From positions 1 through 64,000 of the IMG/VR virus record IMGVR_UViG_3300034104_003795: a DNA stretch of 64,000 bases. The stretch is one strand, 5' to 3'. The position numbers were made by a program, and so were the translations under genes. The notes beneath the pieces are model-generated. The model saw nothing but the letters and a program-made list of their open reading frames with translations, was not told the origin of the DNA and made no database searches. How positions within the stretch are numbered: position 1 is the stretch's first letter; each line of letters begins with the position of its first letter. Below are positions 1 through 64,000 of this stretch, one piece after another.

Positions 1-1615
1 TTCTTACAAAATCATAATAAGCAAAATTAGCTACTTCTCTAAATTCAGGTCTTGCCAATGTTTTACTTAATGAGAATCTATACTTTACTTTATCTAAATT
101 ATAAGAAAGGTTTAATGATGGTAAAATATCTAAATACTCTCTATTCACATTTACTTTACTTCCACTAAAATCTGCGGTATTAACATTGAATAGATTATAC
201 TCACCTCTTAAACCTGTATTTAGTTTCCACTTTCCCCATTCGTTTTCATACATTGAGTAAAGAGAACCTAAATCAAAATCGGCAGTGTATCTATCCGTAT
301 TATTTGTTATTTCATCCAACATATCAGTTGAAAGATATCTGAATATCCTTGCATTAAAGCCTCTAATCTTTTTTAGGTAACCACCACCTATTTTAATTTT
401 ACCAAAATCTTTGTTGATATTACCATTAAAACTATTCTCATCCATTACACTCCAAAAACGATATGTATCTCTCCATGCAGTAGCATAAGGTTCGTTTACA
501 CCTAATGATTTTGTAATTGGATTAACTCTATAATCTGGTTGTTCTCTGAATATAAAATTATATCCTAAATTGAAATCTAATGTTTTAATCTTCCCATCAA
601 ATTGAGAATTGATAACAACATTATTAATATGGTTAGATGAATTACTTAAAACATTTTGAACATTATCAAAGTTATCGCCATTACGAGTTAAATATGTATC
701 ATCCGCCTGATAGTTTACTAATGTTTTCCAGCTATATCGGTTTTTACCTAAATAAGTTAAGTTTAATAAACTATTTGCGGAAAATCTTTTCGTAAACAAA
801 GTATCTCTATAATCATATGCCAATTCAGTTGATGATTGATAATCAGTTCTTTCAATATAATTTAATCCAAATGTATTTCTAATTGTTGAACTAAACAATG
901 CATTAAATTTGTTTTTCTTTAAACCAAATGATAATCCACCATTTAAGTTTGGTGATGATGTAAACCCTTCTACAATTGGATTACCAAATTGTTTTGTGAA
1001 TAATCTTTTATCACCATTACTACTAATACGATATTTGTAAGTGGATGGGAATGTGGAAGGGAATTCGGTAGCTTGAACTAACTTAAAATCTTTAAGAGAT
1101 GAAACCAAACCCCAACCACTTCCCAATGAGATATTGAAAAAGTTATCGGATACTTCTTTTGTTGTAATTTGTACCAATCCACCACTCCAATCGCCCGGTT
1201 GGTTTGCGGATGCTGATTTGGCAACTATAATATTATCAATTAATGATGTTGGAATTATATCAAATGAAAATGCTCTCCTATCAGGTTCGGTTGATGGTAG
1301 GAGTGTTTTGTTTAGGATAGCTGAATTATATCTATCTGCCAATCCTCTTACCAATACAAACTTATCGTTTTGAATTGTTACACCACTTACTCTTTTAAGT
1401 GCATCACCAACATTTCTATCAGGTGTTTTTTTAATAAAATCTATTGATACTCCATCCGATACTACGGATGAATTACGAATGGTTGTTATTACAGCTACTT
1501 CTGTAGATTTCTTACCCGCTGAACGGACTGTAATTGTGGATAGTTGTTTGGAAAATAATGTGTCTTGTGAATACGTTAGAAATGGAAGTAACATTAATAA
1601 AAGAAACGCTCTCAT
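1..1615 (-). CDS. TonB-dependent outer-membrane receptor, Bacteroidota type; runs off the left window edge; absent from ORF track
   Basis: Hand translation from ATG at 1615: MRAFLLLMLLPFLTYSQ signal peptide, then plug-domain motifs DGVSIDFIKKTPDRNVGDALKRVSGVTIQNDKFVLVRGLADRYN and FSFDIIPTSLIDNIIVAKSASANQPGDWSGGLVQITT. Confidence 0.85.
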   Translation of the reverse strand, partial: MRAFLLLMLLPFLTYSQDTLFSKQLSTITVRSAGKKSTEVAVITTIRNSSVVSDGVSIDFIKKTPDRNVGDALKRVSGVTIQNDKFVLVRGLADRYNSAILNKTLLPSTEPDRRAFSFDIIPTSLIDNIIVAKSASANQPGDWSGGLVQITTKEVSDNFFNISLGSGWGLVSSLKDFKLVQATEFPSTFPSTYKYRISSNGDKRLFTKQFGNPIVEGFTSSPNLNGGLSFGLKKNKFNALFSSTIRNTFGLNYIERTDYQSSTELAYDYRDTLFTKRFSANSLLNLTYLGKNRYSWKTLVNYQADDTYLTRNGDNFDNVQNVLSNSSNHINNVVINSQFDGKIKTLDFNLGYNFIFREQPDYRVNPITKSLGVNEPYATAWRDTYRFWSVMDENSFNGNINKDFGKIKIGGGYLKKIRGFNARIFRYLSTDMLDEITNNTDRYTADFDLGSLYSMYENEWGKWKLNTGLRGEYNLFNVNTADFSGSKVNVNREYLDILPSLNLSYNLDKVKYRFSLSKTLARPEFREVANFAYYDFVR

Positions 1616-1658
1616 AAAGTTATTTTAGGTTAGTTCCTCAATAACTATGAGAGCGTTT
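1604..1658 (-). promoter_or_regulatory. RNA hairpin sequestering the TBDR start codon
   Basis: AAACGCTCTCAT(1604-1615)+AGTTATT(1618-1624) is the reverse complement of AATAACT+ATGAGAGCGTTT(1640-1658). Confidence 0.7.
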
Positions 1659-1688
1659 GTCTAAATAGGTTATTTTAATATTAACAAA

Positions 1689-1904
1689 TTATGAAGAAAT
1701 TCCACAAAGTGTTAAAAACTCCTTTGCATTATGTATAACATCTTCTGATTTGAACTTTCTTAACATAGCTTCTGCTATTTCTTTTCTATTGGCCATATCA
1801 TCTACCATACGAAGTATTTCAGCAACACCCACAACCATATCTCTATCATTCTCATGTCCCTGTCCAACTTCTACTTCGTTGATTAAACTACTTAACTTTA
1901 TCAT
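1689..1904 (-). CDS. small protein with MIKLSSLINE N-terminus (probable virion-internal protein)
   Basis: Internal Met of track ORF 1689..1991 follows the upstream stop directly; N-terminus resembles the neighbours' MIKLTNILNE. Confidence 0.55.
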   Translation of the reverse strand: MIKLSSLINEVEVGQGHENDRDMVVGVAEILRMVDDMANRKEIAEAMLRKFKSEDVIHNAKEFLTLCGISS

Positions 1905-1905
1905 A

Positions 1906-2625
1906 TTATTTACAGGTTTTCCAGCCACCACCTTTTGATTTGTAGTTTTTTGCAGCCCATCCATTTGCATAAGCCGATGGATATACATCAAACTTCTTTT
2001 TAGCTGCAGCTTTAGATGCTGACCATTTAGCCGGGTCAGTTGGACAATTCTTTTCTAAGAATAATTCCATTTTTTGTTCTACGGTTAATTTCATATTTTC
2101 GTTTTTCTTTTTACCAGCACAATGTGCTTTTTGTGAGAAACCTTTTGGGTTACTACAATTTATTGAGTTCTTATATTTTTGAGACCATTTCTCATCAATC
2201 CCCTCACTAGCTCCTGTCTTTACAAACGTTGGTTTTTGACCTTTTGATTTTTCTCCACCTTTTTTAGCATCCCCTGCTTTAGATTGTGCAGCTCTTTTTC
2301 TTTTTACAAACGAAGCTCTACCATCTTTACCTAATTTATCAGCTTTTGCATTTGATAAACAGGCTGCATAGGCAGAACCTTTTTTAGAATCTCCACATTT
2401 TCCAACCTTCTCACCTTTGGTATTGTATCTATCCCAACCACCAGTTGGTCCACTTCCAAACCATTTACGAAGGTCTTCGCTAATTGGTGTATTATCATGC
2501 CCGCATTTGTGACATAGGTAAGGTTGAGTACCACCATCGGATATATCCCAATGCCAATTACATGAATCACAAGTAACTACATTAGCGTTCACACCTTCAT
2601 TTAATATATTAGTTAGTTTTATCAT
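1906..2625 (-). CDS. modular basic protein: MIKLTNILNE leader, CxxC/CxxC Zn finger, several Lys-rich modules (last is DUF5872-like)
   Basis: CDSC..CHKC; modules start after ISE, IDE, FLE; C-terminal KFDVYPSAYANGWAAKNYKSKGGGW. Confidence 0.6.
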   Translation of the reverse strand: MIKLTNILNEGVNANVVTCDSCNWHWDISDGGTQPYLCHKCGHDNTPISEDLRKWFGSGPTGGWDRYNTKGEKVGKCGDSKKGSAYAACLSNAKADKLGKDGRASFVKRKRAAQSKAGDAKKGGEKSKGQKPTFVKTGASEGIDEKWSQKYKNSINCSNPKGFSQKAHCAGKKKNENMKLTVEQKMELFLEKNCPTDPAKWSASKAAAKKKFDVYPSAYANGWAAKNYKSKGGGWKTCK

Positions 2626-2898
2626 TTATTTATAAAAATTGTTATAAATATGTTGCTTTATTTGAATTGGCATTCTTAATTTTCTATTTTCTAAATAATT
2701 ATCTAATTTTACTCCTTTAACAAAATACTTAAATGTAAAATTTGCATTTGGTTTTGATTTTAGTGTTATATCTACCAACGCATTTCCATTTTTATCCCAC
2801 CCTTTACTTGGATATGATAGTATAGTATCTTTGCTAAATTCTTCAAACGATACTTTTTTATCTTTTACTTCATTTAATATATTAGTTAGTTTTATCAC
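2626..2898 (-). CDS. hypothetical protein, MIKLTNILNE N-terminus, GTG start
   Basis: 30 nt at the 5' end (2868-2897) identical to 2595-2624. Confidence 0.55.
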   Translation of the reverse strand: MIKLTNILNEVKDKKVSFEEFSKDTILSYPSKGWDKNGNALVDITLKSKPNANFTFKYFVKGVKLDNYLENRKLRMPIQIKQHIYNNFYK

Positions 2899-3004
2899 TT
2901 TCTAATTTCTTTAAAATTGCTAAATTAGCTTTTACTAATTCTAATTTTTTAATACCACTTCTACGGCTTCTCATTGCTCTTGGTTTCTTTGCTTTACTTC
3001 CCAT
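2882..3004 (-). CDS. 40-aa very basic peptide (not in ORF track)
   Basis: MGSKAKKPRAMRSRRSGIKKLELVKANLAILKKLESDKTN; fills the gap between genes. Confidence 0.4.
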   Translation of the reverse strand: MGSKAKKPRAMRSRRSGIKKLELVKANLAILKKLESDKTN

Positions 3005-3007
3005 AAA

Positions 3008-3736
3008 TTATTTAGTGAATACACCTTTTTTAATCATTTTATCTAATATATTTGCACAAGCTATATCTAATGCTTTTTTAGTTGAAATACTAATAGTTGA
3101 TTGGTTAAACTTAATCGGGTCTATTGAAGCATCTGAAACTAATGTTAATTGTCTATTTGTTTTAGCCTCACCCAAACCAGATGCTGCGATGATTGAACCA
3201 TTTTCAGCATTTGTGAAACGAACCTGTAAACCTAAACGAGTTACCAAATTATCTTTGATACCATCTTTTAAATTTATTGTTTCATCTTCGGATACTGAAT
3301 AATCATATACTTCAATTTCAACAAAGTAATGTGCTAATTTAATCTTTCCTCTACCTTCAATTTTGTTTTCAGAAATACCAGCATTTGATGCTTTGAATTG
3401 AGCAACCATTCTGTTCTTAATTTCTGTTTTATCTTCGGTGAATTCAAATCTATTAAGGTTATCCAAATATTCCAATACGATATTTGCAACACCCAATCCA
3501 ACTCTCTTTTCTTTTAATTCAGGATACATTTCGTACACTTCTTCACCAATACCACATTTAAGGATTTGAATATACTTCTTTGGACCTTCGTAATCTAAAT
3601 ATGCAGATATATCTTTCTTTTTTTCAAAATCTGCTTTGAATTCTTCTGTTTTAGTACTTCCTATTGTTTGAGCATGTAGGACACCCACACCACTCGTAAT
3701 TAACAATATACCTAATAATACGATTAATTTTTTCAT
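3008..3736 (-). CDS. CsgG/HfaB-like exported protein
   Basis: Signal peptide ..VLHA-Q; GLGVANIVLEYLDNLNRFEFTE, AHYFVEIEV and LGLQVRFTNAENGSIIAASGLGEA follow the CsgG-family pattern. Confidence 0.65.
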   Translation of the reverse strand: MKKLIVLLGILLITSGVGVLHAQTIGSTKTEEFKADFEKKKDISAYLDYEGPKKYIQILKCGIGEEVYEMYPELKEKRVGLGVANIVLEYLDNLNRFEFTEDKTEIKNRMVAQFKASNAGISENKIEGRGKIKLAHYFVEIEVYDYSVSEDETINLKDGIKDNLVTRLGLQVRFTNAENGSIIAASGLGEAKTNRQLTLVSDASIDPIKFNQSTISISTKKALDIACANILDKMIKKGVFTK

Positions 3737-3760
3737 ACATAAATAATTTATTATAAATAT

Positions 3761-3788
3761 AAAAAAAGGGAGAAACGATGTTCTCCCC
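3761..3788 (-). terminator. intrinsic terminator whose U-tract abuts an ATATTTATA motif
   Basis: GGGAGAA-ACGATG-TTCTCCC stem with A7 on +; near-identical copy at 5193-5220. Confidence 0.75.
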
Positions 3789-3792
3789 TAAT

Positions 3793-4269
3793 TTACTTTA
3801 CATTTGGGTCTTCTAGATTTTTGATATATTCATCAATCAATCTACTTACTGCTTCAGGCTTTTCATCAGCCTTAAACTTAACCTTTATTTTAGCCATCCC
3901 TGCTTCACTTGGATTATATCCTGAATCAACTTCAATACCTTTGATATTGTGTTCGTATCCTTTTTTCTTAAATAAACCTAATAAAGATTTTTTAAGACTG
4001 GATACTTCCTTTTCTTCATCACCAAATATAAGTCTACAAGTAAACTCAATATCTAGCTCATCTAATCCAATAGATGAATGGTCCGCTAAAATATAAAGAG
4101 GTACAACCAAATCCTTACCACCTATATTAAAGGAAGTAGTTTTGGGTGTACCATCTTCATTGAAATAGTTTCGGAGAGCATTAATATGCTGTCTTTCACT
4201 TATACCTTGAGAAACCATAGCGGCCTCTAATAGACCGCCAACTAGTTCCTCTACATTTAATCTTGCCAT
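3793..4269 (-). CDS. DUF2589-like protein (partner of the adjacent DUF2589)
   Basis: LVGGLLEAAMVSQ..VPLYILADHSSIGLDELDIEF resembles DUF2589 pair members. Confidence 0.55.
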   Translation of the reverse strand: MARLNVEELVGGLLEAAMVSQGISERQHINALRNYFNEDGTPKTTSFNIGGKDLVVPLYILADHSSIGLDELDIEFTCRLIFGDEEKEVSSLKKSLLGLFKKKGYEHNIKGIEVDSGYNPSEAGMAKIKVKFKADEKPEAVSRLIDEYIKNLEDPNVK

Positions 4270-4293
4270 AATATAACCTTTATTTTTTAATTA

Positions 4294-4890
4294 TTACTTT
4301 GCTTCTTCAGTAAGTGGAATTAAAGATGGTTCTAACATTTGAGTTAGGTAATCTGATAATTTCAACATACCTTCAGTTGCTGGTAATTGTTCAGCATGTA
4401 CTTTTACATTGTATTTAGCTGAGTTGTCAGTACTTCTAGTGTTCTCTTTGTTTGTAGCTACTTTACCAGAAATTTTTGCATTCCAGCTCATACCCCAAAA
4501 TCTACCACCAGCTGATACTTCAACACTGCTTTCAGTTTTTACATCACTTTTTTCTGTCTCTGAAGTTTTTACTTCCATAGCAAATTCAATATCTGCTGAA
4601 GTGATTGCTAATGAAGGAAGTGGTACTAATGGTAACATAGGAACTTTACTATACAATTTTTGTATAGTTTGTTGACCTGTTGCACCATCGGTTACAACTC
4701 TGTTCATTTCAACATCTAAAGAACGTGCTTTAGTTTTTTTAGTTTTCTCGTCCGTTACGAATGCTACTTCAGAAATGTATTTCCAAGTTACTTCGTTTAA
4801 TTTTGCTTGACCTTTTGCCATACCAACAATCGGTGAAACAATCAAATCTTCAATAGGAAGACCTGCGAATTGGTCTGCGATACCTGCCAT
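4294..4890 (-). CDS. DUF2589 family protein
   Basis: QFAGLPIEDLIVSPIVGMAKGQAKL..VPMLPLVPLPSLAITSADIEFAMEV..DNSAKYNVKVHAEQ. Confidence 0.7.
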   Translation of the reverse strand: MAGIADQFAGLPIEDLIVSPIVGMAKGQAKLNEVTWKYISEVAFVTDEKTKKTKARSLDVEMNRVVTDGATGQQTIQKLYSKVPMLPLVPLPSLAITSADIEFAMEVKTSETEKSDVKTESSVEVSAGGRFWGMSWNAKISGKVATNKENTRSTDNSAKYNVKVHAEQLPATEGMLKLSDYLTQMLEPSLIPLTEEAK

Positions 4891-4965
4891 AAATTTAAAT
4901 TTTTATAATTAATTTTTTGTAACTTGTTCCAACATAAATATCCCAAAAAAGATAAAACAACCCAA

Positions 4966-5169
4966 TTATCCAAATTTTACTATTCCTTTGTACTCTTTTT
5001 TGATTTTTTCTATCTCAATAAGTGCTTCTTTATATTTTTCCTTTATTTCATCGTTTACCGTAAAATCCAAAACGGTCTCACAATGTGGACAGGCTGAGAC
5101 TGGGTGTTTGAATATAAATTCTAAAGTTAAACCAATCGGTTTTTTACAAGCTGGACAGGGTAGAGCCAT
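4966..5169 (-). CDS. Zn-ribbon protein
   Basis: CPAC...CPHC. Confidence 0.6.
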   Translation of the reverse strand: MALPCPACKKPIGLTLEFIFKHPVSACPHCETVLDFTVNDEIKEKYKEALIEIEKIKKEYKGIVKFG

Positions 5170-5192
5170 AACATTTTATTTATTATAAATAT

Positions 5193-5220
5193 AAAAAAGG
5201 GAGAAACTATGTTCTCCCTT
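5193..5220 (-). terminator. intrinsic terminator plus ATATTTATA motif
   Basis: GGGAGAA-ACTATG-TTCTCCC. Confidence 0.75.
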
Positions 5221-5257
5221 AAATACTTCCGCCCTTCCTACAGTTAAAGGAAATATA

Positions 5258-5536
5258 TTATCCTAATTCTTCTTCAGTCCCAGCATCCAATTTGTTCTTA
5301 TCGTGTTCCGCTTTTCTATTGATGTACTTATCAACCGAAGCGATACCAAATGCGCCCAATGTGATTACTAAGAATCCGTTGAAAATATATTCGTTGATTA
5401 GTAATTCCTTACCCATATAACCTGTTATCAAGTCTACGAATAATGCAAGTACCATACAACCAAATGATAAGAAACCAACTACTGATTTTTCGTTGATATC
5501 ATTGTTGTCTTTGAATAATTCTTTAAAGAATCCCAT
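5258..5536 (-). CDS. two-TM small membrane protein (holin-like topology)
   Basis: Two hydrophobic segments and a charged C-tail. Confidence 0.5.
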   Translation of the reverse strand: MGFFKELFKDNNDINEKSVVGFLSFGCMVLALFVDLITGYMGKELLINEYIFNGFLVITLGAFGIASVDKYINRKAEHDKNKLDAGTEEELG

Positions 5537-5579
5537 AATTTTACAATTTAATTAATTAATGTAACAATACATAACTAAT

Positions 5580-6239
5580 TTATCCAGCTTGTTCAGCATC
5601 TTCATCTTTAATCTTTCCACACTTCAAACATTCTTCATCGCCATCTCCGTCTAAGTCACCCCAAACGTGCTCACATTGTCTATGTGCAAAATATACATCA
5701 ATCTTACCATCACCATCAAAATCAATACCATCCATTACACCATCACCATCTTCATCTACCTCAATACCGGTTCTTGGTTGAGCTTTAAAAGGGCTTTCAA
5801 TAATGTGAGGATTATTTGGTTCTGATTTTACTTCCACTTTATTTGCTTCGATAAGGTTAATTTCATGTGCGTTTTTTGCAGCTTGTACAAATGCATCTGG
5901 AATCAATGGAGTGTTATTTGGTGGAGTTACAGGCATATCAGCAGTATTGCTTAATGATGTACCATCTTCCTCATCCATCTTTTGTACTAACATCTTATCC
6001 TTATCGGTATCACTAAACCAATAATCTATAATCTTACCATAAGAACCGATGAAAGCTCCTAATAACAATAATAGAAGTTCTTTCCATTCTCCTTCTATTG
6101 CAGATTTGTTAAATATAGCAAAGAACATTCCTGCCATAATAAACATAAATCCACCCAACACCATAGCAGTAATCCACCATCTACGGCTCATCATTTTATT
6201 TAATAGGTCTTTAAACCCACTTGGTTGTTGCTCTGCCAT
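5580..6239 (-). CDS. two-TM membrane protein with C-terminal DxDGDG Ca-binding repeats and Cys/His ligands
   Basis: DEDGDGVMDGIDFDGDGKID, CEHVWGDLDGDGDEECLKC. Confidence 0.6.
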   Translation of the reverse strand: MAEQQPSGFKDLLNKMMSRRWWITAMVLGGFMFIMAGMFFAIFNKSAIEGEWKELLLLLLGAFIGSYGKIIDYWFSDTDKDKMLVQKMDEEDGTSLSNTADMPVTPPNNTPLIPDAFVQAAKNAHEINLIEANKVEVKSEPNNPHIIESPFKAQPRTGIEVDEDGDGVMDGIDFDGDGKIDVYFAHRQCEHVWGDLDGDGDEECLKCGKIKDEDAEQAG

Positions 6240-6262
6240 TTTATATAAATTTTAGTTTTTTA

Positions 6263-6583
6263 TTACCATTCAGCTGGTTTCTCTTTGAATTCATCACCTT
6301 CTTTCTTCTTCTCCTTTGGAGCTGGTGCTGGTTGTGCCGTTCCACCATTTCCACCTTTGTTGATGATTACAGTTTTACCTGCTGCTTGAGATTGTTGGTT
6401 AGAGTTTGTAATGTTAATTACTGGAGCAGCTGCCGGTGCCGGAGTTGCTTCTTTATCATCACCGCCTGTTAATTTTGTTGTGAACCAACCACCCACACCT
6501 AATGTGATAGTTGATACAAGTCCTAATAGTATGTTCTTTATTGAACCACCACCACTTGATTGTTCTTGTTGTTCTTCTGCCAT
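6263..6583 (-). CDS. single-TM protein with low-complexity Pro/Ala/Gln tail
   Basis: ILLGLVSTITLGVGGWF; PAPAAAP. Confidence 0.55.
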   Translation of the reverse strand: MAEEQQEQSSGGGSIKNILLGLVSTITLGVGGWFTTKLTGGDDKEATPAPAAAPVINITNSNQQSQAAGKTVIINKGGNGGTAQPAPAPKEKKKEGDEFKEKPAEW

Positions 6584-6610
6584 TTTGTTTTTATTTTAAT
6601 GTTACAAATT

Positions 6611-6982
6611 TTATAACTTATTGAAATCAGTAATACCAATCATCTTACCATTTGCATCATATAGAGCTATTCTATAAGCTGATGCCGGTAAAGCGGTAGT
6701 ATATACTTTTAATATATTATCTCCAGAATTTGCGTACATTGTTTCTTTAGATACTACTCTATTTGCAATATCTAAAATTTTAACTGTCACATTTCCTGCA
6801 GTTTCTAGCTTTACGTTCATAGCCACTTCCGAAGTGACAAATTGAGATTGTAACTTAATACCAGCGGTTGCTGACATTTTTAATTCTGCGTTTGGATTTA
6901 CAGGTTGAATCATATCAATTGGAGATTTTCTACATCCAACCAAGATGATTACTCCAAATAACACTAATAATACTTTTTTCAT
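6611..6982 (-). CDS. lipoprotein with T9SS-CTD/FlgD-like Ig domain
   Basis: Lipobox ILVGC; GNVTVKILDIANRVV..GDNILKVYTTALPASAYRIALYD. Confidence 0.6.
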   Translation of the reverse strand: MKKVLLVLFGVIILVGCRKSPIDMIQPVNPNAELKMSATAGIKLQSQFVTSEVAMNVKLETAGNVTVKILDIANRVVSKETMYANSGDNILKVYTTALPASAYRIALYDANGKMIGITDFNKL

Positions 6983-6994
6983 TTTAATTCTATT

Positions 6995-7348
6995 TTAATT
7001 TATTATCAGTAACGTTTTACCTATTTGGACACTATTCTCATCTTCCAAAGATAAATATAAATATCTAACAGGTAACGATTTTGTGTATAACTTTAAGGAA
7101 TTTTCCCCAATTTTACCAATTATTCTTTCTCTAGTAACTACTTGCTGACCTACTGAATCAAAAAGAGTAAGTGTATATATTCCTTCCGATTTTAAAGTGA
7201 ACTTAAATTGTTCTCCGTTTCCAATAGATGCTTCTTTAACAGAAAATATATCTTCTACTTTTGGTGGTGGGGTTGGTTCTACTTCTACTTTTCTACAAGA
7301 GATTATAAAAACAACACAACACAATAAGATTAATATTAACTTTTTCAT
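6995..7348 (-). CDS. lipoprotein with T9SS-CTD/FlgD-like Ig domain (paralogue of neighbour)
   Basis: Lipobox IISC; YTLTLFDSVGQQV..GENSLKLYTKSLPVRYLYLSLED. Confidence 0.6.
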   Translation of the reverse strand: MKKLILILLCCVVFIISCRKVEVEPTPPPKVEDIFSVKEASIGNGEQFKFTLKSEGIYTLTLFDSVGQQVVTRERIIGKIGENSLKLYTKSLPVRYLYLSLEDENSVQIGKTLLIIN

Positions 7349-9636
7349 TATTTCATTTTTACTTTTAATGTGTTTCCGCTTTTATTTACTGCATCGGTGA
7401 ATGAAATTGAAATTAAACCTAATACATTGTTCAATTTTGTTTGTGGTTTGAAACTGATTTTATATTCGGTAGTATTATCTAAAACCCCACCATCAGTAAT
7501 TAAAGAACCAAAATTTACATAATCACCTTTATCAGTTCCATAATTAGTTGGTGACCCCTTTGTCTTATAAGATACACTACTAAATTTCAATAAACTATTA
7601 TCGTAATTTAATTTGAATTGAGTTCCAACTAATTCTTGTTGTAATGGGTCAATCTTAATATATGCAGTAACACTATCTCCAATAATTTCAGTTATTATAG
7701 ATGCGTTTATTTGATTTGATATTGGTAAACTCATTGGTATAACACTCATACTTCTAATAGAAGAACCTGATATCGCAGGTGGAGTTTGTTGTGCTGAATG
7801 TGATAAATTTACATCACCTTTCCAAGTTACACTAACATTATATGTGTTATTAAGTGTTCCACTATTCAAATTAAATGGATATAAACTTCTAGTGTAATTG
7901 AATTGTGTATTCCAATTTGATTTTGTAATCGCATCATATTCCGATTTTCCATACAACTTCATCAAATAAGTTAATGTTGAATATTCATTAATAGGTTGTA
8001 CACCTATTAAATGTTGTAATAATTTATAGGTATCGGTTTCATTAAATACACCATTACCATCTACATCTGCGTTCATAAATTGAATACCAGATGTAAACTC
8101 TAATCCACTTTCGTTTCCAAATATTCCACTATTTGATAATTCTTTAAATGCCAAATACACATCGGATACACTTACTACACTACTATATAAATTATTTAGT
8201 TCGGTTTGATTAGTATATGATAAATCAATTCCATGTTGCTTAAACATCACATTAGGTGTAAATGTAAACTCTGCACTCAACCCCCAAAAAAATCCAGCTC
8301 TTCTTATATTAGATGAAAATGATGAACCTGCAAAATTAAGTTCCGTTGGTGTATAAATCCAATATGCGGCCCAAGTTCCATCATCCCATTGATAAGTTAC
8401 AGCCCCATTCCACAAATCAAATAATTGTAAACTTGTAACACTACTTGCTGAAGTACCTTGTGGGAATTCTCTTTTATCAATTAGGATTTGATATCTTTGG
8501 GATTGTGATTCATAATCATATACTACGCACCATTCTACTTGTCCGCCTGATGTTGTTGCTCTAACACCATTACCATTTACCTTTACAGTATCTAAATCAT
8601 TTGTTAAATCAACTTTACCTAATCCACTTATAGCTCTTGATGTGTTAGTTGTTGTTCCCCACACATTGTTTACAAAAGTATTTGCTTTTGCTGTAAATTT
8701 AGTTTCATCTACATTACTTCCAAAATCAAAATTAAATCTTGCTGTTAATACTTCCCCATTTGAATGTGTTACTGAATTTGTATAGAATTCTGTAAATGTT
8801 GCATCATCAGGGTTAGTCCAAGTTCCGTATTCAATTACATAAGGGCAACTAAATCCATTCGGTAAATCATTCCATTGAGAACCGTTCCATTTTGTTACCG
8901 CATAATCTTCGTTACCACTATTGTTTGGTTCACCAGGTGCCCAGTTATTATATTGACCTTGTATGTTTCCGGCTGTTTGTCCGTTTGATGTTTTTATTAG
9001 AGTTCCAGCTTCAGGACCGGCATCAATTCTCCATTGTCCCTCAACAGCTTCATCCGTTAATGCAAACCAAATGTTTGTTTGTGGAACATTGTTAAACACA
9101 AACGCATCTTCATCTGCGGAAGTGATTGTTACCAAATATCCTTGTTGCCCTTTAAATGTGGTATTTAACGCTGCCGCCCTTGCACCCGTATAACTTGTTC
9201 CTGTTGATATTGGTCTATAAAAATGACCATTTGTTCCATTGTAAAAGAACCCCGTTGGATTAACCGTAGCTGCTACCGATAATGCAATATTACCTCTTAC
9301 TGAACCTGTGTTTACTTTTAAAGATGCTAATGCCGTATTGATATTAGCCATTGTTCCCGTTACCACTAAACGAGTCTTATTACCTGCTAATGTAAATCCA
9401 CTAGCTGCAGTTAGACCTGTTGTTGTGGTTAAGTTAAATGTAGTACCTGTTGGTGGATTAACTAAACTGATTGAAGCTAATAGAGTTGCGGTTGAACCAA
9501 ATCCACTCAATACAAACCCACTCGCATCTTGTCCGTTTGTGGATGGTAAAAAAGATTTAGAGTCCGGTGCAGATACACTCTGACCGAACCCTAAATTTGT
9601 AATTAATAAAAATAAAAATATTAATAAGTTTCTCAT
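7348..9636 (-). CDS. exported multidomain protein: C-type lectin, dockerin-like repeat, C-terminal cohesin-like domain
   Basis: Signal peptide; GYLVTITSADEDAF..WFALTD..YNNWAPGEPNNSGNEDYAVTKWNGSQWNDLP (CTL); ADVDGNGVFNETDTYKLLQHLIG; WKGDVNLSH; LVGTQFKLNYDNSLLKF. Confidence 0.7.
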   Translation of the reverse strand: MRNLLIFLFLLITNLGFGQSVSAPDSKSFLPSTNGQDASGFVLSGFGSTATLLASISLVNPPTGTTFNLTTTTGLTAASGFTLAGNKTRLVVTGTMANINTALASLKVNTGSVRGNIALSVAATVNPTGFFYNGTNGHFYRPISTGTSYTGARAAALNTTFKGQQGYLVTITSADEDAFVFNNVPQTNIWFALTDEAVEGQWRIDAGPEAGTLIKTSNGQTAGNIQGQYNNWAPGEPNNSGNEDYAVTKWNGSQWNDLPNGFSCPYVIEYGTWTNPDDATFTEFYTNSVTHSNGEVLTARFNFDFGSNVDETKFTAKANTFVNNVWGTTTNTSRAISGLGKVDLTNDLDTVKVNGNGVRATTSGGQVEWCVVYDYESQSQRYQILIDKREFPQGTSASSVTSLQLFDLWNGAVTYQWDDGTWAAYWIYTPTELNFAGSSFSSNIRRAGFFWGLSAEFTFTPNVMFKQHGIDLSYTNQTELNNLYSSVVSVSDVYLAFKELSNSGIFGNESGLEFTSGIQFMNADVDGNGVFNETDTYKLLQHLIGVQPINEYSTLTYLMKLYGKSEYDAITKSNWNTQFNYTRSLYPFNLNSGTLNNTYNVSVTWKGDVNLSHSAQQTPPAISGSSIRSMSVIPMSLPISNQINASIITEIIGDSVTAYIKIDPLQQELVGTQFKLNYDNSLLKFSSVSYKTKGSPTNYGTDKGDYVNFGSLITDGGVLDNTTEYKISFKPQTKLNNVLGLISISFTDAVNKSGNTLKVKMK

Positions 9637-11318
9637 TAGTCTACTACAAGTTCTATCTTCTTACCAGTCGCATCAACAGCATCTGCTAGTACAAAGAAGA
9701 ATAAACCGGCAGTATTGCTTAATGGAACTTTTGGTGTGAAGATTAATTTATATGGAATACCAGTTTTGATTCTAGAAACTTTTATTTGGTCAATAGAACC
9801 AAATGTCAATCTACCATTATCATGCGTTGAGAAATTGGTGATTGTAGAACCAGCATCAAATATTACATTATCTAATGTTAATTTTGTTGAATCATAATTC
9901 ATAATAACCTGTAAACCCGCTAAACCTTCTTTGGTTAATCTAGTACTTAAAACAACTTTACCACCTTCTAATGTAGATACTACACTTAAAGATGCTTGTT
10001 CTAATTTAGCACTTTCATATGAATTTGATTGATATGAAGTCATTGCCATTGTTGACATACTCTTTATAGTAGCAACATCCGATGTACCAGGATTAGCTGC
10101 ATTTGTAAAGATACCACTTGCTATTCTTGCAGCTACAGTATCAGGATGAGATGAATGTGACCAATCCAAATCACCACCCCATGCAAATACAGCATCCACA
10201 GTTTGTGCAGGTTGTGTAACATATACTCTATATTTTGAAGTACCATCTAACCAACTCTGATTTAACAATCCACTATTCCATCTCCAAGAAGTTGCAGTTG
10301 ATGTTGGTATAAATGCGTTAGCCGATACGTCTTGTCCCATTACATAAGCAAATGCGTAATAAGAATCTGCTTCGGTGAAGGTCATATCATTTTTAGTAAT
10401 ATTACCAATTTTCTTTTCTAAATTTGGTCTTGTGAAATAATTTGCAACACCACTAATATCAGTTTGTGAAACACCTAAGAATGATTTGTATGCATCTGAT
10501 ACAGTTATAACATTGTTCATCCAAGTCTTTTGTGATGCAGGTGATACAAATACACCTAATGAATCACCAACTTTAATACCAGAAGTAAATAAGGCTTCAC
10601 CACTACCATCTAATGCTCTTTGTGCAATAGGTTGTTGTGACCAATCTATATCACCAGTACCATCGGTTTTTAATTTCATTAATTGAATGTTATGGTCAGC
10701 AATATTATATCCAGATGGAAATAATACTCTTACTTTAAAGAAAGAAGTATTACCAGTCACTCCGGTAATTGATAAAGGACCGGATGTTGTTTTTACATAT
10801 GGAATATTTGCACCAGTAGCACTATCTAAAGCATATGATAAATCCAATTTATGAAAGTTTTGATAAGTGTTTTGGTCTTTAATGATATACTTTTGTGTTG
10901 CTATCACACCATTTACCGATTGGTCTGCTCTTTGAACTGCTAATTGTCCAACATTCCAATCTGCATTTACAGCATATCCCCAAGGTGTAGTGGTATATTG
11001 ACCATATAAAGATGTATCACTCACATTTGCATTTGAGGTGAACTTATAGTTAGTCCAACCGGTATAATAAGTTTGTGATTGACTACCTTGTGAGAAAGCA
11101 GTAGATACATAAGTTAAAGCCTTATTATTAAATTGATATCTTAACCAAAAATAACGTGGTTTAGTTACACCTTTATCTACACTATATGTTACGGTTACAG
11201 TATCACCAACTTTATAAGGTCCTGCTGAAATAGATTGGTTTACAACTATTTGCGCTTCTGTCTTAAATGTTAATAGGGATATCACCAATACCCCTAAAAA
11301 TGTTAATAGTTTTTTCAT
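9636..11318 (-). CDS. exported protein with degenerate dockerin-like and C-terminal cohesin-like domains
   Basis: Signal peptide ..TEA-Q; ITVSDAYKSFL; WGGDLDWSHS; GLAGLQVIMNYDSTKLTLDNV. Confidence 0.6.
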   Translation of the reverse strand: MKKLLTFLGVLVISLLTFKTEAQIVVNQSISAGPYKVGDTVTVTYSVDKGVTKPRYFWLRYQFNNKALTYVSTAFSQGSQSQTYYTGWTNYKFTSNANVSDTSLYGQYTTTPWGYAVNADWNVGQLAVQRADQSVNGVIATQKYIIKDQNTYQNFHKLDLSYALDSATGANIPYVKTTSGPLSITGVTGNTSFFKVRVLFPSGYNIADHNIQLMKLKTDGTGDIDWSQQPIAQRALDGSGEALFTSGIKVGDSLGVFVSPASQKTWMNNVITVSDAYKSFLGVSQTDISGVANYFTRPNLEKKIGNITKNDMTFTEADSYYAFAYVMGQDVSANAFIPTSTATSWRWNSGLLNQSWLDGTSKYRVYVTQPAQTVDAVFAWGGDLDWSHSSHPDTVAARIASGIFTNAANPGTSDVATIKSMSTMAMTSYQSNSYESAKLEQASLSVVSTLEGGKVVLSTRLTKEGLAGLQVIMNYDSTKLTLDNVIFDAGSTITNFSTHDNGRLTFGSIDQIKVSRIKTGIPYKLIFTPKVPLSNTAGLFFFVLADAVDATGKKIELVVD

Positions 11319-11319
11319 C

Positions 11320-11976
11320 TTACTTTGCGTTTTTACCGAATAGTTTTTTAATCAAACTATCCGATGCTTTTTTAAGGGCGTTGCTTAAGGATGTTTGATT
11401 GAATTTACCACCCTGGTCAACGATTAACGTAGACATTGATATTTCAGATGAACTTTCTTCCACCACCACTTCTTTCTCTTTCTTTCCATCTTTATAAAGA
11501 ATACCCTGTAGTCTTACAACCACTTCTTCTTCTCCTTTATGAAAAACTGAAATATTTGTTTTTGTAGATAACACATCCAAATAAACAATATTTACTTTTA
11601 ATTTGTATGGTGCATCCGGAGCTAAATCATATCCTTTTTCCTGAAGATATTCTTCTAATATATTTTTTACCCCAAATGCCAAATTACGATTTCCGGCTAA
11701 TTTACCAATCTTAACCTGGTTTTCAACACCTTCAACCCAAACGTGGTCTGATTCTTCATACCAAATATTTTCTGGATTATTTTTGAATGTACCGTCAATT
11801 CTATGAGTAATTTCATTAGAGAGTTCGGTAGCCCATTGTTCTCTACCACTAATTTGTAGAAATACAAAGAACAATTGGAATACGAGTGCAAATCCTATAA
11901 AAAGACCAACACCCAGTAAAAACATTTTGAACAATAACTCTTTAAAGTTCAAAACAGTTGATTTAATGTATTGCAT
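11320..11976 (-). CDS. membrane-anchored CsgG/TolB-N-like protein
   Basis: N-terminal TM; GNRNLAFGVKNILEEYLQEKGY and FNQTSLSNALKKA parallel the 3008 protein. Confidence 0.45.
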   Translation of the reverse strand: MQYIKSTVLNFKELLFKMFLLGVGLFIGFALVFQLFFVFLQISGREQWATELSNEITHRIDGTFKNNPENIWYEESDHVWVEGVENQVKIGKLAGNRNLAFGVKNILEEYLQEKGYDLAPDAPYKLKVNIVYLDVLSTKTNISVFHKGEEEVVVRLQGILYKDGKKEKEVVVEESSSEISMSTLIVDQGGKFNQTSLSNALKKASDSLIKKLFGKNAK

Positions 11977-12072
11977 GATTTTTCCTGCTTATTATATTAG
12001 TATAACAAGTTACGGAACACTTATCACAACGAAATTTTGTAAAACTATTGCAGAAACTAATTGGACACAAAT

Positions 12073-12108
12073 AAAAAGAGTATCCAAACATAAATATTGG
12101 ATACTCTT
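12073..12108 (-). terminator. terminator, perfect 12-bp stem; loop carries ATATTTATG
   Basis: AAGAGTATCCAA-acataaata-TTGGATACTCTT. Confidence 0.75.
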
Positions 12109-12134
12109 AAAATAGTATTATTTTTAATATTAAA

Positions 12135-12500
12135 TTATAAATTTCTTAATTTATAGAGGGTAGAATATATTAACTTTTCAACATTATCAACTTCATTTTG
12201 AATCCAACTCGCTGATAATTCTTCGGTTTTTCTATTTGTTTGTACAAATTTTAATAGGTCTTCAAAGTATTCAATGATATTCTCAATTGATGCATCGTTA
12301 TCAATTCCCTTTACTGCTTTGAATTCAATCAAACCCGCCATTCCTTGATAACCTTCTACTAAACCATCTATTAATCCTACTATACCATCGTAGTATGCTT
12401 CTAAAGCAAGATGTGGAGCTAATCCGTTTGGAGATACTCTTAAATGAAACACATGCGCCTGTGTTCTGCTGTGTAATAACATTGAAGCTAAATCTGTCAT
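12135..12500 (-). CDS. ferritin/Dps-like four-helix protein (DUF5856-type phage family)
   Basis: HSRTQAHVFH..HLALEAYYDGIVGLIDGLVEGYQG..IQNEVDNVEKLIYSTLYKL. Confidence 0.65.
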   Translation of the reverse strand: MTDLASMLLHSRTQAHVFHLRVSPNGLAPHLALEAYYDGIVGLIDGLVEGYQGMAGLIEFKAVKGIDNDASIENIIEYFEDLLKFVQTNRKTEELSASWIQNEVDNVEKLIYSTLYKLRNL

Positions 12501-12518
12501 ATTATAATCCTTTATAGA

Positions 12519-13241
12519 TTATAAATATTCCTCTTTCCAAAAATCGTTACTTGGTGATGTAATCATTCCGTGGTCTAAATAATCATTCAACATCTTTACC
12601 TGATGTTTCTTCATTTCGTTTACCACTTTTGTAATGTAGTGAGTCTTACAATCTGTCATTTCTCTAATAAGAAGATATAAATGTTTCTTATTAAAGTTTT
12701 CTATAAATCTACTTCTGCGGAATAACTCTAATACCGCATCTGCAATTTGTATATCTCTTTTCTTTGTAAATACTTTGGTAAGATTCTGGTCCCAATATTT
12801 GAGCATTAAATCTTTGAATTCTACAAACTCATTTCCTTGCTCAACTTCTCTAAAGTCATCTTCAGGATTCCAACTTTCTGGCATTTCAGAAAGTAGTGCA
12901 GTCTTTTTGAAGCGTTTGTAGTTACCATTATTTTTTAGAATCAAATGGTTTTTTGCAACAATAGAAAAATAAGAGAATGCTTTACCCTTACCTTCTTTGA
13001 ACATATGTATTTTTTCAATGAGAGTAGATACCACTTCCATTTGAATATCTTCTTTGGATACATCAAAATATGAAAACTTAAATGTATTGAGAATATTTTC
13101 TGCTAATTTTTCAAATGGATATTTTATACTTTCTTCGTAAATTTTATTTCTAAATTTAAAATCTTCAGATTTGTTATATTCTATAATGGCTCTTTCAGTA
13201 TCCATTGTAAAATACATTTTTTCCTTCTTTTTTCTAGGCAT
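12519..13241 (-). CDS. phage sigma factor (sigma70 region-2, T4 gp55-like)
   Basis: YFTMDTERAI..EDIQMEVVSTLIEKIHMFKEGKGKAFSYFSIVAKN. Confidence 0.7.
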   Translation of the reverse strand: MPRKKKEKMYFTMDTERAIIEYNKSEDFKFRNKIYEESIKYPFEKLAENILNTFKFSYFDVSKEDIQMEVVSTLIEKIHMFKEGKGKAFSYFSIVAKNHLILKNNGNYKRFKKTALLSEMPESWNPEDDFREVEQGNEFVEFKDLMLKYWDQNLTKVFTKKRDIQIADAVLELFRRSRFIENFNKKHLYLLIREMTDCKTHYITKVVNEMKKHQVKMLNDYLDHGMITSPSNDFWKEEYL

Positions 13242-13244
13242 GTT

Positions 13245-14056
13245 TTAGATTTCGTTTTTATATGTTTCTATTGTTTCCTTTAATTCAGAAAACACAGCTC
13301 CTACTTCATCATCGGATTCAAATGAACCTCTAATATCAATTTCTTTCATTTTTTGGAGCATGGATTCTATTTTAATTTGAGTACCGATTTGTCTATCATC
13401 GTAATCTCTAATAGTATCCATTAATTGTTCATTTTGCTTGACAAAGTTTATCCCTCTAATTAATAGAAGGATATTAAATATTATTGAAGCTGGTAATAAT
13501 ATTATTAGTAAGAATCCAATTAAATAATCCATAAAATTTTAATTAATATACAAATATACAATTTTTTATTGAAACTACCAAATTTAAGCTTCGCCCATTT
13601 TACCACCAAACATAGAACTATTAAAATAATCTATTTCCATTTCGTTTCTGGCTTTTTTTATTTCGTTTTGGGCCCATTCCATTTTAGCCTGAAATCTATC
13701 ATCAAGTTTTTCTTCCTTAATTTTTTTAGTTTCTATTAACTCATCTACTAATGCTTCTAATAACAATTGTAAGGTTAATATTCTTTCGTTTTGTGCTGCT
13801 AATAATTCTTTCATGCTAATTCAATTGAGCCACTATAAGCGGTTTGAAAGATTTGTGATAGTTCTGAATCCAAATCTTTTTTATATTCTATACCAAATGC
13901 TTTTCTTACTGATAACGATGTATATCCCATAGCTCCCGCCATTCTCATACACATTCTTTTGTATTCCCAAACATCCATATCGTTTGGTACTTCAAATTCT
14001 ATTTTAGAAGCTTCTCTATTTTCTTCTTCATCTATGATAAATATTAATTTTGCCAT
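13245..14056 (-). CDS. run of three small hypothetical CDSs (13245-13532 N-terminal TM/coiled coil; 13584-13814; 13811-14056)
   Basis: Tightly packed ORFs on the main coding strand. Confidence 0.55.
13551..13582 (-). promoter_or_regulatory. Bacteroidota primary-sigma promoter
   Basis: Minus strand TTTGG-N19-TATATTTG. Confidence 0.75.
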
Positions 14057-14066
14057 TGTTTAGAAT

Positions 14067-14648
14067 TTAAATTACACTCCATCCTTTTTGTAGGTAAGAA
14101 TCAACCTTTTTGCTTTTTACAAATTCCATTTCACCCGCAGGTCCTTGTAACATAACTCTTTCATTTCTACCAGGTGCTTTATCTTTTGTAATAGTTTCTG
14201 AATATTGACGAGTTGGATGTGTAATATCAATACCATCAATTGCATCCAAAGCCCGTTGTACTAACACAGCTTCCAATAAGCCGGCATCACTAAAAAATTC
14301 ATCAGCACTTTTCCAATCAAATGTTTCACTCGTTGCTTTAAATTCAACTTTTCCCAAATTATCGGTTTCCAATACTATCCAAGGGTAACGAATTGTTTTT
14401 CTAACTTTATTTTCTTTATATGTATCTTTTTCAAAATATACCAATGGTCTATCTGATAATGATATTACTTTTGGGTTTACCAAAGTTAATTCATCTTCTT
14501 TATTTCCCAATCGTATAGTAATGATTCGTTTATCAATTAATACATCCGCGGCACTAAATACAATGCCTTCTAAAGAAGATATCAATGATTTATACGAAGA
14601 AACATCTTCGGCAGATATTGGAGCCTCACTAATTTTTTTTATTTTCAT
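14067..14648 (-). CDS. peptide-deformylase-like protein with all catalytic motifs degenerate, plus SEC-C-like tail
   Basis: GIVFSAADV, LVNPKVI, EKDTY, QRALDAIDGI line up with PDF motifs 1-3; PGRNERV tail. Confidence 0.6.
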   Translation of the reverse strand: MKIKKISEAPISAEDVSSYKSLISSLEGIVFSAADVLIDKRIITIRLGNKEDELTLVNPKVISLSDRPLVYFEKDTYKENKVRKTIRYPWIVLETDNLGKVEFKATSETFDWKSADEFFSDAGLLEAVLVQRALDAIDGIDITHPTRQYSETITKDKAPGRNERVMLQGPAGEMEFVKSKKVDSYLQKGWSVI

Positions 14649-14649
14649 T

Positions 14650-14913
14650 TTATTTATTTTTATATTTAATAGTATTTTCAAAAAATTCTTTATCAATTAA
14701 TTTCCATTTATTTGCAGGGCAAGCATTTTCAACTGGCGAATATATCTTACCGCTCAACGGACACCCACACAATCCGCATCTTGCAAAAGCAATTACTTGC
14801 TTATGTTCACATGAATTACAAATATCCATTCTTAAAGATGCTAACTGTTTTTGTGCTTCATTTGGATTGAATGAAGTTTTCCATGCTTTAAAAATTTCTT
14901 CAACTTTATTCAT
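14650..14913 (-). CDS. Cys-rich metal-binding small protein
   Basis: CNSC..CGLCGCP..CPANKW. Confidence 0.55.
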   Translation of the reverse strand: MNKVEEIFKAWKTSFNPNEAQKQLASLRMDICNSCEHKQVIAFARCGLCGCPLSGKIYSPVENACPANKWKLIDKEFFENTIKYKNK

Positions 14914-15096
14914 TGTTGTTTGGATTTTTTATAATGTTATTATATTCTTTAATTTTTTCTTCTACATAATCTATTGAACCTTCGTGTTGAGATTCAAATC
15001 CCATATAACCCATATAGAATTTTATATTCTCCGGATATTCTTCTAATTCTTTTTTTATATCTTCTACACTTCGTAGATGTTTTGTTATCTTTGTCA

Positions 15097-15483
15097 TTAT
15101 TCTAAATCACTTGGTTGATTTCTGTATATTCGGTAACTATCTTCGTCAAAATGTTGGGTACTCGCTTCAAATATTGTAGCACCATCAGTTAGTGCCGTAA
15201 GTTGATGTGGTAATCCTTTTTTTATTTCTATCACATCACCTTGCTGTATTTGTGTGTAACATCTCTCACCATTTTCGGTATCAATCCAATCAAATTGAAA
15301 TGCTCCTTCTTGCACATACCAAGTTTCATCTTTAATCATATGATAATGCATTGAGAATTTATTTCCTGAATTATTAAATACTAATAACTTACCACAATAA
15401 TCAGTATCATTATGTATCCATAATTCATATCCCCATTTCTTTTCAACTCTTTTAGGATGTTGTATTTTTACATCGTATATCAT
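15097..15483 (-). CDS. cupin (sugar isomerase-like)
   Basis: KKWGYE..SMHYHMIKDETWYVQEG..IKKGLPHQL. Confidence 0.75.
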   Translation of the reverse strand: MIYDVKIQHPKRVEKKWGYELWIHNDTDYCGKLLVFNNSGNKFSMHYHMIKDETWYVQEGAFQFDWIDTENGERCYTQIQQGDVIEIKKGLPHQLTALTDGATIFEASTQHFDEDSYRIYRNQPSDLE

Positions 15484-15484
15484 A

Positions 15485-16408
15485 TTAATTACTTAAAGGT
15501 GCTTTAATTGTTGGGTGTGATTGATATCCTTCTAATATGAAATCATCAGGTGTATTACAACATATACCGTCTATCTTTGCATCAGTTTTTAATTGTGGTA
15601 AATCAAATGATTCTCTACTGATTTGTTCTTTTGCCTGTTGGATATGGTTTAAATACAAATGAGTATCACCTAAATTACCAATCAATTCATCAGGTACCAT
15701 ATTCACTTCATTCGCTATAATATGTAACAATAATCCATATGAAGCAATATTAAATGGTAATCCTAAAAACGTATCCACACTTCTTTGATTCCACATTAAC
15801 GAAATTGCTCTTTTAGGTATATTTAATTCATCCAATTTAGATTCATCAAAATCTTCTGCGTAGTAAATACTTTTATTTATAGAATCGGTAAAATATTTTT
15901 TTCTTTCTTCAAAGCTTAATTCTCTTGTATAAACTTGGAATCCATAATGACAAGGCGGTAATACCATTTGGTCTAACTCACCTACATTCCAAGCACTCAC
16001 CATTAATCTTCTACTATCTGGATTTTCTTTTAAGTTTGTAACCAAATCATGTATCTGGTCAATCTTACCATTACTACCATTCCACTGTCTCCATTGTTTA
16101 CCATATATAGGTCCTAATTCACCGTCAGTTCTTCCACTCTTTTCATAATCACCATCCCATATATGATTATTATGTTTATGTAAAAAAGAAATATTAGTTT
16201 GACCTGTTAGAAACCAAAGTAGTTCCGATACAACTTGCTTCCACGCTAATTTTTTTGTTGTAAGAGCCGGAAATCCATCTTTCATATTATGTCTGATAGT
16301 GTATCCGAAAATAGATTTAGTACCAGTTCCGGTTCTATCTTTTTTCTCAACACCATAGTTGATAATAGTTTCTAATAATTCTTTATATTGTTTATCTAAA
16401 TTATTCAT
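15485..16408 (-). CDS. thyA: thymidylate synthase
   Basis: DRTGTGT, LGPIYGKQWR, LPPCH, QRSVDTFLGLPFNIASY, HLYLNH. Confidence 0.97.
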   Translation of the reverse strand: MNNLDKQYKELLETIINYGVEKKDRTGTGTKSIFGYTIRHNMKDGFPALTTKKLAWKQVVSELLWFLTGQTNISFLHKHNNHIWDGDYEKSGRTDGELGPIYGKQWRQWNGSNGKIDQIHDLVTNLKENPDSRRLMVSAWNVGELDQMVLPPCHYGFQVYTRELSFEERKKYFTDSINKSIYYAEDFDESKLDELNIPKRAISLMWNQRSVDTFLGLPFNIASYGLLLHIIANEVNMVPDELIGNLGDTHLYLNHIQQAKEQISRESFDLPQLKTDAKIDGICCNTPDDFILEGYQSHPTIKAPLSN

Positions 16409-16409
16409 A

Positions 16410-16950
16410 TTAAATTATTAAATCATCCAGTTTTATATTGTGTTCATCCAATATTTCATATATCTTTTCATATACCATATCTAATGCCTCATACTTATCT
16501 ATTTCTTTACCTTCCATACTCCACTCTAACCTCTTTTTAGTATTATGGGTTATATCCCACAATGCTAATGCCATATCCAATGATTTAACAGCTCTTTTAT
16601 GTGCCATAGAATCATCGGCATCATTTAAATCATATTCTAGTTTTGCCTTTGCCATTTTTTTCAGTTTTAGTTTTGAAAAAGAAAAATAATTTTGATTCTA
16701 AATTATCCATTTGAGTCATAGCTATCCATTTACCCAATACACTACCACCAATATAAAATGGTAGTACCCACATATCACCTTTTAACAAACTATCTAATGA
16801 GAAATAAACCGAAGCAAGTGATACCAAATTAATCCATACTGAATTAAGCATCAATCTTGTCAATTGATTTTCATAAGTAAATTTAATTTCCAATACCTTA
16901 AAGATATTAAACATTATTTGAAAAGTTAATATGGCTATATAATTCATCAT
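16410..16950 (-). CDS. two small CDSs (16410-16655 hypothetical; 16630-16950 multi-TM membrane protein)
   Basis: Overlapping start/stop packing; hydrophobic segments. Confidence 0.55.
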
Positions 16951-17822
16951 TTAATAAAAGGTAGTATTGCTAATTCTTTTGCTTTTGCCTCAACCATAAT
17001 ATCCAAATTCAATCCATATGTGTTTGGTAATTGTTTAATATAATCAGCATGTGCTTGTGGTTTGTTTCCTTCTCTTGCTTCGGAATAATGTACTTCTTGA
17101 GTAATACCATTAGGCCAAGTTGCTGATGCTAATTTAAGAGCTTCTTCTTCGGTTAATCCACCTGTACAAAATTGGTGATGGTGGTAATCAAATACAATTG
17201 GAATATTTGTATGTTTGTGAATATACATAAGGTCTAAAACTGAATACATAGACGCCTTATCATCATTCTCTACTGTCAATCGTTTGCGAACCGATGGAGA
17301 GAGTCTTTTGAAGTTTTGGATGAATCTATCCATGGCGGATTTTTTATCACCATAAACACCATTACAATGAATATTAATATTATTATAATGAGTTTTAGAT
17401 AACCCCATCATATCAAATATTTTAGCATGTAATTCTAAATCTGCAATTGCGTTTTTAACTACTTCTTCTTTTGGAGAAGTTAATACAACAAATGGACCAG
17501 GATGTGAATTAATACGCATATCCCAAAACTTAGCGAAATCACCAGCTTTCTTTAACTCACTTTTAATCTCTTTGTAATCTTTTAATTGAGTTAAATCCAA
17601 ATGGTCACCCCAAGGCACAATGGTAGATGATAAACGGAATAATTTAATTCCATTCAATCTATTCCACTCTAAAATTTTAATAATATCTTTTGCATTGAGT
17701 AATGCAAGCTCAGAAACATAATCTAAACCTTTTGTTTGGAAAGTTCTTTTAACCATAGCTCGATTAGTAGATACTTTCTTACCCATACTCATATTGATAC
17801 AAGCGTATCCTAAATTCATCAT
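16947..17822 (-). CDS. uvsE: UV-damage endonuclease (UvsE/UvdE)
   Basis: LGYACIN, FRLSS, HPGPFVVLTSP, HCNGVYGDK, LTVENDD, VFDYHHH, HYSE, HADYI, MVEAKAKE. Confidence 0.92.
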   Translation of the reverse strand: MMNLGYACINMSMGKKVSTNRAMVKRTFQTKGLDYVSELALLNAKDIIKILEWNRLNGIKLFRLSSTIVPWGDHLDLTQLKDYKEIKSELKKAGDFAKFWDMRINSHPGPFVVLTSPKEEVVKNAIADLELHAKIFDMMGLSKTHYNNINIHCNGVYGDKKSAMDRFIQNFKRLSPSVRKRLTVENDDKASMYSVLDLMYIHKHTNIPIVFDYHHHQFCTGGLTEEEALKLASATWPNGITQEVHYSEAREGNKPQAHADYIKQLPNTYGLNLDIMVEAKAKELAILPFIK

Positions 17823-17844
17823 TTTAGTATTATTTGTTGTTATA

Positions 17845-17876
17845 CAAATATACGAAAACTTTATGAATTTACCAAA
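17845..17876 (-). promoter_or_regulatory. Bacteroidota primary-sigma promoter
   Basis: TTTGG-N19-TATATTTG. Confidence 0.8.
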
Positions 17877-17878
17877 TA

Positions 17879-19294
17879 TTAGTATGATTTACTTGAGAAA
17901 TCGGTTGGATATTGAGAAGGTTTGATATGTTTTATCCAATAATTAACCGCATTTTGGTCATTTATCCAATGTTTACGGTCAGCCCAATTGAAATCAGGTC
18001 TAGCATAGTATGGTAACATATTTTGTATTGCTGCCGCTCTACCAGGATGCGATGCTATAACTCTATTTATTAAACCATCACCATCGGTATCTATACCATC
18101 AGTACTACCATCACCATCCAAATCAATAGCTCTTTCTGAATAATCAGTTTTAAGATTTAATAGTATTTCATCGGTGATTTCTGGTTCTAATGCTTTCTTT
18201 TCTTCATCCGTTAATGTAGAGTATTCCTCTTCCAAATTTGTTGGAGTGGCATCAGTTTCGTTTTTTTTTATGTCCTCATTATATTGAGTAGCTACATTAA
18301 CTAATTGTTCGTTTGGTTCTGATGGATTTTCTATTTCATTAAAGAATACTTCCGAATCTTTTTCTGATAGAGTTATTGGTTCATCGTATAATCCTAACTC
18401 TTGGTCATTTTTCATCATTTCGGCTAATAAATCCTCTCGTCTTTTCTTATCACCATATACCTCATAATTCTTATAATTCTCATCCATCAATTCATCCAAC
18501 CCATCTCCTAATGTAGCATCCCAATCTGATAAATCATCTTCTTCTTTTCGTTTCATCAATAATCCATTAAATGCTATAATCAATGCAACTGCTAACGGGT
18601 CAAATACAATTACTATAATGAATATAAAGAATTTTACAACTGTATTAAGTGGTACTCCAAATGCTTCTGCTACGAAACGAAATCCACCAACTTCTCTTTC
18701 TAATTCAATGTTGTTATTTTTGATTGCGTTAATTGAATCTAATGCAACATTGTTTTGTCTTGTCAGTTCATCAATACGTTTAGATACCGATGCAATTTCT
18801 TTATCGGCAGTTTTAATCATTTGCGATACTCTTGAAGTTGATTTATCTTTATCTATTTGTTTAGATAAATTAGCTTCTTGTGAGTTACGAATATTTTGTT
18901 GGTTAGTTAATTGAGTTGTATAACGGGCTATCTCTCCATCATTTTTAGTGATTTGAGTTTGATACACTGCAATATCTCTTTCAATCTTTTGTAATCCCAA
19001 ATTTTGTTGTTGGAATGCGTTTGATAGATACCCAAAGATACCTGCTGATGTGATAAGCATCAAAGTACCAACTGATATAGTTAAATACCATTTGTTAAAT
19101 CCTTTAAGGGTATCCCATTCTTGTTTTAGGTATGTTGCGGCAACTAATTTAGCAAGTTCCAATGAACCTGCCATTACCATTACCGAAACCGATGCTCCCG
19201 CAAATAGTACACCTAATCCAGTTACAGAGAAATAAGCCGCACATCCGGCAACAAGGATTGCTGAAAGCCCAACTAATACTTTTAACCAATTCAT
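17879..19294 (-). CDS. multi-TM coiled-coil protein with acidic tail and DxDGDG repeats
   Basis: Three N-terminal TMs, long heptad region, further TM (FDPLAVAL), DLDGDGSTDGIDTDGDG. Confidence 0.65.
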   Translation of the reverse strand: MNWLKVLVGLSAILVAGCAAYFSVTGLGVLFAGASVSVMVMAGSLELAKLVAATYLKQEWDTLKGFNKWYLTISVGTLMLITSAGIFGYLSNAFQQQNLGLQKIERDIAVYQTQITKNDGEIARYTTQLTNQQNIRNSQEANLSKQIDKDKSTSRVSQMIKTADKEIASVSKRIDELTRQNNVALDSINAIKNNNIELEREVGGFRFVAEAFGVPLNTVVKFFIFIIVIVFDPLAVALIIAFNGLLMKRKEEDDLSDWDATLGDGLDELMDENYKNYEVYGDKKRREDLLAEMMKNDQELGLYDEPITLSEKDSEVFFNEIENPSEPNEQLVNVATQYNEDIKKNETDATPTNLEEEYSTLTDEEKKALEPEITDEILLNLKTDYSERAIDLDGDGSTDGIDTDGDGLINRVIASHPGRAAAIQNMLPYYARPDFNWADRKHWINDQNAVNYWIKHIKPSQYPTDFSSKSY

Positions 19295-19299
19295 TTTTA

Positions 19300-19479
19300 T
19301 TATGCTAAATCTACAATGTTTGTTGTCAATTCAACCAATCTTTCAATTTCCTTTGCAGCTCTTTTTGCTTCATCTTGATTAACCGGTCTTTCACCATTTA
19401 ACATTTCGGAAATAACTTTAGCTCTTTTAGCAATTGCTTCTAAATTCTCTTGAGCTCTCATTTTGTATTCAGGTTTCAT
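19300..19479 (-). CDS. 59-aa helical protein (not in ORF track)
   Basis: MKPEYKMRAQENLEAIAKRAKVISEML..; preceded by ATATTTATA at 19500-19508. Confidence 0.55.
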   Translation of the reverse strand: MKPEYKMRAQENLEAIAKRAKVISEMLNGERPVNQDEAKRAAKEIERLVELTTNIVDLA

Positions 19480-19512
19480 AAAACTATTATTTGTTTTTAT
19501 ATAAATATAAGT

Positions 19513-19548
19513 AAAAAGAAAAAGGGTGGATTTTGATACCCACCCTCT
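19513..19548 (-). terminator. intrinsic terminator after hsp20
   Basis: AGGGTGG..CCACCCT with A-tract on +. Confidence 0.7.
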
Positions 19549-19565
19549 TCTGTATTTTGATAGGA

Positions 19566-20045
19566 TTACCCTATTGAAATTGTTCTTTTCTTTGGTTTTT
19601 CAGGCTCCCTCTTTGGTATTTGTAACTCCAATACACCATCTTCAAATGATGCTTTTACCTTATCTAAATCAAAGATTTTAGAATCAGCTGTAAAACTTCT
19701 CAAGAAAGATGAACGTTTAACTTCTCTACGAAGATATACTCCACCTTCTTTTTCTTGTGATTTACTTGCTTTTTCTCCTTTTAAAGTAATTACATCACCA
19801 TCTACATCAATGGTAATTTGTTCTTTGGTTAGACCAGGAACTTCCGCTACAATCTCAATACGGTCATCAAAGTTAATGATGTCACATTTTGGATAAGCGT
19901 TTTGTTGGAATGGATTGATACCGATTTCCTTTGTTAATTCAGGAAATGCATCTGAAAATACTTTATCAAATAAAGTATCTAATGGTGAGAAGAACTCGTC
20001 CCTAAAATTTGGGGTAGGGAATCCCCTTTGAATTTGGTTTTTCAT
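19566..20045 (-). CDS. hsp20: small heat-shock protein
   Basis: YPKCDI..AEVPGLTKEQITI..FLRSF..VKASFEDGVLELQIPK. Confidence 0.93.
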   Translation of the reverse strand: MKNQIQRGFPTPNFRDEFFSPLDTLFDKVFSDAFPELTKEIGINPFQQNAYPKCDIINFDDRIEIVAEVPGLTKEQITIDVDGDVITLKGEKASKSQEKEGGVYLRREVKRSSFLRSFTADSKIFDLDKVKASFEDGVLELQIPKREPEKPKKRTISIG

Positions 20046-20145
20046 TTTTTTACCTTTTTTAAGCGTTAATTTGTATCTCCTTTTGGATGATACGCCGATA
20101 TGCTGGCCAGCTCTATCGGTTTATAAATATAGCCGTAGCTAAAAA

Positions 20146-20793
20146 TTATGCATTTTGTCTTTCAATAATTGTACTCATATGGTCAGCCCAATGTAGTATA
20201 TATTGAATTTTAGAACGAAGGTATTTTGAAGTATCATATACTTTAAAGTATTTTTCATTATCTTCATCATATAGACCATCGGTTAGTTTGATACCAAAGT
20301 ATTCATTCTCATTATACTGAACTCCATAATGATTTAATGTAAAGAATGTTCTATCGGTAATTGTCATAAAAGGAATATTTTCATTTCTTTTATACAATTC
20401 ACCTCTATTATCAATGTGCCATTTTGAATCATTTGGTACATAGTGTAATTCGTCTTTAATACCTAACTTGCCCAAATCATGATGAAGTGCTGCAAATAAT
20501 AACTGCTCATCGGTGAAATCGACTGTACCACCAGCTTCTTCGTAAAGTTTTTTCATACGAAGTGCGTTTTTACAAACATTCATAATGTGGTCAATATATC
20601 CACCCTCATATGCATTGTGATAATTGAGATTACCACTCGCAGGAGATATAATCAAATTAGGACCTAATTCTTCCATTGAATACATCTTTAATAGTTTCTC
20701 CAATCTTTCAGGATTAGAACTACATGCTTTACGAACCAAGTTTAGAAACTTTTCGTAATTTTCTTCCAATTGTTTTTCTGTGTAATTTTTCAT
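20146..20793 (-). CDS. HD-domain phosphohydrolase
   Basis: HNAYEGGYIDH..ALHHDLGK..ILHWAD. Confidence 0.8.
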   Translation of the reverse strand: MKNYTEKQLEENYEKFLNLVRKACSSNPERLEKLLKMYSMEELGPNLIISPASGNLNYHNAYEGGYIDHIMNVCKNALRMKKLYEEAGGTVDFTDEQLLFAALHHDLGKLGIKDELHYVPNDSKWHIDNRGELYKRNENIPFMTITDRTFFTLNHYGVQYNENEYFGIKLTDGLYDEDNEKYFKVYDTSKYLRSKIQYILHWADHMSTIIERQNA

Positions 20794-20810
20794 AATACAA
20801 ATATACGATT

Positions 20811-21176
20811 TTATTCTTGAATTTCCAAATTTTCTTCAATGTCCTCTCCACAAAGAGCTGAATATAGAATATCCAATTCTTCCTCACTACTACAAAACCC
20901 TAACCCGTCCATATCCATTATTTCTATAAAAAATTGACCAGGCTTTATTCCAATTTCTTTCATTAAGAGTTGTTCATCAGTTGCACTTGATATTAACATT
21001 GGTGCAAATTCATCTTCTCTATATTTTGGAATCGGTATCGTCCAATAGTAATGCCCATCCTCATCATTTCCATTCTCATTCATACCATCACCGGCTATAA
21101 TTTTTTTCCAACCCTGTCTAATAAACGTTTCTTCGGTTATAGGGGTCATTGGTAGTTTAACTTCTTTCTTTCTCAT
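20811..21176 (-). CDS. hypothetical acidic protein
   Basis: ORF in operon. Confidence 0.55.
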   Translation of the reverse strand: MRKKEVKLPMTPITEETFIRQGWKKIIAGDGMNENGNDEDGHYYWTIPIPKYREDEFAPMLISSATDEQLLMKEIGIKPGQFFIEIMDMDGLGFCSSEEELDILYSALCGEDIEENLEIQE

Positions 21177-21727
21177 TCAATTATTATTTTAGTATAAACT
21201 ATTTTTTTACTTAATGTGTTTTCCGCTTTCAATACCATTGTATCACCAATCATTTCTTTAATAGGACCAATCATATTAGAAAATTCACCATCTTTGGATG
21301 TATATGATGCAATATTTGTTGTTGGTACTAATTCAGATTTAAGAGCTATAAATGGTGGTAATTTTACAATTGTAAATTGACCTGTAAAATAATTTATATA
21401 AGTTTCGCTTATTGTTGCAATAGTATCACCTCTTTGTATTGACCAAAATAAATTACTTTCCCATTCTATTTTATGTGGATATTGTGCAGGTTTGTTATTT
21501 ACTAAAAATCTTCCAACTACTCTATGAGTTTGTTGTGTAGAATACGGATTGTTTATAACCAAATGATAATACCCATTACTATCTTTTGGTAGAGATTTAG
21601 TACCTGCTCTATTAAGTACCGAATCAATTCTTAATTCGTAATTATAAATTGGTTCAGGATATATTTCATCTTTTTGACAAGATATTAGTAAAAATAAACA
21701 AACAATAGGGGTTAATAGTTTTTTCAT
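21173..21727 (-). CDS. lipoprotein (start reassigned to MKKLLTPIVCLFLLISC)
   Basis: Lipobox LISC; the track start overlaps the upstream gene. Confidence 0.65.
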   Translation of the reverse strand: MKKLLTPIVCLFLLISCQKDEIYPEPIYNYELRIDSVLNRAGTKSLPKDSNGYYHLVINNPYSTQQTHRVVGRFLVNNKPAQYPHKIEWESNLFWSIQRGDTIATISETYINYFTGQFTIVKLPPFIALKSELVPTTNIASYTSKDGEFSNMIGPIKEMIGDTMVLKAENTLSKKIVYTKIIIE

Positions 21728-21728
21728 T

Positions 21729-22211
21729 TTATAACAATTTTTTAAGGATACTTTCCCAAGTAGGATATTCGTTAAATAATTTTGTTTCGTAAGACCATCC
21801 GAATTGTAATAGTTCACCTTTGAATTCACCAGCACCATTTGCGGTTCTATCGTCAATTAAGTAATCACCAATCAATAAACCTTTAAGGTGAGTGATTGCC
21901 ATTTTCTTTTTGAATAGATTTCCAAAGTGTTCTTCAATCCAAAATCTTTTATCCATAGCTGCCATAGGATTTCCCCAAGGGGCCGCAGTAGCTATATACA
22001 ATTCGTACTTACCACTTTCCGCTAATTTGTTGATAGCTTCAATAGCTCCTTCAACTGGTTTTGGGTTTCTAAAAATACCAGGTATGTGGTCATATCTGCC
22101 TTTATAGTTTTCTTTTAAAAATACATTCTTTGATATAGTTTCTTCAACGTGCCCATTGAAATCAACAAGCACCCCATCCATATCAATCCATACAATCTTC
22201 TTTTGGGACAT
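21729..22211 (-). CDS. 5'(3')-deoxyribonucleotidase (NT5C, HAD fold)
   Basis: IDMDGVLVDF, ATAAPW, KRFWIEEHFG, GDYLIDDR. Confidence 0.88.
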   Translation of the reverse strand: MSQKKIVWIDMDGVLVDFNGHVEETISKNVFLKENYKGRYDHIPGIFRNPKPVEGAIEAINKLAESGKYELYIATAAPWGNPMAAMDKRFWIEEHFGNLFKKKMAITHLKGLLIGDYLIDDRTANGAGEFKGELLQFGWSYETKLFNEYPTWESILKKLL

Positions 22212-22234
22212 AATCTCTCAATTTGTTTACATAG

Positions 22235-22343
22235 TAAAGATACGAAAAATACCTGATATTACCAAATAAAAAAGGGGAAATAACGTGTTGAAAATCAACT
22301 AGTTACGTCCCCTTTTCATAAGTCATTGAAAATCAATTAGTTA
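22235..22343 (-). promoter_or_regulatory. host-type promoter plus terminator plus two 25-bp dyads
   Basis: TTTGG-N19-TATCTTTA; dyads at 22281-22305 and 22319-22343. Confidence 0.65.
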
Positions 22344-23184
22344 TAACTTCCTCATTTTCAACGATTTCCTGTTCATCTTCATCTGGAAATGGTTTAAAAC
22401 TGAAATCTAAATCATAAGGGTTATTTTCCCCTAAAATTATTTGTTCTTCTAATTCATATCTTTCAAGTACTCTTTTAACAATACCTGAACGAATACAATC
22501 TTCTCTTGTAAATTCTATTTGATAAACTCCTTTTAATTTACCCAATCTTTTCCACACATCAAAGAATCCACTTTTTGTATAAGCGGGTGAACCATTAGTT
22601 CTGTATTTATCACATTGAGAAAGGTCACCTTCAATAATTAATTTTGTATCATCTGAAATACGAGTAATTAAAGTTTTTAATTGATGTGGTGATGCGTTTT
22701 GAGCTTCATCTAAAATTACATAACTTTTTTCAAAGTTTATACCTCTTAAAAAGTTAAGTACTCTAAACTCAATTTTACCTTGTTCTATTAATTTTTTTGT
22801 TTCAACTGGTCCTATAATTTTATGCATTATAAAAAGAGATGATTCGTTGTGAACTGCAATCTTCTCCATTAAATCTCCTGGCAAATGCCCTAACTTATCT
22901 TCGTTACCAACATCAACGGTTGGATTTATAATTATTAATTTTTCAATATGTGACAAACGATGTAATAATAACTCTAAACCTTTTTGAATTGATATGTATG
23001 TTTTTCCTGCTCCTGCTAAAGCATGACCCATTATAATATTATGATTGGGGTGCTCAATTGCTTTGTAAAATCTTTTTTGATTGAATGTTTTAAATTTTAT
23101 TTTCTTTATAACTTTTGGATAAGATAACTTATACTCTTTAACTACTTCCTTTGGAACTTCTTCCTCTCTAACCTTTTTAGCCAT
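22333..23184 (-). CDS. phoH: PhoH-like ATPase
   Basis: GHALAGAGKT, LGHLPGDLMEK, FLRGINF, LDEAQN, LITRI, GDLSQCD. Confidence 0.9.
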   Translation of the reverse strand: MAKKVREEEVPKEVVKEYKLSYPKVIKKIKFKTFNQKRFYKAIEHPNHNIIMGHALAGAGKTYISIQKGLELLLHRLSHIEKLIIINPTVDVGNEDKLGHLPGDLMEKIAVHNESSLFIMHKIIGPVETKKLIEQGKIEFRVLNFLRGINFEKSYVILDEAQNASPHQLKTLITRISDDTKLIIEGDLSQCDKYRTNGSPAYTKSGFFDVWKRLGKLKGVYQIEFTREDCIRSGIVKRVLERYELEEQIILGENNPYDLDFSFKPFPDEDEQEIVENEEVITN

Positions 23185-23190
23185 ATCAAT

Positions 23191-23550
23191 TTATTTTTTT
23201 AGTTTTTTGGCCGTAACACTTTGTGGTTTCCCTCTAGCTTTTTTTAATTTAATAAGTTTCAATTTATTATGTATATCTCTACACAATTCGTATTTTTCTA
23301 ATTTAATACAAAGGTTTAGTAAATGTTCTAATGCTAAGACGTACTCATCTCTACCGATTTTAGAAACAATATCGGAATCTTTAAAACGAAATAAAATGAT
23401 GTGAGATTTTTTAGATGTGATTGCGGATGTTAATCGTTGAAATGTCTGATGAAGAATATTATCACCGTAATCATTAAGATATCGGTTAATAATAGGATTA
23501 CTACTATTAAGGTATTTCTTCCATGCAACATTTGGATTAACCATCGGCAA
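23191..23550 (-). CDS. hypothetical protein with UVR-like C-terminal helix pair
   Basis: CIKLEKYELCRDI. Confidence 0.5.
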   Translation of the reverse strand: MPMVNPNVAWKKYLNSSNPIINRYLNDYGDNILHQTFQRLTSAITSKKSHIILFRFKDSDIVSKIGRDEYVLALEHLLNLCIKLEKYELCRDIHNKLKLIKLKKARGKPQSVTAKKLKK

Positions 23551-23584
23551 CCTTTTTATTACTTATAAATATAAGTAAAGAAGT

Positions 23585-25237
23585 TTATCCAAACGCAGTT
23601 TGTGTATTATTTTCTTTCTGTTGTTGTTTTTCTAAAATACTTCTTCCTATATTTTGGAAATATTTTTGAGTTGATGAAAATCTATCATCTCCCTTTGGTT
23701 TACCATCAATTGTTAATTTACCACTCTTGATTATATTATTAATTTCAAATTCAATATCTTCTTTTCGTTTAGTTAGACGTTCTAATTCAGCCATAGATTT
23801 ATCATATGCTTCTTTTTGTTTCTTAAATTCTTTCTTTTGTTTTGCTTTACCAACAAAGAATTTAACAATACCAACTGCCGCCATAATACCCGCACCAATT
23901 GGACCAGTAGCTGCACCTAATATCTTCGCCCCAACCCCTTTTACAATTCCTTTTGTAATAGCTTTTTTTACTATCGCTTTTCCTAATTCTATGGTTGCAG
24001 TTTTTCTTACTTCTTTTAGTACTTTTACTGCTACTGCTCCTTTTGGTTGAACACTTCCCTTACTACTTGCGACTACACCATTAACTGCTATTGCAGTTTG
24101 GATTGTAGCTGCACCAAGCTGTGTACCAGCCGCTCTATTGATTAATCCAGAAACTTGTTTAGTCTTATTACCTACAAATGTGGTAGCAGTTCCAACCGCT
24201 TTACCAACTTTAGTTACTGTATTTTTTACACTATTTACTGCGTTTTTTAAAGTAAATGCCCTTTTTGTTAGTTGCGCAGTTACAGTTGGGGCTCCAATTC
24301 TATTACCCAACGAGTCTACAAGTCCACCCGATACAACTTTGTTTTGTAAAGCGGTCATTCCGGCTTGATTTAAATCAGTTACCTTGGTAATTGCTCTTTC
24401 GGTTTTAATAATAGCTTCACTACCAGCTTTTAATGCCTTACTTGCTTTTTCTGCCGCTACAAGCGATTTAAGAGCAGTAGCTCCTTTTACTACACTAACA
24501 GCTCCCAATCCCAAACTAATAATTTCCAATACCGATGTTTTTCTTTTTGTTGGAGCAGCTGGTATATCACCCTGCATAGCCGCGATTGCCTCATCAATAT
24601 CTTCCAATTCCAAATATAAACTTTCTAGTCTATTTGCTAAAGCAACTGCTTTTGCACTATTTGGAGTAAACTCACCCGTTTCTTTATTATATTCTCCAAT
24701 TTCATAATCAGCAATTTTTTCAGCAGGTAAAACTCCATTATTATCATCATCATCTGGATTTACCTTTCCAACAACCCAATCTATATATTGAACTAATGTA
24801 ATGTAATCAACTGTATTATCTGCTACTAAAAAAAGATTTTGGTTTTGTTTTACACCCGTACCTAAATCTATTAATTTCAAATCATTAAATACCGCTATTT
24901 GTTTATCAAGTGTAACTCTTATAAATAAATTTTCATTTAAAGCGTTATTGATAAAATAGGGATTATTTTCAGTTATTGAAATTAACAAATCATCGTAAAA
25001 AGGCTGAGAAGTGAAATATCTCGTCTCATCGGATATATTGGATTCTTTGACTGCAAGGATAAATCTAAACGAAGTATTATCAATAATCTCTATATTGTCT
25101 AGATTTGGTTTTGTATATGGTTTTACGTTATCCCTTTCGTAATTACCAACCACGGCAAAGTTACCATCAAGAGTTCTTCCATAATTATCAACTGACGGAT
25201 ATACGTTTGGATATAGTAATAAGTTTTGATATTCCAT
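23585..25237 (-). CDS. 550-aa protein with Ala/Gly/Val-rich amphipathic C-half and coiled coils
   Basis: ISLGLGAVSVV and GAKILGAATGPIGAGIMAAVGIVKFFVG hydrophobic segments. Confidence 0.6.
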   Translation of the reverse strand: MEYQNLLLYPNVYPSVDNYGRTLDGNFAVVGNYERDNVKPYTKPNLDNIEIIDNTSFRFILAVKESNISDETRYFTSQPFYDDLLISITENNPYFINNALNENLFIRVTLDKQIAVFNDLKLIDLGTGVKQNQNLFLVADNTVDYITLVQYIDWVVGKVNPDDDDNNGVLPAEKIADYEIGEYNKETGEFTPNSAKAVALANRLESLYLELEDIDEAIAAMQGDIPAAPTKRKTSVLEIISLGLGAVSVVKGATALKSLVAAEKASKALKAGSEAIIKTERAITKVTDLNQAGMTALQNKVVSGGLVDSLGNRIGAPTVTAQLTKRAFTLKNAVNSVKNTVTKVGKAVGTATTFVGNKTKQVSGLINRAAGTQLGAATIQTAIAVNGVVASSKGSVQPKGAVAVKVLKEVRKTATIELGKAIVKKAITKGIVKGVGAKILGAATGPIGAGIMAAVGIVKFFVGKAKQKKEFKKQKEAYDKSMAELERLTKRKEDIEFEINNIIKSGKLTIDGKPKGDDRFSSTQKYFQNIGRSILEKQQQKENNTQTAFG

Positions 25238-25265
25238 AAGGATAAATATATCCCTATCAAATTCT

Positions 25266-25592
25266 TTACTTTTGTAGGTTTTCTATCTTTCTATTAAGGT
25301 AAAATGCGGCTTTCTTTAAATCTTCTAATTCCTTTTGTGGGTCTTTCTTGCCGGCTCTTGCTATGTATTTAGCTACATTGAATAGGTATGCATCTTTATC
25401 TAAACCCCATGCTTCACATACCTTAATTACTTCGTATGGATTATCAACCCCACCATAATAGACTGGATTCTTAACTGCTTCTCTTTGTGCTTGTCTTTGA
25501 ATTTCCTTCTCAGTTGGTTTTAATACTACTTGATTTTTTGAGTAATTTCCTACTAATAATTCGGATGTGCTTATCTTTGGTTTAGCGGGCAT
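25266..25592 (-). CDS. DUF3310 family protein
   Basis: YYGG..YEVIKV..FNVAKYIARAGKK..EDLKKAAFYLNR. Confidence 0.8.
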   Translation of the reverse strand: MPAKPKISTSELLVGNYSKNQVVLKPTEKEIQRQAQREAVKNPVYYGGVDNPYEVIKVCEAWGLDKDAYLFNVAKYIARAGKKDPQKELEDLKKAAFYLNRKIENLQK

Positions 25593-25799
25593 ATAGTTAG
25601 ATATTTTTATTCGTTTCACAAATATACGAATAATTCCTGATATTACCAAGCAAAACAAACTATATTTGAAAAACTAAAAAATTTTTCCACATTTGTTTAC
25701 GTTTGGGATTTTTTGACAATAGTTATTGACACTAGACTATTTAACCAGGGAATAAGAAAGCAGTATAAATAAAGACTTTAACTAGGAACTTGGAGCAGC

Positions 25800-26414
25800 T
25801 TACAGTTCTGAAAAACTCCCATCTTCATTCTTTATAGAAATTTTATAATCTCTACCATCGGCATCAGAATTTTTCAATTCATTTAATTTCAATTCAGCTT
25901 CTTCTAACGTAGAAAAAGAATGCAAATCATCACTATCGTTTATTTTTAATACCCAGATAAGTGTGTTTTTTGGTATAAGTTGTTTATGAATAACGTACAT
26001 CTTATTTTATTAATTTTTTAAATAATATCTTTTTAGCCCATACACTTCTCAACCCTATCCATTGATAATATCTATATTTCAATTGTTGTGTAAAAATCAA
26101 AAAGAAAACAAAACCAAACACCAATAACAAAAGATTAAGTAACTTTGATATGGTGGTTGATATCATCATTATTTCTTTTTCAACAATGATTTAATATCAC
26201 AATAACAGGCATTTGCTCCGTGTGCTATTGCCATTAATATCCACATCCAAGTCATTTCACCTAATCCCAAAAGAGTTTTTGATTCCCCAACACTAATTAA
26301 TATGTTTGGAGAGCAATGAATGGTTGTTGATTGTGGTTCGTAAAAATAATATGCTAATACTAAAAAAGAGAAAGAAACCCAATATCGTAGTATGTAGTAT
26401 TTTATTTTACTCAT
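25800..26414 (-). CDS. three small CDSs (25800-26000; 26002-26169 55-aa TM peptide not in track; 26169-26414 membrane protein)
   Basis: Hand translation MMISTTISKLLNLLLLVFGFVFFLIF..; tight packing. Confidence 0.5.
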
Positions 26415-26434
26415 ACTAATAAATATTAACTAAA

Positions 26435-27814
26435 CTAAATACCGATTTCTTTAAGACGGAGTAACTCCTGCTGAATATGTTTATTGAAAGGATTCCATTT
26501 AATATTTTCTAACATCCACTTACGATACCAAATTGGAATCTTACGAATTTCAGTATCTTTGTATTTTCCGAATGTCATCTTAACCACCGGTCCTTGTGCA
26601 GCTATATCGTGCGGCGATGGTTGATTTTGTTTATGTAAACCAATTTCATGAAGTGGAATACCTGTCAATAACTTCTGACCTTCTCCATATAATTTCCAAA
26701 GGGGTACTTCGTAATCAAAATATAAATCTTCTACCTTCCCGAACTTCGGTACACTTCCCACGAAATCAATTATAAGCCCATTCTGCTTCTCAGGATGGAT
26801 ACGTGTCACTCTACCAACAAATTGATACCACCAACTCAAAGAAGCCGTAGGTCTCCCCGTAATGATACAATCCAGTTGTGGATGGTCAAACCCTACTGAA
26901 AGGATTGTAACTTGTACGATGATTCTTAATACACCTCTTTTAAATTCATCTATTATCCTATCTCTATCGGCATCCGCCATACCACTATATATCGGTGCAC
27001 AACTTGGTAGACGGGTTGAAAGTTCTTTTGCTTCTTCAATTGAAGGAACTGCCACCAATATTGATTTTCTATCCGGTAATTGAGCTATTTTACGAATTAT
27101 CTTACCTGCAATATCCTGGTCTTTGTACGCCCTTCTAATACTTTCTTCGGTATATTCAGCATTTGTTGAATTATATACTAAATCACCGGTTTCAAAATCG
27201 TATGATTCATATTGTAGTGGTGACCAGAATCCTAAATCAACCATTTCCTTAATTTGAGCAACGTGGATGATTTCTTTGAAGAAATTACCCTTTTTACTCT
27301 TTGAAGTAAGCATTACTAACTTTGAAAATGGTTTTCCGAACTCATCCATATTAGTTTGTAACTTTAAAGGGGTTGCTGTTAATCCTAATATGTGTGTTAT
27401 TTTAGATGCAGTTAAAAATCTCCTTAACATACCATCTGGTTCTCTAGGAAAACGGTCACATTCATCAATAATCACCTTTTTTATCCCTAATTCGTGGAAT
27501 TTCCAAGCAATATTAACAATTGAACCGATTGTAGCATAAGTTACATCACCAATCTCCTTTTCATTCATAGATGCGGAGTAAATTGATGCTTTTCCACCTA
27601 AATTGATGAATTTATTGTAATTTTGTTCTAATAACTCTTTTGAAGGCTGAATAACTAGGATTTTTTCACCCAATTGGTGAGCAATTTCAGCAATAACGAT
27701 ACTTTTACCAAAAGCGGTAGGGGCAACAATGATTGAAGGGTGCGGCTTCTTACTTTTAAAGAATTCCACACCCTTTTTTACAGGTTCTATCTGATTCGGT
27801 CTTAATTCCATCAA
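26435..27814 (-). CDS. SF2 DExD/H helicase (RadD/YejH-like)
   Basis: APTAFGKS, IIDECD, LTATP, ILSVGFDHP, RPTASLSWWYQFVGRVTR. Confidence 0.9.
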   Translation of the reverse strand: MMELRPNQIEPVKKGVEFFKSKKPHPSIIVAPTAFGKSIVIAEIAHQLGEKILVIQPSKELLEQNYNKFINLGGKASIYSASMNEKEIGDVTYATIGSIVNIAWKFHELGIKKVIIDECDRFPREPDGMLRRFLTASKITHILGLTATPLKLQTNMDEFGKPFSKLVMLTSKSKKGNFFKEIIHVAQIKEMVDLGFWSPLQYESYDFETGDLVYNSTNAEYTEESIRRAYKDQDIAGKIIRKIAQLPDRKSILVAVPSIEEAKELSTRLPSCAPIYSGMADADRDRIIDEFKRGVLRIIVQVTILSVGFDHPQLDCIITGRPTASLSWWYQFVGRVTRIHPEKQNGLIIDFVGSVPKFGKVEDLYFDYEVPLWKLYGEGQKLLTGIPLHEIGLHKQNQPSPHDIAAQGPVVKMTFGKYKDTEIRKIPIWYRKWMLENIKWNPFNKHIQQELLRLKEIGI

Positions 27815-27815
27815 A

Positions 27816-28337
27816 TTATTTTAAATATTCCGGTCCATACACACCATATTGGGCAGTTCCATCTATAATATTACCTCTAGCGTGCTTTGCTGGAGCTTTC
27901 CAAGTGGCTGCTTTCAATAAATCACCTTTTTTTATCGGTGAACCTTTCAAATCACCATCAACTCTACTAATAAATCCCCAACAAGATGTACCTTGCCAAA
28001 TTCTAATGAATTTATTACCAACTTCAATCACTACCGGTTTGTATTGATTGGGCATACTACATTTTTCGTAATATTCTTTACGTTCTTTATCCAATTTTTC
28101 AATAAAATTAGCTACAATAGGGTTACTTTTCAAATAATCCAATGCTTTTTGATTCGGTGTTCTCATATTTCTTAATTTTTATTTACAATTTTTAAAATCA
28201 AAGGTGAATTTCTTACGAGCCCACTCTTTTTTCTCTTTTTTCTTCTTGTCAACTACTGTTTTTTCACGAAAACGTCCATCGTAAGCTCCCGCTTGTATCA
28301 TATCGGCTCGTTTTAACGTTAATTCATAATTTTTCAT
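27816..28337 (-). CDS. two CDSs (27816-28166 conserved-looking phage protein; 28179-28337 basic 52-aa peptide not in track)
   Basis: KGDLLKAATWKAPAKHARGNI; MKNYELNVKRADMIQAGAYDGRF.. Confidence 0.55.
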
Positions 28338-28358
28338 AATCATAATCTTTTTACTATG

Positions 28359-28552
28359 TAAAAATACGAAAAAATTTCCAATTTTCCAAATTTTTTTTCA
28401 TAAAAATACCCTCATAAGTCATTGAAAATCAACAAATTATGAACTTTTTTGAGTTTTTTATAAATATTTGATTATCAACCACTTATAAGTCATTGACCTT
28501 CAATAATTTATCTCAAAATATTTGGTTTGGTGGAAATTTTTTCGTATATTTG
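28359..28552. promoter_or_regulatory. divergent host-type promoters flanking three 25-bp dyads
   Basis: Minus promoter 28359-28390, plus promoter 28526-28552 (TTTGG..TATATTTG); dyads at 28415, 28461, 28486. Confidence 0.75.
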
Positions 28553-28569
28553 TTAAACTTTTACAAAAA

Positions 28570-28677
28570 ATGAATATAGTTATAAGAGTAAAAAATGTTT
28601 CAAAGCCTATGAATGTAGAATATACATATACAAATTTATATATAACGAATTTGACTGTAAAAAGTCATAAACTCTAA
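28570..28677 (+). CDS. 35-aa leader ORF
   Basis: MNIVIRVKNVSKPMNVEYTYTNLYITNLTVKSHKL, directly after the promoter. Confidence 0.35.
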   Translation: MNIVIRVKNVSKPMNVEYTYTNLYITNLTVKSHKL

Positions 28678-28712
28678 AAGGGTATGGGGAGTAATCTCTA
28701 TACCTTTTTTAT
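28678..28712 (+). terminator. terminator-like hairpin in the TBDR leader
   Basis: AGGGTATGGGGA-GTAA-TCTCTATACCT followed by a T-tract. Confidence 0.6.
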
Positions 28713-28748
28713 TTTTAATGGTTACAATTTAAACAAAAAACAAAACAC

Positions 28749-31700
28749 ATGAAAAAAATCGGAAAATTTCTCCTTATGGTAGTGATAACACTATTATCAT
28801 TTGGAGCAAGTGCGCAAGAAACTACCTCTGAAATTCAGGGTTTGGTTTCTGATGGAAAAGCCGGATTAGCAGGTGTAACAATTGTAGCTACTCACCAGCC
28901 AACGGGTACGAAGTATAGTACTTCTTCTCGTACTGATGGTAGATACAACTTGCCAAACTTGAAAATCGGTGGACCGTATTCAATTCACGTAACATCAATT
29001 GGTTTCAAAGCAGAACATCAAGACGATATTACATTGTTATTGGGTCAGTCACACAAGGCAAACTTTATTTTGAAAGAAGCATCAACAACTTTGAAAGAAG
29101 TAGTTGTAACTTCAGGACAAAGTAAGGTATTTAACTCTAGCCGTAATGGTTCTCAAGAGATTATCAACAGACAATTGATTGAGAGAATACCAAACGTTAA
29201 TAGAAGCTGGAAAGATTTAGTTAAATTAGTACCTTCACAAAACAACTTATCATTTGGTGGTTTATCTTCTCAATTGAATAACGTTACTTTGGATGGTGCT
29301 AACTTCAATAACTCTTTCGGTTTAGGTGATGGTACATTGGGTGGTCAAACTGGAGCACAACCAATCTCATTGGATGCGATTGAGCAAATCCAAGTTAACG
29401 TTTCACCGTTTGATGTTAAGTTCGGTGGTTTCGCAGGTGGTTCAATCAACACCGTAACTCGTAGTGGTAAGAACCAATCATTCGGTTCGGTTTACCAATT
29501 CTTTAAGAATAAAGATTTACAGGGTTACAAAGTTGGTGATGTAACTTTACCAAAGCAAGATTTCACTTATGATTTAAAAGGATTCACCGCAGGTGGAGCA
29601 ATTGTTAAAAACAAATTGTTCTTCTTTGTAAATGGTGAACAAGAAAGTAGAATGGAACCTGGTACACAATGGGTAGCATCTGATGCCAACAATACACCAA
29701 ATGGTATCAACGTATCTCAAGCTAAAGCAGCTGATTTGGATGCATTGAGAAAGTTCTTAATTGAAAAATATAATTACGATCCAGGTGCATATCAAGGATA
29801 CCAATATGGTTCAGTATCAAAAAGATTGACTACTAAATTAGATTGGAATATTAATAGTAAAAATTCATTCTCATTGAAATATACACTATTACGTTCATCA
29901 GCAGATATTCCAGCATCTAACTCACAATCGGTAAATGCATCAAATGGTAGAAGACCAAGTACAACTTCAATGCCGTTTTATGGTGGTGGTTATACGATTA
30001 ATAACAATGCGGATATTATTATTGGTGAGTTAAACACTAGATTCTCAAATAACGCTTCCAACAAATTACAAATTGGATACACTAAATTGAGAGATTTTAG
30101 AGGAACATTGACTAGTGGTAATTTCCCACAAGTAGATATATTAGATGGTAACGGTCAACCTTTCACAACTTTTGGTTATGAAAGATTTACTTATGGTAAC
30201 GTTTTAAATTCAGATGTAATTCAATTGAATAACATTTTCAACTTATATAAAGGTAAGCATGAATTTACATTCGGTACACAAAATTCATTTAAGAAATATT
30301 CAAATGGATTCTCACCTAACTATGCCGGAGCATTCCGTTTTAATAGTTTAGCTGATTTCTACGCATCTGCAGAAGGTACAAAACCGGCAGCTGCGTATGA
30401 TTTATCGTGGTCATTAACCGGTGATTTTCCGTTGGTTGGTCCAAAGAATACTGAATTAAGTTTATTTGCTCAGGACAAATTTAGAGTAAAAGATAACTTA
30501 ACAATCACTTACGGTTTGAGAGCGGATTATGTATCTTTCGCTGATAATTTCCTTTACAATCCAGTAGTTGATACATTATCTAAATTCTATGATGGTGTAA
30601 GATTAAATACAGGTTTAGCACCTAAAAATGCTTTACAACTTTCGCCTAGAATTGGTTTCAACTGGGATGTGAATAATGACCAAACATTGCAAGTTCGCGG
30701 TGGTACTGGTTTATTTCAAGGACCTCCACCATTCGTTTGGATATCTAACCAAGCATCTAATAGTGGTATGGCATTATTCGGAAGTATTACAAACGCAACC
30801 GGATATATGTTTAATCCAGATATTAATGCATATAGACCAACTCCAACACCTGGTTTATCTAGAGCATATTCTCTTAACGTAACTGACCCTAACTACAAAT
30901 TCCCTCAAGTATGGAAATCAACGTTAGCAGTAGATAAGAAAGTATTAGGATGGACCGTAACTGCGGAAGGAACTTATATTAAGAACATCAACGCTACTGT
31001 ATTCCAAAACGTTGCATTACCTTCAACAGGAAATATTACGTTAAGTGATGGTAGAACTCGTTTCATCAAACGTTCAGTTTACGATGCAACTGGAACTGCT
31101 CAAACATCAGCTAATCCAAACATTGGTAACGCAATTTATATGACTAATGCAAACGTTGGTTATGTATTATTCGGAACATTGCAGGTTCAAAGACAATTTA
31201 AGAATTTAGCGGTAAACGCTTCTTACACTCGTCAAACTGCAAAAGATGGTACAATCAATGGTTCTACTGCATTTACAATGTGGGGAGCTAGACCAACATC
31301 TACAAACCCTAATAACTTTGAAGAAGGTTTTTCAAACAACTACCTACCTCATAGAATCATAGGTTCATTTGTTTATGGTAAAGAGTTTATTAAGAATACA
31401 AGAACTTCAATTGGTTTATTATATGAAGCTTCTCCAAATTCTCCACAATCTTCTCTATCTTACACATACGCGGGTGATTTGAATAATGATGGTTTCAATG
31501 GTAATGATTTAATCTTCGTTCCTAAAGATGCATCTCAAATCAAATTAACTAACGCATCTGCAGTAGGTGGTGTAGCTGATACTCGTACACAAGAAGAATT
31601 ATGGAATCAATTAGATGCTTTCATTTCAAATAACAAATACCTTTCAACTCGTAGAGGCCAGTTTGCTGAAAGACAAGCATTAGTATTACCTTGGGTTCAT

Positions 31701-32009
31701 AGATTAGATTTGAATTTCACACAAGATGTTTATATCAAAGTTAAAGATACAAAACATACTTTAAGATTCACAGCCGATATCTATAACTTCACAAACTTCA
31801 TCAGCAAAGATTGGGGTGTAAACCAAACTCCAACAACTGTAACTCCACTTAACTTCGTAAGATTGGATACTGATGGAAAAACTCCGGTATTCTCATTCCC
31901 TTATTTAGATGGAAGAAACAAAGTTCCGTTTACTGATTCATTCAGAGATAACGTAGGATTTAGTTCTCGCTACCAAATTCAATTGGGTGTAAGATATATC
32001 TTTAACTAA
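28749..32009 (+). CDS. TonB-dependent receptor with N-terminal carboxypeptidase-regulatory-like domain (Oar-like)
   Basis: Signal peptide; GRYNLPNLKIGGPYSI; LDGANFNNSFGL; ISLDAIEQIQVNVSPFDV..GGSINTVTRSG; C-terminal IQLGVRYIFN. Confidence 0.92.
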   Translation: MKKIGKFLLMVVITLLSFGASAQETTSEIQGLVSDGKAGLAGVTIVATHQPTGTKYSTSSRTDGRYNLPNLKIGGPYSIHVTSIGFKAEHQDDITLLLGQSHKANFILKEASTTLKEVVVTSGQSKVFNSSRNGSQEIINRQLIERIPNVNRSWKDLVKLVPSQNNLSFGGLSSQLNNVTLDGANFNNSFGLGDGTLGGQTGAQPISLDAIEQIQVNVSPFDVKFGGFAGGSINTVTRSGKNQSFGSVYQFFKNKDLQGYKVGDVTLPKQDFTYDLKGFTAGGAIVKNKLFFFVNGEQESRMEPGTQWVASDANNTPNGINVSQAKAADLDALRKFLIEKYNYDPGAYQGYQYGSVSKRLTTKLDWNINSKNSFSLKYTLLRSSADIPASNSQSVNASNGRRPSTTSMPFYGGGYTINNNADIIIGELNTRFSNNASNKLQIGYTKLRDFRGTLTSGNFPQVDILDGNGQPFTTFGYERFTYGNVLNSDVIQLNNIFNLYKGKHEFTFGTQNSFKKYSNGFSPNYAGAFRFNSLADFYASAEGTKPAAAYDLSWSLTGDFPLVGPKNTELSLFAQDKFRVKDNLTITYGLRADYVSFADNFLYNPVVDTLSKFYDGVRLNTGLAPKNALQLSPRIGFNWDVNNDQTLQVRGGTGLFQGPPPFVWISNQASNSGMALFGSITNATGYMFNPDINAYRPTPTPGLSRAYSLNVTDPNYKFPQVWKSTLAVDKKVLGWTVTAEGTYIKNINATVFQNVALPSTGNITLSDGRTRFIKRSVYDATGTAQTSANPNIGNAIYMTNANVGYVLFGTLQVQRQFKNLAVNASYTRQTAKDGTINGSTAFTMWGARPTSTNPNNFEEGFSNNYLPHRIIGSFVYGKEFIKNTRTSIGLLYEASPNSPQSSLSYTYAGDLNNDGFNGNDLIFVPKDASQIKLTNASAVGGVADTRTQEELWNQLDAFISNNKYLSTRRGQFAERQALVLPWVHRLDLNFTQDVYIKVKDTKHTLRFTADIYNFTNFISKDWGVNQTPTTVTPLNFVRLDTDGKTPVFSFPYLDGRNKVPFTDSFRDNVGFSSRYQIQLGVRYIFN

Positions 32010-32017
32010 TAATAAAT

Positions 32018-32045
32018 GGGGAGAAGAAATTCTCCCCTTTATTTT
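32018..32045 (+). terminator. intrinsic terminator after TBDR
   Basis: GGGGAGAA-GAAA-TTCTCCCC-TTT. Confidence 0.85.
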
Positions 32046-32077
32046 GTCCTTTAAATAAATTTTCGTATATTTGTACA

Positions 32078-32617
32078 ATGAGTAAAATTATTAATCTATT
32101 CGGTGGACCTTCAATTGGTAAATCCACACAAGCGGCCGGTTTGTATTATGAAATGAAAAAGGCAGGATACAATGTTGAGATGCCTTATGAGTTTCCAAAG
32201 TTACAAGCTTGGGAAAGAAATGTATATGCAGTTAAAGACCAATTTTATATTACCGCTAATCAACATCGTAACATTTCTCGTCTTTATGGACAGGTAGATT
32301 ATATTATTGTTGATTCTCCAATTCTATTTGGATTAATTTATAAAAATCACTATAACGAAGAACCGGAATATCCTTCTATGTTTTATGGATATAAGTTTGA
32401 CGAGTTTATTGTTGACTTGCATGGACATTACGATTCTCTTAATATAGTGTTAGATAGAGACCCTACAATGTACCAAGAAGATGGAAGATTTCAAAATTTA
32501 GAAGAAAGTATAGAAATTGATAAAGAGATTGTTGGTATGCTTGAAAAATACAATGTAGAGTATTTTAAAGTACCAATCAATAATGATACAGCCAATATCA
32601 TTATATCACTATTATAG
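32078..32617 (+). CDS. P-loop NTPase/kinase (NadR/Ttd14-like AAA)
   Basis: INLFGGPSIGKS; IIVDSPIL; own promoter at 32043-32073. Confidence 0.75.
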   Translation: MSKIINLFGGPSIGKSTQAAGLYYEMKKAGYNVEMPYEFPKLQAWERNVYAVKDQFYITANQHRNISRLYGQVDYIIVDSPILFGLIYKNHYNEEPEYPSMFYGYKFDEFIVDLHGHYDSLNIVLDRDPTMYQEDGRFQNLEESIEIDKEIVGMLEKYNVEYFKVPINNDTANIIISLL

Positions 32618-32768
32618 TATAATACATTTTATTAACTATCACAATTAAAGTTGTTTATCACAATGTGGATAGCTAGTATTACCATACCTTTTTATACGAT
32701 ATTTATTAAAACAAATTAGCGCTTGTTTTATTATTATGTTATTTTGATTAACTTAAACAAATAGAAAC

Positions 32769-32882
32769 ATGCAAACAATTGTAGATTTCGTATTCAATTT
32801 TCACTTCCTTGTAGGTGGATTAGTTGGATACTTCGCTGTTCCTTTCTTAGTAAAATTCGCTAAAGGATTCCTAAAGAAGTAA
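32769..32882 (+). CDS. 37-aa single-TM peptide (not in track)
   Basis: MQTIVDFVFNFHFLVGGLVGYFAVPFLVKFAKGFLKK; terminator at 32922-32957. Confidence 0.55.
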   Translation: MQTIVDFVFNFHFLVGGLVGYFAVPFLVKFAKGFLKK

Positions 32883-33076
32883 TAGTAAATTAAAAACAAA
32901 GTTGATATTAGCTAATCAAACAAACCCTCATAGAAATATGGGGGTTTTTTATTTTTTCATTATATATATTATTGAAACCTTGTGGTTAATCCTTTAGTGT
33001 TCTCCGAAACATTTGAGTTGAAAATAAAACCCTCAACGAATAAAGGCTTAAATAAACAAACAAAAACAAGAAAATT

Positions 33077-33865
33077 ATGTACAACATTACAAACACGTGG
33101 TCTGCTACAAAAAGACCAGAAGCCTTCATTACGAAAGGTAAAAAAAGAATCAAACAATTTGATGGACAAGTATATCTCTCCGATGGAGATGAATACGAAA
33201 TCGAATTATTCAATCCTACACAAGAAGTAGTATTAGCAAAAATTAAAATTGATGGAGATTATATTGCCGGTGGTGGTATAGTTCTTCGTAGGGGTGAAAG
33301 AGTATTTTTAGAACGATTCTTGGATTCACCAGAGAAGTTTAAATACTCAACCTATGTAGTTAATGGAAATAATACAGAGGTTCAGGATGCGATTGCAAAT
33401 AACGGATATGTAGAGATTGAATTCTATTCAGAATACAAACCAACTTGGAATAGTGGATTCCTAACAACAGGTACATTCAACCCCCAAACCATTAATGGAA
33501 ATCCAATAACATATACTACAACGGGTAATAGTGGAAATTTCACTTTAACATCAGGCAATACAACTAGTACATTCTATAATGCTAGTTTAACTTCTAATAC
33601 ATTAGCCGGTCCAAATATTAGAAACCTATCCAATAAGATAGAAACCGGTACAACTGAAAAGGGTAGTAGTTCAGACCAAACATTTCAACATACAAACAAA
33701 ACATTCAATTCGTTTTCGTTTTGGAATGTAGCTTGGCAAATTCTACCAACATCGCAAAAACAATATACGGCAGAAGAAGTAGGTGTAAACTATTGTGGAA
33801 ATTGTGGAGCTAAAAGAAAGAAATCATCTTTTAAATTCTGCCCGCACTGCGGAAATAAATTCTAA
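33077..33865 (+). CDS. hypothetical protein with Thr/Asn/Gly-rich linker and C-terminal Zn ribbon
   Basis: YCGNCG..FKFCPHCG. Confidence 0.7.
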   Translation: MYNITNTWSATKRPEAFITKGKKRIKQFDGQVYLSDGDEYEIELFNPTQEVVLAKIKIDGDYIAGGGIVLRRGERVFLERFLDSPEKFKYSTYVVNGNNTEVQDAIANNGYVEIEFYSEYKPTWNSGFLTTGTFNPQTINGNPITYTTTGNSGNFTLTSGNTTSTFYNASLTSNTLAGPNIRNLSNKIETGTTEKGSSSDQTFQHTNKTFNSFSFWNVAWQILPTSQKQYTAEEVGVNYCGNCGAKRKKSSFKFCPHCGNKF

Positions 33866-33892
33866 TAAGTTATAATAAATCACAAGGTATTC

Positions 33893-33930
33893 AAAGAAAA
33901 AGGGAAGTGTAATTACTTCCCTTTCTTTTT
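33893..33930. terminator. bidirectional terminator between convergent genes
   Basis: AAAGAAAAAGGGAAGT-GTAATT-ACTTCCCTTTCTTTTT. Confidence 0.85.
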
Positions 33931-33942
33931 TATAATAATTTA

Positions 33943-34521
33943 TTAAAATGGTTCACCGGTTGTTAAATCTCCACCCGTTATTTTTGGTTTAGAAGTCCAC
34001 CAGTCTTTGGGTAAAGTATTTAAAATAAATACTTGAGCCCTTGCGGTAAAATCCGGACGCATTATCGTAAATAATAATAGTTTTGCAAAAAACTGCTCAT
34101 CTTCTTTTGTAAGCTTATGTTTTGTTTTTAGTTTCTTATATGAAGATGTTTTTAATAGTTTTTCTACAACTCTTTTTGCAGTTGAATTCGGCTTGAAATC
34201 AGGAGCATTAATAGTTTTCCAAATTCTCCAAGTACCATGTAAATCAGATTTATCAGATGTTTTAACTTTTCTAAAGTCATCGGCTGTTTTTTCAAAGTCA
34301 CCTTCATCGGAAAGAATCTTTGCAAAATCTTTTACAAATGGTTTATCATCCCACATATCATTTATTGCCTGAATAACGTTATCATTTGGAAGTGGTTTAT
34401 CTTTTATTCCCGGTGTACCTTTATCCCAGTTTTTATTAATAAACTTTAATCCATACGATGCAAGATACAAAGCGGCTAATGTAAGTAAACCAGCACCTAA
34501 ATCTTCTTTTAAAATTTTCAT
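33943..34521 (-). CDS. hypothetical protein, MKILKE N-terminus
   Basis: Preceded by ATATTTATA at 34525-34533. Confidence 0.55.
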   Translation of the reverse strand: MKILKEDLGAGLLTLAALYLASYGLKFINKNWDKGTPGIKDKPLPNDNVIQAINDMWDDKPFVKDFAKILSDEGDFEKTADDFRKVKTSDKSDLHGTWRIWKTINAPDFKPNSTAKRVVEKLLKTSSYKKLKTKHKLTKEDEQFFAKLLLFTIMRPDFTARAQVFILNTLPKDWWTSKPKITGGDLTTGEPF

Positions 34522-34545
34522 ACATATAAATATAATGGAAACTAA

Positions 34546-34872
34546 TTATCCACTATACGCAGTAATGTGCTTTATCTTACCATCGTTAGTCCAATCAATT
34601 ACATCCACTATTTTAAGTGTAGAACCACCAATTTCCAATTGTATGTGACCGTATGTACGATTACCACTAATACGAACCTCATCAATCTTTAGATGAAATT
34701 CATTGTTAAAAAGGTTCTCATTCATTTCAAGTACAGCTAATCTACCCTTCCATTGTCCATTCCAATCAGTTAGGGTAATATCTTCACTATACAATTCTTC
34801 TAACCCTTTTGGGTTTTTACTCAAAAACAAGTTAAAGTACTTGTGTGTTAATTCAATTAAATTTAATTCCAT
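34546..34872 (-). CDS. SnoaL/NTF2-like protein
   Basis: LEELYSEDITLTDWNGQWKGRLAV..IVDVIDWTNDGKIKHITAY. Confidence 0.75.
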   Translation of the reverse strand: MELNLIELTHKYFNLFLSKNPKGLEELYSEDITLTDWNGQWKGRLAVLEMNENLFNNEFHLKIDEVRISGNRTYGHIQLEIGGSTLKIVDVIDWTNDGKIKHITAYSG

Positions 34873-34885
34873 AATATTTTATTTT

Positions 34886-36760
34886 TTAAACTACATCTTT
34901 TTGTTTACGGTTGATATCTCTATCGGATAACTCTATGTTTGATACGGCACTAGAACCACCTTTTGCTCTTGCTTTATTATGTGCTCTATCTGTTTCTTCT
35001 GTAGACCCTAGCAGATTTACTAACTCGTCAAAATCGGATGAAACCAATTTAGAAACGGTTGGTAGTTCGGAGCATGATATAAATCCAATTTCGCAAAAAG
35101 GATGTTTAGATGTTTTCATATCAATCATAGTAGTTTGAAATGCATGTTCAATGTGTTTGTTAAATACATTAATAACACACGAGTGGTCATGTCCCCAAGT
35201 TAATAAATCACCAATAAAGTGTCTACCAAAAGACTTTTCAATATCTTTTGTTTCGTTTTTTTCACATTTCTTTTCAATATCTACCCAATCATTTTGGTAT
35301 TCTTTAGCCAAGTCTTTTGCAGAAAGAGGATGTGGTTTTGTTGTAAAATCAAAAGCTTTCTTACTTTTCCAAAATTCAATCTGGTCCTTACCATCTTCGG
35401 TTTGCCAATAATTAGTATTTTGTGGATGTGTTATTTTAGATTCTATAAAACATACCATAAGAATACTATGAATAAATTCATACATATTTGAATCTTTTAT
35501 ATCCAATTTCCACTTATCTCTTCCGTGAGAATATACATAATTGTTTCTATAATAATTCAAAGCAAACATACAATATATGAAAAAGGAAGCCTTCTCATAA
35601 GTTTTTTTGAATACTTTAGCGTTGGGTTGGGCATCAATATCTGATATAGCAGCCATAACTTTTACCATATCCGTAAGAAGTTTATCACCCCATTCTATTA
35701 TAAAAGGCGAATCATCTTTAAATAAGATTTTACAAATGTCTGATTTTGTTTTTACCTCAAATCTATTAATGGATTGTGGTTGAGCATAAATTGTAGCCAT
35801 TAGTACTCCTATAAAGTATTGCCAACCACCATCATTTCTCTTAAAAGTACCTTTAGAGATTGATAATGGACTTGTTTTAGTATAGAATAATTTCTCGTAT
35901 TTATTTAAATCATTTGTTCTCTCTGGCATCAAATTATCTCTAAACCAAGTAGAATATGCGGAAAATGATTGAATTGCTTCGAATGCAAAGTCATCCCATC
36001 CAGCCGATTGGTTACTTCGTTTAACGTATGTCATTATACTACTAAAATCATTTGAATCAACAATTTCAATTATACATAATTGACAAGATTCCAAATAACT
36101 TTGAAATATATTTTTTCTTTCATCGTAACTCAAATCTTTTGCAAAATCATATAATAACCACTCACCTGCGGAACAAAGTTTTGTTTTTAATTCATGCAAA
36201 CTCGTAACGGTTTCATTATAAACTTCACCATTAATTTCCGCCTTTAAATTAGAGTATTCAACTTGAGTTGTTTTTTTCTTATTTTTAGGTTCAAGATTTC
36301 CCAAATAATCTTGTTTTATAGAATCAAATCTATGTTGTCCATTGATTATGAAATACTGACCAGTTTTTTCAGTAAAGTAATTCAGATAAATTGTTAAACT
36401 AGCAATTACACTTTCGTATCTTTCAATCAAAACATTATTTTGCTTTGATTTTTTTGATTGTTCGTACTTTATATCTTCTCGTTTTTCATCAATCTGTCTT
36501 TTGATTATATTAACAACGGTTTCTGCTTTTATAATATAATACCCTGCGGAAGTACCATACCCAGTTGTTACTGATGCGCACATTCCCTTTTGTGTATCAA
36601 AATTCAACTCTCTCATTAAGCGATTTAGAGTTGGGTCATTGATGATTACATCAATATTATCAATTAATGATTTTAGAGAAGTTCCAAATATTCTAGTGAG
36701 AATATCTTTAGATGCTGTTATTTTTATAGCATCGTTTTCAAATAAAGGAGAATATATCAT
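34886..36760 (-). CDS. ParB/Srx-fold (xGQHR) plus C-terminal HNH protein, GmrSD/DndB-like architecture
   Basis: YFIINGQHRF; DRAHNKARAKGGSSAVSNIELSDRDINRKQK. Confidence 0.6.
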   Translation of the reverse strand: MIYSPLFENDAIKITASKDILTRIFGTSLKSLIDNIDVIINDPTLNRLMRELNFDTQKGMCASVTTGYGTSAGYYIIKAETVVNIIKRQIDEKREDIKYEQSKKSKQNNVLIERYESVIASLTIYLNYFTEKTGQYFIINGQHRFDSIKQDYLGNLEPKNKKKTTQVEYSNLKAEINGEVYNETVTSLHELKTKLCSAGEWLLYDFAKDLSYDERKNIFQSYLESCQLCIIEIVDSNDFSSIMTYVKRSNQSAGWDDFAFEAIQSFSAYSTWFRDNLMPERTNDLNKYEKLFYTKTSPLSISKGTFKRNDGGWQYFIGVLMATIYAQPQSINRFEVKTKSDICKILFKDDSPFIIEWGDKLLTDMVKVMAAISDIDAQPNAKVFKKTYEKASFFIYCMFALNYYRNNYVYSHGRDKWKLDIKDSNMYEFIHSILMVCFIESKITHPQNTNYWQTEDGKDQIEFWKSKKAFDFTTKPHPLSAKDLAKEYQNDWVDIEKKCEKNETKDIEKSFGRHFIGDLLTWGHDHSCVINVFNKHIEHAFQTTMIDMKTSKHPFCEIGFISCSELPTVSKLVSSDFDELVNLLGSTEETDRAHNKARAKGGSSAVSNIELSDRDINRKQKDVV

Positions 36761-36797
36761 TTTTTATGTTTTATGGGTTTAAAATCTTTTAACTATA

Positions 36798-36829
36798 CAA
36801 ATATACAACTATTTTTTCAGACCACCAAA
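36798..36829 (-). promoter_or_regulatory. Bacteroidota primary-sigma promoter
   Basis: TTTGG-N19-TATATTTG. Confidence 0.8.
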
Positions 36830-36835
36830 TCTTTT

Positions 36836-37342
36836 TTAATATTTTATTAGGGATACCACATTTTTACCACCGATTCGGATATCACCATGTAGGTAGGTTA
36901 AATCAATAAGGGTTACTGCTCCAATCACATTATACCCAGCTAACCTCAATAGTTCCTCTGCCGCAAGTAAAGTTCCGCCAGTAGCAAGAACATCATCTAC
37001 AATCACTATATCACCTTTACCTTCTTTAACCTCTAATATATCATGTCCATACTCTTTGGATGAATCTATTTTTATTGTAGGTGGTGGTAACTTACCTGCC
37101 TTACGAATAGGAACGAATCCTTTACTATCTACTCCTGCGATTGCGGAAGCAAATATAAATCCTCTTGCCTCTATTCCTGCAACTGAATGACAAGGAAAGT
37201 TTTCATCTATTAAAACTACCATTTCATCTATCGCAGATTGAAATGCTCTACCATCTGAAAGGAGTGGTGTTATATCCCTAAAAGTTACTCCGTCAATCGG
37301 AAATCCTTCTACATCGTTAATTAATCTTTTTAAATTTTCCAT
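36836..37342 (-). CDS. apt: adenine phosphoribosyltransferase
   Basis: FPIDGVTFRDITPLL, GIEARGFIF, VPIRKAGKLP, VIVDDVLATGGT. Confidence 0.93.
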   Translation of the reverse strand: MENLKRLINDVEGFPIDGVTFRDITPLLSDGRAFQSAIDEMVVLIDENFPCHSVAGIEARGFIFASAIAGVDSKGFVPIRKAGKLPPPTIKIDSSKEYGHDILEVKEGKGDIVIVDDVLATGGTLLAAEELLRLAGYNVIGAVTLIDLTYLHGDIRIGGKNVVSLIKY

Positions 37343-37343
37343 T

Positions 37344-37649
37344 TTATATTGTGTTTAAATAATGTACCAATGATTCGCCAAAAAGTTCCATATCATGTAA
37401 TGTTGCTTGATATACAACATCTTCTATAATATCTCCAGTAGAATCATTCATAAGTTTTATATCATAGGTAAGTTCACTCCATTCATCATTTAATAAACCT
37501 TGCCTAAATATAACCAATGTTATTGTTCGTTTACCATCTTTATGTCTGGCCTGCAAAGCATAATGTTCTTTACCCGCATCGGTTCTACCAATCTGCCAAT
37601 CACCATACCATTGGTTTTGTATCTTCTTAAAATTTTCTATTGTTAGCAT
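37344..37649 (-). CDS. MLTIxN-family paralogue A1
   Basis: MLTIENFKKI..W..HYAL..LVIFR. Confidence 0.7.
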   Translation of the reverse strand: MLTIENFKKIQNQWYGDWQIGRTDAGKEHYALQARHKDGKRTITLVIFRQGLLNDEWSELTYDIKLMNDSTGDIIEDVVYQATLHDMELFGESLVHYLNTI

Positions 37650-37651
37650 AA

Positions 37652-38122
37652 TTAAAAAGGTATTACTGGATGGTATTTATCAACTATTTCTTCTACCATT
37701 CCCCAAAAGTTTTTATAATTCAAATCATGCCCTCTAAACCAACCTCTATAATCCCATTCACCTTTATCATCGTTAATATACACTTGATACATCATTTCTG
37801 GATAATATGGTACAGGTGCAACTTGAAGTTCTCTACCCAAAGTAATATATACTCTCAATTTTTTATCTTCTCTATGTACAAGTTGAAATGTATATACTTC
37901 TTCCGATTCATCCGCAGATAGAATATCCCATCCCCAAAAAATCATCGTAGTAAGTTCTTTATCGTAATTTTGTATATGTAATTTTTTCTTTTTCATATTT
38001 GGTTCTTTTGGTGTAACTGTTACTATAACCTTTCCATAGTTTTTAGGATTGATTGGTTTACTATATCCCTTTCTAATAAGTTGGTTAGGTCTAAATCCAC
38101 CTTTTAATTTATTTATTCTCAT
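37652..38122 (-). CDS. MLTIxN-family paralogue A2 (family domain starts at Met 37996)
   Basis: LHIQNYDK..WDI..VYTF..ITLGR. Confidence 0.65.
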   Translation of the reverse strand: MRINKLKGGFRPNQLIRKGYSKPINPKNYGKVIVTVTPKEPNMKKKKLHIQNYDKELTTMIFWGWDILSADESEEVYTFQLVHREDKKLRVYITLGRELQVAPVPYYPEMMYQVYINDDKGEWDYRGWFRGHDLNYKNFWGMVEEIVDKYHPVIPF

Positions 38123-38123
38123 A

Positions 38124-38432
38124 TTACATTGATGCCTTTAAGCAACTACTAAACGTTCTCATCACATTTGTAAATTTTCCAAACCATTTCGCAGTTATAA
38201 TATGAATTGGACAATTAGGATAGTTTAATCGGTATTCCCATGCCTTCTCAATATCATTATAATGCCCAATCTTACTTACCTCAATCCAAATATAACGGTG
38301 TACACCGGAACTATCATCTCTGAATTGAAATCTATAATTTGTATCCGTTTCAATAGCCTCAGTACAAATAAATCTTTCTTTATGAAACATCGCTGTTACT
38401 ATCTTATCGTAATTTTGTATTATTAGTTTCAT
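38124..38432 (-). CDS. MLTIxN-family paralogue A3
   Basis: MKLIIQNYDK..NYRF..EYRL. Confidence 0.65.
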   Translation of the reverse strand: MKLIIQNYDKIVTAMFHKERFICTEAIETDTNYRFQFRDDSSGVHRYIWIEVSKIGHYNDIEKAWEYRLNYPNCPIHIITAKWFGKFTNVMRTFSSCLKASM

Positions 38433-38436
38433 TCAT

Positions 38437-38745
38437 CTATTTTTTATGTTCTGATTGAATATAACATTCCATCATCAACCAAAATTGCTCCTTATCTTTA
38501 AATTGAGAAAGTGGTAGTTGCCCTTTCCAAATTATATTCGTATAAGAACGATACATAACACTAACCTCAACTTTACCATTTTTAATTTCTCTCCCTAATT
38601 GTACCGCAGCATGTGTAGTATTACCATCAATACATTTCAATTTAAATGTATAATACTGATTGGTTTCTTGTGCAAAATATATTACCCAATTTTGTATTAG
38701 ATAATTCTTTAAATCTGCGTAATTACTAATATCTAACTTTTTCAT
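38437..38745 (-). CDS. MLTIxN-family paralogue A4
   Basis: LDISNY..WVI..YYTF..VQLGR. Confidence 0.65.
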   Translation of the reverse strand: MKKLDISNYADLKNYLIQNWVIYFAQETNQYYTFKLKCIDGNTTHAAVQLGREIKNGKVEVSVMYRSYTNIIWKGQLPLSQFKDKEQFWLMMECYIQSEHKK

Positions 38746-38753
38746 TTATTATA

Positions 38754-39056
38754 TTATCTTTGTAACCCACCCATTATTTCGGTGAATTTGTTCACTAAAT
38801 TATTTATATCTTTTATATAGTCAAGCGTTACCGCATATCCTATTGGTTTATCATCTAATGTAAATTTATATTCTCCACTACTTTCAGCAATTCTATTAAG
38901 AGATAATTTCCTTACATCATCTATTTTACCTGTTAAAGGGTTTTTTCTTAACAATACGAAGTGATACCAATTGTCAGTTTCACTAATACTATCCACCAAC
39001 CAATGTTTGTCAAACGCATATTGGTTTAATTTATTTACATTTAATATTGTTAGCAT
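38754..39056 (-). CDS. MLTIxN-family paralogue A5
   Basis: MLTILNVNKL..WLV..WYHF..LSLNR..EYKF. Confidence 0.7.
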   Translation of the reverse strand: MLTILNVNKLNQYAFDKHWLVDSISETDNWYHFVLLRKNPLTGKIDDVRKLSLNRIAESSGEYKFTLDDKPIGYAVTLDYIKDINNLVNKFTEIMGGLQR

Positions 39057-39057
39057 G

Positions 39058-39333
39058 TTATATTAATTCATCTATTAAAAATCTTACAAACTCATCTCTA
39101 TCTCCCATACACTCTATTGGTAGATAATGTTCTTTTTGTGTTTCTAAACAATAGACATGATAATCACCATGCTTTGTTTTCTTCCTATCAATACAAAGGT
39201 TAAACATATCAAAAGGTGAACCATTGTGTATTGTCTTTATATAGTAGATATCATCTCCTATTGACAAGTTATGTATCTTCCAATGGCCTATATACTTACC
39301 AGCCAATGTATTTATGTTTTGTATTGTTAGCAT
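39058..39333 (-). CDS. MLTIxN-family paralogue A6
   Basis: MLTIQNINTL..WKI..IYYI..LCIDR..DYHV. Confidence 0.7.
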   Translation of the reverse strand: MLTIQNINTLAGKYIGHWKIHNLSIGDDIYYIKTIHNGSPFDMFNLCIDRKKTKHGDYHVYCLETQKEHYLPIECMGDRDEFVRFLIDELI

Positions 39334-39334
39334 T

Positions 39335-39655
39335 TTATATCTTTTCTTTGTTCATTAAAATATATTCCAATTGGTTAATCATATTATCTTTATCGGCTAT
39401 GAAATCTGCGGTGACACATACATCGGTTCGTTTTGAATCAAATATGAAGAAGTACGATAAGTTAGGTGAACCAACACCTCTAATACCAGTTCTCTCCAAC
39501 ATAATCTTATGTCTTGTTGTGAATCCACTCCCATCCCAATCCTTAACCAATTCAAATATGTAAGTATCGGGTCTACCTTCATATATCAGTTGTATTGTCC
39601 AACCATCTGCCAAAGGTCTCCCTTCTAATTTCAATATGTTTTCTATTGTTAGCAT
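39335..39655 (-). CDS. MLTIxN-family paralogue A7
   Basis: MLTIENILKL..WTI..TYIF..IMLER. Confidence 0.7.
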   Translation of the reverse strand: MLTIENILKLEGRPLADGWTIQLIYEGRPDTYIFELVKDWDGSGFTTRHKIMLERTGIRGVGSPNLSYFFIFDSKRTDVCVTADFIADKDNMINQLEYILMNKEKI

Positions 39656-39656
39656 C

Positions 39657-40037
39657 TTAAATTAAATTTTGGTCTTTAGCCCATCTCATTATCACCTTGG
39701 TTGCGTACATTTCTAAATTGTTTTGGAATAGTTTCATATCCTTTATTTGTGATATCTTTAACCAATCATCACTATCCATTAAATTATTTTCCATTTGGTA
39801 TATTCCTTTTTCATCCGGCGTTCTACGAAGATAGATACAAAGTGGTACATCATAATCCGAAACGGCTTTATATTCAAATCGGTATGATTCATCCGTCTCA
39901 CCTGTTACTGCAGTTACATCACCGGGAAACTCAATAACTCGCTCACACTCCCATTCTAATAATTCAGAAGGGACGTACAAGTTTTGAAGTTTTATTTTAG
40001 TACCTACTAATTTTTCTATGTTCTTTATTGTTATCAT
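39657..40037 (-). CDS. MLTIxN-family paralogue A8
   Basis: MITIKNIEKL..WEC..SYRF..IYLRR..IYQM. Confidence 0.7.
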   Translation of the reverse strand: MITIKNIEKLVGTKIKLQNLYVPSELLEWECERVIEFPGDVTAVTGETDESYRFEYKAVSDYDVPLCIYLRRTPDEKGIYQMENNLMDSDDWLKISQIKDMKLFQNNLEMYATKVIMRWAKDQNLI

Positions 40038-40405
40038 CCGAATACTAAATTTTTAATATCATCATATTGTTTAATACTAGCACCATTCAAACTATTTTTT
40101 ACAATATACACACCAAACCTTCTCAACGAGCCCATCATTACTCTTTTAGAATTAAAGGAATTTGACCTAACTCTTAAAGGATACGCCATATCTTTGGAAT
40201 GATTAACTAAATAACAACCCCAACCCAATTCTTTTGGATGGGCTGAACTTCTCATAATGATAAGATAACAAATGTGGTTCTCTATACCATCGTTGTACAT
40301 AAACTCAATAGCATACAAATCTCTTTGAGCAACACAATATATTACCGATATCTTATCATCGGTCCATCCACCTAACTTTTCAACACCATCAATAGTTAAT
40401 CTCAT
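40034..40405 (-). CDS. MLTIxN-family paralogue A9 (divergent)
   Basis: MRLTIDGVEKL..LYAI..LIIMR. Confidence 0.6.
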   Translation of the reverse strand: MRLTIDGVEKLGGWTDDKISVIYCVAQRDLYAIEFMYNDGIENHICYLIIMRSSAHPKELGWGCYLVNHSKDMAYPLRVRSNSFNSKRVMMGSLRRFGVYIVKNSLNGASIKQYDDIKNLVFG

Positions 40406-40414
40406 ATTATACGT

Positions 40415-40507
40415 TTAGCAGGATATCAATAACATTAATAAGAGTATAAGCAAATACACTCCTAACATTTTCATTGTAGTCCAATCGTTTTTCTTTTTAG
40501 TTTTCAT
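40415..40507 (-). CDS. 30-aa peptide that is essentially a lipoprotein signal ending at the lipobox Cys
   Basis: MKTKKKNDWTTMKMLGVYLLILLLMLLISC-stop. Confidence 0.4.
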   Translation of the reverse strand: MKTKKKNDWTTMKMLGVYLLILLLMLLISC

Positions 40508-40856
40508 CCCAATACTTTTTACCTTTACGAACAACCTCATGCATACAAGCGATGAAGTATCCAAATTTCTTTATATCATCTACATCCAAATACTCAATCG
40601 TTACACCATGCAATCCCATCCAAAACAATTCGTACTTACCAGATACGTTTGGGTTTCGGTAAAGATAAATTTTGAAACTATCTTCCCATTGTTTATATGG
40701 ATTATTGGTTTTGGTGATGAAAGGTATTGCCGGAAAATGGAATACATACGCACTCCCATTAACTATCTCACCTTTCTCTACCGTTATCTTTTCAATAGTA
40801 CGATTGTGGAAATGGTGACCGGTAAGTTTGTTGATACCTTCTATGTTTAAGACCAT
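40497..40856 (-). CDS. MLTIxN-family paralogue A10
   Basis: MVLNIEGINKL..AYVF..IYLYR..KYEL. Confidence 0.65.
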   Translation of the reverse strand: MVLNIEGINKLTGHHFHNRTIEKITVEKGEIVNGSAYVFHFPAIPFITKTNNPYKQWEDSFKIYLYRNPNVSGKYELFWMGLHGVTIEYLDVDDIKKFGYFIACMHEVVRKGKKYWDEN

Positions 40857-41967
40857 ATACCTTTCAGTTTTAAAAAGTTAAGGAATGAAGATTTCGGAGA
40901 TACAGTCGAAAAATCATATTGGTCGTTGAGGTAATTTGCTTTGATAGTACTTTCCGGGTCTACATACGATTGAGAAACCTTCAACTCCGCCTTCCATTGT
41001 TGGTATTGAGGATTTAGCATAGTAGTTGTTCTTTCGTTTTCCAAGACCTCATACGCTTGGACATCATTGTAGTTGTTATAAGTTGTACTCATAATAAGGG
41101 TTTTATAATATAAATTAATCTAAATAGTTATCAAATAGTAGGTATATCGTCCATACTACACCGAATACCAATACACCTGCTATAAAGGCAATGGAAACCG
41201 GTGGTATTAATAGGAATACCTTAAATGGCCGTTCCTTTAACCATCTCTTATCAGTATCGGAGAATATAAATTGAATACCTAATGCTGATAGGAAGTTTAA
41301 TAGGAATAGGATAAGGAATAGTAATACCATTATTTCTTTGATTTAGTACGTTTAGTAGAAGCGGGTTTAGTTTCTTCTACAATCCCTGTGTTATCTGATG
41401 CCGTAGGGATTGTATCATCTATAAACTGACCACCATACGGAAAGAATTGTTTCCCACTAATACTGATGGAATGGATACGTCCAACTTTTCCTTTGATATG
41501 TGATTCGGATGGGTTTTCGGAATAGTACACACCATCTACTAACATCTTACCTTCTCTAACTTTAAAACTTTTCATAATCTTTAATTTTTGTTTTTATAAT
41601 GAATAATTGTTTATACTAAATAATTTTGTTGAACGAACTTTAAGATATTGGTTCTATCCTTACCCGATACACCTTTGAATGATTTGAACGAATAGATATC
41701 ATCCGCCCAATACTTTGTCATAGTGTTGGTATGTGTAGGACGTACCTCAAAGAAACGTACAAAGAAGTAATTGGGTTCACCACCGAATTCACTTTTGATA
41801 CTAATAGGTACATATACTACCTCGCAACTATCCGAAGGAATCTTTGTTACTTCATCTAACCATATATCAATAGGTTTAGAGAAATGTGAAAACCTCTCTA
41901 TCTCATTGTAGAACCTTTTCCAAGTACTCTTACTTAACTTAATTGAATCTACATACTTCATAGCCAT
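40847..41967 (-). CDS. four small hypothetical CDSs (40847-41092; 41115-41330 two-TM; 41330-41575; 41611-41967)
   Basis: Packed ORFs with AT-rich initiation regions. Confidence 0.55.
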
Positions 41968-41986
41968 AATCTTAATTTTTATTTTA

Positions 41987-42310
41987 TTACTTTGTGTTTA
42001 ATGCGGGTTTGTGTTTCTTAACCAATTCCATCTCTCTAATGTGAGCGGCCTCTTTACCTCTTACTACATCTAATACCGATACTTCATATACCAATTCTAA
42101 ATCATCAATGTAGTTGAACATATCCATATACAATTTCCAATCCCAATTTTCCCTTCTCGCTCTACTAAAATGTTTTTGTAACCGAACCTTTGCGGAACGA
42201 AGGAACGCCCGACCGGTTGAAGCCGTAATACCAATATATTCGTTACCATTGAAGGTATTTGTAATAAGGTATATAATATGATTCCTATCTGTACGTTTCT
42301 TCCTACTCAT
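41987..42310 (-). CDS. GIY-YIG endonuclease-family protein (start MSRKKRTDRNH)
   Basis: HIIYLITNTFNGNEYIGIT..RLQKH..REMELV..LNT; promoter at 42332-42363. Confidence 0.8.
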   Translation of the reverse strand: MSRKKRTDRNHIIYLITNTFNGNEYIGITASTGRAFLRSAKVRLQKHFSRARRENWDWKLYMDMFNYIDDLELVYEVSVLDVVRGKEAAHIREMELVKKHKPALNTK

Positions 42311-43098
42311 ATCTAACTTAACTTTTATACCTAAAATTACGAAAATTAATTGAGACCACCAAATTCTACCTAAAAGTTCTCGATTGGAAATCAACCCTTT
42401 ATAGATATATTTTAACCCCATACATAAGTCATTGACCGTCAACCAAGTATATATTAACCCCTTTCCGTTCCATTTTAACCCTATGAACCCCTAAACCATA
42501 CCTTTACCCTACCCATCCAAAATAACCCCAAGAAACCCCCTCGAAATGATTCATATATACGGCTATACTGTACAACCCACTGGTACCCCAATCCTAACCT
42601 ATTGATTGTCAATGAGTTATAACCAATTGATAATGAAGGGGTTATATATAGGGAATATCCACCATACCAATAAGGACGGATACAATAAAGACAGGTACAA
42701 TAGTAATAAAGACTATATACCATTAGGGGTAATATATAAAAATCTCGTATAGCGAAAAACTTGGGCTCGATACGAGAAGGGGTTAGGGGGCCCTCTAATA
42801 AAAAAATATTTTCTACGGTTCCAAGAAATTCAGTCCCCTACAGTCCCTATGGCGCCTACGTTCCAGAGGATTGGTATGCATGTATATATGTGTGTCCTCT
42901 ACAATCCTTATGGCGCCTACGTTGCGTGAGATTGTGTTTTTGATTGAAGTAAAATCTTTTTTGTTAAGGTAGTCCGTCCATGTGGGTAAGTTATAGACAC
43001 AAGAAAGGGGACCCGATTCCCAGTCAGTCCCCTCAGTCAACTTGCTCATTTAATAAACGTCAAATCACCAAACACTCCTCATTCAAGAGGATAATATT

Positions 43099-44282
43099 TT
43101 ATTTATTCATATAGTCCAATCCTATGTAGATATCGAACCATTGATTTATAACTCTATACTTTAGCCCCATTCCTTTACTATCATAATCTGTATAATCAGG
43201 TCCAGCTACCGCCTTCACTTCATTATATAGTGCTTCCGCATCTTCTTTGTGTATGGCACATAGGGCGTGTATTTTTGCTTTAATACTAGCTTCGTGTCTC
43301 ATACCTACTTCCCATACCGAGTGGCTATCTGACATCATATAGGACCAATCATGCTCATTCACTAACTGCATTAGGTCACTTCTCATTGTATTACTTATAC
43401 TCATATACTTAATTTTTTATAATAAATAAAATGTTACTGTCTCAGCTTTCCGCCAGGGTATATCATTTTGGGTACCGGGTCTATATGCATTACCCAGCAC
43501 AGCCTTTCGGTTACTATGTCTACCACGTGGACGGACACGGCCACCACCACAGGTTGCAGATAGTAACTTCTTTATAGATAATATCTGGATTTCGGACTCA
43601 AACTTTACAGTCAATAATTTTTCACTCATTGTATAAGGGGTTTATGAATTAATAAGAATAAGCCTTTGTACTAGCTTCTTCCATCTCTGCCAAATAGGCT
43701 TTACCATTGGCTGTACCCCAATATGATTTAGGGATACTATTATCGTATGGATTTGTACGCACAATACGTTCAATCACTTCCGCTTCCAACTCATTCGAGC
43801 GTAGAAAACCATTCACCAATTTTTCCATAAGGTCAGAACGTGTCTCACGTCTGTCCAACTTATTGTATGCGGCCAAGGCCATAACTAATGTTTTCAACTC
43901 TTTATTTGAGAAAGCCGATACTAACAGGTCACAATTTTGATTATACATATAGATAATTTAAGGGGTTTAAAAATTACTTCAAAAGGTATTTAGAACACAT
44001 ACCGAAACCAGCAGACTGTAAGTCCGATTTGATTTCCTTATGGAACTTTTTAGGGAACTTACCCATTGAAACCGGATACTCTCTCAAGATTGAATTGATC
44101 TTGGTTGTTTCAGATTTGAAAAGGGAAAGGAACTCTCTAGCCTCATTGAAGGCTTTACGAGTCTTACATTGGATACGGTGGGTATTACCCAAGAAGTCAG
44201 TATATTCTACTGATACGTTAAAACGGGGGTTTTCACTCATTTTAGAGGCTGAGAAACTCTTAAAGGGATTTTGCGTATTCAT
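43099..44282 (-). CDS. four small early hypothetical CDSs (43099-43404; 43417-43629; 43649-43948; 43974-44282)
   Basis: Downstream of host-type promoter 44306-44337. Confidence 0.55.
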
Positions 44283-44305
44283 ATCTTATCATTTTTATTA
44301 CATAA

Positions 44306-44640
44306 TAAAGATAGGGGTATTTTCCGAGCTGGCCAAACTTTTTGGGACTTATTTTAAAAATTCTTGCTTGAGAATCAATGACTTATGTAAGGGGTTGAAT
44401 ATCAATGACTTATAAAACGTTGGTTTTCAATGAGTTACGATTCAGTATAGATTAGGGGTATTTCACCCAGCCCCTACACAGATTCCAGAAGACCTGTCCA
44501 GAAAATGTGGATAACTTGATAAAAAACGGGTAAAACTACACAGAAAAATGTTCAAAATATAATATGTAGCATGTTAGTGTGTTAATTAGTATATTAACCC
44601 CACCAGTCCATCTGGGCCCAGGTCCCGCGGGACTTGTGGT
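44306..44640. promoter_or_regulatory. non-coding control region: promoter, three dyads, DnaA-box match, GC palindromes
   Basis: Dyads 44361-44437; TGTGGATAA 44506-44514; CTGGGCCCAG and GTCCCGCGGGAC 44612-44633. Confidence 0.55.
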
Positions 44641-44684
44641 ACTTTGGGAACATCAGCGAGGTACATTGGGTACATTAGGGACAT

Positions 44685-44709
44685 AAAAAAACCGGTCACA
44701 TCGGACCGG
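44685..44709 (-). terminator. intrinsic terminator
   Basis: CCGGTC-ACATCG-GACCGG with A7. Confidence 0.7.
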
Positions 44710-44734
44710 CTAATTATTTACTAACCTATCTTAA

Positions 44735-44908
44735 TTACTTAACGATAGTAGTAGTATCAGCTGCTACTGGAGCTACAGTTGAATCCACAGCTACTGCTGT
44801 TGTATCTACTGCTACTGCTGTTGAATCAGTAGTTACTTCTGTTGAAGTTGAACCACCACAAGCTACCAATGATGTAGCGATTACGAAAATTGCGATTACT
44901 TTTTTCAT
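44735..44908 (-). CDS. 57-aa Bacteroidota-type Thr/Ala/Val-rich lipoprotein (not in track)
   Basis: MKKVIAIFVIATSLVA-CGGSTSTEVTTDSTAVAVDTTAVAVDSTVAPVAADTTTIVK. Confidence 0.75.
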   Translation of the reverse strand: MKKVIAIFVIATSLVACGGSTSTEVTTDSTAVAVDTTAVAVDSTVAPVAADTTTIVK

Positions 44909-44976
44909 CTTTGTTGTTTTTATATTTGTTTTATTGTTTACCCATTAAAATAACAGGTATAAGTATTGGTTGTCTT

Positions 44977-45015
44977 AAAAAATTGGGACCGGCTAAATAG
45001 GTATCTGCCGGTCCC
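44977..45015 (-). terminator. intrinsic terminator
   Basis: GGGACCGGC..GCCGGTCCC. Confidence 0.7.
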
Positions 45016-45036
45016 TAATAAATTTATCAGTTAAGA

Positions 45037-45231
45037 TTAACCAACCCACTCATTACGAAGAGTCTTCGCTTTCTTTAATGAAGTCTCATATTGAGAATAA
45101 GTGATACCATCTTCGGTAACTCTCACGCGATAAGATACAGTACCAGATGGACGTGTAATCTTTTGAATGTTGTTAGAAACTGTTTCGTACATGTTTCCAC
45201 GCTTTGCTGCTTTTTTTGACTTATTAGCCAT
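45037..45231 (-). CDS. small basic protein, possibly AP2/integrase-N-like DNA-binding fold
   Basis: IQKITRPSGTVSYRVRV..KAKTLRNE; own promoter at 45329-45360. Confidence 0.5.
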   Translation of the reverse strand: MANKSKKAAKRGNMYETVSNNIQKITRPSGTVSYRVRVTEDGITYSQYETSLKKAKTLRNEWVG

Positions 45232-45532
45232 AGTTTTGAACGGTTGACCTCTTACACCGCTAGGTTTAGTTTATTTCGGTCCAACTTATTAATAGGGGTG
45301 GTCCTTACCCTTTATCTTTATAGAATATCAAAGATACGAAATATTTCTGATACTTCCAAATTTATTTTTTCCTTACGTTCAAGGTCAGCAATAACCCTAT
45401 CTACCATTGCTTCTGTTATTTGGGGTGATGCCATGCTCATATCTTTCATTAACTCTTGCATCGCTTCCCACTTGTCACCTTCAACTTCTATACAAATATA
45501 CGAATAATTTCCCATACTACCAAATTTATTTT

Positions 45533-45790
45533 TTAGGATGTAAAATACAACTCACCATTGTTGCTATATACCCTATCCACACTATTTTCTACAATAGTAA
45601 CCAAGTTACCCTTGCGTAACCCTTCGGAATAGAATTTAGCATACTGGTCAGTAGATTGCTCTAATACTTCAATAAACGGTCCAGCATCTATTGTACGGCA
45701 CCCAACAATCGGGGTATGTGTAAATGCAATGCGGACTTGGGGAAAGTCACTTAACAGTTGACGATAATAACCTTTTGGCGGTAAATTCAT
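45533..45790 (-). CDS. hypothetical protein
   Basis: ORF in early operon. Confidence 0.5.
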   Translation of the reverse strand: MNLPPKGYYRQLLSDFPQVRIAFTHTPIVGCRTIDAGPFIEVLEQSTDQYAKFYSEGLRKGNLVTIVENSVDRVYSNNGELYFTS

Positions 45791-45801
45791 ATTATTTGTT
45801 T

Positions 45802-46269
45802 TTATTTTGTAACTAACAATGCGTTAAATGGATTTCTATCTACAACCTCAACGGCTGCTATACCAAGGTCTGCTAACTCATCAGCTACTTTGGTTAAACC
45901 TTTCGCTACGATGTTAAAACCGTGTACCTCATCAATAGCAATCTTTGCGTACTCTAAATTCACATACCTACGTCCGCTAAGGTCATCCATAATCTTTGCC
46001 GGTCCCATTGTGATTTGAACCATCTCTGGAAACTTCTCATTACTTACATCCGATATTGCGCAGTTTAAGTACTTAATGTGCGGTAACGGGTTCTTTTTAC
46101 TACCAGCTTTAAAACCTTCTCTTAATGCTTGGATGGTCTTAATACTCTTAGCCTTCTTTGTAGCGGGCTTCTTTGCTGTTTTCTTTACAACCTTTTTAGT
46201 GGCTGCTTTCTTAACTACTTTTTTAGCTACCTTTTTAGGTGCTGACTTCTTTGTGACTTTCTTATTCAT
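45802..46269 (-). CDS. protein with histone-H1/HU-tail-like Lys/Ala N-terminus
   Basis: KKVTKKSAPKKVAKKVVKKAATKKVVKKTAKKPATKKAK. Confidence 0.65.
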   Translation of the reverse strand: MNKKVTKKSAPKKVAKKVVKKAATKKVVKKTAKKPATKKAKSIKTIQALREGFKAGSKKNPLPHIKYLNCAISDVSNEKFPEMVQITMGPAKIMDDLSGRRYVNLEYAKIAIDEVHGFNIVAKGLTKVADELADLGIAAVEVVDRNPFNALLVTK

Positions 46270-46297
46270 ATCTTATTAAATTAAAGGGGTTATTAAA

Positions 46298-47143
46298 TTA
46301 CTTCACCATACCAATACGCTTCCAACTACCATTCCATTCCTCACCATTCAGGTACCAATTCCAATTCTTTTGTTTGATGTGTACGCCGGGTATACCATTC
46401 AGACGTTCTTTTGTAGTGTTTGAGGACCATCCAGCGTTTGTTATACTCAATACTCCTAGCTCGTCAATAGTTGCAATAGTATTACCATGCAATCTGAGCT
46501 TATATATACCATAGGACTCTTCTACACTCATATTAGATTTGCGGAAGGTCTCTTTACTTAAAAACTTGTCAATAGATTCTTTTGTGATTTTTCTCATAAT
46601 AAGGGGTTTAACGGATTACTTAACAATTTCAACCATACTCAAAGGTACGTTAAATGTACCAATACCAAATCGGACTTTACAACGGGTACGATTGATTTCA
46701 ATTACTGAACCAGTCGAACCTTGTACTCTGGGTGAATTCACTTTAACGTTGTCACCAACTCTTAATTGGTTTTTAACTTCATACGCCCTATCTAATCGAG
46801 ATTCTTTTAATAGGGATACTACATAGGAATTCAACAACTTCAAGTCAAGTGAACTCATTTTTTGAATTTCTGCACGCATTTTTGAACTAATCATATAATA
46901 AGGGGTTTAAATTTTAATACTTAATGTGAACACCATTCTGGTCATCCACAACTTTTGGATACCCGATGTTCGGCTCTCTAATAACAAAAGCAACGAAAAC
47001 GATACCAAACCAAAGGATTGTCTTTAACATAGGGGTTATTTAGAAGTTTTGAAATAGTACTCATAAACGGTTTTACCTAAAACATATCCAAAAAGTGAAA
47101 CTCCACTTATAAGGACGAACTCTAAAATTGTAATGTGTGTCAT
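46298..47143 (-). CDS. four early CDSs (46298-46597; 46616-46894 KOW-like; 46914-47030 and 47036-47143 TM micro-proteins not in track)
   Basis: LRVGDNVKV..GSVIEINRTRCKV; hand-translated 38-aa and 35-aa hydrophobic peptides. Confidence 0.55.
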
Positions 47144-47162
47144 ATCTCTTAATCTTATATAC

Positions 47163-47522
47163 CAAAACTACACCTATTTTTTAATATATCCAAGCTTTTT
47201 ATCCACTTTTTTTGGTCCCCAAAGCGTAACTCGTTGATACTCAATCAAGAATTTTTTGGTAAAAAGCTGGATCTTGGTAAGTCATTGATTATCAACCACT
47301 TGCGGCAGCCGGACTTAACATAATATAATTTATAGGCGATTTAGGGGTTTTTCCATCGTAACACATTGATTATCAACGAGTTGTGGACTTAACATAATAT
47401 CCGTTATTGGGGGTCTCACTCAAAGGACGTACCCCGCCCTCCACTCCCTAAAGTTACGAAAAATACCTGATATTTCCAACAGGTGTGGATAACTTTTTAA
47501 TTAGTTGATAATCAATTCGTTA
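47163..47522. repeat. iteron-like repeats, four dyads and DnaA-box matches between two host-type promoters
   Basis: CATTGATTATCAAC..GGACTTAACATAATAT twice (47283-47326, 47364-47400); TGTGGATAA 47484-47492. Confidence 0.6.
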
Positions 47523-47949
47523 TATGCCATCTCTAAACAATCCAACCAGTCTGCCGTGTCACCATCGGTTTCCAGTTGTCTTTTTATTTGTTTGGCATAA
47601 CTAACTAACTCTTCGTCCATACCTAATTGGACAGCCCGTTGAATCATTTGAAGTTCTGTAAGCATATATAACATTATAGGTCAGTATCGGACCACTCATT
47701 TATTTTATCTAAACACCTTTGTAGTTTTAGAAGTTCCCTTTCGGCATCCTCTATTTGTTTACGTTTGTCCGCCATAATCGTTTGGACCAATGTAGTGGCG
47801 GCGTATTTCCTACCCCAGACTTTCGGATAATGGAAATTTGAACCAATAGGGATGTATTCACCTCTTATCAATGCATACCTGTCACCTCTTATGACAACCG
47901 CATCGTATTCACCCTCACCATTTTCCATTAACCTCATATCGTTATGCAT
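47501..47949 (-). CDS. two small CDSs (47501-47665 54 aa not in track; 47674-47949)
   Basis: Hand translation MLTELQMIQRAVQLG..; start of the second moved to avoid overlap. Confidence 0.5.
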
Positions 47950-48013
47950 GGCACGATTTGATGCCACTTGCTCACCTGGTTTGACATGAGTATTTTTATG
48001 AGTCTTTTTTTCT

Positions 48014-48370
48014 TTACTTTCCTTTCTTTCTGTATGCACGTTTGACAAGTTTTTCGTTTTCCCTTGCTTGTATTTCGTATGGGTTATTTTTGTACCCGTA
48101 TTTAATTTGATAATGATTGTACCAGCGGTATGACTGTTGTGCATGTGTCCATTCGTGTAGAATTGTTTTCTGAACCGCCACCATTCGTTTACATTGTGCT
48201 AAATTAATCCAAATTGTTTTTTCCCAATCGTAGTAACCACATTCGGCATCCTCTTTGGTATCCCAGTAAAAAGCAATTGCTCCACATCTGCTTTCACCCA
48301 GTTTTTCATGAGCCCAATTCCATAAACGGTTACAATCAAACTTCATTCCTATTTTATTACTTACACGCAT
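48014..48370 (-). CDS. HExxH zinc metallopeptidase-like protein
   Basis: TILHEWTHAQQ..NPYEIQAR; promoter at 48409-48440. Confidence 0.7.
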   Translation of the reverse strand: MRVSNKIGMKFDCNRLWNWAHEKLGESRCGAIAFYWDTKEDAECGYYDWEKTIWINLAQCKRMVAVQKTILHEWTHAQQSYRWYNHYQIKYGYKNNPYEIQARENEKLVKRAYRKKGK

Positions 48371-48816
48371 AAATATCTTTTAGATTTTAAATAGATTAAT
48401 TAGATATACAAATATACGAAAAAAAATCCATTCCACCAAATCTAATGCCAGTAAGGGTTACAGTAGTATAGTGTATTAAATTCATATAAAAAAATTTTTT
48501 TGCGTGGAAAAGAATTCGTATATACCTCACATTATGACTGACATATACTAATTTTGACATCGTTTTTATTGTGAAGTGGTAAAAAGTGGGATTTTGTGTT
48601 AAAGTGTGTTTTCATTGACACCCATCGGTTTTCAATTACTTTGTACTATCAAATTACATTTCATTAAAAATTGTGACACTTACCCCTTAAAACGTAATTA
48701 AATTTTAGTAGTATCAAAATAGGGTTTTATCAAGTTTCAACGCAAGTCCCAACACCCTTTTGCTCACCATCGTACTATCAATATTCGGACACAAAAAAGG
48801 GACCATTTAAGTATCC

Positions 48817-49011
48817 CTATTCTATTTCGTTTGTTGTACTATTGGTAGCGAGTAACTCGTATTTTTTATTGATTAGGTTTCGTATTTGGGTACAAAGCTC
48901 GTATTCCTCAATCCCAATACATTCTTTTAATAACCATTGGAGACGTTGTATTTTATGTTGAAGTTCAAGGCGTTCCCTTTGTGTTAAACCGTGTGTGTGA
49001 TTAGTATCCAT
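48817..49011 (-). CDS. small protein with UVR-like motif
   Basis: CIGIEEYELCTQIR. Confidence 0.45.
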   Translation of the reverse strand: MDTNHTHGLTQRERLELQHKIQRLQWLLKECIGIEEYELCTQIRNLINKKYELLATNSTTNEIE

Positions 49012-49071
49012 AACATTGTAATTAATGCGGTTATCAATAGGAGCTCGGACCCATTACCTTTAATACGCCCC

Positions 49072-49534
49072 TTATTTATTCTTTTTGTTTTCATTTGGTT
49101 TATGTTCGTAATCCCATTCAGTTCCCCTACGGATTACGATATCTTTTTTGTTTTCTTTTGTACCGTATTCCTTACTATATACCAATATCTTTAAGGTTAT
49201 GTAGAACCCTATAAAACCTATTAGAGCAAGGATATCAAAGAGGTTTATTTCATTACTCGGCATCTTCTATTCTATTGATTTGTTTTATTAGGTCTATTAC
49301 ACACCATACAGTCATTATACCTATTAACCCTATTACTATTCCCATAACTTATTTGTTTTTATTTTGTCTCCTTATTTCCCTATATATCAGTATTACTACT
49401 ATTAACGTTATTAATCCCATTATCTATTAGTCTTTGTTTATATCCTTATGATTTTCGTTTATGTATCTGTCTACTATATACTGACCTATTCCATACCCTA
49501 CTAACATTCCTATTACTATTACTACTATTAACAT
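49072..49534 (-). CDS. four single-TM micro-proteins (49072-49263; 49253-49345; 49349-49420; 49427-49534)
   Basis: MGIVIGLIGIMTVWCVIDLIKQINRIEDAE; MGLITLIVVILIYREIRRQNKNK; MLIVVIVIGMLVGYGIGQYIVDRYINENHKDINKD. Confidence 0.6.
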
Positions 49535-49567
49535 CTGTACTATAATTATTTTTATCTACGTCCGCTC

Positions 49568-50195
49568 TTATTCCCAAACAAACTCCCAACTCCTATCAGC
49601 TCTTTGAACACTTAAACGAAATGGACCAACTCTTGGATGTGTCCCTCTTATAACCCATTCGGTTGGAGTAGTTATCAATTCCCTATCTACAAAATCCGCT
49701 GGTATACACGCCTTGTAATGTTTCTCTATTGCTTCAAACCCCATACCAGCAGTAACTCCAAAACCCCCACCACCAGTGATATACCTTTCAAATGATTCTT
49801 GCCACCATGTATCCGTGTTTGTACTAAAATCTATTGCCATACTATTTGTTTTTAATTGTTTGTTATAAATATATATTCAAATCTTATTTTTATTTCCTAT
49901 TAATCCATTCTCTATTAATCAAGGCAGACACTATCAAAAATTTTCCCTATCGACCCGAACACCGATTCACCGATACGATATATACTACAAGTACTGAATA
50001 TACTATATGTATTATACTATGTATTACTATTGTCCGATTTTATTTTCTTATAGTTCGGAAATTACTTGCACCCTTTGTTAGTTCCCTCAATTCCTTTACT
50101 TCATATAACAGGCAAAACATACCTATTGTAGCTACTATCATTAATATAAAGGTTATCCCCTCTAATATATCTTTTGTTTTTAGTTCGTTATTCAT
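49568..50195 (-). CDS. two CDSs (49568-49840; 50040-50195 TM peptide not in track)
   Basis: ATATTTATA at 49864-49872 upstream of 49840. Confidence 0.5.
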
Positions 50196-50198
50196 ATT

Positions 50199-50525
50199 TT
50201 ATTGATTTACTATATTTTTTATATGAGTGTCCAAGCAAAAAGTAAAACTACTTATGGTCCTCATATACTCTATATCCCATGCCGAACGTCCATGAAAGCT
50301 TTGTTTTACTAGTCCGGTCTCCATTACATACCCACCTATTGTTTTTACTCTATTCAATTTTATAGTCAACTCATCACGCCTAAAACCCCCGATTGTCCAA
50401 TAACCTACCCGTTTATGGATTACAAATATATAGTTTTGTTCACCTATAAACATTTCACCTATCCGCCATTCGGGTGTACCGGCAAACTTACTATTGAGTA
50501 TGTTTATGTTTTCTATTGTTAGCAT
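50199..50525 (-). CDS. MLTIxN-family paralogue B1
   Basis: MLTIENINIL..WRI..NYIF..IKLNR..GYVM. Confidence 0.7.
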   Translation of the reverse strand: MLTIENINILNSKFAGTPEWRIGEMFIGEQNYIFVIHKRVGYWTIGGFRRDELTIKLNRVKTIGGYVMETGLVKQSFHGRSAWDIEYMRTISSFTFCLDTHIKNIVNQ

Positions 50526-50526
50526 A

Positions 50527-50835
50527 CTATTCTTTTAACATTTTATCAATTAAGTTTCCTATAAAATACGGCGTTATTTGATGCATACTCAACCATCTAT
50601 TTACTTTACTTTGGTCAAAATCTTTATATAACCTATAAACGGGTTCGTTTCTGCCACTTACATATTGGCTCTCTCTATTCAAATAAAATACATTTTGTAC
50701 CTTACCGTTTACAGAAACAGCAAATGCATATACATCCTTATAAACATCGGTTGTTTCTATCGCTTCACTTATATACCATATGTTAATAGATGAACCCACA
50801 TTTATTATTTTATCTATGTTTTGTATTGTTAGCAT
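50527..50835 (-). CDS. MLTIxN-family paralogue B2
   Basis: MLTIQNIDKI..WYI..VYAF..FYLNR..VYRL. Confidence 0.7.
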   Translation of the reverse strand: MLTIQNIDKIINVGSSINIWYISEAIETTDVYKDVYAFAVSVNGKVQNVFYLNRESQYVSGRNEPVYRLYKDFDQSKVNRWLSMHQITPYFIGNLIDKMLKE

Positions 50836-51152
50836 AGTATATATTTGTTTACTAAAAATTCTATTGAGCTTACAAACTGTCTCATGTCCGATATATCCTT
50901 TGTTCTTAAATATATTCTACTCGTAGGATTACTATTATCATACATCGCGTAGGTTGTTTCCATATTAGGACCAAATACGTCCGAAGTTCTAAGTAAAACT
51001 AATAACTCGTCAGATTTTGATTTACGCGGACATCTTAAATGTATTTGATATGCTCTTTCATATTGAGTAGTATTTCTTATATAATATTCTACAACACGAT
51101 TCTTAACTATTGGTACATCTAATATCTTATATGTATTTTCTATTGTTAGCAT
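50829..51152 (-). CDS. MLTIxN-family paralogue B3 (start reassigned to 51152)
   Basis: MLTIENTYKI..AYQI..VLLR..TYAM. Confidence 0.7.
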   Translation of the reverse strand: MLTIENTYKILDVPIVKNRVVEYYIRNTTQYERAYQIHLRCPRKSKSDELLVLLRTSDVFGPNMETTYAMYDNSNPTSRIYLRTKDISDMRQFVSSIEFLVNKYILC

Positions 51153-51162
51153 ATTATTTGTT

Positions 51163-51486
51163 TTAATTACTGAAACTATGCAATTGACCACCCAATATAC
51201 CAACAAACATTTTCAATTGTAAGTAACCTTTTGTTAGTATTGTATAACCATTATCTTGGTCATTATACATTTTCCACTCACCTAACGTACTACTAAATTC
51301 ATTATATCTTAATAGTTTAAAGTTTACATACTTTGGATGCTTTACGCCAAATGTAGTACCATACTCAAATCTTACTTTAATAATATAATCATGCTTTTGT
51401 TCCTCTATACTCATTACTACCCAATGTGCATGTGGTGTATGTATTTTTTTTCCTACTATCTTTTGTATGTTTTTTATTTTTAGCAT
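51163..51486 (-). CDS. MLTIxN-family paralogue B4
   Basis: MLKIKNIQKI..WVV..DYII..FKLLR. Confidence 0.7.
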   Translation of the reverse strand: MLKIKNIQKIVGKKIHTPHAHWVVMSIEEQKHDYIIKVRFEYGTTFGVKHPKYVNFKLLRYNEFSSTLGEWKMYNDQDNGYTILTKGYLQLKMFVGILGGQLHSFSN

Positions 51487-51496
51487 ATATTATTTT

Positions 51497-51820
51497 TTAT
51501 ATATCGTATGAGGTATCAATCATTTCAGTCATTCGTTTTATCAATAACCTCTTATCACTTATAGTTTCAATTGGTATGTATGTTTTAATCTTATACATTC
51601 TTTGCATACCCGGCCCACCTGCTGATATTCCAAATTCATATCCAATTCCATGTAGGTTTTGTTTATTCAAAGCAAATATTTCTTTTGGGCCTTTTCTATT
51701 TTCAATTAAGATTAGGTATTCATCGGTGTCATCTATAATTTTGTCCACTACCCAATACATACCCATCTTATCATAAAACGAATCACTTATTAACCGTCCT
51801 CTATTTTCTATTGTGAGCAT
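51497..51820 (-). CDS. MLTIxN-family paralogue B5
   Basis: MLTIENRGRL..WVV..EYLI..FALNK..GYEF. Confidence 0.7.
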   Translation of the reverse strand: MLTIENRGRLISDSFYDKMGMYWVVDKIIDDTDEYLILIENRKGPKEIFALNKQNLHGIGYEFGISAGGPGMQRMYKIKTYIPIETISDKRLLIKRMTEMIDTSYDI

Positions 51821-52127
51821 ATATCATTCCAGTTTGTATGTGTAACTCTAATATGAAGTTTTTCATTGTAAGGTTTTCCGGCGTTACATAAACATTTTGT
51901 TTTAGTTTTGCCGATGTCATTTCATATCCCCTACTATTCCTTATAGTTCGCATCAATTTATATACAATACCATCGTTTATACTTGCCACATTGTTTTCCA
52001 TCAAAGGAAATACCCCAAAACTATAATGGTCATAATATGCTCTTGCGATACCAATTATAAACTTCCGTCCGCTACTCAATTGGAATTCCTTACCGTCTAT
52101 ATTTTGTATGTTTTCTATTGTCAACAT
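51801..52127 (-). CDS. MLTIxN-family paralogue B6
   Basis: MLTIENIQNI..HYSF..YKLMR..GYEM. Confidence 0.7.
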   Translation of the reverse strand: MLTIENIQNIDGKEFQLSSGRKFIIGIARAYYDHYSFGVFPLMENNVASINDGIVYKLMRTIRNSRGYEMTSAKLKQNVYVTPENLTMKNFILELHIQTGMIYAHNRK

Positions 52128-52730
52128 TCATTCCGTTTATTAGGTCTTTTAAAATAACATTCCAATTATCCGCATTGTCCATTACTACTCTTTGATATTG
52201 CTTTAATATCGTATCCCTTTGCTCCTTTGTTAATTCTACGTCTAATTCTTGCTCTATTCCTTTGATATCGTCTATTGTAACATTCATACGATTTATTTAT
52301 TTAGATATTGCTTTACTAATTATGTCCACAATCCTATTCAACCGCCATTCACTCTTTTTTTCTCTTATTGTTTTCGGTTCGTCATCCTTTGTATTGTTAT
52401 ATACATTGACGGATGTATTGTATTGACTTATTAAGGATTGATAATAGATTTGATGTAAGTGATGCGGGATGTTTGTAAAATCAGCTTCAACAGTTACAGG
52501 CATTTTAGTACCTGTTCCGTATATTTGTATTGAAGTTTTGATTTGTACTTTACCATTACCCTTCATTGTAAGGTGTCTACTATCCGTTGAAATGTTTATA
52601 CTCATCCGAAACTATTTAATACTTTTTTAATTACTCTTTTTACCATTCGTTGTGCCACAAATAATGCAATTAGTGCACCAACTCCGGCTCCTATTAAGAA
52701 GCCCCAAATAAATTGAAATTCTATACTCAT
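52090..52730 (-). CDS. three interspersed non-family CDSs (52090-52287; 52297-52605; 52602-52730 TM peptide)
   Basis: ORFs inside array B. Confidence 0.5.
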
Positions 52731-52735
52731 ATTTT

Positions 52736-53044
52736 TTATTTTAAAGATTCTAACATATCTTTTATCAAATCAGTCACATATACAGTGCCTAACTTCAAAT
52801 CCGGTTTATTTAATATCCTTCTAATTGGTATTCCACTTCCCGATTGATTAGACCAAAACCATAATTCATAAAGTGCCGAATCACTCTTACCTATTGCGGT
52901 TCGTTCTAAATTAACTTGCAATCGTAGGCCATTGGATTTTCTTAATTCAATTAGGTATGCACTATCCAATGTTACTACTTTACCTATTCTCCATTCACCT
53001 ACATCCTGTTTGTAAAGTTTTTCTATGTTTACTATTGTTAGCAT
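52736..53044 (-). CDS. MLTIxN-family paralogue B7
   Basis: MLTIVNIEKL..WRI..AYLI..VNLER..LYEL. Confidence 0.7.
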   Translation of the reverse strand: MLTIVNIEKLYKQDVGEWRIGKVVTLDSAYLIELRKSNGLRLQVNLERTAIGKSDSALYELWFWSNQSGSGIPIRRILNKPDLKLGTVYVTDLIKDMLESLK

Positions 53045-53045
53045 A

Positions 53046-53342
53046 CTAAATAAATGATTCTAAATGATTACTGAATATATCAATATTTTTCATATCGTCT
53101 CTGTGTATATACTTTTTTTCATTTCCACATTCTAATTTGTATTGGTGTCCAAGTTTAAACGGTGAAAAACTTCTGTCCAAAACTATTTTCTTGTCCCAAC
53201 CATTTTCAGTTTGCTCAATAAAAATTACATAGTGATTCAAATGTGGTCTTATTGAAGTTACAACCCATTCCATTGGACCGGCACTTCCGCTACCATGCAA
53301 TATAGTACCTAATAACTTTTTTTCGTTTTCTATTGTTAGCAT
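53046..53342 (-). CDS. MLTIxN-family paralogue B8
   Basis: MLTIENEKKL..WVV..HYVI..IVLDR..QYKL. Confidence 0.7.
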   Translation of the reverse strand: MLTIENEKKLLGTILHGSGSAGPMEWVVTSIRPHLNHYVIFIEQTENGWDKKIVLDRSFSPFKLGHQYKLECGNEKKYIHRDDMKNIDIFSNHLESFI

Positions 53343-53343
53343 C

Positions 53344-53706
53344 TTAATAAGTGTTTGGTAGCATATATCTTAATACATCAATAAATTTATCCATTGTGTC
53401 TATATCGGTACAATATCCACGTTGTACTTGTCCATAACAAAACAATTCATATGTATTTTCATGTTGAACTCTATAAAAACTTAACTTAGCTTCCTCAATT
53501 CTTGCACGAGTCATAGAATAGTATTGCTGATTAGGTGAACTTATAACAGGCACTTGCGTTTGGAATTGAAATACATATGTAATTTCGTCATCCATCGTTA
53601 CATTGACGTTTGTTACACACCAAATCAAATTACCGGTTGCACTTGGTATAATTGTTTTTAATAACTTTTCAGGATTTTTTAATATCATTTTATTTGTTAT
53701 TATCAT
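53344..53706 (-). CDS. MLTIxN-family paralogue B9 (divergent)
   Basis: MILKNPEKL..WCV..TYVF..LSFYR..TYEL. Confidence 0.6.
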   Translation of the reverse strand: MIITNKMILKNPEKLLKTIIPSATGNLIWCVTNVNVTMDDEITYVFQFQTQVPVISSPNQQYYSMTRARIEEAKLSFYRVQHENTYELFCYGQVQRGYCTDIDTMDKFIDVLRYMLPNTY

Positions 53707-54567
53707 CTAAACATTTGTTACAACTTCCGTCCTCATTCAATAATGTACTATGTATTGGACAGATATCGTTTCGTTTATCTTCGTCCAAAACTATATAACG
53801 ATACCCATCTTTTGTTTGAGTAAACTCGCCCAACTTCGCTATTTGTTTTACTACATTCATTTTTCCGGTATTCGCCATCAAAGCAATTGTGTCCTCTAAA
53901 TAAATTATTTTTGCCATTCTTTACGATGTTTTATAAACCAATAAATGTGAATCATTAATACACAAGCATTAACTACAATTGTAGGTCCCGCCATAATACC
54001 CAATCCGTAAACTATCCAAAACATAGAACCGATTGAATTTATTAAACGCAATCGGTAAATGTTTTCTATTGTGAACGAATAAAGGACCACTACAGTTCCT
54101 ATGTATCCGAATATATCCCAATTCATAACTAATCAAATAAATCTTTAAATAATCCGGCTTCAACTCTTTTACCAAATGCTTCACCTAATAATTCAATTGT
54201 AAGTTCATTAGCTTTATCTTGCCTTTCAACTTCCTTACTGAATCTTTCAGGTGTTAATTCGTCCAACTCTTTGATATTGAAATGCTGTGTTGGTATTGTG
54301 AATACTACATACCCCTCGTTTGTTTTACGAATATCAATCCCGTCTTTAATCCATTCTTTTAACTCAATCATTTTCTTCAATGTTAAATTCTATATTGTCA
54401 ATAATTGTTCTACTAACTGGATAATATGCAATTCCAATTGCTTTACCCTGCTCATTTCGTTTCCAAAATTCGTAAAGACCGGAGTCTGACCAAGATATTC
54501 CATCTGCTTCAACTTTACGATTCATATAAGATTCGCCTGTTATAACTAAAATGTGGTATGCATTCAT
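53690..54567 (-). CDS. four small CDSs (53690-53917 Cys motif; 53905-54126 YgjV-like membrane protein; 54129-54380; 54364-54567)
   Basis: CPIH..CNKC; LRLINSIGSMFWIVYG. Confidence 0.55.
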
Positions 54568-54570
54568 AAA

Positions 54571-55017
54571 TTAAATGTTTGTTTCATTAATCACTTCAAT
54601 TGAAATAATAGAATCACCTTGTCTGATAAAATCAACCACTTCAACCCCTTCAATTACTTTACCGAAGCAAGTGTGATTGCCGTCCAAATGTGCAACTCCT
54701 GCTCTATTGTGACAAATAAAGAATTGTGAACCACCAGTATTTCGACCGGCGTGTGCCATACTTAATACACCCCTATCATGAAATTGCTTTGGTGCATTCA
54801 CCTCACACGGAATTGTATAACCAGGTCCGCCATCACCTCTACCGTTCGGACATCCACCTTGAACCATAAAGTTTGGAATAACTCTATGAAAGTTTAATCC
54901 ATTGTAAAATCCTTTTTCAACTAATTTTTTAAAGTTACCAGATGCAATTGGTGTCTCGTCATATAGTTCGACTACCATGTTACCTTTTGCTGTTTTAAAT
55001 AATACTTTTGTTGCCAT
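54571..55017 (-). CDS. cyclophilin-type peptidyl-prolyl isomerase
   Basis: FYNGLNFHRVIPNFMVQGGCP, SMAHAGRNTGGSQFFI, HTCFGKVIEG. Confidence 0.95.
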   Translation of the reverse strand: MATKVLFKTAKGNMVVELYDETPIASGNFKKLVEKGFYNGLNFHRVIPNFMVQGGCPNGRGDGGPGYTIPCEVNAPKQFHDRGVLSMAHAGRNTGGSQFFICHNRAGVAHLDGNHTCFGKVIEGVEVVDFIRQGDSIISIEVINETNI

Positions 55018-55022
55018 AATTT

Positions 55023-55334
55023 TTATTTTATAATCATTAATAATTCTTGTTCTCTGAATAAATAATATTCTTTGTTTTCTAGTTTCACAATTTGTGCAGT
55101 CCCGATTTGTGGCATCATAACCTTATCGCCTACTTTCACACTCATTGGAATTTTAACCCCATCGTTTGTGTATATACCTTCACCAACTGAAACTACAACT
55201 CCAATCTTTGTATCTTCTGCTCTAGCGGTTTCTGGAATGATAATACCACCTGTTGTTTTTGTTTGTACTTCTTCTTTCTCAATAAGTACTCTGTCCGCTA
55301 ACGGCTTTGCTAATTGAAATGTTTCTTTGCTCAT
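55023..55334 (-). CDS. groES: co-chaperonin GroES
   Basis: KPLADRVLI, TTGGIIIPE, VVSVGEG, VKVGDKV, FREQELL. Confidence 0.93.
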   Translation of the reverse strand: MSKETFQLAKPLADRVLIEKEEVQTKTTGGIIIPETARAEDTKIGVVVSVGEGIYTNDGVKIPMSVKVGDKVMMPQIGTAQIVKLENKEYYLFREQELLMIIK

Positions 55335-55345
55335 TATTGTTTTTG

Positions 55346-55939
55346 TTAAATTTTTACATTAAAGTTTATAATACATCGAGTATCCTTTGAAGGTCCAGAG
55401 CTTGAATGGTATCTATTTCCATTGAATAACACTACTCTACCTTTTTTTGGACTTACTCTTTTTAGTATTTCAGGCTTTGCATCTTTTGAAATCGGTCCAT
55501 CATTTTTTGTTCTATTGAATATAAACGTATCCCCATCGGTATCGTTTACATAATATAAACAAACAAGATGTTCGTAACCAATATCAATATGCGGATTGTC
55601 ATATTCCTTTCGTAATTCACTTGCCAATGGAAAATGCATAAAACTTCTTGCGTTATAAATTTCTTTACATTCTTTTCCAATTTTTTTACAAGCTTCATTT
55701 GGTATAATTTTCACTTCATTTAATAATGAATCATTTACAAAACGCGGATTATCCTGTTTGATGTAACATGCTATACCAGGTGTTAATTGTTTAATACCCA
55801 ATCTTTTTATTTCAGATAAAGGTAAAGCGATATCTTTAAAAAATATCCATGACAATCTTGTAGAACTAAAAAGTTCTTCTAATTTGTCTTGGGTAGATTT
55901 TGGTAAAAAATCGTCAATCACAATTATATCGTCAATCAT
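55346..55939 (-). CDS. 2OG-Fe(II) oxygenase-family protein
   Basis: PHID..LYYVNDTDGDT..PKKGRVVLFNGNRYHSS..RCIINFN. Confidence 0.82.
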   Translation of the reverse strand: MIDDIIVIDDFLPKSTQDKLEELFSSTRLSWIFFKDIALPLSEIKRLGIKQLTPGIACYIKQDNPRFVNDSLLNEVKIIPNEACKKIGKECKEIYNARSFMHFPLASELRKEYDNPHIDIGYEHLVCLYYVNDTDGDTFIFNRTKNDGPISKDAKPEILKRVSPKKGRVVLFNGNRYHSSSGPSKDTRCIINFNVKI

Positions 55940-57788
55940 TATGCTTTTGGTTTTGTTGTTTTCTTTTTTGTTTTTACAAATGGTGCATCGGTTTTAATTC
56001 CGTCCATTTGTTTAGGGTTTTTCTTTTTAGGTTGGATTTTATTAACAATTGAAACTCTGTCCTTATCAGCCGATTCTACTAATACATCTTTTGCTAATTG
56101 GTCAATAACAGGACCTAATTCTGATTCAATCATTTGTTTAGTTTGTGCATCCAATCTATCGGAAATATCTTGCTTAGCAATTTCAGCCATTTTCTTTTTA
56201 CCTTCGTCCGATACTCTACTCATTGGAACCTGTGCCAATGGGTCACTATCCCCATAACTGCCACCAATTGTAGTTAGTTTTGCCGTAGTTACCGGTATTG
56301 ATGGGTCTGGTGCTGGAAATTCTCCCTTCCTTAATTCCTCTTTAAGTTTTTCCTCGTCAATAATATTGTTATTAACTAAAAATTGGCGAACTTCATCATT
56401 AGGATTCGTTGGTATAATACCTGCTAACTTTTGAAGTGCATCCTTATCAAATCCATCTTCGTTTTTTGTTGGTTTGTTTTTCTTTTGTTGTACATCGTAA
56501 ACTAGCTTACCAACGAATGCTAATACTACGAATAGGAAAATCCATGCTAACATATTGTTTTATTTTAAAATTGATTGTAAAAGTATCCAGAACATTCTAA
56601 ATCCAAAATATAGAATATAAAATCCTAACCCTATTACAGCTAGGTATCCGAATGTTTCTAATGCTTTTGTTAATTTTTCTTTCATAATTTATTATTTTAT
56701 TATCCATTCACTCTTTTAATAGTACAATCCTCATATCTACAGTCATAGTACTCTTCTTGATTATCAGGATTAATAACCAATAATCTTGCTCCAATCATTT
56801 TGATAATTGCCGGCTGATATGTAACCGGTGATAAAACTCTTTCACCTACATATTCTCTAATATGAATCTTAGCATTATCATATCGTACTATTTCAATGTG
56901 TTTATTACTCATTTGTGTTTCTTTTAATCCTTTGTCCCAAACTTCTCTTTGAGCTAAACTCATTATTTTCTTTTTTTCTTTGGTGTTTCAATAGTTGCAG
57001 ATGCTTCGCGTGGTTTCCAATATTCATCAAAACTTTTTTTAGCTTCACCCCTATCAACCATGTCATAATACATTTTTAAAGCGTAATTACGGCAAATAGT
57101 TCGAACCCATCCGTTATTCCAAATTCCAACTTCAACTTCTGAACCGCTTTCCTCACATACTCCATATGATTTTTGTTCGGCGTTTCTAATCAATGCCCAA
57201 TTTTTATCGGATGTACCTGTCACATAGAAACGTAACCCACCGAATTTTTCTTTGCATTGTGTAACCTTTGTAATCCAGTCACCTTTTTTTAAGTCATTAA
57301 CTTTGATACCATCCACTAATTCGTAAATAATTTTAAACCAACCATTACCAACTTCAAACTCATATCTATACGGATTTGTTTGTTGGATGTAATCAATTTT
57401 ACGAGTCCACTTTATATTTTTATGGATATACGCTAACGCTTTATTGTATGTTTTTTCAAACATATTGTGCTCATATCCTCTAACTGTGAATGTAAACATT
57501 TCTGGATACAATTCAACAATCTTCATACTATTTTCCTTTGTCATCTTTTACTTTTTTCTTTTTACCTTTCAATTGTTTTTCGGCAATAGTTAATTCATCG
57601 GTTTCATCCGGTGATACAATCGTATCATTCTTTACTATTGCGGTTTTCAATGTTCCCTTCCATTCTTGTTTAGGAATAAATTTCCAAACGCCACTCCTTA
57701 CTTTTTCTTCTGCGTCCTGGTCATCGGTTCTACGAATTTCATCCAAATCGTAGCTCTTTGTTTGTTTAATACATTTAATACACTTCAT
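55939..57788 (-). CDS. hypothetical CDSs (55939-56553 N-terminal TM; 56700-56963; 56963-57544; 57528-57788)
   Basis: Packed ORFs; 56963 has KEKFGGLRFY..CEESG motif. Confidence 0.55.
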
Positions 57789-57829
57789 TGGTTTAAGCCT
57801 CCATGCTTATTTTTGTTTGTTAATTTATA

Positions 57830-57866
57830 CAAATATACAAAAAAGTCTTGGAATTACCAAGACTTT
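57830..57866 (-). promoter_or_regulatory. host-type promoter whose -33 box overlaps a terminator stem
   Basis: CTTGG-N19-TATATTTG; AAAGTCTTGG-AATTA-CCAAGACTTT. Confidence 0.7.
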
Positions 57867-57880
57867 ATGTAATTATTTTA

Positions 57881-58807
57881 TTATTGAATGCTTTTAAACA
57901 ACTGCGGTACAGTACCATATACTGGCAATTTACCATCCCACTTTTGTACATATTCTAATTGAATAAGTAATGGTGTCAATGTTTGTTGCTTCATTCTATT
58001 TGCTTCAGCTTCAGCTTTTGCCGATGTAAGTAATGCTTGTGCGTTACCTTCCGCAGTTGCTACTTTAATCTTTGCTTCAGCTTCGGCAGTTTTTACTTTA
58101 TTTTCAGCCATCAATGCCGCCTGAACTGCGTTATTCTTAGCCTCAATTGCCGTTTTGAATGTTTCAGGATATACTAAATTTGATGTAAACTGATTAACAA
58201 TAAATCCTTCTGCTAATAGTTGCCCTTCTAATATCTTACGAACCTCAACTTCATATGCTTGTCTATTACCAATTAATTCATCAGCTGTATATTTGTTGGT
58301 TGCCAATCTGAATGCGTCAAATACGGATGTTTTCAAAAACCCTTCTTCTATTTGGTCCAAACTTCTACGATATTTAGCGAAGATTGATGGAACTTTCTCT
58401 CTCTTTACTGAATAGTTAATGATTGGTGAAACGTGAAACTCACTACCATCTTTACTATTTACTACAAATGAATTTTCACCTGTATATTCTTTGTGTTGAA
58501 TGAATGTAGGGAACTCATAGATTGAATGTGTAATTGGATTATAGAATACCATACCAGTTACTTCAGTCACATCACTTACACCTTTGTTATCACCATAAAG
58601 GTTTACTTTAACACCCACGTGTCCTGCATCAATTCTTTCGCAAGACTTAAATAAAAATACCATTAGAAATAATCCAACGATACTACCACCGATAATCTTT
58701 GTCATCTTTTTAATTTTTAATTGTTGTTCTAATTTATATTGTTGTAATTGTTCTTCACGCTCTTTTTGTTGGCGAGCATACCTTTCTTCAAACGATTCGA
58801 ATGCCAT
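57881..58807 (-). CDS. SPFH/prohibitin (band 7) membrane protein
   Basis: RIDAGHVGVKV..FRLATNKYTADEL..AIEAKNNAVQ..TPLLIQLEYVQKWDGKLP. Confidence 0.88.
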   Translation of the reverse strand: MAFESFEERYARQQKEREEQLQQYKLEQQLKIKKMTKIIGGSIVGLFLMVFLFKSCERIDAGHVGVKVNLYGDNKGVSDVTEVTGMVFYNPITHSIYEFPTFIQHKEYTGENSFVVNSKDGSEFHVSPIINYSVKREKVPSIFAKYRRSLDQIEEGFLKTSVFDAFRLATNKYTADELIGNRQAYEVEVRKILEGQLLAEGFIVNQFTSNLVYPETFKTAIEAKNNAVQAALMAENKVKTAEAEAKIKVATAEGNAQALLTSAKAEAEANRMKQQTLTPLLIQLEYVQKWDGKLPVYGTVPQLFKSIQ

Positions 58808-58808
58808 A

Positions 58809-59772
58809 TTACTTTGTTTTTTTAGTGTACTTACGTTTTGGTTTACTTTGCTCATCTAATATTTTTTGAGCTTCCTTCAATTCCTCTTTATCAACTATAC
58901 CACCTTTATCCGATGTTATATAGCTGTAAAGTGCTAATCCACCCCATACAATCAATAACAAAAATCCAATACCTGCTAATATGTTTGATACGGTATCGGC
59001 CTTTGTAAGACCAGGATAAATTACGAATTCTAAAATCAAAAATATCGTAATGATATTAAAGATTTGCGTTTTGTACTTTTTTAAAAAATCTATCATTTTA
59101 TTTTATGTTTTATTTTACAAATATACGAAATTATTTTGAATATACCAAATTTATTTAAGAATCTTATTAACTAACTTATTCCACTCTTGCACTTCAATCT
59201 TATCGGCGTTATACATTTCAAACTCAAATTCATCAACGTTGGCCGGTACTACTAATATGTGATAATCATCTTTAATATCGTCTTTAAACATACTATCCCT
59301 AACTTGTCTAATTTCGGTACTGCTCATAGCTTGTGGTACTCTAATTACAAATATAGGTTTTGCTTTTGTAGAAAACATCATTGGTTGCTGATTTAATTGA
59401 GCTACCATTTGTTGTGCTATTTGTGTTGGATTCATATTAAGGTATTAAATGTCTTACTAATATTGTTAATGAAATCACTATCCATATCGTATTGAATGCA
59501 ATCAATGTAGGTAAATCCTTTCTCATTGATGCCCAAATTAACAAAGAGGATGTAATCAATGTTAAGAAATGAAATTGCCAAATCTCAATGCCAAATATTA
59601 AACCTGGAATGATAATGATTGCTTTGGCAAACCATGCAAAGAATTCAATCACATTATAATCTGTCCAATAATTTTTGTCCAAGAACATTTTATAACGTTT
59701 GAATATTTTTTTAATTCCAATTCCTAAATACAAAGCGAATAGGAATACAATATATGTGATTATGTATTTCAT
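58809..59772 (-). CDS. three CDSs (58809-59096 two-TM; 59151-59435; 59437-59772 multi-TM)
   Basis: Hydrophobic segments; promoter at 59118-59149. Confidence 0.55.
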
Positions 59773-60350
59773 TACTTTAAATCTTTTTTAACATCTTCTT
59801 TTACTTTTTCCAAATAAACTAATCTGTCATTGTGAGAAACAAATGGCACACTCCAAAATTGTCTTGTCTTTGTTTTGAACCAACCGAACACAAATGAATA
59901 TACACCCATCACCAATCTTAATTTTACCGAATTCAAATAAAGTGTCATAACAGGTAAAGCAGGTGCACCATGTGTTAAATAAGTTCTTACTTTTTTGTCA
60001 CTTAACAAAGGAGTTGGATATCCATACACCTTTGTAACAGGCGTAAACTTATATGCAAATCCAGGTGTAAAGATTTGGTCAAAGAATGATTCCATAGCCG
60101 GCGAACATCTAAACCAATATACCGGTGATACGAAGTAAATCTTATCAGCCCAAGTAATTAATTGTTTGTATTCACTAACTTTATCTTTATGGAATTCAAA
60201 CGTTTTGTTTTCTGCATACAAATCAATTACAAATACTTCTTGCTTATTTTTCTCAAGAGTTTCTTTGATTGTCTTTGCAATACCATTGGTGCAAAAACTT
60301 TCTTTGTTTGGATGCCCAATTACTATTAAATTTTTCATAACTTTATCCAT
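59772..60350 (-). CDS. flavodoxin-fold NAD(P)H:quinone oxidoreductase
   Basis: IGHPNKESF..WADKIYFVSPVYWFRCSP..FDQIFTPGFAY. Confidence 0.85.
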   Translation of the reverse strand: MDKVMKNLIVIGHPNKESFCTNGIAKTIKETLEKNKQEVFVIDLYAENKTFEFHKDKVSEYKQLITWADKIYFVSPVYWFRCSPAMESFFDQIFTPGFAYKFTPVTKVYGYPTPLLSDKKVRTYLTHGAPALPVMTLYLNSVKLRLVMGVYSFVFGWFKTKTRQFWSVPFVSHNDRLVYLEKVKEDVKKDLK

Positions 60351-60745
60351 TTGTTATTGGATTCTAATCTTGTTGCACCTATAAATTTCATATTCCATTC
60401 ATCAGGTGCTATTAATGAAAGGAATGGACTACCATCATTTTTTTCGTATAGATAATATGTTTCACCTATTACAGGTATAAAGTTGTAAGTTACTGAATAT
60501 ACAAATTCATTCCAACTAACTTCATCCACTAATTTTTTGAATTCATCTTTTATTTCCTCATACTTTTTAGTGAATATCTTATTAGCGTTTTGAGCTTGTA
60601 TTTGTTTCCAACCACCAACATCTTCTAATTTAATAGCAGGTGCTCCATTGTTACTACCATAGACTAATTCTCTTGGATAGTAACCGCGTTCCTCATCCCA
60701 TACAACTAAATCGGGTTTCTTTTTACTCATAACTTGCTCTATCAA
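60335..60745 (-). CDS. DUF2452-like protein
   Basis: YNFIPVIGETYYLYEK..FLSLIAPDEW. Confidence 0.7.
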   Translation of the reverse strand: MIEQVMSKKKPDLVVWDEERGYYPRELVYGSNNGAPAIKLEDVGGWKQIQAQNANKIFTKKYEEIKDEFKKLVDEVSWNEFVYSVTYNFIPVIGETYYLYEKNDGSPFLSLIAPDEWNMKFIGATRLESNNKWIKL

Positions 60746-61835
60746 TATTAATTACAAAAGGAAAACGAGGAATACCATCCGGTGTTAAATTGAAATACTT
60801 AATCGTTGCTTGTTTACCTATTAGTTTCTTTTTACTCTTTAACATTTCAGCAGTTTCTTCCCATGTCCCCTTTACATTTGATTTGAAAGGTTTACCATCT
60901 GCGGTTTCAAATACCATATAACCGGCAGTTCCAGTTCTATTACCCTCACCCTCACAAATATCTTTAATGATATATTCTTCGTCCACAAATGATTTATGTT
61001 TCAATAAAGATTTGCTTCTCTTATTCTCATACTTACTATCCAATCGTAACATCTGGCCTTCGAATCCTTTATCTACATACTCACCATACAATTCCATAAC
61101 TTCATCTTCGCTATTACACGTATCGGTTTCAACTAATACACAATGTTTTTCAAACGAATCAAGTTCAACATCAAATAACTGGTCCAATGCATAACAACGT
61201 TCACCAAAGTTTGAACTATTACTTGGTATATCATAAATCCAATACTGAATATTCTTTTTACTTTCAAGCAAATCAGCATCGGTTGGTTTTGTTTTCTTAA
61301 CCAACGATACAATTGCATTGAAATCGTTAGCGAACTTATCAGCATATAACTCACCATCCAATATCAATGTAGGGTGCGTTTCAAATACACTATTCAAACT
61401 CTCTCTAATGTGTGGTGCTGAAATGATTGGTTTACCATTTCTACTAAACATACCATCCTTTGTAACTATACAACGAATACCATCTAGCTTTGGCTGTGAG
61501 AATATTGGATATGTAACCTTATCTTTATAATCATCCCACTTAGCCGCTAACATTGGTTCAAAGTATTGAGTCTTATTGATGTGTTTGATATTCTCAAAGT
61601 AACCACTCTCTAATTTCTTTGTACGTTTAGCTTCAGCTTCTTTAAGAGCTTGTTCATTATCGGTAGTACCATTTGCTTTACCTACATTCTTACCATACAC
61701 TACTGTCCATTCGTTTGTAGTGATTGCCCCACCAACTTGTCCACTATGGGTTCGGTATTTGTTACTCACTACTTCAATTGTCCACTCTTGAGTAGCGCCT
61801 GTCTTTGTTTTTTTGTAAATTGTTTCTAACTTCAT
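60723..61835 (-). CDS. ATP-dependent DNA ligase with N-terminal WGR-like extension
   Basis: EPMLA, SQPKLDGIRC, ILDGELY, FEGQMLR, RSKSLLKHK, YFNLTPDGIPRFP. Confidence 0.93.
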   Translation of the reverse strand: MKLETIYKKTKTGATQEWTIEVVSNKYRTHSGQVGGAITTNEWTVVYGKNVGKANGTTDNEQALKEAEAKRTKKLESGYFENIKHINKTQYFEPMLAAKWDDYKDKVTYPIFSQPKLDGIRCIVTKDGMFSRNGKPIISAPHIRESLNSVFETHPTLILDGELYADKFANDFNAIVSLVKKTKPTDADLLESKKNIQYWIYDIPSNSSNFGERCYALDQLFDVELDSFEKHCVLVETDTCNSEDEVMELYGEYVDKGFEGQMLRLDSKYENKRSKSLLKHKSFVDEEYIIKDICEGEGNRTGTAGYMVFETADGKPFKSNVKGTWEETAEMLKSKKKLIGKQATIKYFNLTPDGIPRFPFVINIDRASYE

Positions 61836-61846
61836 ATCTTATTTTT

Positions 61847-62547
61847 TTACATTTTTTGATTAATAATTTCAGCCAAACTTTTTAATACTTTAAAAAATAA
61901 TTCAGGTGTTTTGAGTGCACCATTATTAACTTCTACCTTACCATTATGCCCTTCATTGGTCATAGCCGTTATTTTATATGTTGGTACTATTTCAGTATCA
62001 TATTCAATGCTAAATACAACATGCGGCGGAACAAGATAGTTTGTACCTTTGTTTTCAAATTTAGCTAATACAACTGCTCCCCAATTACCGTTTGATGAAC
62101 CTACTTTATCCAAAGTATTTACACTCTCAACTTTATATACAGCTTCATTTGCATGGGCTATTGGAAAATTAAACTCACTTCCTTTTATTTTTTCTATACC
62201 TACTATCATAATAATTTATTTATTAGGGTTACTACATAAGTTTTAAAGTAATCCTTTTTTCTAAAATGAACTTTACTAACATAATCTTCTATTAATGCCG
62301 GCGTAGATTCACCTTTTTTATAAACACAAACCTTATTCATTTTGTTTATATTATCCGCGAATATACCTACTGAATATTTCACATTTGAAACAGGAGCAAC
62401 TACTCTTTTTATATCAAAGTATTCAATCAGTTCCGGCTCACTACTTGTACGAATAATATTATTAGGGGCTATCACAAACACATCACCATTCTTAGCAAAG
62501 AGTTCGGAACGATATAATTTTTCAAAATTTTCTATTTTCTTAACCAT
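61847..62547 (-). CDS. two ~115-aa hypothetical CDSs (61847-62209; 62206-62547), possible distant MLTIxN relatives
   Basis: MIVGIEKI; MVKKIENFEKL. Confidence 0.5.
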
Positions 62548-62548
62548 G

Positions 62549-62812
62549 CTAATTATGTTTCATACCTTTACAAACACCATATCCCTGCCTTTGTGATAAC
62601 TTATACAATCTATTTGCATCTTCCATCGGCATTATCTGAATTTCATTACCAGTTTTGTGGTTAGCTATTGCTACCCCACCAACTCTTTGTGTTGTACTAC
62701 AATTCACACAACTTCTATAACCATACTTTGTGAATCGTAAAAGTGGCATATCATTACCACATTTAACACAACTAGTCATTTCTAATTTGTTTACATTTAC
62801 TTTCATATTCAT
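62549..62812 (-). CDS. TraR/DksA-type C4 zinc-finger protein
   Basis: CVKCGNDMPLLRF...SCVNCS. Confidence 0.6.
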   Translation of the reverse strand: MNMKVNVNKLEMTSCVKCGNDMPLLRFTKYGYRSCVNCSTTQRVGGVAIANHKTGNEIQIMPMEDANRLYKLSQRQGYGVCKGMKHN

Positions 62813-62824
62813 ATCTTATAATTT

Positions 62825-63295
62825 TTATACCATTGGAAAACCAGCAGCTGAATTTGTTGTTGAGTTTTTCCAAGATGGATTAGCTGCAAGAGCATCAATT
62901 GATGAACCCATAGGGGCTTTTATTGTTGGGGCCCAACCTTTTGAATGGGTACTAAAATGTTTACTGAATTGTGATGCTAAACCTCTACCTCTAATTTGTT
63001 GTGTAGGTTGTCCGATACTATCCCAAGCACTTTCCCACTTAACAGGTAAGATACCATCCCTAACAGTAATTTCACAAATCGCTGTAGGTTTGAAATTAAC
63101 AATATCTTTTCTATCTACTTTACGGAAAATGTTTTGGCGATTTTCTCTATCAACTTCTATAAAAGTAATTGAACGAGCTTTTACACTACATACTTTTAAT
63201 TCTTTTGTTCCGGTTTTACCATTAAGGGAAACGTGAACTTTACATACCAATCCCTTAATAAAGGAATCCGGCAACTGAATAGGTAATTGTTTCAT
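62825..63295 (-). CDS. hypothetical protein, first gene after promoter 63319-63350
   Basis: ORF directly downstream of TTTGG-N19-TATCTTTA. Confidence 0.55.
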   Translation of the reverse strand: MKQLPIQLPDSFIKGLVCKVHVSLNGKTGTKELKVCSVKARSITFIEVDRENRQNIFRKVDRKDIVNFKPTAICEITVRDGILPVKWESAWDSIGQPTQQIRGRGLASQFSKHFSTHSKGWAPTIKAPMGSSIDALAANPSWKNSTTNSAAGFPMV

Positions 63296-63482
63296 ATCTT
63301 TAAATTTTTAATACAACGTAAAGATACGAAAAAAGCCTGAAACGGCCAAATTTATTTTGAAGTTTTTTTGGGGAATTAGGGTAATTTAAGGTGATAAAAC
63401 GTACAGAAACACCCCAAATTTCCCCTAAAATACACAAGTAAGGTGAATATACCACCCACCATATTAGGCCAGTTTATATGTA

Positions 63483-63532
63483 TAACTCATTGAGAACCAA
63501 TAAGTTATAAGTCATTGATTATCAATCAGTTA
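63483..63532. repeat. two tandem 25-bp dyads
   Basis: TAACTCATTGAGAACCAATAAGTTA and TAAGTCATTGATTATCAATCAGTTA. Confidence 0.7.
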
Positions 63533-63893
63533 TGATGGCATGTATTTTTTGATTCAGGTCTATAAATTTATTAGTTATATCCTGACAAATACCATTGTTA
63601 TAATTTTCGGAATTTTGAATAGGAATTATTTTTGATAAAAATCCAGAAGGTCTCAAATAATCAACTTTATCACGTATTCTAAAATTTTCCTGATACATAG
63701 TTTGTCCGTTTACTTCTTTATTATAATCGGAAACTCTACCTTGATTATGCGTTCTTACAAAACACAAAATCTTTTTTATTGAATTATGTCCCAATCCTAA
63801 ATAATCTAAACTTCCCAAAAATTCAAGATCATCAACAAAAAAAGATGTTAGATTTATTTTATCTTTAACTCTTTTTACCGAAGAAGTTCTCAT
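63522..63893 (-). CDS. hypothetical protein
   Basis: ORF on the main strand. Confidence 0.45.
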   Translation of the reverse strand: MRTSSVKRVKDKINLTSFFVDDLEFLGSLDYLGLGHNSIKKILCFVRTHNQGRVSDYNKEVNGQTMYQENFRIRDKVDYLRPSGFLSKIIPIQNSENYNNGICQDITNKFIDLNQKIHAIITD

Positions 63894-64000
63894 TGAATAT
63901 GAATGATAAATTGATAATTGATTTGCTTTTGCCGCATGAATTATTGAAGTATAATGTTGCGGGGTTTCAAAGTAATTATCTATAAATTGCCACGGATTTG

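What the first reader, a model, noticed from the sequence alone, without database searches (positions are those of the whole stretch)
1604..1658. 19-bp hairpin that buries the AUG of the first TonB-dependent receptor
Seen: the 5' UTR contains an exact antisense copy of the first 12 coding nt plus 7 nt of the initiation region (2-nt bulge, 15-nt loop). This is too long to be chance. Established: T4 uses such hairpins to silence late genes on read-through transcripts. Inference: translation of this receptor is gated by transcript start choice, temperature, a ligand or a trans-acting RNA/protein.
Basis: partly seen in the sequence, partly recalled or inferred. Interest (0 to 1): 0.6.

Follow-up and report, generated by a model that had tools for sequence, protein, structure and literature searches.

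The report
Start-codon-burying hairpin on phage receptor gene
A lake jumbo phage that probably infects Aquirufa carries a host-derived outer-membrane receptor gene whose start codon is locked in a conserved RNA hairpin, most likely so that it is translated only from its own promoter, as in phage T4.

Summary
On the minus strand, window 1658-1604 folds into a 12+7 bp hairpin with a 2-nt bulge and a 15-nt loop. Its 3' arm is the AUG (1615-1613) plus codons 2-4 of a TonB-dependent-receptor-like gene.

It is not chance. It is the strongest upstream/start complementarity among 353 gene starts of this 274-kb phage, and no internal control reaches it. In 31 related phage leaders the upstream arm co-varies with codons 2-4.

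The gene and the lipoprotein gene after it derive from Aquirufa-like Bacteroidota. The bacterial copies lack the hairpin, so the phages evolved it.

Two blocks stay sequence-invariant while the stem co-varies. One of them (1650-1639) abuts the anti-AUG and sits where this phage's promoters sit.

A second gene of the same phage has the full T4 gene-e layout: co-varying arms with the phage's recurrent promoter motif invariant between them.

Best reading: the hairpin silences translation on read-through transcripts, and the gene's own transcripts start inside the hairpin. The silencing structure is well supported. The internal promoter is inferred; no transcript-start data could be obtained.

This is a new member of a known kind, in a phylum whose ribosomes ignore Shine-Dalgarno sequences.

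The parts
1647..1658 (-). Outer 5' arm (anti-start): exact antisense of the AUG plus the next 9 coding nt
   Evidence: It co-varies with codons 2-4 in homologues.
1640..1646 (-). Inner-stem 5' half (7 nt), part of the invariant Block B
   Evidence: G-C / A-U / G-U alternation with its partner is seen in the alignment.
1625..1639 (-). 15-nt loop, sequence-conserved in the close clade. The loop motif occurs in this context only once in the genome
1618..1624 (-). Inner-stem 3' half
1616..1617 (-). 2-nt bulge (UU) just before the AUG
1604..1615 (-). Outer 3' arm: AUG (1615-1613) plus codons 2-4 of the receptor gene
1639..1650 (-). Block B: 12-nt sequence-invariant block that includes the anti-AUG triplet. 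Candidate promoter -7-type element. The start site implied by the Bacteroidota -7 box geometry is about 1634, giving a 19-nt leader that lacks both 5' arms
   Evidence: Geometry of the -7 box is from PMC6847099. The promoter role is an inference.
1677..1694 (-). Block A: 18-nt block conserved in all phage homologues whatever the upstream gene. It aligns with a block upstream of the Aquirufa orthologues, so it is a candidate host regulator site. In the window it overlaps the stop codon of the upstream gene
2..1615 (-). TonB-dependent-receptor-like gene (signal peptide, Plug, OMP_b-brl_3 barrel). It is cut by the contig end at 538 aa; complete relatives are 750 or 825 aa
1689..1904 (-). Upstream co-oriented 71-aa ORF with no family match. 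Its stop lies 30 nt before the 5' arm, too far for a terminating ribosome to melt the stem
3754..3789 (-). Nearest upstream terminator (3789-3766), followed by the class-2 promoter-like motif (3761-3754). No terminator-like site on this strand fits an operon boundary between here and the hairpin, so read-through into the receptor gene is expected

Best explanation
The hairpin is a selected mRNA structure that occludes the start codon of a host-derived receptor gene in a Bacteroidota jumbo phage.

Any transcript that enters from the upstream phage operon carries the anti-start arm. The AUG and codons 2-4 are then locked in a roughly -20 to -28 kcal/mol helix. Translation should be shut off, all the more so in a host whose ribosomes do not use Shine-Dalgarno pairing and depend on an open start region.

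The gene's own promoter is proposed to lie at the invariant Block B (1650-1639), at the junction of the 5' arm and the loop. Its transcripts would begin in the loop (about 1634), lack both 5' arms and be translated normally.

This is the T4 gene e / soc / 49 / I-TevI logic. Here it insulates a captured two-gene host cassette (receptor plus lipoprotein, with a host-like upstream regulatory block) from the phage's own transcription programme.

Shown: the structure, its statistical exceptionality, its covariation, its absence in the bacterial orthologues, the invariant blocks, and a second T4-like hairpin in the same phage.

Inferred: that Block B is an active promoter, that read-through transcripts exist, and that translation is repressed on them.
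For: Structure and rarity:
- -27.7 kcal/mol, z = -6.0.
- Strongest anti-start duplex of 353 starts, beyond all 787 internal controls.
- Start-region P(unpaired) is 0.17, in the lowest 2% of 274 phage genes, whose mean is 0.51.

Covariation:
- In 31 leaders aligned to a covariance model, 81.8% of cells are paired, against 46-57% when the partner is slid.
- 54 cells show double-sided change, against 17.8 +/- 4.7 in shuffles (0 of 500 reach it). Eight pairs show compensatory change (also on a plain MAFFT alignment).
- At least nine different codon-2-4 sequences each have a matching upstream arm.
- Native arm duplexes average -10.8 kcal/mol and swapped arms -5.7. In 30 of 56 leaders the native arm beats 95% of swaps.
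- G.U cells outnumber A.C cells 42 to 21, which points to the mRNA strand.

Phage innovation:
- The closest bacterial orthologues (Aquirufa, 60-72% identity, with the same downstream lipoprotein gene at 72%) have open starts and background-level complementarity.

Internal promoter:
- Block B is invariant while the stem co-varies, and it persists in homologues that lost the anti-start arm.
- It begins 35 nt before the ATG and its conserved TTG ends 23 nt before it; the phage's own -7-type motifs start 22-30 nt before their ATGs.
- It matches the class-2 core at 8 of 11 positions and scores in the top 0.33% of genome positions with a class-2 matrix.
- It also resembles the host -7 box plus one inserted base.
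- With a 22-nt leader the start region opens to 0.52, the genome average.

Precedent in the same phage:
- The gene at genome 164531(-) has co-varying arms around its AUG, with the recurrent class-2 motif invariant between them, in 42 distinct leaders.

Read-through:
- On the minus strand the scan lists two further terminator-like sites between the class-2 promoter at 3761 and the hairpin, 4240-4218 and 4865-4843; both lie above 3761, so none lies between the promoter and the hairpin.
- Leaders insulated by an upstream terminator have weaker anti-start arms: median -6.9 against -11.6, p = 0.04, not corrected for phylogeny.

T4 mechanism: PMC3014915. Start-region structure tunes translation in SD-less Bacteroidota: PMC6847099.
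Against: - No transcript 5' end is known. The metatranscriptome material was short assembled contigs that cannot show starts or strands.
- Block B is not a canonical Bacteroidota -7 box: its TA and TTG are one base further apart than in the consensus. It departs from the class-2 motif at two or three positions. A matrix score at the 0.33% level is expected by chance in roughly a fifth of 90-nt regions.
- Neither Block A nor Block B recurs anywhere else in the genome. They are therefore not a general phage promoter class.
- MAFFT aligns the host -7 box a few bases upstream of Block B rather than onto it.
- Some homologues keep a moderate anti-start arm although a strong terminator sits just upstream (L057, L060, L063).
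- About 20 of 56 leaders have a weak arm or none.
Confidence: 0.5

Rival explanations
1. Obligate 5'-UTR riboregulator. All receptor transcripts start upstream of the hairpin, for example near Block A. The hairpin is then opened on demand by a trans-acting protein or small RNA that recognises the invariant Block B and loop sequence, as Com opens the mom start region in phage Mu.
For: - The loop and Block B are sequence-invariant in the close clade, as expected of a recognition site.
- Both blocks are unique to this leader.
- The arm persists in some leaders that sit directly behind a terminator.
- The stem is too stable to open unaided.
Against: - No candidate partner was found. The genome holds no second copy or complement of the arm or loop outside this locus.
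- The small ORF upstream is not conserved among homologues, so there is no linked activator gene.
- No canonical promoter was found at or upstream of Block A.
- The same phage demonstrably uses the promoter-between-arms design elsewhere.
Confidence: 0.25
2. Intrinsic terminator or attenuator of the upstream operon that happens to overlap the receptor start. The U-rich signal-peptide codons would serve as the U tract.
For: - The stem is followed by a U-rich run and preceded by an A-rich run in many homologues.
- It lies at the end of a co-oriented gene string that has no other terminator.
- This is compatible with the main model as an added effect.
Against: - Neither terminator scan picks it up.
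- The phage's evident terminators are short GC-rich stems with 4-6-nt loops. This element is a 19-bp AU-rich stem with a bulge and a 15-nt conserved loop.
- A terminator does not need to track codons 2-4 base for base, nor to include the AUG in every lineage.
- Several homologues have a canonical terminator upstream and still keep the hairpin.
Confidence: 0.1
3. DNA-level palindrome: an operator for a dimeric DNA-binding protein, or a cruciform or recombination site.
For: The element is a near-perfect inverted repeat and folds equally well on either strand. Block A is itself partly palindromic in some homologues.
Against: - The outer arms co-vary rather than being conserved, which is the signature of pairing and not of protein recognition.
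- Wobble pairs favour the mRNA strand by 2 to 1.
- One arm is always the AUG plus codons 2-4.
Confidence: 0.05
4. RNA thermometer that melts at higher temperature.
For: The AU-rich stem holding the AUG resembles fourU/ROSE logic in outline.
Against: The predicted free energy is -43.5 kcal/mol at 5 C and still -13.8 at 60 C. Start-region accessibility stays unchanged at 0.16-0.17 across that range. The habitat is lake water.
Confidence: 0.03

Closest known systems
Phage T4 translational-silencing hairpins of genes e, soc, 49 and I-TevI (review PMC3014915)
   Same: - The start codon is sequestered by an upstream complementary segment.
- Long transcripts from upstream promoters carry the inhibitory arm.
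- A promoter-like conserved block sits in or next to the DNA that encodes the 5' strand.
- The structure is conserved among related phages.
   Different: - The host is Bacteroidota, so there is no Shine-Dalgarno element to hide and only the AUG and early codons are paired.
- The silenced gene is a host-derived outer-membrane receptor, not a lysis, capsid or nuclease gene.
- The candidate internal promoter is gene-specific and unproven, whereas T4 uses its general late promoter.
- The timing may be reversed: silenced on phage-programme transcripts, expressed from a host-like promoter.
The hairpin at genome 164531(-) of the same phage
   Same: Same genome, same anatomy: an anti-start arm, a loop, and the AUG in the 3' arm. 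The arms co-vary across relatives and an invariant block lies between them.
   Different: There the invariant block is the phage's recurrent class-2 motif (about 20 copies in the genome). At the receptor gene the invariant block is unique and only resembles that motif.
Phage Mu mom translation-inhibition structure opened by Com (my own knowledge, not checked in a paper here)
   Same: A hairpin that contains the start codon; relief by a factor that binds just 5' of it is one of the rival readings.
   Different: No linked activator gene is conserved upstream, and no binding factor is known.
Start-region structure as the main tuner of initiation in Bacteroidota (F. johnsoniae, PMC6847099)
   Same: The host phylum lacks SD use. 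Genes generally keep the -20 to +20 region unpaired. This phage's genes do too: mean upstream complementarity is -6.0 kcal/mol at real starts and -7.6 at internal ATGs.
   Different: That work describes genome-wide tuning, not a dedicated co-varying silencer hairpin.

Membership tests
T4-type read-through-silencing hairpin (genes e / soc / 49 / I-TevI) | Start codon held in a helix with an upstream complementary segment | tested here: met
T4-type read-through-silencing hairpin (genes e / soc / 49 / I-TevI) | Structure maintained in related phages | tested here: met
   Covariation. It is present in about 30-35 of 56 distinct leaders.
T4-type read-through-silencing hairpin (genes e / soc / 49 / I-TevI) | A promoter lies between the 5' arm and the start codon, so the gene's own transcripts lack the 5' arm | tested here: inconclusive
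   The invariant Block B is in the right place. It resembles the class-2 motif and the host -7 box. It is non-canonical, unique in the genome and without start-site data.
T4-type read-through-silencing hairpin (genes e / soc / 49 / I-TevI) | Longer transcripts from upstream promoters run into the gene | tested here: inconclusive
   No terminator-like site lies between the class-2 promoter at 3761 and the hairpin. RNA-library contigs cover both sides at low depth but cannot show continuity or strand.
T4-type read-through-silencing hairpin (genes e / soc / 49 / I-TevI) | Translation is reduced on the long transcript relative to the short one | not testable with these tools
   In silico only: accessibility is 0.17 with the full leader and 0.52 with a 22-nt leader.
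Intrinsic (rho-independent) terminator | Short GC-rich stem, 3-8-nt loop, U tract immediately after the stem | tested here: not met
   Not found by the scans. The stem is 19 bp and AU-rich with a 15-nt loop. A U-rich run does follow it.
RNA thermometer (fourU / ROSE type) | Start region melts within the organism's temperature range | tested here: not met
   Still folded at 60 C in silico.
Known cis-regulatory RNA families (Rfam 15, riboswitches and leaders) | Match to a curated covariance model | tested here: not met
   Only one chance-level snoRNA hit elsewhere in window 1-4000.
Mu com/mom-type translational activation | Linked small activator gene immediately upstream, conserved together with the hairpin | tested here: not met
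   The upstream genes differ among homologues, and several have a terminator there instead.
TonB-dependent receptor (the gene being regulated) | Signal peptide, Plug domain and C-terminal beta-barrel | tested here: met
   Plug and OMP_b-brl_3 are above Pfam cut-offs. The match to TIGR01782 is below its cut-off. Long forms add a CarboxypepD_reg domain. Transport function was not tested.

The most novel reading that the evidence does not exclude
The leader is a gene-specific riboregulator that evolved in phages. Its invariant loop and Block B would be read on the RNA by a still-unknown phage or host factor that unlocks the AUG, giving conditional translation of a phage-borne nutrient receptor in a phylum that lacks SD-based control. 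That would be a new regulatory RNA class in Bacteroidota phages, not a T4-style promoter trick.
Probability: 0.2. Interest if true: 0.7.

Novelty: new member of a known kind. Interest (0 to 1): 0.5.

Why it matters
- It gives a covariation-backed example of start-codon sequestration in phages of Bacteroidota. In that phylum initiation does not use Shine-Dalgarno pairing, so an open start region is the main requirement.
- It shows a phage building a silencer inside a regulatory region captured from its host. The bacterial orthologues lack the hairpin, which speaks to how auxiliary host-derived genes are wired into a phage programme.
- Together with the second hairpin in the same genome, it suggests that the T4 promoter-between-arms design arose independently, or is far more widespread, in uncultivated freshwater jumbo phages.
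- It offers concrete constructs for testing translation control in a poorly studied system.
- It also points to Aquirufa as the likely host of a large clade of lake jumbo phages.

Tried and rejected
- Rfam scan of window 1-4000: nothing relevant.
- RNAalifold on a plain MAFFT alignment gave a poor consensus of -2.7 kcal/mol, because register shifts misalign the arms. I replaced it with an explicit structure count and a covariance-model alignment.
- Loop motif as a general phage promoter: rejected. It is unique in the genome. In IMG/VR it occurs in this context only in receptor leaders, and the other hits are chance or coding matches.
- Blocks A and B as recurrent motifs: rejected by matrix scans.
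- ECF-sigma or sigma-54 readings of the loop: considered by eye and dropped, because the spacing would place the transcript start beyond the AUG. No tool test was run.
- Translational coupling to the upstream ORF: rejected. The stop lies 30 nt before the arm, and the upstream genes are not conserved.
- Metatranscriptomes: four RNA runs hold only short low-depth contigs of related phages over this region, with no information on starts, strand or continuity.
- PHROGs, Pfam and NCBIfam gave nothing for the flanking small genes or the lipoprotein.
I redid the step from stored alignments by reference.
No alternative genetic code was needed.

Full report
**What is there**

The window is the first 64 kb of a 273,997-bp IMG/VR virus contig. 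It has about 31% G+C, and almost all genes lie on the minus strand.

The finding lies on the minus strand. Read as RNA, 1658-1647 is the exact antisense of the AUG (1615-1613) plus the next nine coding bases (1612-1604). An inner 7-bp stem (1646-1640 with 1624-1618) follows, closing a 15-nt loop (1639-1625). A 2-nt bulge (1617-1616) sits just before the AUG.

The ORF 1615..2(-) has a signal peptide, a Plug domain and an OMP_b-brl_3 barrel. It runs off the contig end at 538 aa. Complete relatives are 750 aa, or 825 aa with an added CarboxypepD_reg domain.

The ATG at 1615 is the first start after an in-frame stop. The signal peptide that begins there is conserved across the homologues, so the start is not in doubt.

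**Is it more than chance?**

The 106-nt region folds at -27.7 kcal/mol, against -11.3 +/- 2.7 for shuffles (z = -6.0, 0 of 200).

I called 353 ORFs in the whole genome. For each I computed the best duplex between the 84 nt upstream and the -4..+14 start segment.
- The receptor gene ranks first at -20.0 kcal/mol.
- None of 787 internal ATG controls reaches it; their minimum is -16.5.
- Real starts are on average less complementary to their upstream region than internal ATGs (-6.0 against -7.6). This is the expected avoidance of structure.
- With 100 nt of leader, the mean unpaired probability of -3..+10 is 0.17. That is in the lowest 2% of 274 phage genes, whose mean is 0.51.

**Conservation and covariation**

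IMG/VR holds at least 80 loci that encode this receptor at 66-100% identity. Named phage records hold only distant relatives.

In most of the 56 distinct leaders the AUG is again buried. Codons 2-4 differ between lineages, with at least nine different sequences, and the upstream arm changes to match.

On a MAFFT alignment with my explicit structure:
- 79.4% of cells pair, against 42-57% when the partner is slid.
- 43 cells carry changes on both sides, against 15.6 +/- 4.4 in shuffles (0 of 500).

On a covariance-model alignment of 31 leaders:
- 81.8% of cells pair.
- 54 cells carry changes on both sides, against 17.8 +/- 4.7 (0 of 500).
- Eight pairs show compensatory change.
- This alignment leans towards the model's structure, so the plain-alignment result matters too.

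A control that needs no alignment also supports pairing. Native upstream/start duplexes average -10.8 kcal/mol, and arms swapped between homologues average -5.7. In 30 of 56 leaders the native arm beats 95% of swaps.

Wobble cells favour the mRNA strand, with G.U 42 against A.C 21. About 20 leaders have a weak arm or none, so the feature is common but not universal.

**Where the gene came from**

The closest bacterial relatives are chromosomal genes of Aquirufa species (freshwater Spirosomataceae, Bacteroidota). They are 60-72% identical to every phage group.

In Aquirufa and in the complete phage loci the receptor gene is followed by a roughly 400-aa lipoprotein gene (72% identity). The phages therefore carry a host-derived two-gene cassette, and Aquirufa or a close relative is the likely host.

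The runs that hold the DNA are lake-water metagenomes.

The Aquirufa leaders have a canonical -7 box about 45 nt before the ATG. They have an open start region and only background complementarity, -5 to -11 kcal/mol. The hairpin is therefore a phage innovation.

**The phage's transcription signals**

Intergenic k-mer enrichment shows two recurrent upstream motifs.
- Class 1 is the canonical Bacteroidota promoter: a -33 TTTG and a -7 TAnnTTTG about 19-20 bp apart. It occurs in about 25 copies and agrees with a Bacteroidota host (consensus in PMC6847099).
- Class 2 is a TATATTTATA-like box without a -33 element. It often lies right behind a GC-rich terminator and 24-30 nt before an ATG, in about 20 copies.

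The receptor gene sits at the end of a class-2 unit. That unit has a terminator at 3789-3766, the motif at 3761-3754, and then four co-oriented ORFs. No terminator-like site lies between the motif and the hairpin. Read-through into the receptor gene is therefore expected.

**The invariant blocks**

The upstream genes of the homologues are unrelated to one another, and several leaders begin right after a terminator. Two blocks are nevertheless present in all of them.
- Block A is window 1694-1677. It aligns with a block upstream of the Aquirufa genes.
- Block B is window 1650-1639. It comprises the anti-AUG triplet, the inner-stem 5' half and the first loop bases.

Both blocks are unique in the genome.

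Block B stays fixed while the outer stem co-varies, and it persists where the anti-start arm is lost. It is therefore read as sequence, not only as a pairing partner.

Several observations point to a promoter role for Block B:
- Block B begins 35 nt before the ATG and its conserved TTG ends 23 nt before it; the phage's -7-type motifs start 22-30 nt before their ATGs.
- It matches the class-2 core at 8 of 11 positions, and it scores in the top 0.33% of genome positions. That is weak on its own.
- In the more host-like phage leaders it looks like the host -7 box with one inserted base. MAFFT, however, prefers a slightly different register.
- In Flavobacterium the G of the -7 box is at -5. Applied here, transcripts would begin at about 1634 and lack both 5' arms.
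- With such a leader, start-region accessibility rises to 0.52, the genome average.

**A second, clearer case in the same phage**

The 142-aa gene at genome 164531(-) has the same anatomy. It has 278 relatives in IMG/VR.

In 42 distinct leaders the arms around the AUG change together. For example, CATCCG with CGGATG becomes CATCGG with CCGATG. The class-2 motif stays invariant in the loop between the arms.

That is the layout described for T4 gene e. [quoted passage not shown] Early read-through transcripts are translated about 100-fold less (PMC3014915). So this phage lineage does use the promoter-between-arms design.

**Mechanism proposed**

Transcripts that enter from the upstream operon fold the hairpin and are not translated. 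Transcripts from a promoter at Block B, perhaps governed through the host-like Block A, start in the loop and are translated.

Leaders insulated by an upstream terminator have weaker anti-start arms (median -6.9 against -11.6 kcal/mol, p = 0.04). The homologues are not independent, so this is only a trend.

I put about 0.85 on the claim that the hairpin is a selected structure that represses initiation. I put about 0.5 on the full model with the internal promoter.

**Rivals**

- A 5'-UTR riboregulator opened by a factor that reads the invariant loop and Block B is not excluded (0.25). No partner, complement or linked activator gene was found.
- A terminator role may add to the main model but does not explain base-for-base tracking of codons 2-4. 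The element also looks nothing like the phage's terminators.
- A thermometer is disfavoured: the stem is predicted to stay folded from 5 to 60 C.
- A DNA-level operator is disfavoured by the covariation and by the strand bias of wobble pairs.
- No Rfam family matches.

**Limits**

- No transcript ends are known. The four RNA runs gave only short assembled contigs of related phages at low depth over 1-2400. These cannot show starts, strand or continuity.
- All energies are in silico.
- The ORF set is my own crude call.
- The covariation counts involve related sequences, so the shuffle counts are not probabilities.

**Novelty**

The mechanism class is known from T4 and its relatives. Phage-borne outer-membrane beta-barrels, including a TonB-dependent receptor in Lak phages, have been reported in huge phages (bioRxiv 10.64898/2026.10.24.761521).

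Three things are new here:
- The setting: Bacteroidota jumbo phages from lakes, in an SD-blind host phylum.
- The target: a captured host receptor cassette.
- The evidence that the silencer arose in the phage inside a host-derived regulatory region.

I rate it a new member of a known kind, with interest about 0.5.

Noticed in passing
G000:C1 164105-164640(-) (locus L173): A second start-burying hairpin, on a 142-aa gene of unknown function. The arms co-vary in 42 distinct leaders of 278 relatives. The recurrent class-2 promoter-like motif is invariant between the arms, and a GC-rich terminator lies just upstream. This is the full T4 gene-e layout.
   Followed up: yes
whole genome G000; e.g. 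window 3754-3761(-), 5190-5197(-), 13550-13560(-): Two recurrent upstream motif classes. Class 1 is the canonical Bacteroidota -33/-7 promoter (about 25 copies). Class 2 is a TATATTTATA-like box without a -33 element, often right behind terminators (about 20 copies). They look like a host-type and a phage-specific promoter class.
   Followed up: partly
loci L149-L156 (Aquirufa spp.); L006:5250-6452: The receptor gene and the following 400-aa lipoprotein gene are 60-72% identical to a chromosomal gene pair of Aquirufa. The phage therefore carries a host-derived two-gene cassette, and Aquirufa or a close relative is the likely host of this large lake phage clade.
   Followed up: partly
window 28749-32009(+) and the 405-nt gap before it: A second, larger receptor-like gene (CarboxypepD_reg, Plug, OMP_b-brl_4; 1086 aa) on the opposite strand. 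A class-1 promoter lies about 204 nt upstream, and a terminator-like hairpin plus a class-2-like box lie about 40 nt upstream. It has a long leader of unknown role.
   Followed up: no
G000:C1 85230-90220(-) (locus L255): A cluster of 25 tRNA genes covering 20 amino acids. My crude ORF caller placed spurious ORFs here.
   Followed up: yes
window 3793-4269(-) and 4294-4890(-): Two adjacent DUF2589 paralogues. They carry the highest contig depth in three of the four lake metatranscriptomes laid on window 1-6000. Depth from contigs is a poor measure of expression.
   Followed up: no
loci L002-L081: The phage receptor exists in a short form (750 aa, as in the window's clade) and a long form (825 aa) with an N-terminal CarboxypepD_reg domain, as in Aquirufa. 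The leader and signal peptide are shared, so the domain was lost within the phage clade.
   Followed up: partly
window 51152(-) start region (locus L174): A third gene start (107 aa) with a 14-bp upstream complement, -14.6 kcal/mol, within the top 1% of controls. It was not examined in relatives.
   Followed up: no
window 7348-9636(-): A 762-aa protein with C-type lectin and cohesin-like domains, possibly a host-binding structural protein.
   Followed up: no
window 1-2 / contig ends: The contig is called 100% complete, but it begins inside the receptor gene, and its far end does not continue that gene. About 212 codons and the lipoprotein gene are therefore missing or misjoined at the contig break.
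   Followed up: partly

What the first reader, a model, noticed from the sequence alone, without database searches (positions are those of the whole stretch)
3008..11976. Phage-encoded envelope/export module: CsgG-like pair bracketing DUF2589 pair, lipoproteins and cohesin-dockerin-lectin proteins
Seen: 12 co-oriented genes, most with Sec/lipoprotein signals or TMs, in a phage context. A CsgG-like protein sits at each end; between them are two DUF2589 proteins, three small membrane proteins, a Zn ribbon, two Ig-fold lipoproteins and two large exported scaffold proteins. ATATTTAT motifs precede sub-units (3752, 4933, 5184, 12089). Established: CsgG forms the outer-membrane curli secretion pore, and cohesin-dockerin pairs assemble surface complexes. 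Inference: a virus-built surface apparatus on the infected cell (adhesion, aggregation, superinfection shielding) or a membrane-assisted assembly/egress system. I know no described phage system with this make-up.
Basis: partly seen in the sequence, partly recalled or inferred. Interest (0 to 1): 0.85.

Follow-up and report, generated by a model that had tools for sequence, protein, structure and literature searches.

The report
Phage-built envelope module with CsgG-like protein
A large virus of freshwater Flavobacterium-type bacteria carries a conserved set of exported proteins (a relative of the curli pore CsgG, sugar-binding and snap-together scaffold proteins, small membrane proteins) that most likely re-dresses the surface of the infected cell. 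The two DUF2589 genes inside the block are a separate inserted cassette.

Summary
The 12 co-oriented genes are real and lie in a 274-kb IMG/VR phage contig. The block is composite.

(1) Nine genes form a conserved envelope module: g12-g11-g10-g9-g8-g7-g6-g5 and g1. The module is colinear in 41 of 47 related viral loci. Reduced or shuffled versions occur in the cultured Flavobacterium phage vB_FspM_immuto (gp013-gp019) and in two marine phage contigs.

(2) g4-g3-g2 (Zn ribbon plus two DUF2589 proteins, no export signals) is a separate 1.43-kb cassette. It is flanked by a 46-nt terminator/promoter-like direct repeat. It sits next to g1 only in the window's closest relatives and elsewhere in other genomes.

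g1 is a true but divergent CsgG/HfaB-family protein by profile (E 6e-5 to E. coli CsgG) and by fold (Foldseek prob 1.0). It lacks the lipid-anchor cysteine. g12 has only the related small LptE/YajG/LpoB-type fold. g10 carries an EPN/WND C-type lectin, and g10 and g11 carry dockerin-like and cohesin-like modules. In relatives the cohesin protein ends in a type IX secretion (T9SS) sorting domain.

Best reading: a phage-made cell-surface display or secretion module. Its role (receptor masking, superinfection exclusion or adhesion) is inferred. No description of it was found in the literature searched.

The parts
3008..3736 (-). g1 (242 aa): Sec signal peptide (cleavage ..HA|Q), divergent CsgG/HfaB-family protein, no lipobox Cys. 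It is the slowest-evolving gene of the module.
   Evidence: The family profile A3 hits E. coli CsgG (PDB 3x2r/4q79) at E 6e-5. The AF2 model has pLDDT 80.8 and pTM 0.71. Foldseek's top hits are CsgG 4uv3/4uv2/6l7c (E 1e-7, prob 1.0), followed by PelC, FlgT and LptE. The profile also pulls in proteins with Pfam CsgG domains, and ESM Atlas neighbours are CsgG/LpoB clusters. Median identity to relatives is 89%, against 50-67% for its neighbours.
3746..3791 (-). Copy 1 of a 46-nt direct repeat: terminator hairpin GGGAGAAC..GTTTCTCCC, a T-run, then ATATTTATAATAAAT. It lies between g2 and g1.
   Evidence: The element occurs exactly twice in the window, with 0 expected by chance.
3793..4269 (-). g2 (158 aa): DUF2589 protein with no export signal. 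Part of the inserted cassette.
   Evidence: Pfam PF11655 at E 6.5e-13. No hydrophobic segment. Co-occurs with g3 and g4 in 48 of 48 loci.
4294..4890 (-). g3 (198 aa): DUF2589 protein with no export signal. Part of the inserted cassette.
   Evidence: Pfam PF11655 at E 2.6e-30. It is 25% identical to g2. The AF2 model is poor (pLDDT 63) and has no structural match.
4966..5169 (-). g4 (67 aa): small protein with two CxxC pairs, a likely Zn ribbon. Part of the inserted cassette.
   Evidence: The sequence shows CPAC...CPHC. Zn-ribbon Pfam hits are all below threshold. It always accompanies g2 and g3, upstream in 31 loci and downstream in 17.
5178..5222 (-). Copy 2 of the 46-nt terminator/promoter-like direct repeat, between g5 and g4.
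   Evidence: A relative without the cassette (L099) has a single analogous element between g5 and g1.
5258..5536 (-). g5 (92 aa): small protein with two predicted TM segments.
   Evidence: Hydrophobic 19-mers at residues 19-37 and 50-68. Present in 26 of 47 module loci.
5580..6239 (-). g6 (219 aa): membrane protein with an invariant second hydrophobic helix and juxtamembrane stretch, acidic DxDxDG repeats and a C-terminal Cys/His cluster.
   Evidence: Residues 52-93 are invariant in 47 and in 26 homologues. Its N-terminal 100 aa are 69% identical to a marine homologue whose g1 is only 37% identical. Present in 44 of 47 loci. No Pfam or PDB match.
6263..6583 (-). g7 (106 aa): small protein with an N-terminal Gly-rich hydrophobic stretch and a Pro/Ala-rich tail ending in W. 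In relatives it lies directly upstream of the CsgG-like gene.
   Evidence: Homologues are immuto gp016 and L188_107 (E 2.6e-15), each immediately before the g1 homologue.
6611..6982 (-). g8 (123 aa): lipoprotein (LVGC) made of one C-terminal beta-sandwich domain of the DUF3244 / T9SS-CTD / FlgD-Ig kind.
   Evidence: In the g8/g9 family, 18 of 43 members hit DUF3244 and 11 of 43 hit Por_Secre_tail, all below threshold.
6995..7348 (-). g9 (117 aa): lipoprotein (IISC), a paralogue of g8.
   Evidence: 31% identity to g8, E 6e-14. Lipobox found.
7348..9636 (-). g10 (762 aa): Sec-exported (..GFG|Q). It has a C-type lectin domain with EPN and WND motifs, a dockerin-like Ca loop (NADVDGNGVFNETD) and a C-terminal cohesin-like domain.
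   Evidence: Lectin_C at 29.1 bits, above the 22.6 cut-off. Cohesin (E 4e-4) and dockerin (E 0.03) hits are below threshold. EPN and WND are kept in 19 of 23 homologues, and the Ca loop is kept in the 21 homologues aligned at that site. The lectin part is 35% identical to immuto gp013.
9636..11318 (-). g11 (560 aa): Sec-exported (..EA|Q). It has a degenerate dockerin-like segment and a C-terminal cohesin-like domain shared with g10.
   Evidence: The C-terminal region matches g10 at E 3e-11. The homologue L121_703 matches both g11 and the bona fide cohesin of immuto gp015 (E 1.6e-11).
11320..11976 (-). g12 (218 aa): N-terminal signal anchor followed by a small domain of about 145 aa of the LptE/YajG(Lipoprotein_16)/LpoB kind. 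This is the same fold group as CsgG, but CsgG membership is not shown.
   Evidence: Pfam Lipoprotein_16 at E 6e-5, below threshold. ESM Atlas structural neighbours are Lipoprotein_16, LptE and CsgG/LpoB clusters (TM 0.52-0.63). Homologues are immuto gp019 (30% identity) and L188_146. Present in 46 of 47 loci.
12073..12108 (-). Hairpin (AAGAGTATCCAA..TTGGATACTCTT) plus T-run downstream of g13 and upstream of g12. An ATATTTAT copy lies in its loop. It is the likely upstream boundary of the module's transcription unit.
   Evidence: Read directly from the sequence. Motif position.

Best explanation
The block holds two separate things.

(A) A conserved phage envelope module: g12, g11, g10, g9, g8, g7, g6, g5 and g1. 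After infection of a Flavobacterium-type (Bacteroidota) host, these proteins are exported through the host Sec pathway. The lipoproteins g8 and g9 would go through the lipoprotein pathway.
- g5, g6 and g7 stay in the inner membrane.
- g12 (LptE/LpoB-like) and g1 (CsgG-like) work in the periplasm or at the outer membrane. g1 most likely forms a ring, as its relatives CsgG, PelC and FlgT do.
- g10 and g11 are the variable payload. g10 carries a Ca-dependent mannose-type (EPN) lectin. Both carry dockerin-like and cohesin-like modules that can snap together into a scaffold.
- In related phages the cohesin protein carries a T9SS sorting signal, so the scaffold is placed on the cell surface.
- Net effect: the infected cell is coated with a phage-made lectin scaffold. 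This would mask or bind surface glycans (superinfection exclusion, or protection of progeny from re-adsorption), or make the cell stick to neighbours or particles.

(B) g4-g3-g2 (Zn ribbon plus a DUF2589 pair) is an independent cytoplasmic three-gene cassette. It recombined into the terminator/promoter-like element between g5 and g1 in this lineage only.

What is shown: gene content, export signals, homologies, folds, co-conservation and the separateness of the cassette. What is inferred: ring formation, channel function, cohesin-dockerin pairing, surface location in this phage and the biological role.
For: Module and cassette are separable.
- Of 47 g1-centred viral loci with at least 9 kb upstream, g12 is present in 46, g10 in 44, g6 in 44, g11 in 40 and g8/g9 in 35. 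Forty-one are colinear. g2-g4 occur in only 9.
- g2, g3 and g4 co-occur in 48 of 48 loci, in two gene orders and several contexts.
- A 46-nt repeat flanks the cassette, and a cassette-free relative has one such element.

Deep co-conservation.
- Cultured Flavobacterium phage immuto has lectin-dockerin (gp013), gp014, cohesin with T9SS CTD (gp015; Cohesin 5.9e-9, Por_Secre_tail 2.4e-8), a g7 homologue (gp016), a g1 homologue (gp017, 56% identity), gp018 and a g12 homologue (gp019) side by side.
- Marine contigs L186 and L188 again combine g1, g7, g6 and g12 homologues with a lectin protein and a cohesin protein carrying a T9SS CTD (TIGR04183 at 1.7e-8).

g1 is of the CsgG family. The family's most conserved motif (YPEL..KRVG) aligns with CsgG's constriction loop (YPASNF). 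The model has a long beta-hairpin (137-155 / 159-176) at the position of CsgG's first transmembrane hairpin.

Export and host.
- Signal peptides and lipoboxes are shown.
- The residue after the predicted cleavage site is Q in g1, g10 and g11, and is nearly invariant in g1 homologues. This matches the Bacteroidetes Q-rule (PMC5837995).
- The cultured relative infects Flavobacterium.

Rate pattern: g1 and the g6 core are near-invariant, while g8-g12 are 50-67% identical. That fits conserved machinery plus a variable, host-facing payload.

Lectin and dockerin motifs are conserved.

Context: Flavobacterium phage resistance commonly maps to gliding-motility and T9SS surface genes (bioRxiv 10.1101/2020.10.02.323337; PMC9804748). 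A role at that surface is therefore plausible.
Against: - There are no expression, localisation or phenotype data for any member.
- In the window's own proteins the cohesin, dockerin and T9SS-CTD-like hits are all below curated thresholds. Support for them is transitive, through relatives.
- g1 lacks the lipid-anchor cysteine that CsgG and g1's bacterial homologues have.
- The hairpin at the TM1 position is rich in charged residues. The second hairpin is not modelled confidently. g1 may therefore be a periplasmic ring or scaffold and not a pore.
- The closest non-viral relatives include CsgG-like domains fused to inner-membrane kinases and caspases. Those fusions cannot be outer-membrane pores.
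- No multimer prediction was possible.
- The gp018-like protein that follows g1 in 77 related loci is missing here, so this version may be incomplete.
- The DUF2589 cassette could still cooperate with the module in this lineage.
Confidence: 0.5

Rival explanations
1. g1 is not a channel but a periplasmic ring or scaffold, as PelC, LpoB or pre-pore CsgG are. Together with g12 and the invariant membrane protein g6, the module targets a host envelope machine (peptidoglycan synthesis, Lpt/Bam, or the T9SS/gliding apparatus) and blocks or rewires it. The lipoproteins g8 and g9 consist of little more than a T9SS-CTD-like domain. In this reading they would act as decoy substrates that jam T9SS.
For: - g1 has no lipobox and its hairpins are polar.
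- Foldseek also finds PelC, FlgT, LptE and GNA1162.
- Relatives of the CsgG-like domain are fused to inner-membrane kinases.
- The g6 core is 69% identical across lineages whose g1 is 37% identical. That suggests a conserved host partner.
- g8 and g9 hit Por_Secre_tail and DUF3244.
- T9SS and gliding genes govern phage sensitivity in Flavobacterium (10.1101/2020.10.02.323337; PMC9804748).
Against: - The CTD-like hits of g8 and g9 are all below threshold, and the profile comparison with a real CTD is weak (prob 6.7%).
- This reading does not explain the conserved lectin, cohesin and dockerin payload, or why relatives use a working T9SS signal on their cohesin protein.
- No host partner has been identified.
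Confidence: 0.25
2. The block is a lysis or egress cassette. g5 and g6 would be holin-like membrane proteins. g7 with the lipoproteins g8 and g9 would act as a spanin-like pair. g1 would disrupt the outer membrane. The DUF2589 pair would help a cell-wall hydrolase.
For: - The block has small proteins with 1-2 TM segments and small lipoproteins in tandem.
- Bacterial DUF2589 pairs sit next to peptidoglycan hydrolase or binding genes in all three bacterial contexts examined: GH108+PG_binding_3 in Luteibacter and Xanthomonas, and PG_binding_1 and CHAP in Geotalea.
Against: - There is no endolysin in or next to the block.
- No holin or spanin family hit appears in Pfam or PHROGs.
- The periplasmic part of g7 is Pro/Ala/Gly-rich, not a coiled coil.
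- The module lies among DNA-metabolism genes, both here (ThyA, UvdE, PhoH, helicase) and in immuto (RNR, nucleases). The endolysin annotated in immuto is about 8 kb away.
- Large lectin and cohesin proteins have no place in known lysis systems.
- The DUF2589 cassette is not linked to the module in most genomes.
Confidence: 0.12
3. The block is host chromosome captured by misassembly, or a recent host-derived island with no phage function.
For: - All component families are typical of bacteria.
- PHROGs has no family for any of the 12 proteins above noise.
- The window also holds a SusC/TonB-dependent-receptor-like gene.
Against: - GC content (0.31-0.35), strand and skew match the flanking phage genes.
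- 507 IMG/VR stretches encode g1 relatives, many on contigs of 150-334 kb.
- The module is colinear in 41 of 47 loci.
- It is present in a cultured, completely sequenced phage and in two marine phage contigs next to RecA, exonuclease and DnaB.
- ESM Atlas clusters of g1 and g12 are 100% viral.
Confidence: 0.02

Closest known systems
CsgG, the curli secretion channel of E. coli (PDB 4uv3, 4q79, 3x2r; Pfam PF03783)
   Same: - The g1 family profile matches CsgG at E 6e-5 over CsgG residues 1-191.
- The AF2 model's best PDB matches are CsgG chains (prob 1.0, TM 0.45-0.5).
- A conserved Y-P loop lies at the position of CsgG's constriction loop.
- A long beta-hairpin lies where CsgG's first transmembrane hairpin is.
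- g1 is Sec-exported.
   Different: - Identity to CsgG is about 10-12%, and g1 itself has no direct Pfam hit.
- g1 has no lipobox cysteine.
- The constriction residues N55 and F56 are not conserved.
- The hairpins are shorter and polar.
- No CsgA, CsgB, CsgE or CsgF partner is present.
- The gene is phage-encoded. Pore formation is untested.
HfaB with HfaA/HfaD, the holdfast anchor of Caulobacter (own knowledge, not tested here)
   Same: A CsgG/HfaB-family outer-membrane protein is coupled to exported surface proteins that hold a polysaccharide at the cell surface. Here a CsgG-like protein is co-conserved with exported sugar-binding (lectin) scaffold proteins.
   Different: No HfaA or HfaD homologues were found. 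The payload here is C-type lectin, cohesin and dockerin. The host phylum differs, and the system is viral.
Cohesin-dockerin assemblies (cellulosomes and non-cellulosomal cohesin/dockerin proteins) and T9SS-sorted surface proteins of Bacteroidota
   Same: - g10 and g11 have a dockerin-type Ca loop and a cohesin-like C-terminal domain.
- Relatives have Pfam-level cohesin fused to a type A T9SS sorting domain.
   Different: - No enzymes are attached, and the only recognisable functional head is a lectin.
- Both module types occur on the same protein.
- The hits in the window's own proteins are below threshold.
- None of the window's proteins has a T9SS CTD above threshold.
LptE, YajG (Lipoprotein_16), LpoB, PelC and GNA1162: small outer-membrane-associated plug, ring or activator lipoproteins
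   Same: The domain of g12 has these as structural neighbours, with a sub-threshold Lipoprotein_16 hit. They are also secondary Foldseek hits of g1.
   Different: g12 has a signal anchor (its homologues have an ordinary signal peptide) instead of a lipobox. No LptD, PBP or Pel partner is present.
Flavobacterium phage vB_FspM_immuto gp013-gp019 (NC_055915)
   Same: This is the nearest cultured relative of the module. It has g1 (56% identity), g7, g12 and lectin homologues, plus cohesin proteins in one cluster.
   Different: - The genome is 160 kb, not about 270 kb.
- It has no g5, g6, g8 or g9 homologues in the cluster.
- Its cohesin protein has a real T9SS CTD.
- It has a gp018 protein (Ser/Thr-rich, beta-rich C-terminus) that the window lacks.
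- In the record gp013 and gp015 are annotated as lectin C-type and cohesin domain-containing proteins, and gp014 and gp016-gp019 as hypothetical. The papers found that mention the phage deal with other topics.
Phage envelope proteins that protect the infected cell (T5 Llp, T4 Imm/Sp, plasmid TraT; own knowledge) and Q-rule exported proteins of Porphyromonas gingivalis phages (PMC10367356)
   Same: These are phage-encoded, Sec-exported proteins that act at the host envelope. The P. gingivalis phage study likewise inferred outer-membrane modification from Q-rule signal peptides.
   Different: Those are single small proteins. This is a nine-gene module with a CsgG-like protein and a modular scaffold. 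There is no sequence similarity to them, apart from a noise-level TraT hit of g12 (E 0.048).

Membership tests
CsgG/HfaB family (PF03783), for g1 | Significant sequence similarity to the family | tested here: met
   g1 alone gets no Pfam hit. The g1 family profile finds proteins that carry Pfam CsgG domains (P0259, P0261, P0263, P0264 and P0141). The widened profile A3 hits E. coli CsgG in the PDB at E 6e-5.
CsgG/HfaB family, for g1 | CsgG fold | tested here: met
   AF2 model with pLDDT 80.8. Foldseek's top 16 PDB hits are CsgG chains (E about 1e-7, prob 1.0, TM 0.45-0.5). The top BFVD hit is a phage protein named CsgG.
CsgG/HfaB family, for g1 | N-terminal lipobox cysteine (outer-membrane lipoprotein) | tested here: not met
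   There is no Cys in the signal peptide of g1 or of its 12 close homologues. The predicted cleavage is A|Q. More distant bacterial and marine homologues do have a lipobox.
CsgG/HfaB family, for g1 | Two transmembrane beta-hairpins per subunit that build a 36-stranded barrel in a nonamer | not testable with these tools
   A long hairpin (137-155 / 159-176) lies at the TM1 position. The TM2 position has one long strand (182-197) followed by a low-confidence stretch. The residues there are fairly polar. No multimer prediction was available.
CsgG/HfaB family, for g1 | Constriction loop (Y51, N55, F56 in mature CsgG) and the curli partners CsgA/B/E/F | tested here: not met
   Y71-P72 align with Y51-P52, and the loop motif YPEL..KRVG is the most conserved in the family. 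N55 and F56 have no equivalents. No curli partner domain occurs in the block.
CsgG/HfaB family, for g12 | Significant sequence or profile similarity to CsgG or to g1 | tested here: not met
   No CsgG hit. The g1 and g12 profiles compare at hhalign prob 3.2%. Only short collinear motifs are shared. Structural neighbours are Lipoprotein_16, LptE and LpoB/CsgG clusters at TM 0.52-0.63, based on a neighbour's model and not on a model of g12 itself.
DUF2589 (PF11655), for g2 and g3 | Pfam score above the gathering threshold | tested here: met
   49.7 and 106.2 bits against a cut-off of 23. Bacterial members also occur as pairs.
C-type lectin domain (PF00059), for g10 | Pfam score above threshold, plus the Ca/sugar-binding motifs EPN and WND | tested here: met
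   29.1 bits against a cut-off of 22.6. GEPNN and WNDL are present in g10 and conserved in 19 of 23 homologues. Sugar binding itself was not tested.
Cohesin (PF00963), for the C-terminal domain of g10 and g11 | Pfam score above threshold or significant similarity to a bona fide cohesin | tested here: inconclusive
   g10 scores 21.0 bits against a cut-off of 24.1, and g11 has no hit. There is a transitive link: g11 and g10 match L121_703 (E 1.6e-8 and 6.8e-11), and L121_703 matches immuto gp015 cohesin (E 1.6e-11), which passes Pfam. The direct profile comparison is weak (prob 5%).
Dockerin (PF00404), for g10 and g11 | Paired EF-hand-like Ca loops, each followed by a helix | tested here: inconclusive
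   g10 scores 15 bits against a cut-off of 22.9. One canonical 12-residue loop (DVDGNGVFNETD) plus helix is conserved in the 21 homologues aligned at that site. The first segment has no canonical Ca loop, and the g11 loop is degenerate.
T9SS type A C-terminal sorting domain (TIGR04183 / PF18962), for g8 and g9 | C-terminal domain scoring above the curated threshold | tested here: inconclusive
   g8 scores 17.9 bits against a cut-off of 23. Eleven of 43 family members hit PF18962 and 18 of 43 hit DUF3244, all below threshold. The hhalign comparison with the gp015 CTD is in register but weak. Cohesin proteins of relatives pass the threshold.
Holin / spanin lysis proteins, for g5-g9 | Family hit, an adjacent endolysin, and a coiled-coil i-spanin paired with a small Pro-rich lipoprotein | tested here: not met
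   No Pfam or PHROGs hit. There is no endolysin in the block. g7 has no coiled-coil-like sequence, and g8 and g9 are folded beta-sandwich domains.

The most novel reading that the evidence does not exclude
The most novel reading not excluded is that this family of Flavobacterium phages builds its own trans-envelope export and display machine.
- The invariant inner-membrane proteins g6 and g7, the periplasmic g12, and a non-lipidated CsgG-like ring (g1) in the outer membrane form a phage-encoded channel.
- The channel passes unfolded, Ca-dependent dockerin and lectin proteins (g10, g11) to the surface.
- There they lock onto cohesin modules, which are T9SS-anchored in relatives.
- The result is a lectin coat on the infected cell that masks glycan receptors or glues host cells together.

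If true, this would be the first virus-encoded outer-membrane secretion channel and the first viral cohesin-dockerin surface scaffold.
Probability: 0.2. Interest if true: 0.85.

Novelty: new variant of a known kind. Interest (0 to 1): 0.62.

Why it matters
Phages are known to place single small proteins in the host envelope. A conserved nine-gene module with a CsgG-family protein, a lectin and cohesin/dockerin scaffolds is a much larger investment. No description of such a module was found in the literature searched.

The module is widespread. More than 500 viral contigs from lakes and seas encode the CsgG-like protein. A reduced version sits in a cultured phage-host pair, vB_FspM_immuto on Flavobacterium sp. 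LMO8, so its role can be tested directly.

It bears on three questions:
- how large phages of Bacteroidota remodel the host surface;
- whether viruses can supply their own outer-membrane export route or exploit type IX secretion;
- how infected particle-associated flavobacteria behave in nature.

The analysis also separates out the DUF2589 pair as a mobile cassette. It gives this uncharacterised family its first contextual lead: in the three bacterial contexts examined, the paired genes lie next to peptidoglycan hydrolase or peptidoglycan-binding genes.

Tried and rejected
- **Cultured-phage searches.** Megablast of 25 kb against GenBank phages found nothing. tblastn of the DUF2589 protein g3 and of g12 against cultured phages found nothing.
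- **Phage and defence libraries.** PHROGs gave no meaningful family for any of the 12 proteins. PADLOC gave only one weak, likely chance hit (g4 to LmuB, E 0.004), so there is no sign of a defence or anti-defence system.
- **Sequence searches of the PDB.** Profiles of g1 close relatives (A1), g12 (A2), DUF2589 (A6), g11 (A7) and g6 (A9) found nothing. Only the widened g1 profile A3 worked.
- **g1 against g12.** The profile-profile comparison was not significant. I therefore rejected the idea of a pair of CsgG paralogues as unproven.
- **DUF2589 structure.** The AF2 model was poor (pLDDT 63), and its Foldseek matches are meaningless.
- **First large protein search with g3.** It listed only close relatives and added no diversity.
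- **Stop-codon recoding.** I suspected recoding because 38-55 kb has few long ORFs. I rejected it: the stretch is packed with intact ORFs of about 100 aa, there are no tRNAs, and all 12 genes are intact under table 11.
- **Lysis cassette.** Considered and judged unlikely (see rival explanations).
- **g8/g9 as true T9SS substrates.** Left inconclusive.
- **gp018-like protein.** No named family was found for it.
- **Bacterial neighbours of distant g1 homologues.** Uninformative.
- **Literature.** Searches for DUF2589, phage CsgG, phage cohesin/dockerin and phage immuto found no description of the module.

Full report
**1. What is in the sequence**

Window 3008-11976 holds twelve intact, tightly packed ORFs on the minus strand. 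I call them g1 (3008-3736) to g12 (11320-11976). GC content (0.31-0.35) and strand skew are the same as in the flanking DNA. No stop codon had to be read through. A suspected recoded stretch at 38-55 kb is simply packed with ORFs of about 100 aa.

A hydropathy and lipobox scan, together with reading of the N-termini, gives the following:
- Sec-type signal peptides in g1, g10 and g11.
- Lipoboxes in g8 (LVGC) and g9 (IISC).
- Two hydrophobic helices in g5, and one strong helix plus one weaker helix in g6.
- A signal anchor in g12.
- A Gly-rich hydrophobic stretch in g7.
- No such features in g2, g3 or g4.

In g1, g10 and g11 the residue after the predicted cleavage site is glutamine. In g1 homologues this Q is nearly invariant while the preceding signal peptide varies. 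This is the Bacteroidetes Q-rule (PMC5837995).

**2. Phage context and host**

The window is the first 64 kb of IMG/VR contig 3300034104_003795 (274 kb). 507 viral stretches encode a g1 relative and 134 encode a g3 relative. Many lie on contigs of 150-334 kb.

Neighbouring genes are typical of large phages. They include thymidylate synthase, a helicase, PhoH, UvdE, a DNA ligase and a DUF5856 (Dps-like) protein.

Among cultured phages only Flavobacterium phage vB_FspM_immuto (160 kb, host Flavobacterium sp. LMO8) has g1 and g10 homologues. The helicase is closest to those of Bacteroidota phages. Misassembled host DNA is therefore excluded, and the host is very probably a member of Flavobacteriia or Bacteroidota.

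**3. The block is two things**

I ran tblastn of all genes against 160 related loci and counted the hits. Among 47 g1-centred loci with at least 9 kb of upstream sequence:

| Gene | Loci with a homologue (of 47) |
|---|---|
| g12 | 46 |
| g10 | 44 |
| g6 | 44 |
| g11 | 40 |
| g8 / g9 | 35 |
| g7 | 33 |
| g5 | 26 |
| g2-g4 | 9 |

- Forty-one of the 47 loci are colinear and co-oriented.
- The nine loci with g2-g4 are the window's closest relatives.
- In the other loci g1 follows the small membrane-protein genes with no DUF2589 cassette in between. In L099 it directly follows g5.
- g2, g3 and g4 co-occur in 48 of 48 g3-centred loci. g4 lies upstream in 31 and downstream in 17.
- In some genomes the cassette lies 16-18 kb from g1. 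In L038 what looks like the 3' end of a tRNA gene lies just downstream.

In the window the cassette is flanked by a 46-nt direct repeat at 3746-3791 and 5178-5222. Each copy is a terminator hairpin, a T-run and ATATTTATAATAAAT. The element occurs exactly twice in 64 kb, with none expected by chance. The cassette-free relative L099 has one analogous element between g5 and g1. The simplest reading is that a self-contained transcription unit (g4-g3-g2) recombined into the g5/g1 intergenic terminator/promoter-like element.

**4. The CsgG claim**

g1 alone has no Pfam, PHROGs or NCBIfam hit. Four lines of evidence nevertheless place it in the CsgG/HfaB family.
- ESM Atlas neighbours beyond its own viral clusters are CsgG/HfaB/LpoB clusters (score 0.94, structural TM about 0.55).
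- An exhaustive profile search found 312 representatives. These include proteins whose matching region is a Pfam CsgG domain. Some are fused to Ser/Thr kinases, and others in the family are fused to caspase domains. There are also stand-alone lipoproteins such as P0141.
- A 39-sequence profile hits E. coli CsgG in the PDB at E 6e-5 over CsgG residues 1-191.
- The AF2 model (pLDDT 80.8, pTM 0.71) has CsgG chains as its best PDB matches (E about 1e-7, prob 1.0, TM 0.45-0.5). PelC, FlgT, GNA1162 and LptE follow. Its best viral match is a protein annotated CsgG from an uncultured phage.

In the profile alignment the family's most conserved motif (YPEL..KRVG) lies on CsgG's constriction loop (YPASNF). 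The long hairpin 137-176 lies on CsgG's first transmembrane hairpin.

Several features argue against a simple CsgG copy:
- g1 has no lipobox cysteine, whereas its bacterial and marine homologues have one.
- N55 and F56 of CsgG have no equivalents.
- The hairpins are polar, and the second one is poorly modelled.
- There are no curli partner genes.

g12 is a different matter. It has a sub-threshold Lipoprotein_16 (YajG) hit. Its structural neighbours are of the LptE, Lipoprotein_16 and LpoB/CsgG kind. Its profile does not match g1's. It belongs to the same broad fold group but is not shown to be CsgG.

**5. The payload proteins**

g10 has a C-type lectin domain above Pfam threshold. Its EPN and WND motifs are conserved in 19 of 23 homologues. 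Its dockerin-type Ca loop (NADVDGNGxFNExD) is conserved in the 21 homologues aligned at that site, and g11 has a degenerate version.

g10 and g11 share a C-terminal domain (E 3e-11). This domain scores just below the Pfam cohesin threshold. It is linked through the homologue L121_703 to the bona fide cohesin of immuto gp015.

g8 and g9 are paralogous lipoproteins. Each consists of one beta-sandwich of the DUF3244 / T9SS-CTD / FlgD-Ig kind. All of their hits are below threshold.

**6. Deep co-conservation**

In phage immuto the following genes lie side by side among ribonucleotide reductase, nuclease and helicase genes:
- gp013: signal peptide, EPN lectin and a dockerin-like tail.
- gp014: signal peptide plus cohesin-like and dockerin-like sequence.
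- gp015: Cohesin at 5.9e-9 plus the T9SS sorting domain Por_Secre_tail at 2.4e-8.
- gp016: g7 homologue.
- gp017: g1 homologue, 56% identical.
- gp018: signal peptide, a Ser/Thr/Gly-rich region and a beta-rich C-terminus.
- gp019: g12 homologue, 30% identical.

Two marine metagenomic contigs show the same association. Their g1 homologues are only 37% and 47% identical to g1.
- L186 has RecA, an exonuclease and DnaB. These are followed by a 646-aa cohesin protein with a T9SS CTD (TIGR04183 at 1.7e-8), a g6 homologue, a nuclease, a small protein with g7-like architecture but no detectable similarity to g7, and a lipoprotein g1 homologue.
- L188 has a g7 homologue, a lipoprotein g1 homologue, a gp018-like protein, a gp013-like lectin and a g12-like protein.

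A compact version also exists in L121. It has a g12-like gene, one 703-aa cohesin/dockerin protein, one lipoprotein, g7, g6, g1 and a gp018-like gene. The gp018-like gene is present in 77 of the 160 loci but is absent from the window.

Rates differ sharply within the module. g1 has a median identity of 89%. The g6 core (residues 52-93) is invariant, and the N-terminal 100 aa of g6 are 69% identical even in L186. g8-g12 are 50-67% identical.

**7. Interpretation**

Shown:
- A conserved, phage-borne set of Sec-exported and membrane proteins.
- It is built around a CsgG-family protein, two small membrane proteins (g6, g7) and an LptE/LpoB-like protein.
- It is always accompanied by lectin and cohesin/dockerin-type exported proteins.
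- In several lineages the cohesin protein is addressed to the cell surface by a type IX secretion signal.

Inferred:
- g1 forms a ring at or in the outer membrane. All its structural relatives (CsgG, PelC, FlgT) are ring formers (own knowledge of those structures).
- The scaffold proteins assemble by cohesin-dockerin contacts.
- The lectin binds a mannose-type glycan.
- The assembly coats the infected cell.

The most likely uses are masking of glycan receptors or adhesion. Masking would give superinfection exclusion or protect progeny from debris. This fits the fact that surface, gliding and T9SS genes control phage sensitivity in Flavobacterium (bioRxiv 10.1101/2020.10.02.323337; PMC9804748). 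Exported Q-rule proteins of P. gingivalis phages have been read the same way (PMC10367356).

The location among DNA-metabolism genes suggests that the module is not part of the late structural or lysis set, but timing is unknown. The main rival is that g1 is not a pore and that the module binds and rewires a host envelope machine such as T9SS. A lysis role is less likely, and a host-DNA artefact is excluded.

**8. The DUF2589 cassette**

g2 and g3 are clear DUF2589 members, 25% identical to each other, with no export signals. No structure, defence-system or literature lead was found.

Bacterial members also come in pairs. In all three contexts examined they sit beside cell-wall genes:
- Luteibacter and Xanthomonas: a GH108+PG_binding_3 muramidase, two DUF2589 genes and then several unknown genes.
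- Geotalea: DUF2589, three unknown genes, DUF2589, a PG_binding_1 gene, further genes, and a PG_binding_1+CHAP gene.

This hints at a cell-wall-related role. It is a lead, not a result.

**9. The ATATTTAT motif**

The motif, however, is window-wide. There are 18 copies on the coding strand against 1 on the other strand. Fourteen lie in the 21% of non-coding DNA, and 12 lie within 80 nt upstream of an ORF start. Several sit exactly 12 nt before the ATG.

It is probably a general promoter-like or start-site element of this phage. The related octamer TATAAATA is not over-represented overall.

**10. Verdict**

The DUF2589 pair should be removed from the system, and the second "CsgG" should be downgraded.

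What remains is a widespread phage envelope module for which I found no description in the literature searched. It is made of known parts in a new, viral combination, and a cultured phage-host pair is available for testing.

Noticed in passing
window 28749-32009 (+ strand): This 1086-aa ORF is a SusC/TonB-dependent-receptor-like outer-membrane protein (CarboxypepD_reg + Plug + OMP beta-barrel, E 1.7e-40). It lies on the opposite strand, in a stretch with near-zero GC skew. It is conserved at 50-100% identity in 16 IMG/VR contigs and at 31% in one more. It is a second sign that this phage invests in host envelope proteins.
   Followed up: partly
whole window, e.g. 34526-34533, 26419-26426, 25242-25249 (minus strand): ATATTTAT is strongly strand-biased (18 copies against 1) and concentrated in intergenic DNA. 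It often lies exactly 12 nt before an ATG. This suggests a phage promoter or start-site element that would give very short leaders.
   Followed up: partly
L186:5499-5813 compared with window 5580-6239: The N-terminal 100 aa of g6 are 69% identical between the window and a marine contig whose CsgG-like protein is only 37% identical. Residues 52-93 are invariant in all homologues. This is unusually strong constraint for a small phage membrane protein and is unexplained.
   Followed up: partly
L121:10720-12093, L099:11707-13194, L161:12660-14084 (immuto gp018), L188:1210-2529: A protein of 440-495 aa with a signal peptide, a long Ser/Thr-rich low-complexity region and a beta-rich C-terminus follows the CsgG-like gene in L121, L099, immuto and L188. 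Homologues occur in 77 of the 160 related loci. It is absent from the window, where about 8 kb present in the close relatives L003 and L004 seems to be missing. No family was found for it.
   Followed up: partly
L121:9645-9875: This 76-aa ORF just upstream of g1 in the compact module resembles the N-terminal signal-anchor part of the window's g12 (53% identity over 45 aa). It ends in YEGPKK, a motif also found in g1. It may be a recombination scar between g12-like and g1 genes.
   Followed up: no
L182/L183 (Xanthomonas), L184/L185 (Geotalea), L162 (Luteibacter): Bacterial DUF2589 genes occur as pairs inside co-oriented operons of about 8-10 mostly unknown genes. The operons include GH108+PG_binding_3, PG_binding_1 or CHAP cell-wall enzymes, and in Xanthomonadales a LuxR-type response regulator. 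This looks like an uncharacterised cell-wall-associated system.
   Followed up: partly
window 37000-55000 (minus strand): A long tandem array of about 45 small ORFs (70-125 aa), packed head to tail with almost no spacers. Whether they are paralogues was not checked.
   Followed up: no
window 1906-2898 (minus strand); repeats 2595-2627 and 2868-2900: The two ORFs downstream of g1 (239 aa and 90 aa) begin with nearly the same N-terminus (MIKLTNILNEG / VIKLTNILNEV). They share a 33-nt direct repeat spanning their start regions, which suggests a local duplication.
   Followed up: no
window 57881-58855 (minus strand): A phage-encoded SPFH/Band 7 (stomatin/prohibitin-like) membrane-scaffold protein (E 2.8e-20). 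It is another membrane-directed gene in this phage.
   Followed up: no
P0189, P0213, P0220, P0259, P0264 (from the search): The g1-type CsgG-like domain is fused in bacteria to caspase (Peptidase_C14) domains and to Ser/Thr protein kinases. This shows that this branch of the CsgG superfamily is also used as a periplasmic module in proteins that are unlikely to be pores.
   Followed up: partly

What the first reader, a model, noticed from the sequence alone, without database searches (positions are those of the whole stretch)
6611..7348. Two lipoproteins that are little more than a lipid-anchored T9SS-CTD-like domain
Seen: after the lipobox Cys, both carry a ~70-aa pattern (V-x-I-L/F-D-x-x-G/N-x-x-V...G-x-N-x-L...L-P...Y-x-I/L) resembling the Bacteroidota type IX secretion C-terminal sorting domain. 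The two large cohesin/dockerin proteins next door resemble T9SS cargo but lack such a CTD. Inference: either a trans-acting sorting adaptor for those proteins, or CTD decoys that jam T9SS/gliding and hide T9SS-dependent phage receptors.
Basis: inference. Interest (0 to 1): 0.62.

Follow-up and report, generated by a model that had tools for sequence, protein, structure and literature searches.

The report
Phage lipoproteins built from T9SS sorting domain
A lake-water jumbo phage of Bacteroidota encodes two small lipoproteins whose only folded part descends from the bacterial type IX secretion sorting domain. At least one of them is predicted to act as a lipid anchor that grips the cohesin module of a large secreted phage protein encoded next door.

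Summary
Window 6611-6982(-) and 6995-7348(-) encode paralogous lipoproteins of 123 and 117 aa: a lipobox Cys, a linker of about 20 aa, and one 7-stranded beta-sandwich.

Three lines tie that sandwich to type-A T9SS C-terminal domains (CTDs):
- Fold: mirolase CTD Z 10.9 and PorU CTD Z 10.1 rank first of 48,161 chains.
- Profile comparison: hhalign 94%, E 1e-7.
- Reverse search: the family profile picks genuine cargo C-termini in Bacteroidota genomes, down to E 6e-10.

They are not family members. Scores fall below the curated cut-offs, the PNP strand is absent, and there is no passenger protein.

The family was seen only in viral or metagenomic sequence. It occurs as a fixed pair in 76 of 79 related jumbo-phage loci. 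The pair sits in a conserved envelope module that includes two secreted proteins ending in cohesin modules and a CsgG-like protein.

Co-folding places P0002 on the cohesin of the upstream protein P0003 (ipSAE 0.72; best control 0.00). The two also co-vary (r 0.77).

Best reading: lipid-anchored docks for the cohesin proteins, an exapted CTD fold. T9SS use and the "decoy" idea are untested.

The parts
6611..6982 (-). P0001, a 123-aa lipoprotein. Signal peptide at nt 6935-6982, lipobox Cys17 at 6932-6934, linker at 6863-6931, CTD-like 7-strand beta-sandwich (residues 41-123) at 6614-6862. The C-terminus GITDFNKL is invariant in orthologues.
6995..7348 (-). P0002, a 117-aa paralogous lipoprotein. 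Cys18 at nt 7295-7297; sandwich at about nt 6998-7237. The C-terminus GKTLLIIN resembles genuine CTD ends. Its start codon overlaps the P0003 stop codon by 1 nt. Predicted to bind the P0003 cohesin through residues 59-63, 69-76 and 85-93.
7348..9636 (-). P0003, a 762-aa secreted protein with an SPI signal and Gln after the predicted cleavage site. C-type lectin domain at nt 8836-9150, dockerin-like Ca-loop segment at nt 8008-8136 (weak match), C-terminal cohesin (residues 635-762) at nt 7351-7734.
9636..11318 (-). P0004, a 560-aa secreted protein. The N-terminal 430 aa have no family match. The C-terminal cohesin (residues 433-560, nt 9639-10022) is homologous to that of P0003. Its stop codon overlaps the P0003 start codon by 1 nt.
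11320..11976 (-). A 218-aa membrane-anchored protein. It gives a sub-threshold Lipoprotein_16/YajG match and a weak TraT match. It is the first gene of the conserved block.
6263..6583 (-). A 106-aa low-complexity protein with one weak hydrophobic segment. Conserved directly downstream of P0001 in 76 of 79 loci.
5580..6239 (-). A 219-aa membrane protein. Its C-terminal part carries repeated D-x-D-G-D-G calcium-loop-like motifs and a C-x-x-C pair. Conserved in 70 of 79 loci.
5258..5536 (-). A 92-aa protein with two hydrophobic segments. Found in 44 of 79 loci.
3008..3736 (-). A 242-aa secreted CsgG-like protein, the most conserved gene of the module. It has an SPI signal, Gln after the predicted cleavage site, and no lipobox.
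2..1615 (-). A TonB-dependent-receptor-like outer-membrane protein (Plug + OMP_b-brl_3), cut by the start of the record. Detected near the module in 12 of 79 loci and in L005.

Best explanation
P0001 and P0002 are phage-made lipoproteins, exported and lipidated by the host Sec/SPII pathway during infection of a Bacteroidota host. Each consists of a lipid anchor, a flexible linker and one beta-sandwich that descends from the type-A T9SS C-terminal sorting domain. In these proteins the fold has been exapted as a protein-docking module.

P0002 grips the C-terminal cohesin module of the lectin-bearing secreted protein P0003. That gene lies immediately upstream and is translationally coupled to it. 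P0001 most likely does the same for the second cohesin protein, P0004.

The result is a lipid-tethered lectin/cohesin complex at the host outer membrane. It forms part of a conserved phage envelope-remodelling module that also holds a CsgG-like protein and several small membrane proteins.

Shown by computation: the lipoprotein signals, the fold, the remote homology to the CTD, the restriction to viral sequence, the synteny, and the cohesin identity.

Supported by model and co-variation only: P0002 binding P0003.

Inferred: the P0001-P0004 pairing, outer-membrane localisation, and the biological purpose. I favour surface or envelope remodelling, such as receptor masking or superinfection exclusion.
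For: Lipoprotein signal: lipobox with an invariant Cys.

Fold: the AF2 model has pLDDT 90.4 and seven strands. T9SS CTDs rank first: 8qb1 Z 10.9 at rmsd 1.8 A, 6za2 Z 10.1, 8glk Z 9.8. Atlas neighbours are viral ~123-aa clusters, then Por_Secre_tail cargo of Bacteroidota.

Homology: hhalign 94%, E 1.2e-7, with negative controls. A reverse profile search hits the C-termini of 360-1330-aa ORFs that carry the PNP motif.

Binding: ipSAE 0.72 against 0.00 for the best control. Partner pLDDT is at least 79 and the three runs share at least 66% of contacts. That mark was reached by 58 of 80 solved complexes and 2 of 110 mismatched pairs; the counts hold only roughly, because my own alignments were used. 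The interface lies on cohesin residues 646-650, 677-682, 736-745 and 760-762. It includes L739, G740, L741 and S743, which are invariant.

Interface conservation: the P0002 interface is more conserved than the rest of its sandwich, 0.726 against 0.618. Only 323 of 10,000 random residue subsets reach that value.

Co-variation: P0002 against the P0003 cohesin gives r 0.77. Against the P0003 N-terminal part it gives 0.26, and other adjacent pairs give 0.22-0.36.

Stoichiometry and coupling: two cohesin ORFs plus two lipoproteins in 64 loci, and one plus one in the distant locus L084. Start and stop codons overlap in 34 of 64 loci. The two cohesins are paralogues (hhalign 98.7%).
Against: - No experiment exists. 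The co-fold is a model, run with my own alignments. Gene adjacency could inflate the co-variation.
- The P0003 side of the interface is not more conserved than the rest of its cohesin.
- P0001 shows no specific co-variation partner: r 0.38 with the P0004 cohesin, 0.39 with the P0003 cohesin, 0.57 with P0002.
- In 28 of 64 loci an extra gene of about 294 aa separates P0003 from P0002.
- P0003 and P0004 have only SPI signals. Where the complex sits, periplasmic face or surface, is unknown.
- Known cohesin partners are dockerins, not beta-sandwiches.
Confidence: 0.5

Rival explanations
1. Split secretion signal. The lipoprotein supplies a CTD in trans. The cohesin-tagged cargo rides with it through the host SprA/PorV translocon and ends up lipid-anchored on the cell surface.
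For: - Genuine CTD ancestry and fold.
- Predicted binding to a Sec-exported neighbour that has no CTD.
- The P0002-type C-terminus [G/K]-K-T-x-I-I-I-[N/K] resembles genuine CTD ends and keeps a Lys or Arg in the last strand. That feature is functionally important in CTDs (PMC10994853, PMC11285876).
- CTD recognition is by shape and hydrophobic surface rather than by motif (PMC10994853).
- MAGs of plausible host lineages carry 18-63 CTD proteins each.
- An unverified Atlas lead points to P0004-like viral proteins that carry Por_Secre_tail in cis.
Against: - Scores fall far below genuine cargo: 15 and 9 bits against 27-69 bits.
- The PNP strand is not aligned.
- About 40% of a CTD's surface is buried in the translocon (PMC10994853), which leaves little room for a bound cohesin.
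- An N-terminal lipid tether has no precedent among T9SS substrates that I know of.
- P0001-type orthologues carry an LES, a T9SS-independent route.
- The module has its own CsgG-like protein.
- No conventional CTD protein was found in this phage or in three complete relatives.
Confidence: 0.15
2. CTD decoy. The lipid-anchored CTD mimics occupy PorV or SprA and block host type IX secretion and gliding, hiding T9SS-dependent phage receptors.
For: - CTD-like shape.
- PorV binds many different CTDs. The small CTD protein PorA binds PorV at the surface without using the translocon (PMC7712824).
- 37 of 76 P0001-type orthologues have a canonical surface-export signal.
Against: - There is no direct evidence.
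- The most conserved face of the sandwich is the one predicted to bind the phage's own cohesin.
- The fixed pairing with cohesin proteins is not explained by a decoy role.
- The window's own P0001 lacks the LES.
Confidence: 0.07
3. Stand-alone superinfection-exclusion lipoproteins of the Llp/Cor/TraT type. They bind and inactivate a host outer-membrane receptor, and the cohesin contact is incidental.
For: - Small phage lipoproteins commonly do this, for example T5 Llp (PMC9586334).
- The module holds TraT/CsgG-fold proteins.
- The block lies among early-type nucleotide-metabolism genes rather than structural genes.
Against: - There is no sequence or fold relation to Llp or Cor beyond the signal peptide.
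- This reading does not explain the conserved 1:1 association and co-variation with cohesin modules.
Confidence: 0.12
4. Outer-membrane spanin components of a lysis cassette.
For: - They are small lipoproteins next to small membrane proteins.
- There are very weak PHROG spanin hits, E 0.2-0.3, confined to the signal peptide.
Against: - No endolysin or holin family was detected nearby.
- A folded 85-aa beta-sandwich is unlike the short proline-rich o-spanins (established knowledge).
- The genes are duplicated and paired with 560-760-aa secreted proteins.
Confidence: 0.03

Closest known systems
Type-A T9SS C-terminal sorting domain (Pfam PF18962 / TIGR04183; structures 8QB1, 6ZA2, 8GLK)
   Same: Same 7-stranded 3+4 beta-sandwich of about 80 aa, with the best structural matches and the lowest rmsd (1.8-2.3 A). 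Remote but reciprocal sequence homology. Shared core motifs: x-I-x-D-x-x-G/N-x-x-V, G-x-N, and L-x-x-G/S-x-Y. The domain sits at the C-terminal end of a Sec-exported protein of a Bacteroidota system.
   Different: Scores below the curated cut-offs. No PNP first-strand motif. No passenger protein. The N-terminus is lipidated. Encoded by a phage. Predicted partner is a cohesin rather than PorV/SprA.
DUF3244 (PF11589; BT_1867 4G5A, BVU_0276 3D33, BT_3571 3SD2)
   Same: Small stand-alone Bacteroidota proteins of about 100-130 aa made of a signal peptide plus one such sandwich. Of 48 family members, 12 hit this model at E<=1e-3. Structural Z 8.3-8.9.
   Different: P0001 scores 22.9 bits, below the cut-off of 25; P0002 gives no hit. 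CTDs are structurally closer. The function of DUF3244 is unknown. Some members come from Bacteroides species that, to my knowledge, lack a T9SS.
Minimal CTD proteins of bacteria: Fjoh_0547 (112 aa) and PorA (246 aa) (PMC7712824)
   Same: Proteins that are little or nothing more than a signal peptide and a CTD. Both reach the outside without the SprA/Sov channel, and PorA binds PorV.
   Different: These carry genuine CTDs and SPI signals, are not lipoproteins, are chromosomal, and are not paired with cohesin proteins.
Cohesin-dockerin anchoring (cellulosomal scaffoldins, PF00963/PF00404)
   Same: A cohesin module serves as a plug-in site that ties a secreted protein to a cell-envelope anchor. 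The phage cohesins match scaffoldin cohesins 3L8Q and 4UMS.
   Different: The predicted partner is a beta-sandwich lipoprotein, not a calcium-binding dockerin. Here the cohesin sits on the cargo and the anchor is a lipid.
Phage superinfection-exclusion lipoproteins (T5 Llp, Cor; PMC9586334)
   Same: Small phage-encoded outer-membrane lipoproteins made during infection.
   Different: There is no homology, the fold differs, and no receptor target is known here.

Membership tests
T9SS type-A CTD (PF18962 / TIGR04183) | Score at or above the curated cut-off of the family models | tested here: not met
   P0001 scores 15.3 bits against a cut-off of 27 (PF18962) and 17.9 against 23 (TIGR04183). P0002 gives no hit. 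Of 48 family members, 6 reach E<=1e-3, best 1.6e-5. Genuine cargo in candidate host-lineage MAGs scores 27-69 bits.
T9SS type-A CTD (PF18962 / TIGR04183) | Seven-stranded 3+4 Ig-like beta-sandwich (PMC10994853, PMC11285876) | tested here: met
   The model has pLDDT 90.4 and 7 strands. 8qb1 gives Z 10.9 at rmsd 1.8 A over 77 aa, 6za2 Z 10.1 and 8glk Z 9.8, ranked first of 48,161 chains. Complement MG domains tie within 1 Z unit. Atlas neighbours are Por_Secre_tail cargo.
T9SS type-A CTD (PF18962 / TIGR04183) | Lies at the C-terminal end of a Sec-exported passenger protein | tested here: not met
   The domain is C-terminal, but it is preceded only by a lipobox and a linker of about 20 aa. There is no passenger.
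T9SS type-A CTD (PF18962 / TIGR04183) | Conserved fold-specifying motifs, including the PNP first strand | tested here: not met
   hhalign aligns only the central strands: family columns 64-116 against CTD columns 25-74 of 85. The PNP strand and the last strand are left out. Only N56 is conserved in that region.
T9SS type-A CTD (PF18962 / TIGR04183) | Near-invariant, functionally important Lys in the last strand (PMC10994853, PMC11285876) | tested here: inconclusive
   P0002-type ends in [G/K]-K/R-T-x-I-I-I-N/K, with Lys about 7 residues from the end. P0001-type ends in GITDFNK-L, with Lys 2 residues from the end. No residue-level structural superposition was available.
T9SS type-A CTD (PF18962 / TIGR04183) | T9SS-dependent export, PorV binding and CTD removal | not testable with these tools
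   This needs genetics and fractionation in a host. SprA is too large to co-fold here.
DUF3244 (PF11589) | Score at or above the gathering cut-off | tested here: not met
   P0001 scores 22.9 bits against 25; P0002 gives nothing. Of 48 members, 12 reach E<=1e-3. Fold Z is 8.3-8.9.
Bacterial SPII lipoprotein | N-terminal basic residues plus a hydrophobic signal ending in a lipobox with an invariant Cys | tested here: met
   The lipoboxes are LVGC and IISC. The Cys is invariant in 48 of 48 members and in the orthologues across the 76 paired loci. Lipidation itself was not tested.
Bacteroidota surface lipoprotein (LES, C-X-K-(D/E)2-X; PMC5080379) | Lys followed by two acidic residues directly after the +1 Cys | tested here: not met
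   The window's P0001 reads CRKSPID and P0002 reads CRKVEVE; neither fits. Among orthologues, 37 of 76 P0001-type and 0 of 76 P0002-type proteins have C-x-K-[DE][DE].
Dockerin (cohesin partner, PF00404) | Duplicated calcium-binding loop-helix segment | tested here: not met
   There is no dockerin match in P0001 or P0002, which are all-beta. Only P0003 has a weak dockerin-like stretch (E 0.03).
Cohesin (PF00963), for the neighbours' C-termini | Score at or above the gathering cut-off | tested here: met
   P0003:635-762 scores 27 bits against 24.1. Of 28 aligned C-terminal domains, 20 hit at E<=0.01, best 4.5e-8. The PDB profile search hits scaffoldin cohesins at 9e-5 and 6e-4.

The most novel reading that the evidence does not exclude
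The phage has split the type IX secretion signal from its cargo. A lipid-anchored CTD is supplied in trans and plugs into a cohesin tag on large lectin proteins. The complex passes the host T9SS translocon and stays lipid-tethered on the infected cell's surface. This would be a non-covalent 'piggyback' route through T9SS and a new, non-dockerin class of cohesin ligand.
Probability: 0.13. Interest if true: 0.85.

Novelty: new variant of a known kind. Interest (0 to 1): 0.62.

Why it matters
I found no report of T9SS sorting domains encoded by phages or joined to a lipoprotein signal. The papers held on huge-phage envelope proteins do not mention T9SS, lipoproteins or cohesins.

If the docking model is right, three things follow:
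- It shows how a secretion signal fold can be re-used as a membrane anchor.
- It adds a non-dockerin partner to cohesin biology.
- It defines a widespread envelope-remodelling module of abundant lake phages that infect Bacteroidota. The module has about 9 genes. The P0001 family numbers more than 3,600 sequence clusters, and the DNA was found in lake-water metagenomes of at least 19 studies.

It also gives T9SS researchers a natural set of CTD variants with which to test what the translocon recognises.

Tried and rejected
- Direct family scans (Pfam, NCBIfam, PHROGs) and a PDB sequence-profile search gave only sub-threshold or signal-peptide hits for the two lipoproteins.
- The megablast search of phage records found nothing.
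- A scan of 185,579 species genomes with P0001 peptide patterns found nothing.
- Global-mode hhalign gave uncalibrated, low probabilities and was discarded. Narrow subfamily profiles give weaker CTD signals than the diverse family profile: P0001-type 40.6%, P0002-type 6.4%.
- P0280, first taken for a family member, is a fragment of a genuine T9SS cargo. It was removed from later alignments. It was still among the 49 rows used for the P0001 model.
- I could not verify the Atlas lead that P0004-like viral proteins carry Por_Secre_tail in cis. The homologue list showed only close relatives. 80 more loci held no CTD. The distant L084 protein has no further relatives in IMG/VR. Three complete related genomes have no hit over the cut-off.
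- Co-variation gave no specific partner for P0001.
- The protein-atlas search for P0001 and for the CsgG-like protein failed because the machine was busy.
- The spanin reading was rejected. No lysis enzymes lie nearby and the fold is unlike o-spanins.
- Read laying was given 5,901 letters.
Full report
SETTING. The window is the first 64 kb of a 273,997-bp IMG/VR virus record. GC content is about 31% and almost all genes lie on the minus strand. No tRNA gene lies in the window. PHROG hits upstream of the region are thymidylate synthase, an endonuclease and a helicase. The finding therefore lies among early-type or accessory genes, not in the virion module. The DNA is near-identical to contigs from lake-water and freshwater metagenomes of at least 19 studies. 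A 522-bp contig 91% identical to the phage thyA is binned in a Crocinitomicaceae MAG, and a 70% match in an Algoriphagus MAG. This is a weak hint of host, or a case of mis-binning. The three SPI-type secreted proteins of the block (P0003, P0004 and the CsgG-like protein) all have Gln right after the predicted cleavage site. That is the Bacteroidetes 'Q-rule' (PMC5837995) and fits a Bacteroidota host.

THE OBSERVATION. P0001 (window 6611-6982, minus strand, 123 aa) and P0002 (6995-7348, minus strand, 117 aa) both start with MKK, a hydrophobic stretch and a lipobox (LVGC and IISC). They are 31% identical, E 6e-14. P0001 has 3,667 relatives at E<=0.01 among 90%-identity clusters, all about 123 aa long. 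P0002 has 97. A full scan of 1.8 billion representatives gives 62 clusters at 50% identity. In an alignment of 48 diverse members the Cys, G87 and N89 are invariant.

IS IT CTD-LIKE? Direct scans are sub-threshold. For P0001: DUF3244 22.9 bits (cut-off 25), Por_Secre_tail 15.3 (27), TIGR04183 17.9 (23). P0002 gives nothing. Five independent tests nevertheless agree.
- Family-wide scan: 6 of 48 members hit Por_Secre_tail and 12 of 48 hit DUF3244 at E<=1e-3.
- Profile against profile: I took 30 genuine CTDs from three Bacteroidota MAGs that hold 18-63 such proteins each. hhalign of the family against them gives 94.2%, E 1.2e-7, over the central strands. The reversed family gives 0.2% and the P0003 C-terminus 0.3%.
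- Reverse search: the family profile hits 69 of 401 Bacteroidota genomes. The ten best hits (E down to 6e-10) all end 1-14 residues before the stop codon of 360-1330-aa ORFs, and nearly all show the PNP motif. These are genuine cargo CTDs.
- Structure: the AF2 model (pLDDT 90.4) is a 7-strand sandwich covering residues 41-122.
- Structure search: in a search of 48,161 PDB representatives that does not rely on Foldseek, the mirolase CTD (Z 10.9, rmsd 1.8 A) and the PorU CTD (Z 10.1) rank first. The translocon-bound NucA CTD scores 9.8. Complement MG domains tie within one Z unit but at higher rmsd. DUF3244 structures score 8.3-8.9. In the ESM Atlas the nearest shapes are four all-viral clusters of 122-126 aa, followed only by Bacteroidota proteins in which 91-100% of members carry Por_Secre_tail.

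The domain is therefore a diverged homologue of the type-A CTD. It is not a family member. It fails the curated cut-offs, lacks the PNP strand, has no passenger, and carries a lipid at its N-terminus.

DISTRIBUTION. Only these two ORFs of the 274-kb genome match the family profile. No protein of this phage reaches the CTD cut-offs, and none does in three complete relatives. No lipoprotein orthologue of about 120 aa was found among the 401 bacterial genomes searched. Peptide patterns found none in 185,579 species genomes. Atlas clusters of the family are labelled 100% viral. In IMG/VR, 79 related loci were fetched, many on contigs of 230-330 kb. Of these, 76 carry exactly two tandem copies, always P0002-type followed by P0001-type. 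Two of the three exceptions are cut by contig ends. The third, L084, has a single copy.

THE MODULE. Across these loci the gene order is conserved:
- a Lipoprotein_16-like membrane protein;
- P0004;
- P0003;
- P0002;
- P0001;
- a 106-aa protein;
- a 219-aa membrane protein with D-x-D-G-D-G repeats;
- a 92-aa protein with two hydrophobic segments (in 44 of 79 loci);
- a 242-aa secreted protein.

The 242-aa protein is the most conserved gene of the block and folds like CsgG. Foldseek gives E 1.3e-7. VIA-align gives Z 11.3-12.0 for eight CsgG entries with 156-179 residues aligned. PelC, LptE and TraT score lower. A TonB-dependent-receptor-like gene follows in the closest relatives. In the window it is cut by the start of the record. 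Phage-borne outer-membrane barrels of this kind were recently catalogued (bioRxiv 10.64898/2026.10.24.761521), but that paper does not mention T9SS, lipoproteins or cohesins.

THE NEIGHBOURS. P0003 has a C-type lectin domain above the cut-off and a weak dockerin-like calcium loop. The C-terminal 125 aa of P0003 and P0004 are paralogous (hhalign 98.7%, E 2e-16). They are cohesins: 27 bits against a cut-off of 24.1 when scanned alone, 20 of 28 orthologous domains at E<=0.01, and scaffoldin cohesins in the PDB. The middle of P0003 varies between phages; one relative adds an LCCL domain. Neither protein has a CTD.

HOW IT LIKELY WORKS. The stop codon of P0004 overlaps the start codon of P0003, and the stop of P0003 overlaps the start of P0002, each by one base. 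The P0003-to-P0002 overlap is seen in 34 of 64 loci. I therefore co-folded mature P0003 with mature P0002, using alignments of orthologues. The score was 0.72, 0.73 and 0.72, against 0.00 for the best of three controls. Partner pLDDT was at least 79 and the runs agreed in at least 66% of contacts. That mark was reached by 58 of 80 solved complexes and 2 of 110 mismatched pairs; these counts hold only roughly, since my own alignments were used.

The contact joins P0002 strands 59-63, 69-76 and 85-93 to the cohesin (646-650, 677-682, 705, 736-745, 760-762). It includes the invariant L739-G740-L741-S743. On the P0002 side the interface is more conserved than the rest of the sandwich (323 of 10,000 random subsets reach it). 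On the cohesin side it is not.

Distance matrices over 42 distinct loci correlate at r 0.77 between P0002 and the P0003 cohesin. That is the highest value between any two proteins of the module. P0002 against the P0003 N-terminal part gives 0.26, and other adjacent pairs give 0.22-0.36. Lipoprotein number tracks cohesin number: two and two in most loci, one and one in L084.

I conclude that P0002 is most likely a lipid-anchored dock for the P0003 cohesin. By parallel, and because the family-wide conserved face is the same one, P0001 probably docks P0004.

TOPOLOGY. The Bacteroidota lipoprotein export signal is C-X-K-(D/E)2-X (PMC5080379). It is present in 37 of 76 P0001-type orthologues and in none of 76 P0002-type. 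The window's own P0001 (CRKSPID) lacks it. The two paralogues may therefore face different sides of the outer membrane in many phages. In this phage the sidedness is open. P0001-type proteins end in an invariant GITDFNK[L/I]. P0002-type proteins end in [G/K]KTxIII[N/K], which looks like genuine CTD ends. A Lys in the last strand is the one near-invariant, functionally important CTD residue, while the other motifs merely specify the fold and recognition is by shape (PMC10994853, PMC11285876). T9SS engagement therefore cannot be excluded. But about 40% of a CTD's surface is buried in the translocon (PMC10994853), which sits badly with a bound cohesin.

EXPRESSION. Three freshwater metatranscriptome assemblies hold short contigs over parts of the region. 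They include P0001 (6407-6769) and P0002 (7106-7299). Assembled contigs from RNA libraries show presence, not transcription.

COMPARISON AND NOVELTY. The nearest known things are:
- the type-A CTD (ancestry and fold);
- DUF3244 (the same stand-alone architecture, function unknown);
- the minimal CTD proteins Fjoh_0547 and PorA (PMC7712824);
- cohesin-dockerin anchoring (logic);
- phage exclusion lipoproteins such as T5 Llp (lifestyle).

None of these combines a lipobox, a CTD fold and a cohesin partner. I rate it a new variant of a known kind, interest 0.62. The decoy idea is neither supported nor excluded.

Noticed in passing
window 3008-3736 (-): The most conserved gene of the block encodes a secreted, non-lipidated CsgG-like protein (Z 11.3-12.0 to eight CsgG structures). 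It could be a phage-borne outer-membrane channel of the curli-secretion type, and a T9SS-independent way out for the cohesin proteins.
   Followed up: partly
window 2-1615 (-) and the far end of the record: A TonB-dependent-receptor-like gene (Plug + OMP_b-brl_3) is cut by the record start. Joining the record's end to its start keeps the frame open for 1,447 codons. Whether this is one gene, chance (1 in 3) or missing sequence is unresolved. No terminal repeat was found.
   Followed up: partly
window 4294-4890 and 3793-4269 (-): Two adjacent DUF2589 proteins (106 and 50 bits) lie between the module and the receptor-like gene. They are present only in the closest relatives (8-9 of 79 loci).
   Followed up: no
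window 5580-6239 (-): A membrane protein whose C-terminal part has tandem D-x-D-G-D-G calcium-loop-like motifs and a C-x-x-C pair. It could be a dockerin-like partner for one of the cohesins.
   Followed up: no
L005:4760-5644 and 27 further loci: In 28 of 64 loci an extra gene of about 294 aa, with no Pfam match, sits between the P0003-type gene and the P0002-type gene.
   Followed up: partly
proteins P0281, P0265, P0267: The CTD/DUF3244-like unit also occurs as tandem repeats. P0281 (428 aa) holds five copies, the last scoring 70 bits against Por_Secre_tail. P0265 (597 aa) has a sub-threshold CHAP match (24.4 bits, cut-off 26) ahead of the repeats. P0267 is a 2,473-aa protein.
   Followed up: no
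P0004 residues 24-432 (window 10023-11249): The Atlas feature search lists an all-viral cluster of 546-aa proteins in which 72% of members carry Por_Secre_tail (cosine 0.85, 196 shared features). Relatives of P0004 may carry a genuine CTD in cis where this phage has a cohesin.
   Followed up: partly
L088 and L091 (genome contigs): Short contigs 91% and 70% identical to the phage thyA are binned in a Crocinitomicaceae MAG and an Algoriphagus MAG. This is either a host hint or phage DNA mis-binned into MAGs.
   Followed up: no
L005:2157-4760: The P0003 orthologue of a related phage (867 aa) adds an LCCL domain to the C-type lectin. The middle of this protein varies in length (564-881 aa) while both ends are conserved, as expected of a ligand-binding part under diversification.
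   Followed up: no
L135 (G001:C14:34819-35022) and L132: Bacteroidota MAGs encode small ORFs (113 and about 135 aa) that are little more than a signal peptide and a CTD-like domain. L135 has a genuine CTD. L132 is an SPI protein with a CTD-like domain. Neither is a lipoprotein.
   Followed up: partly
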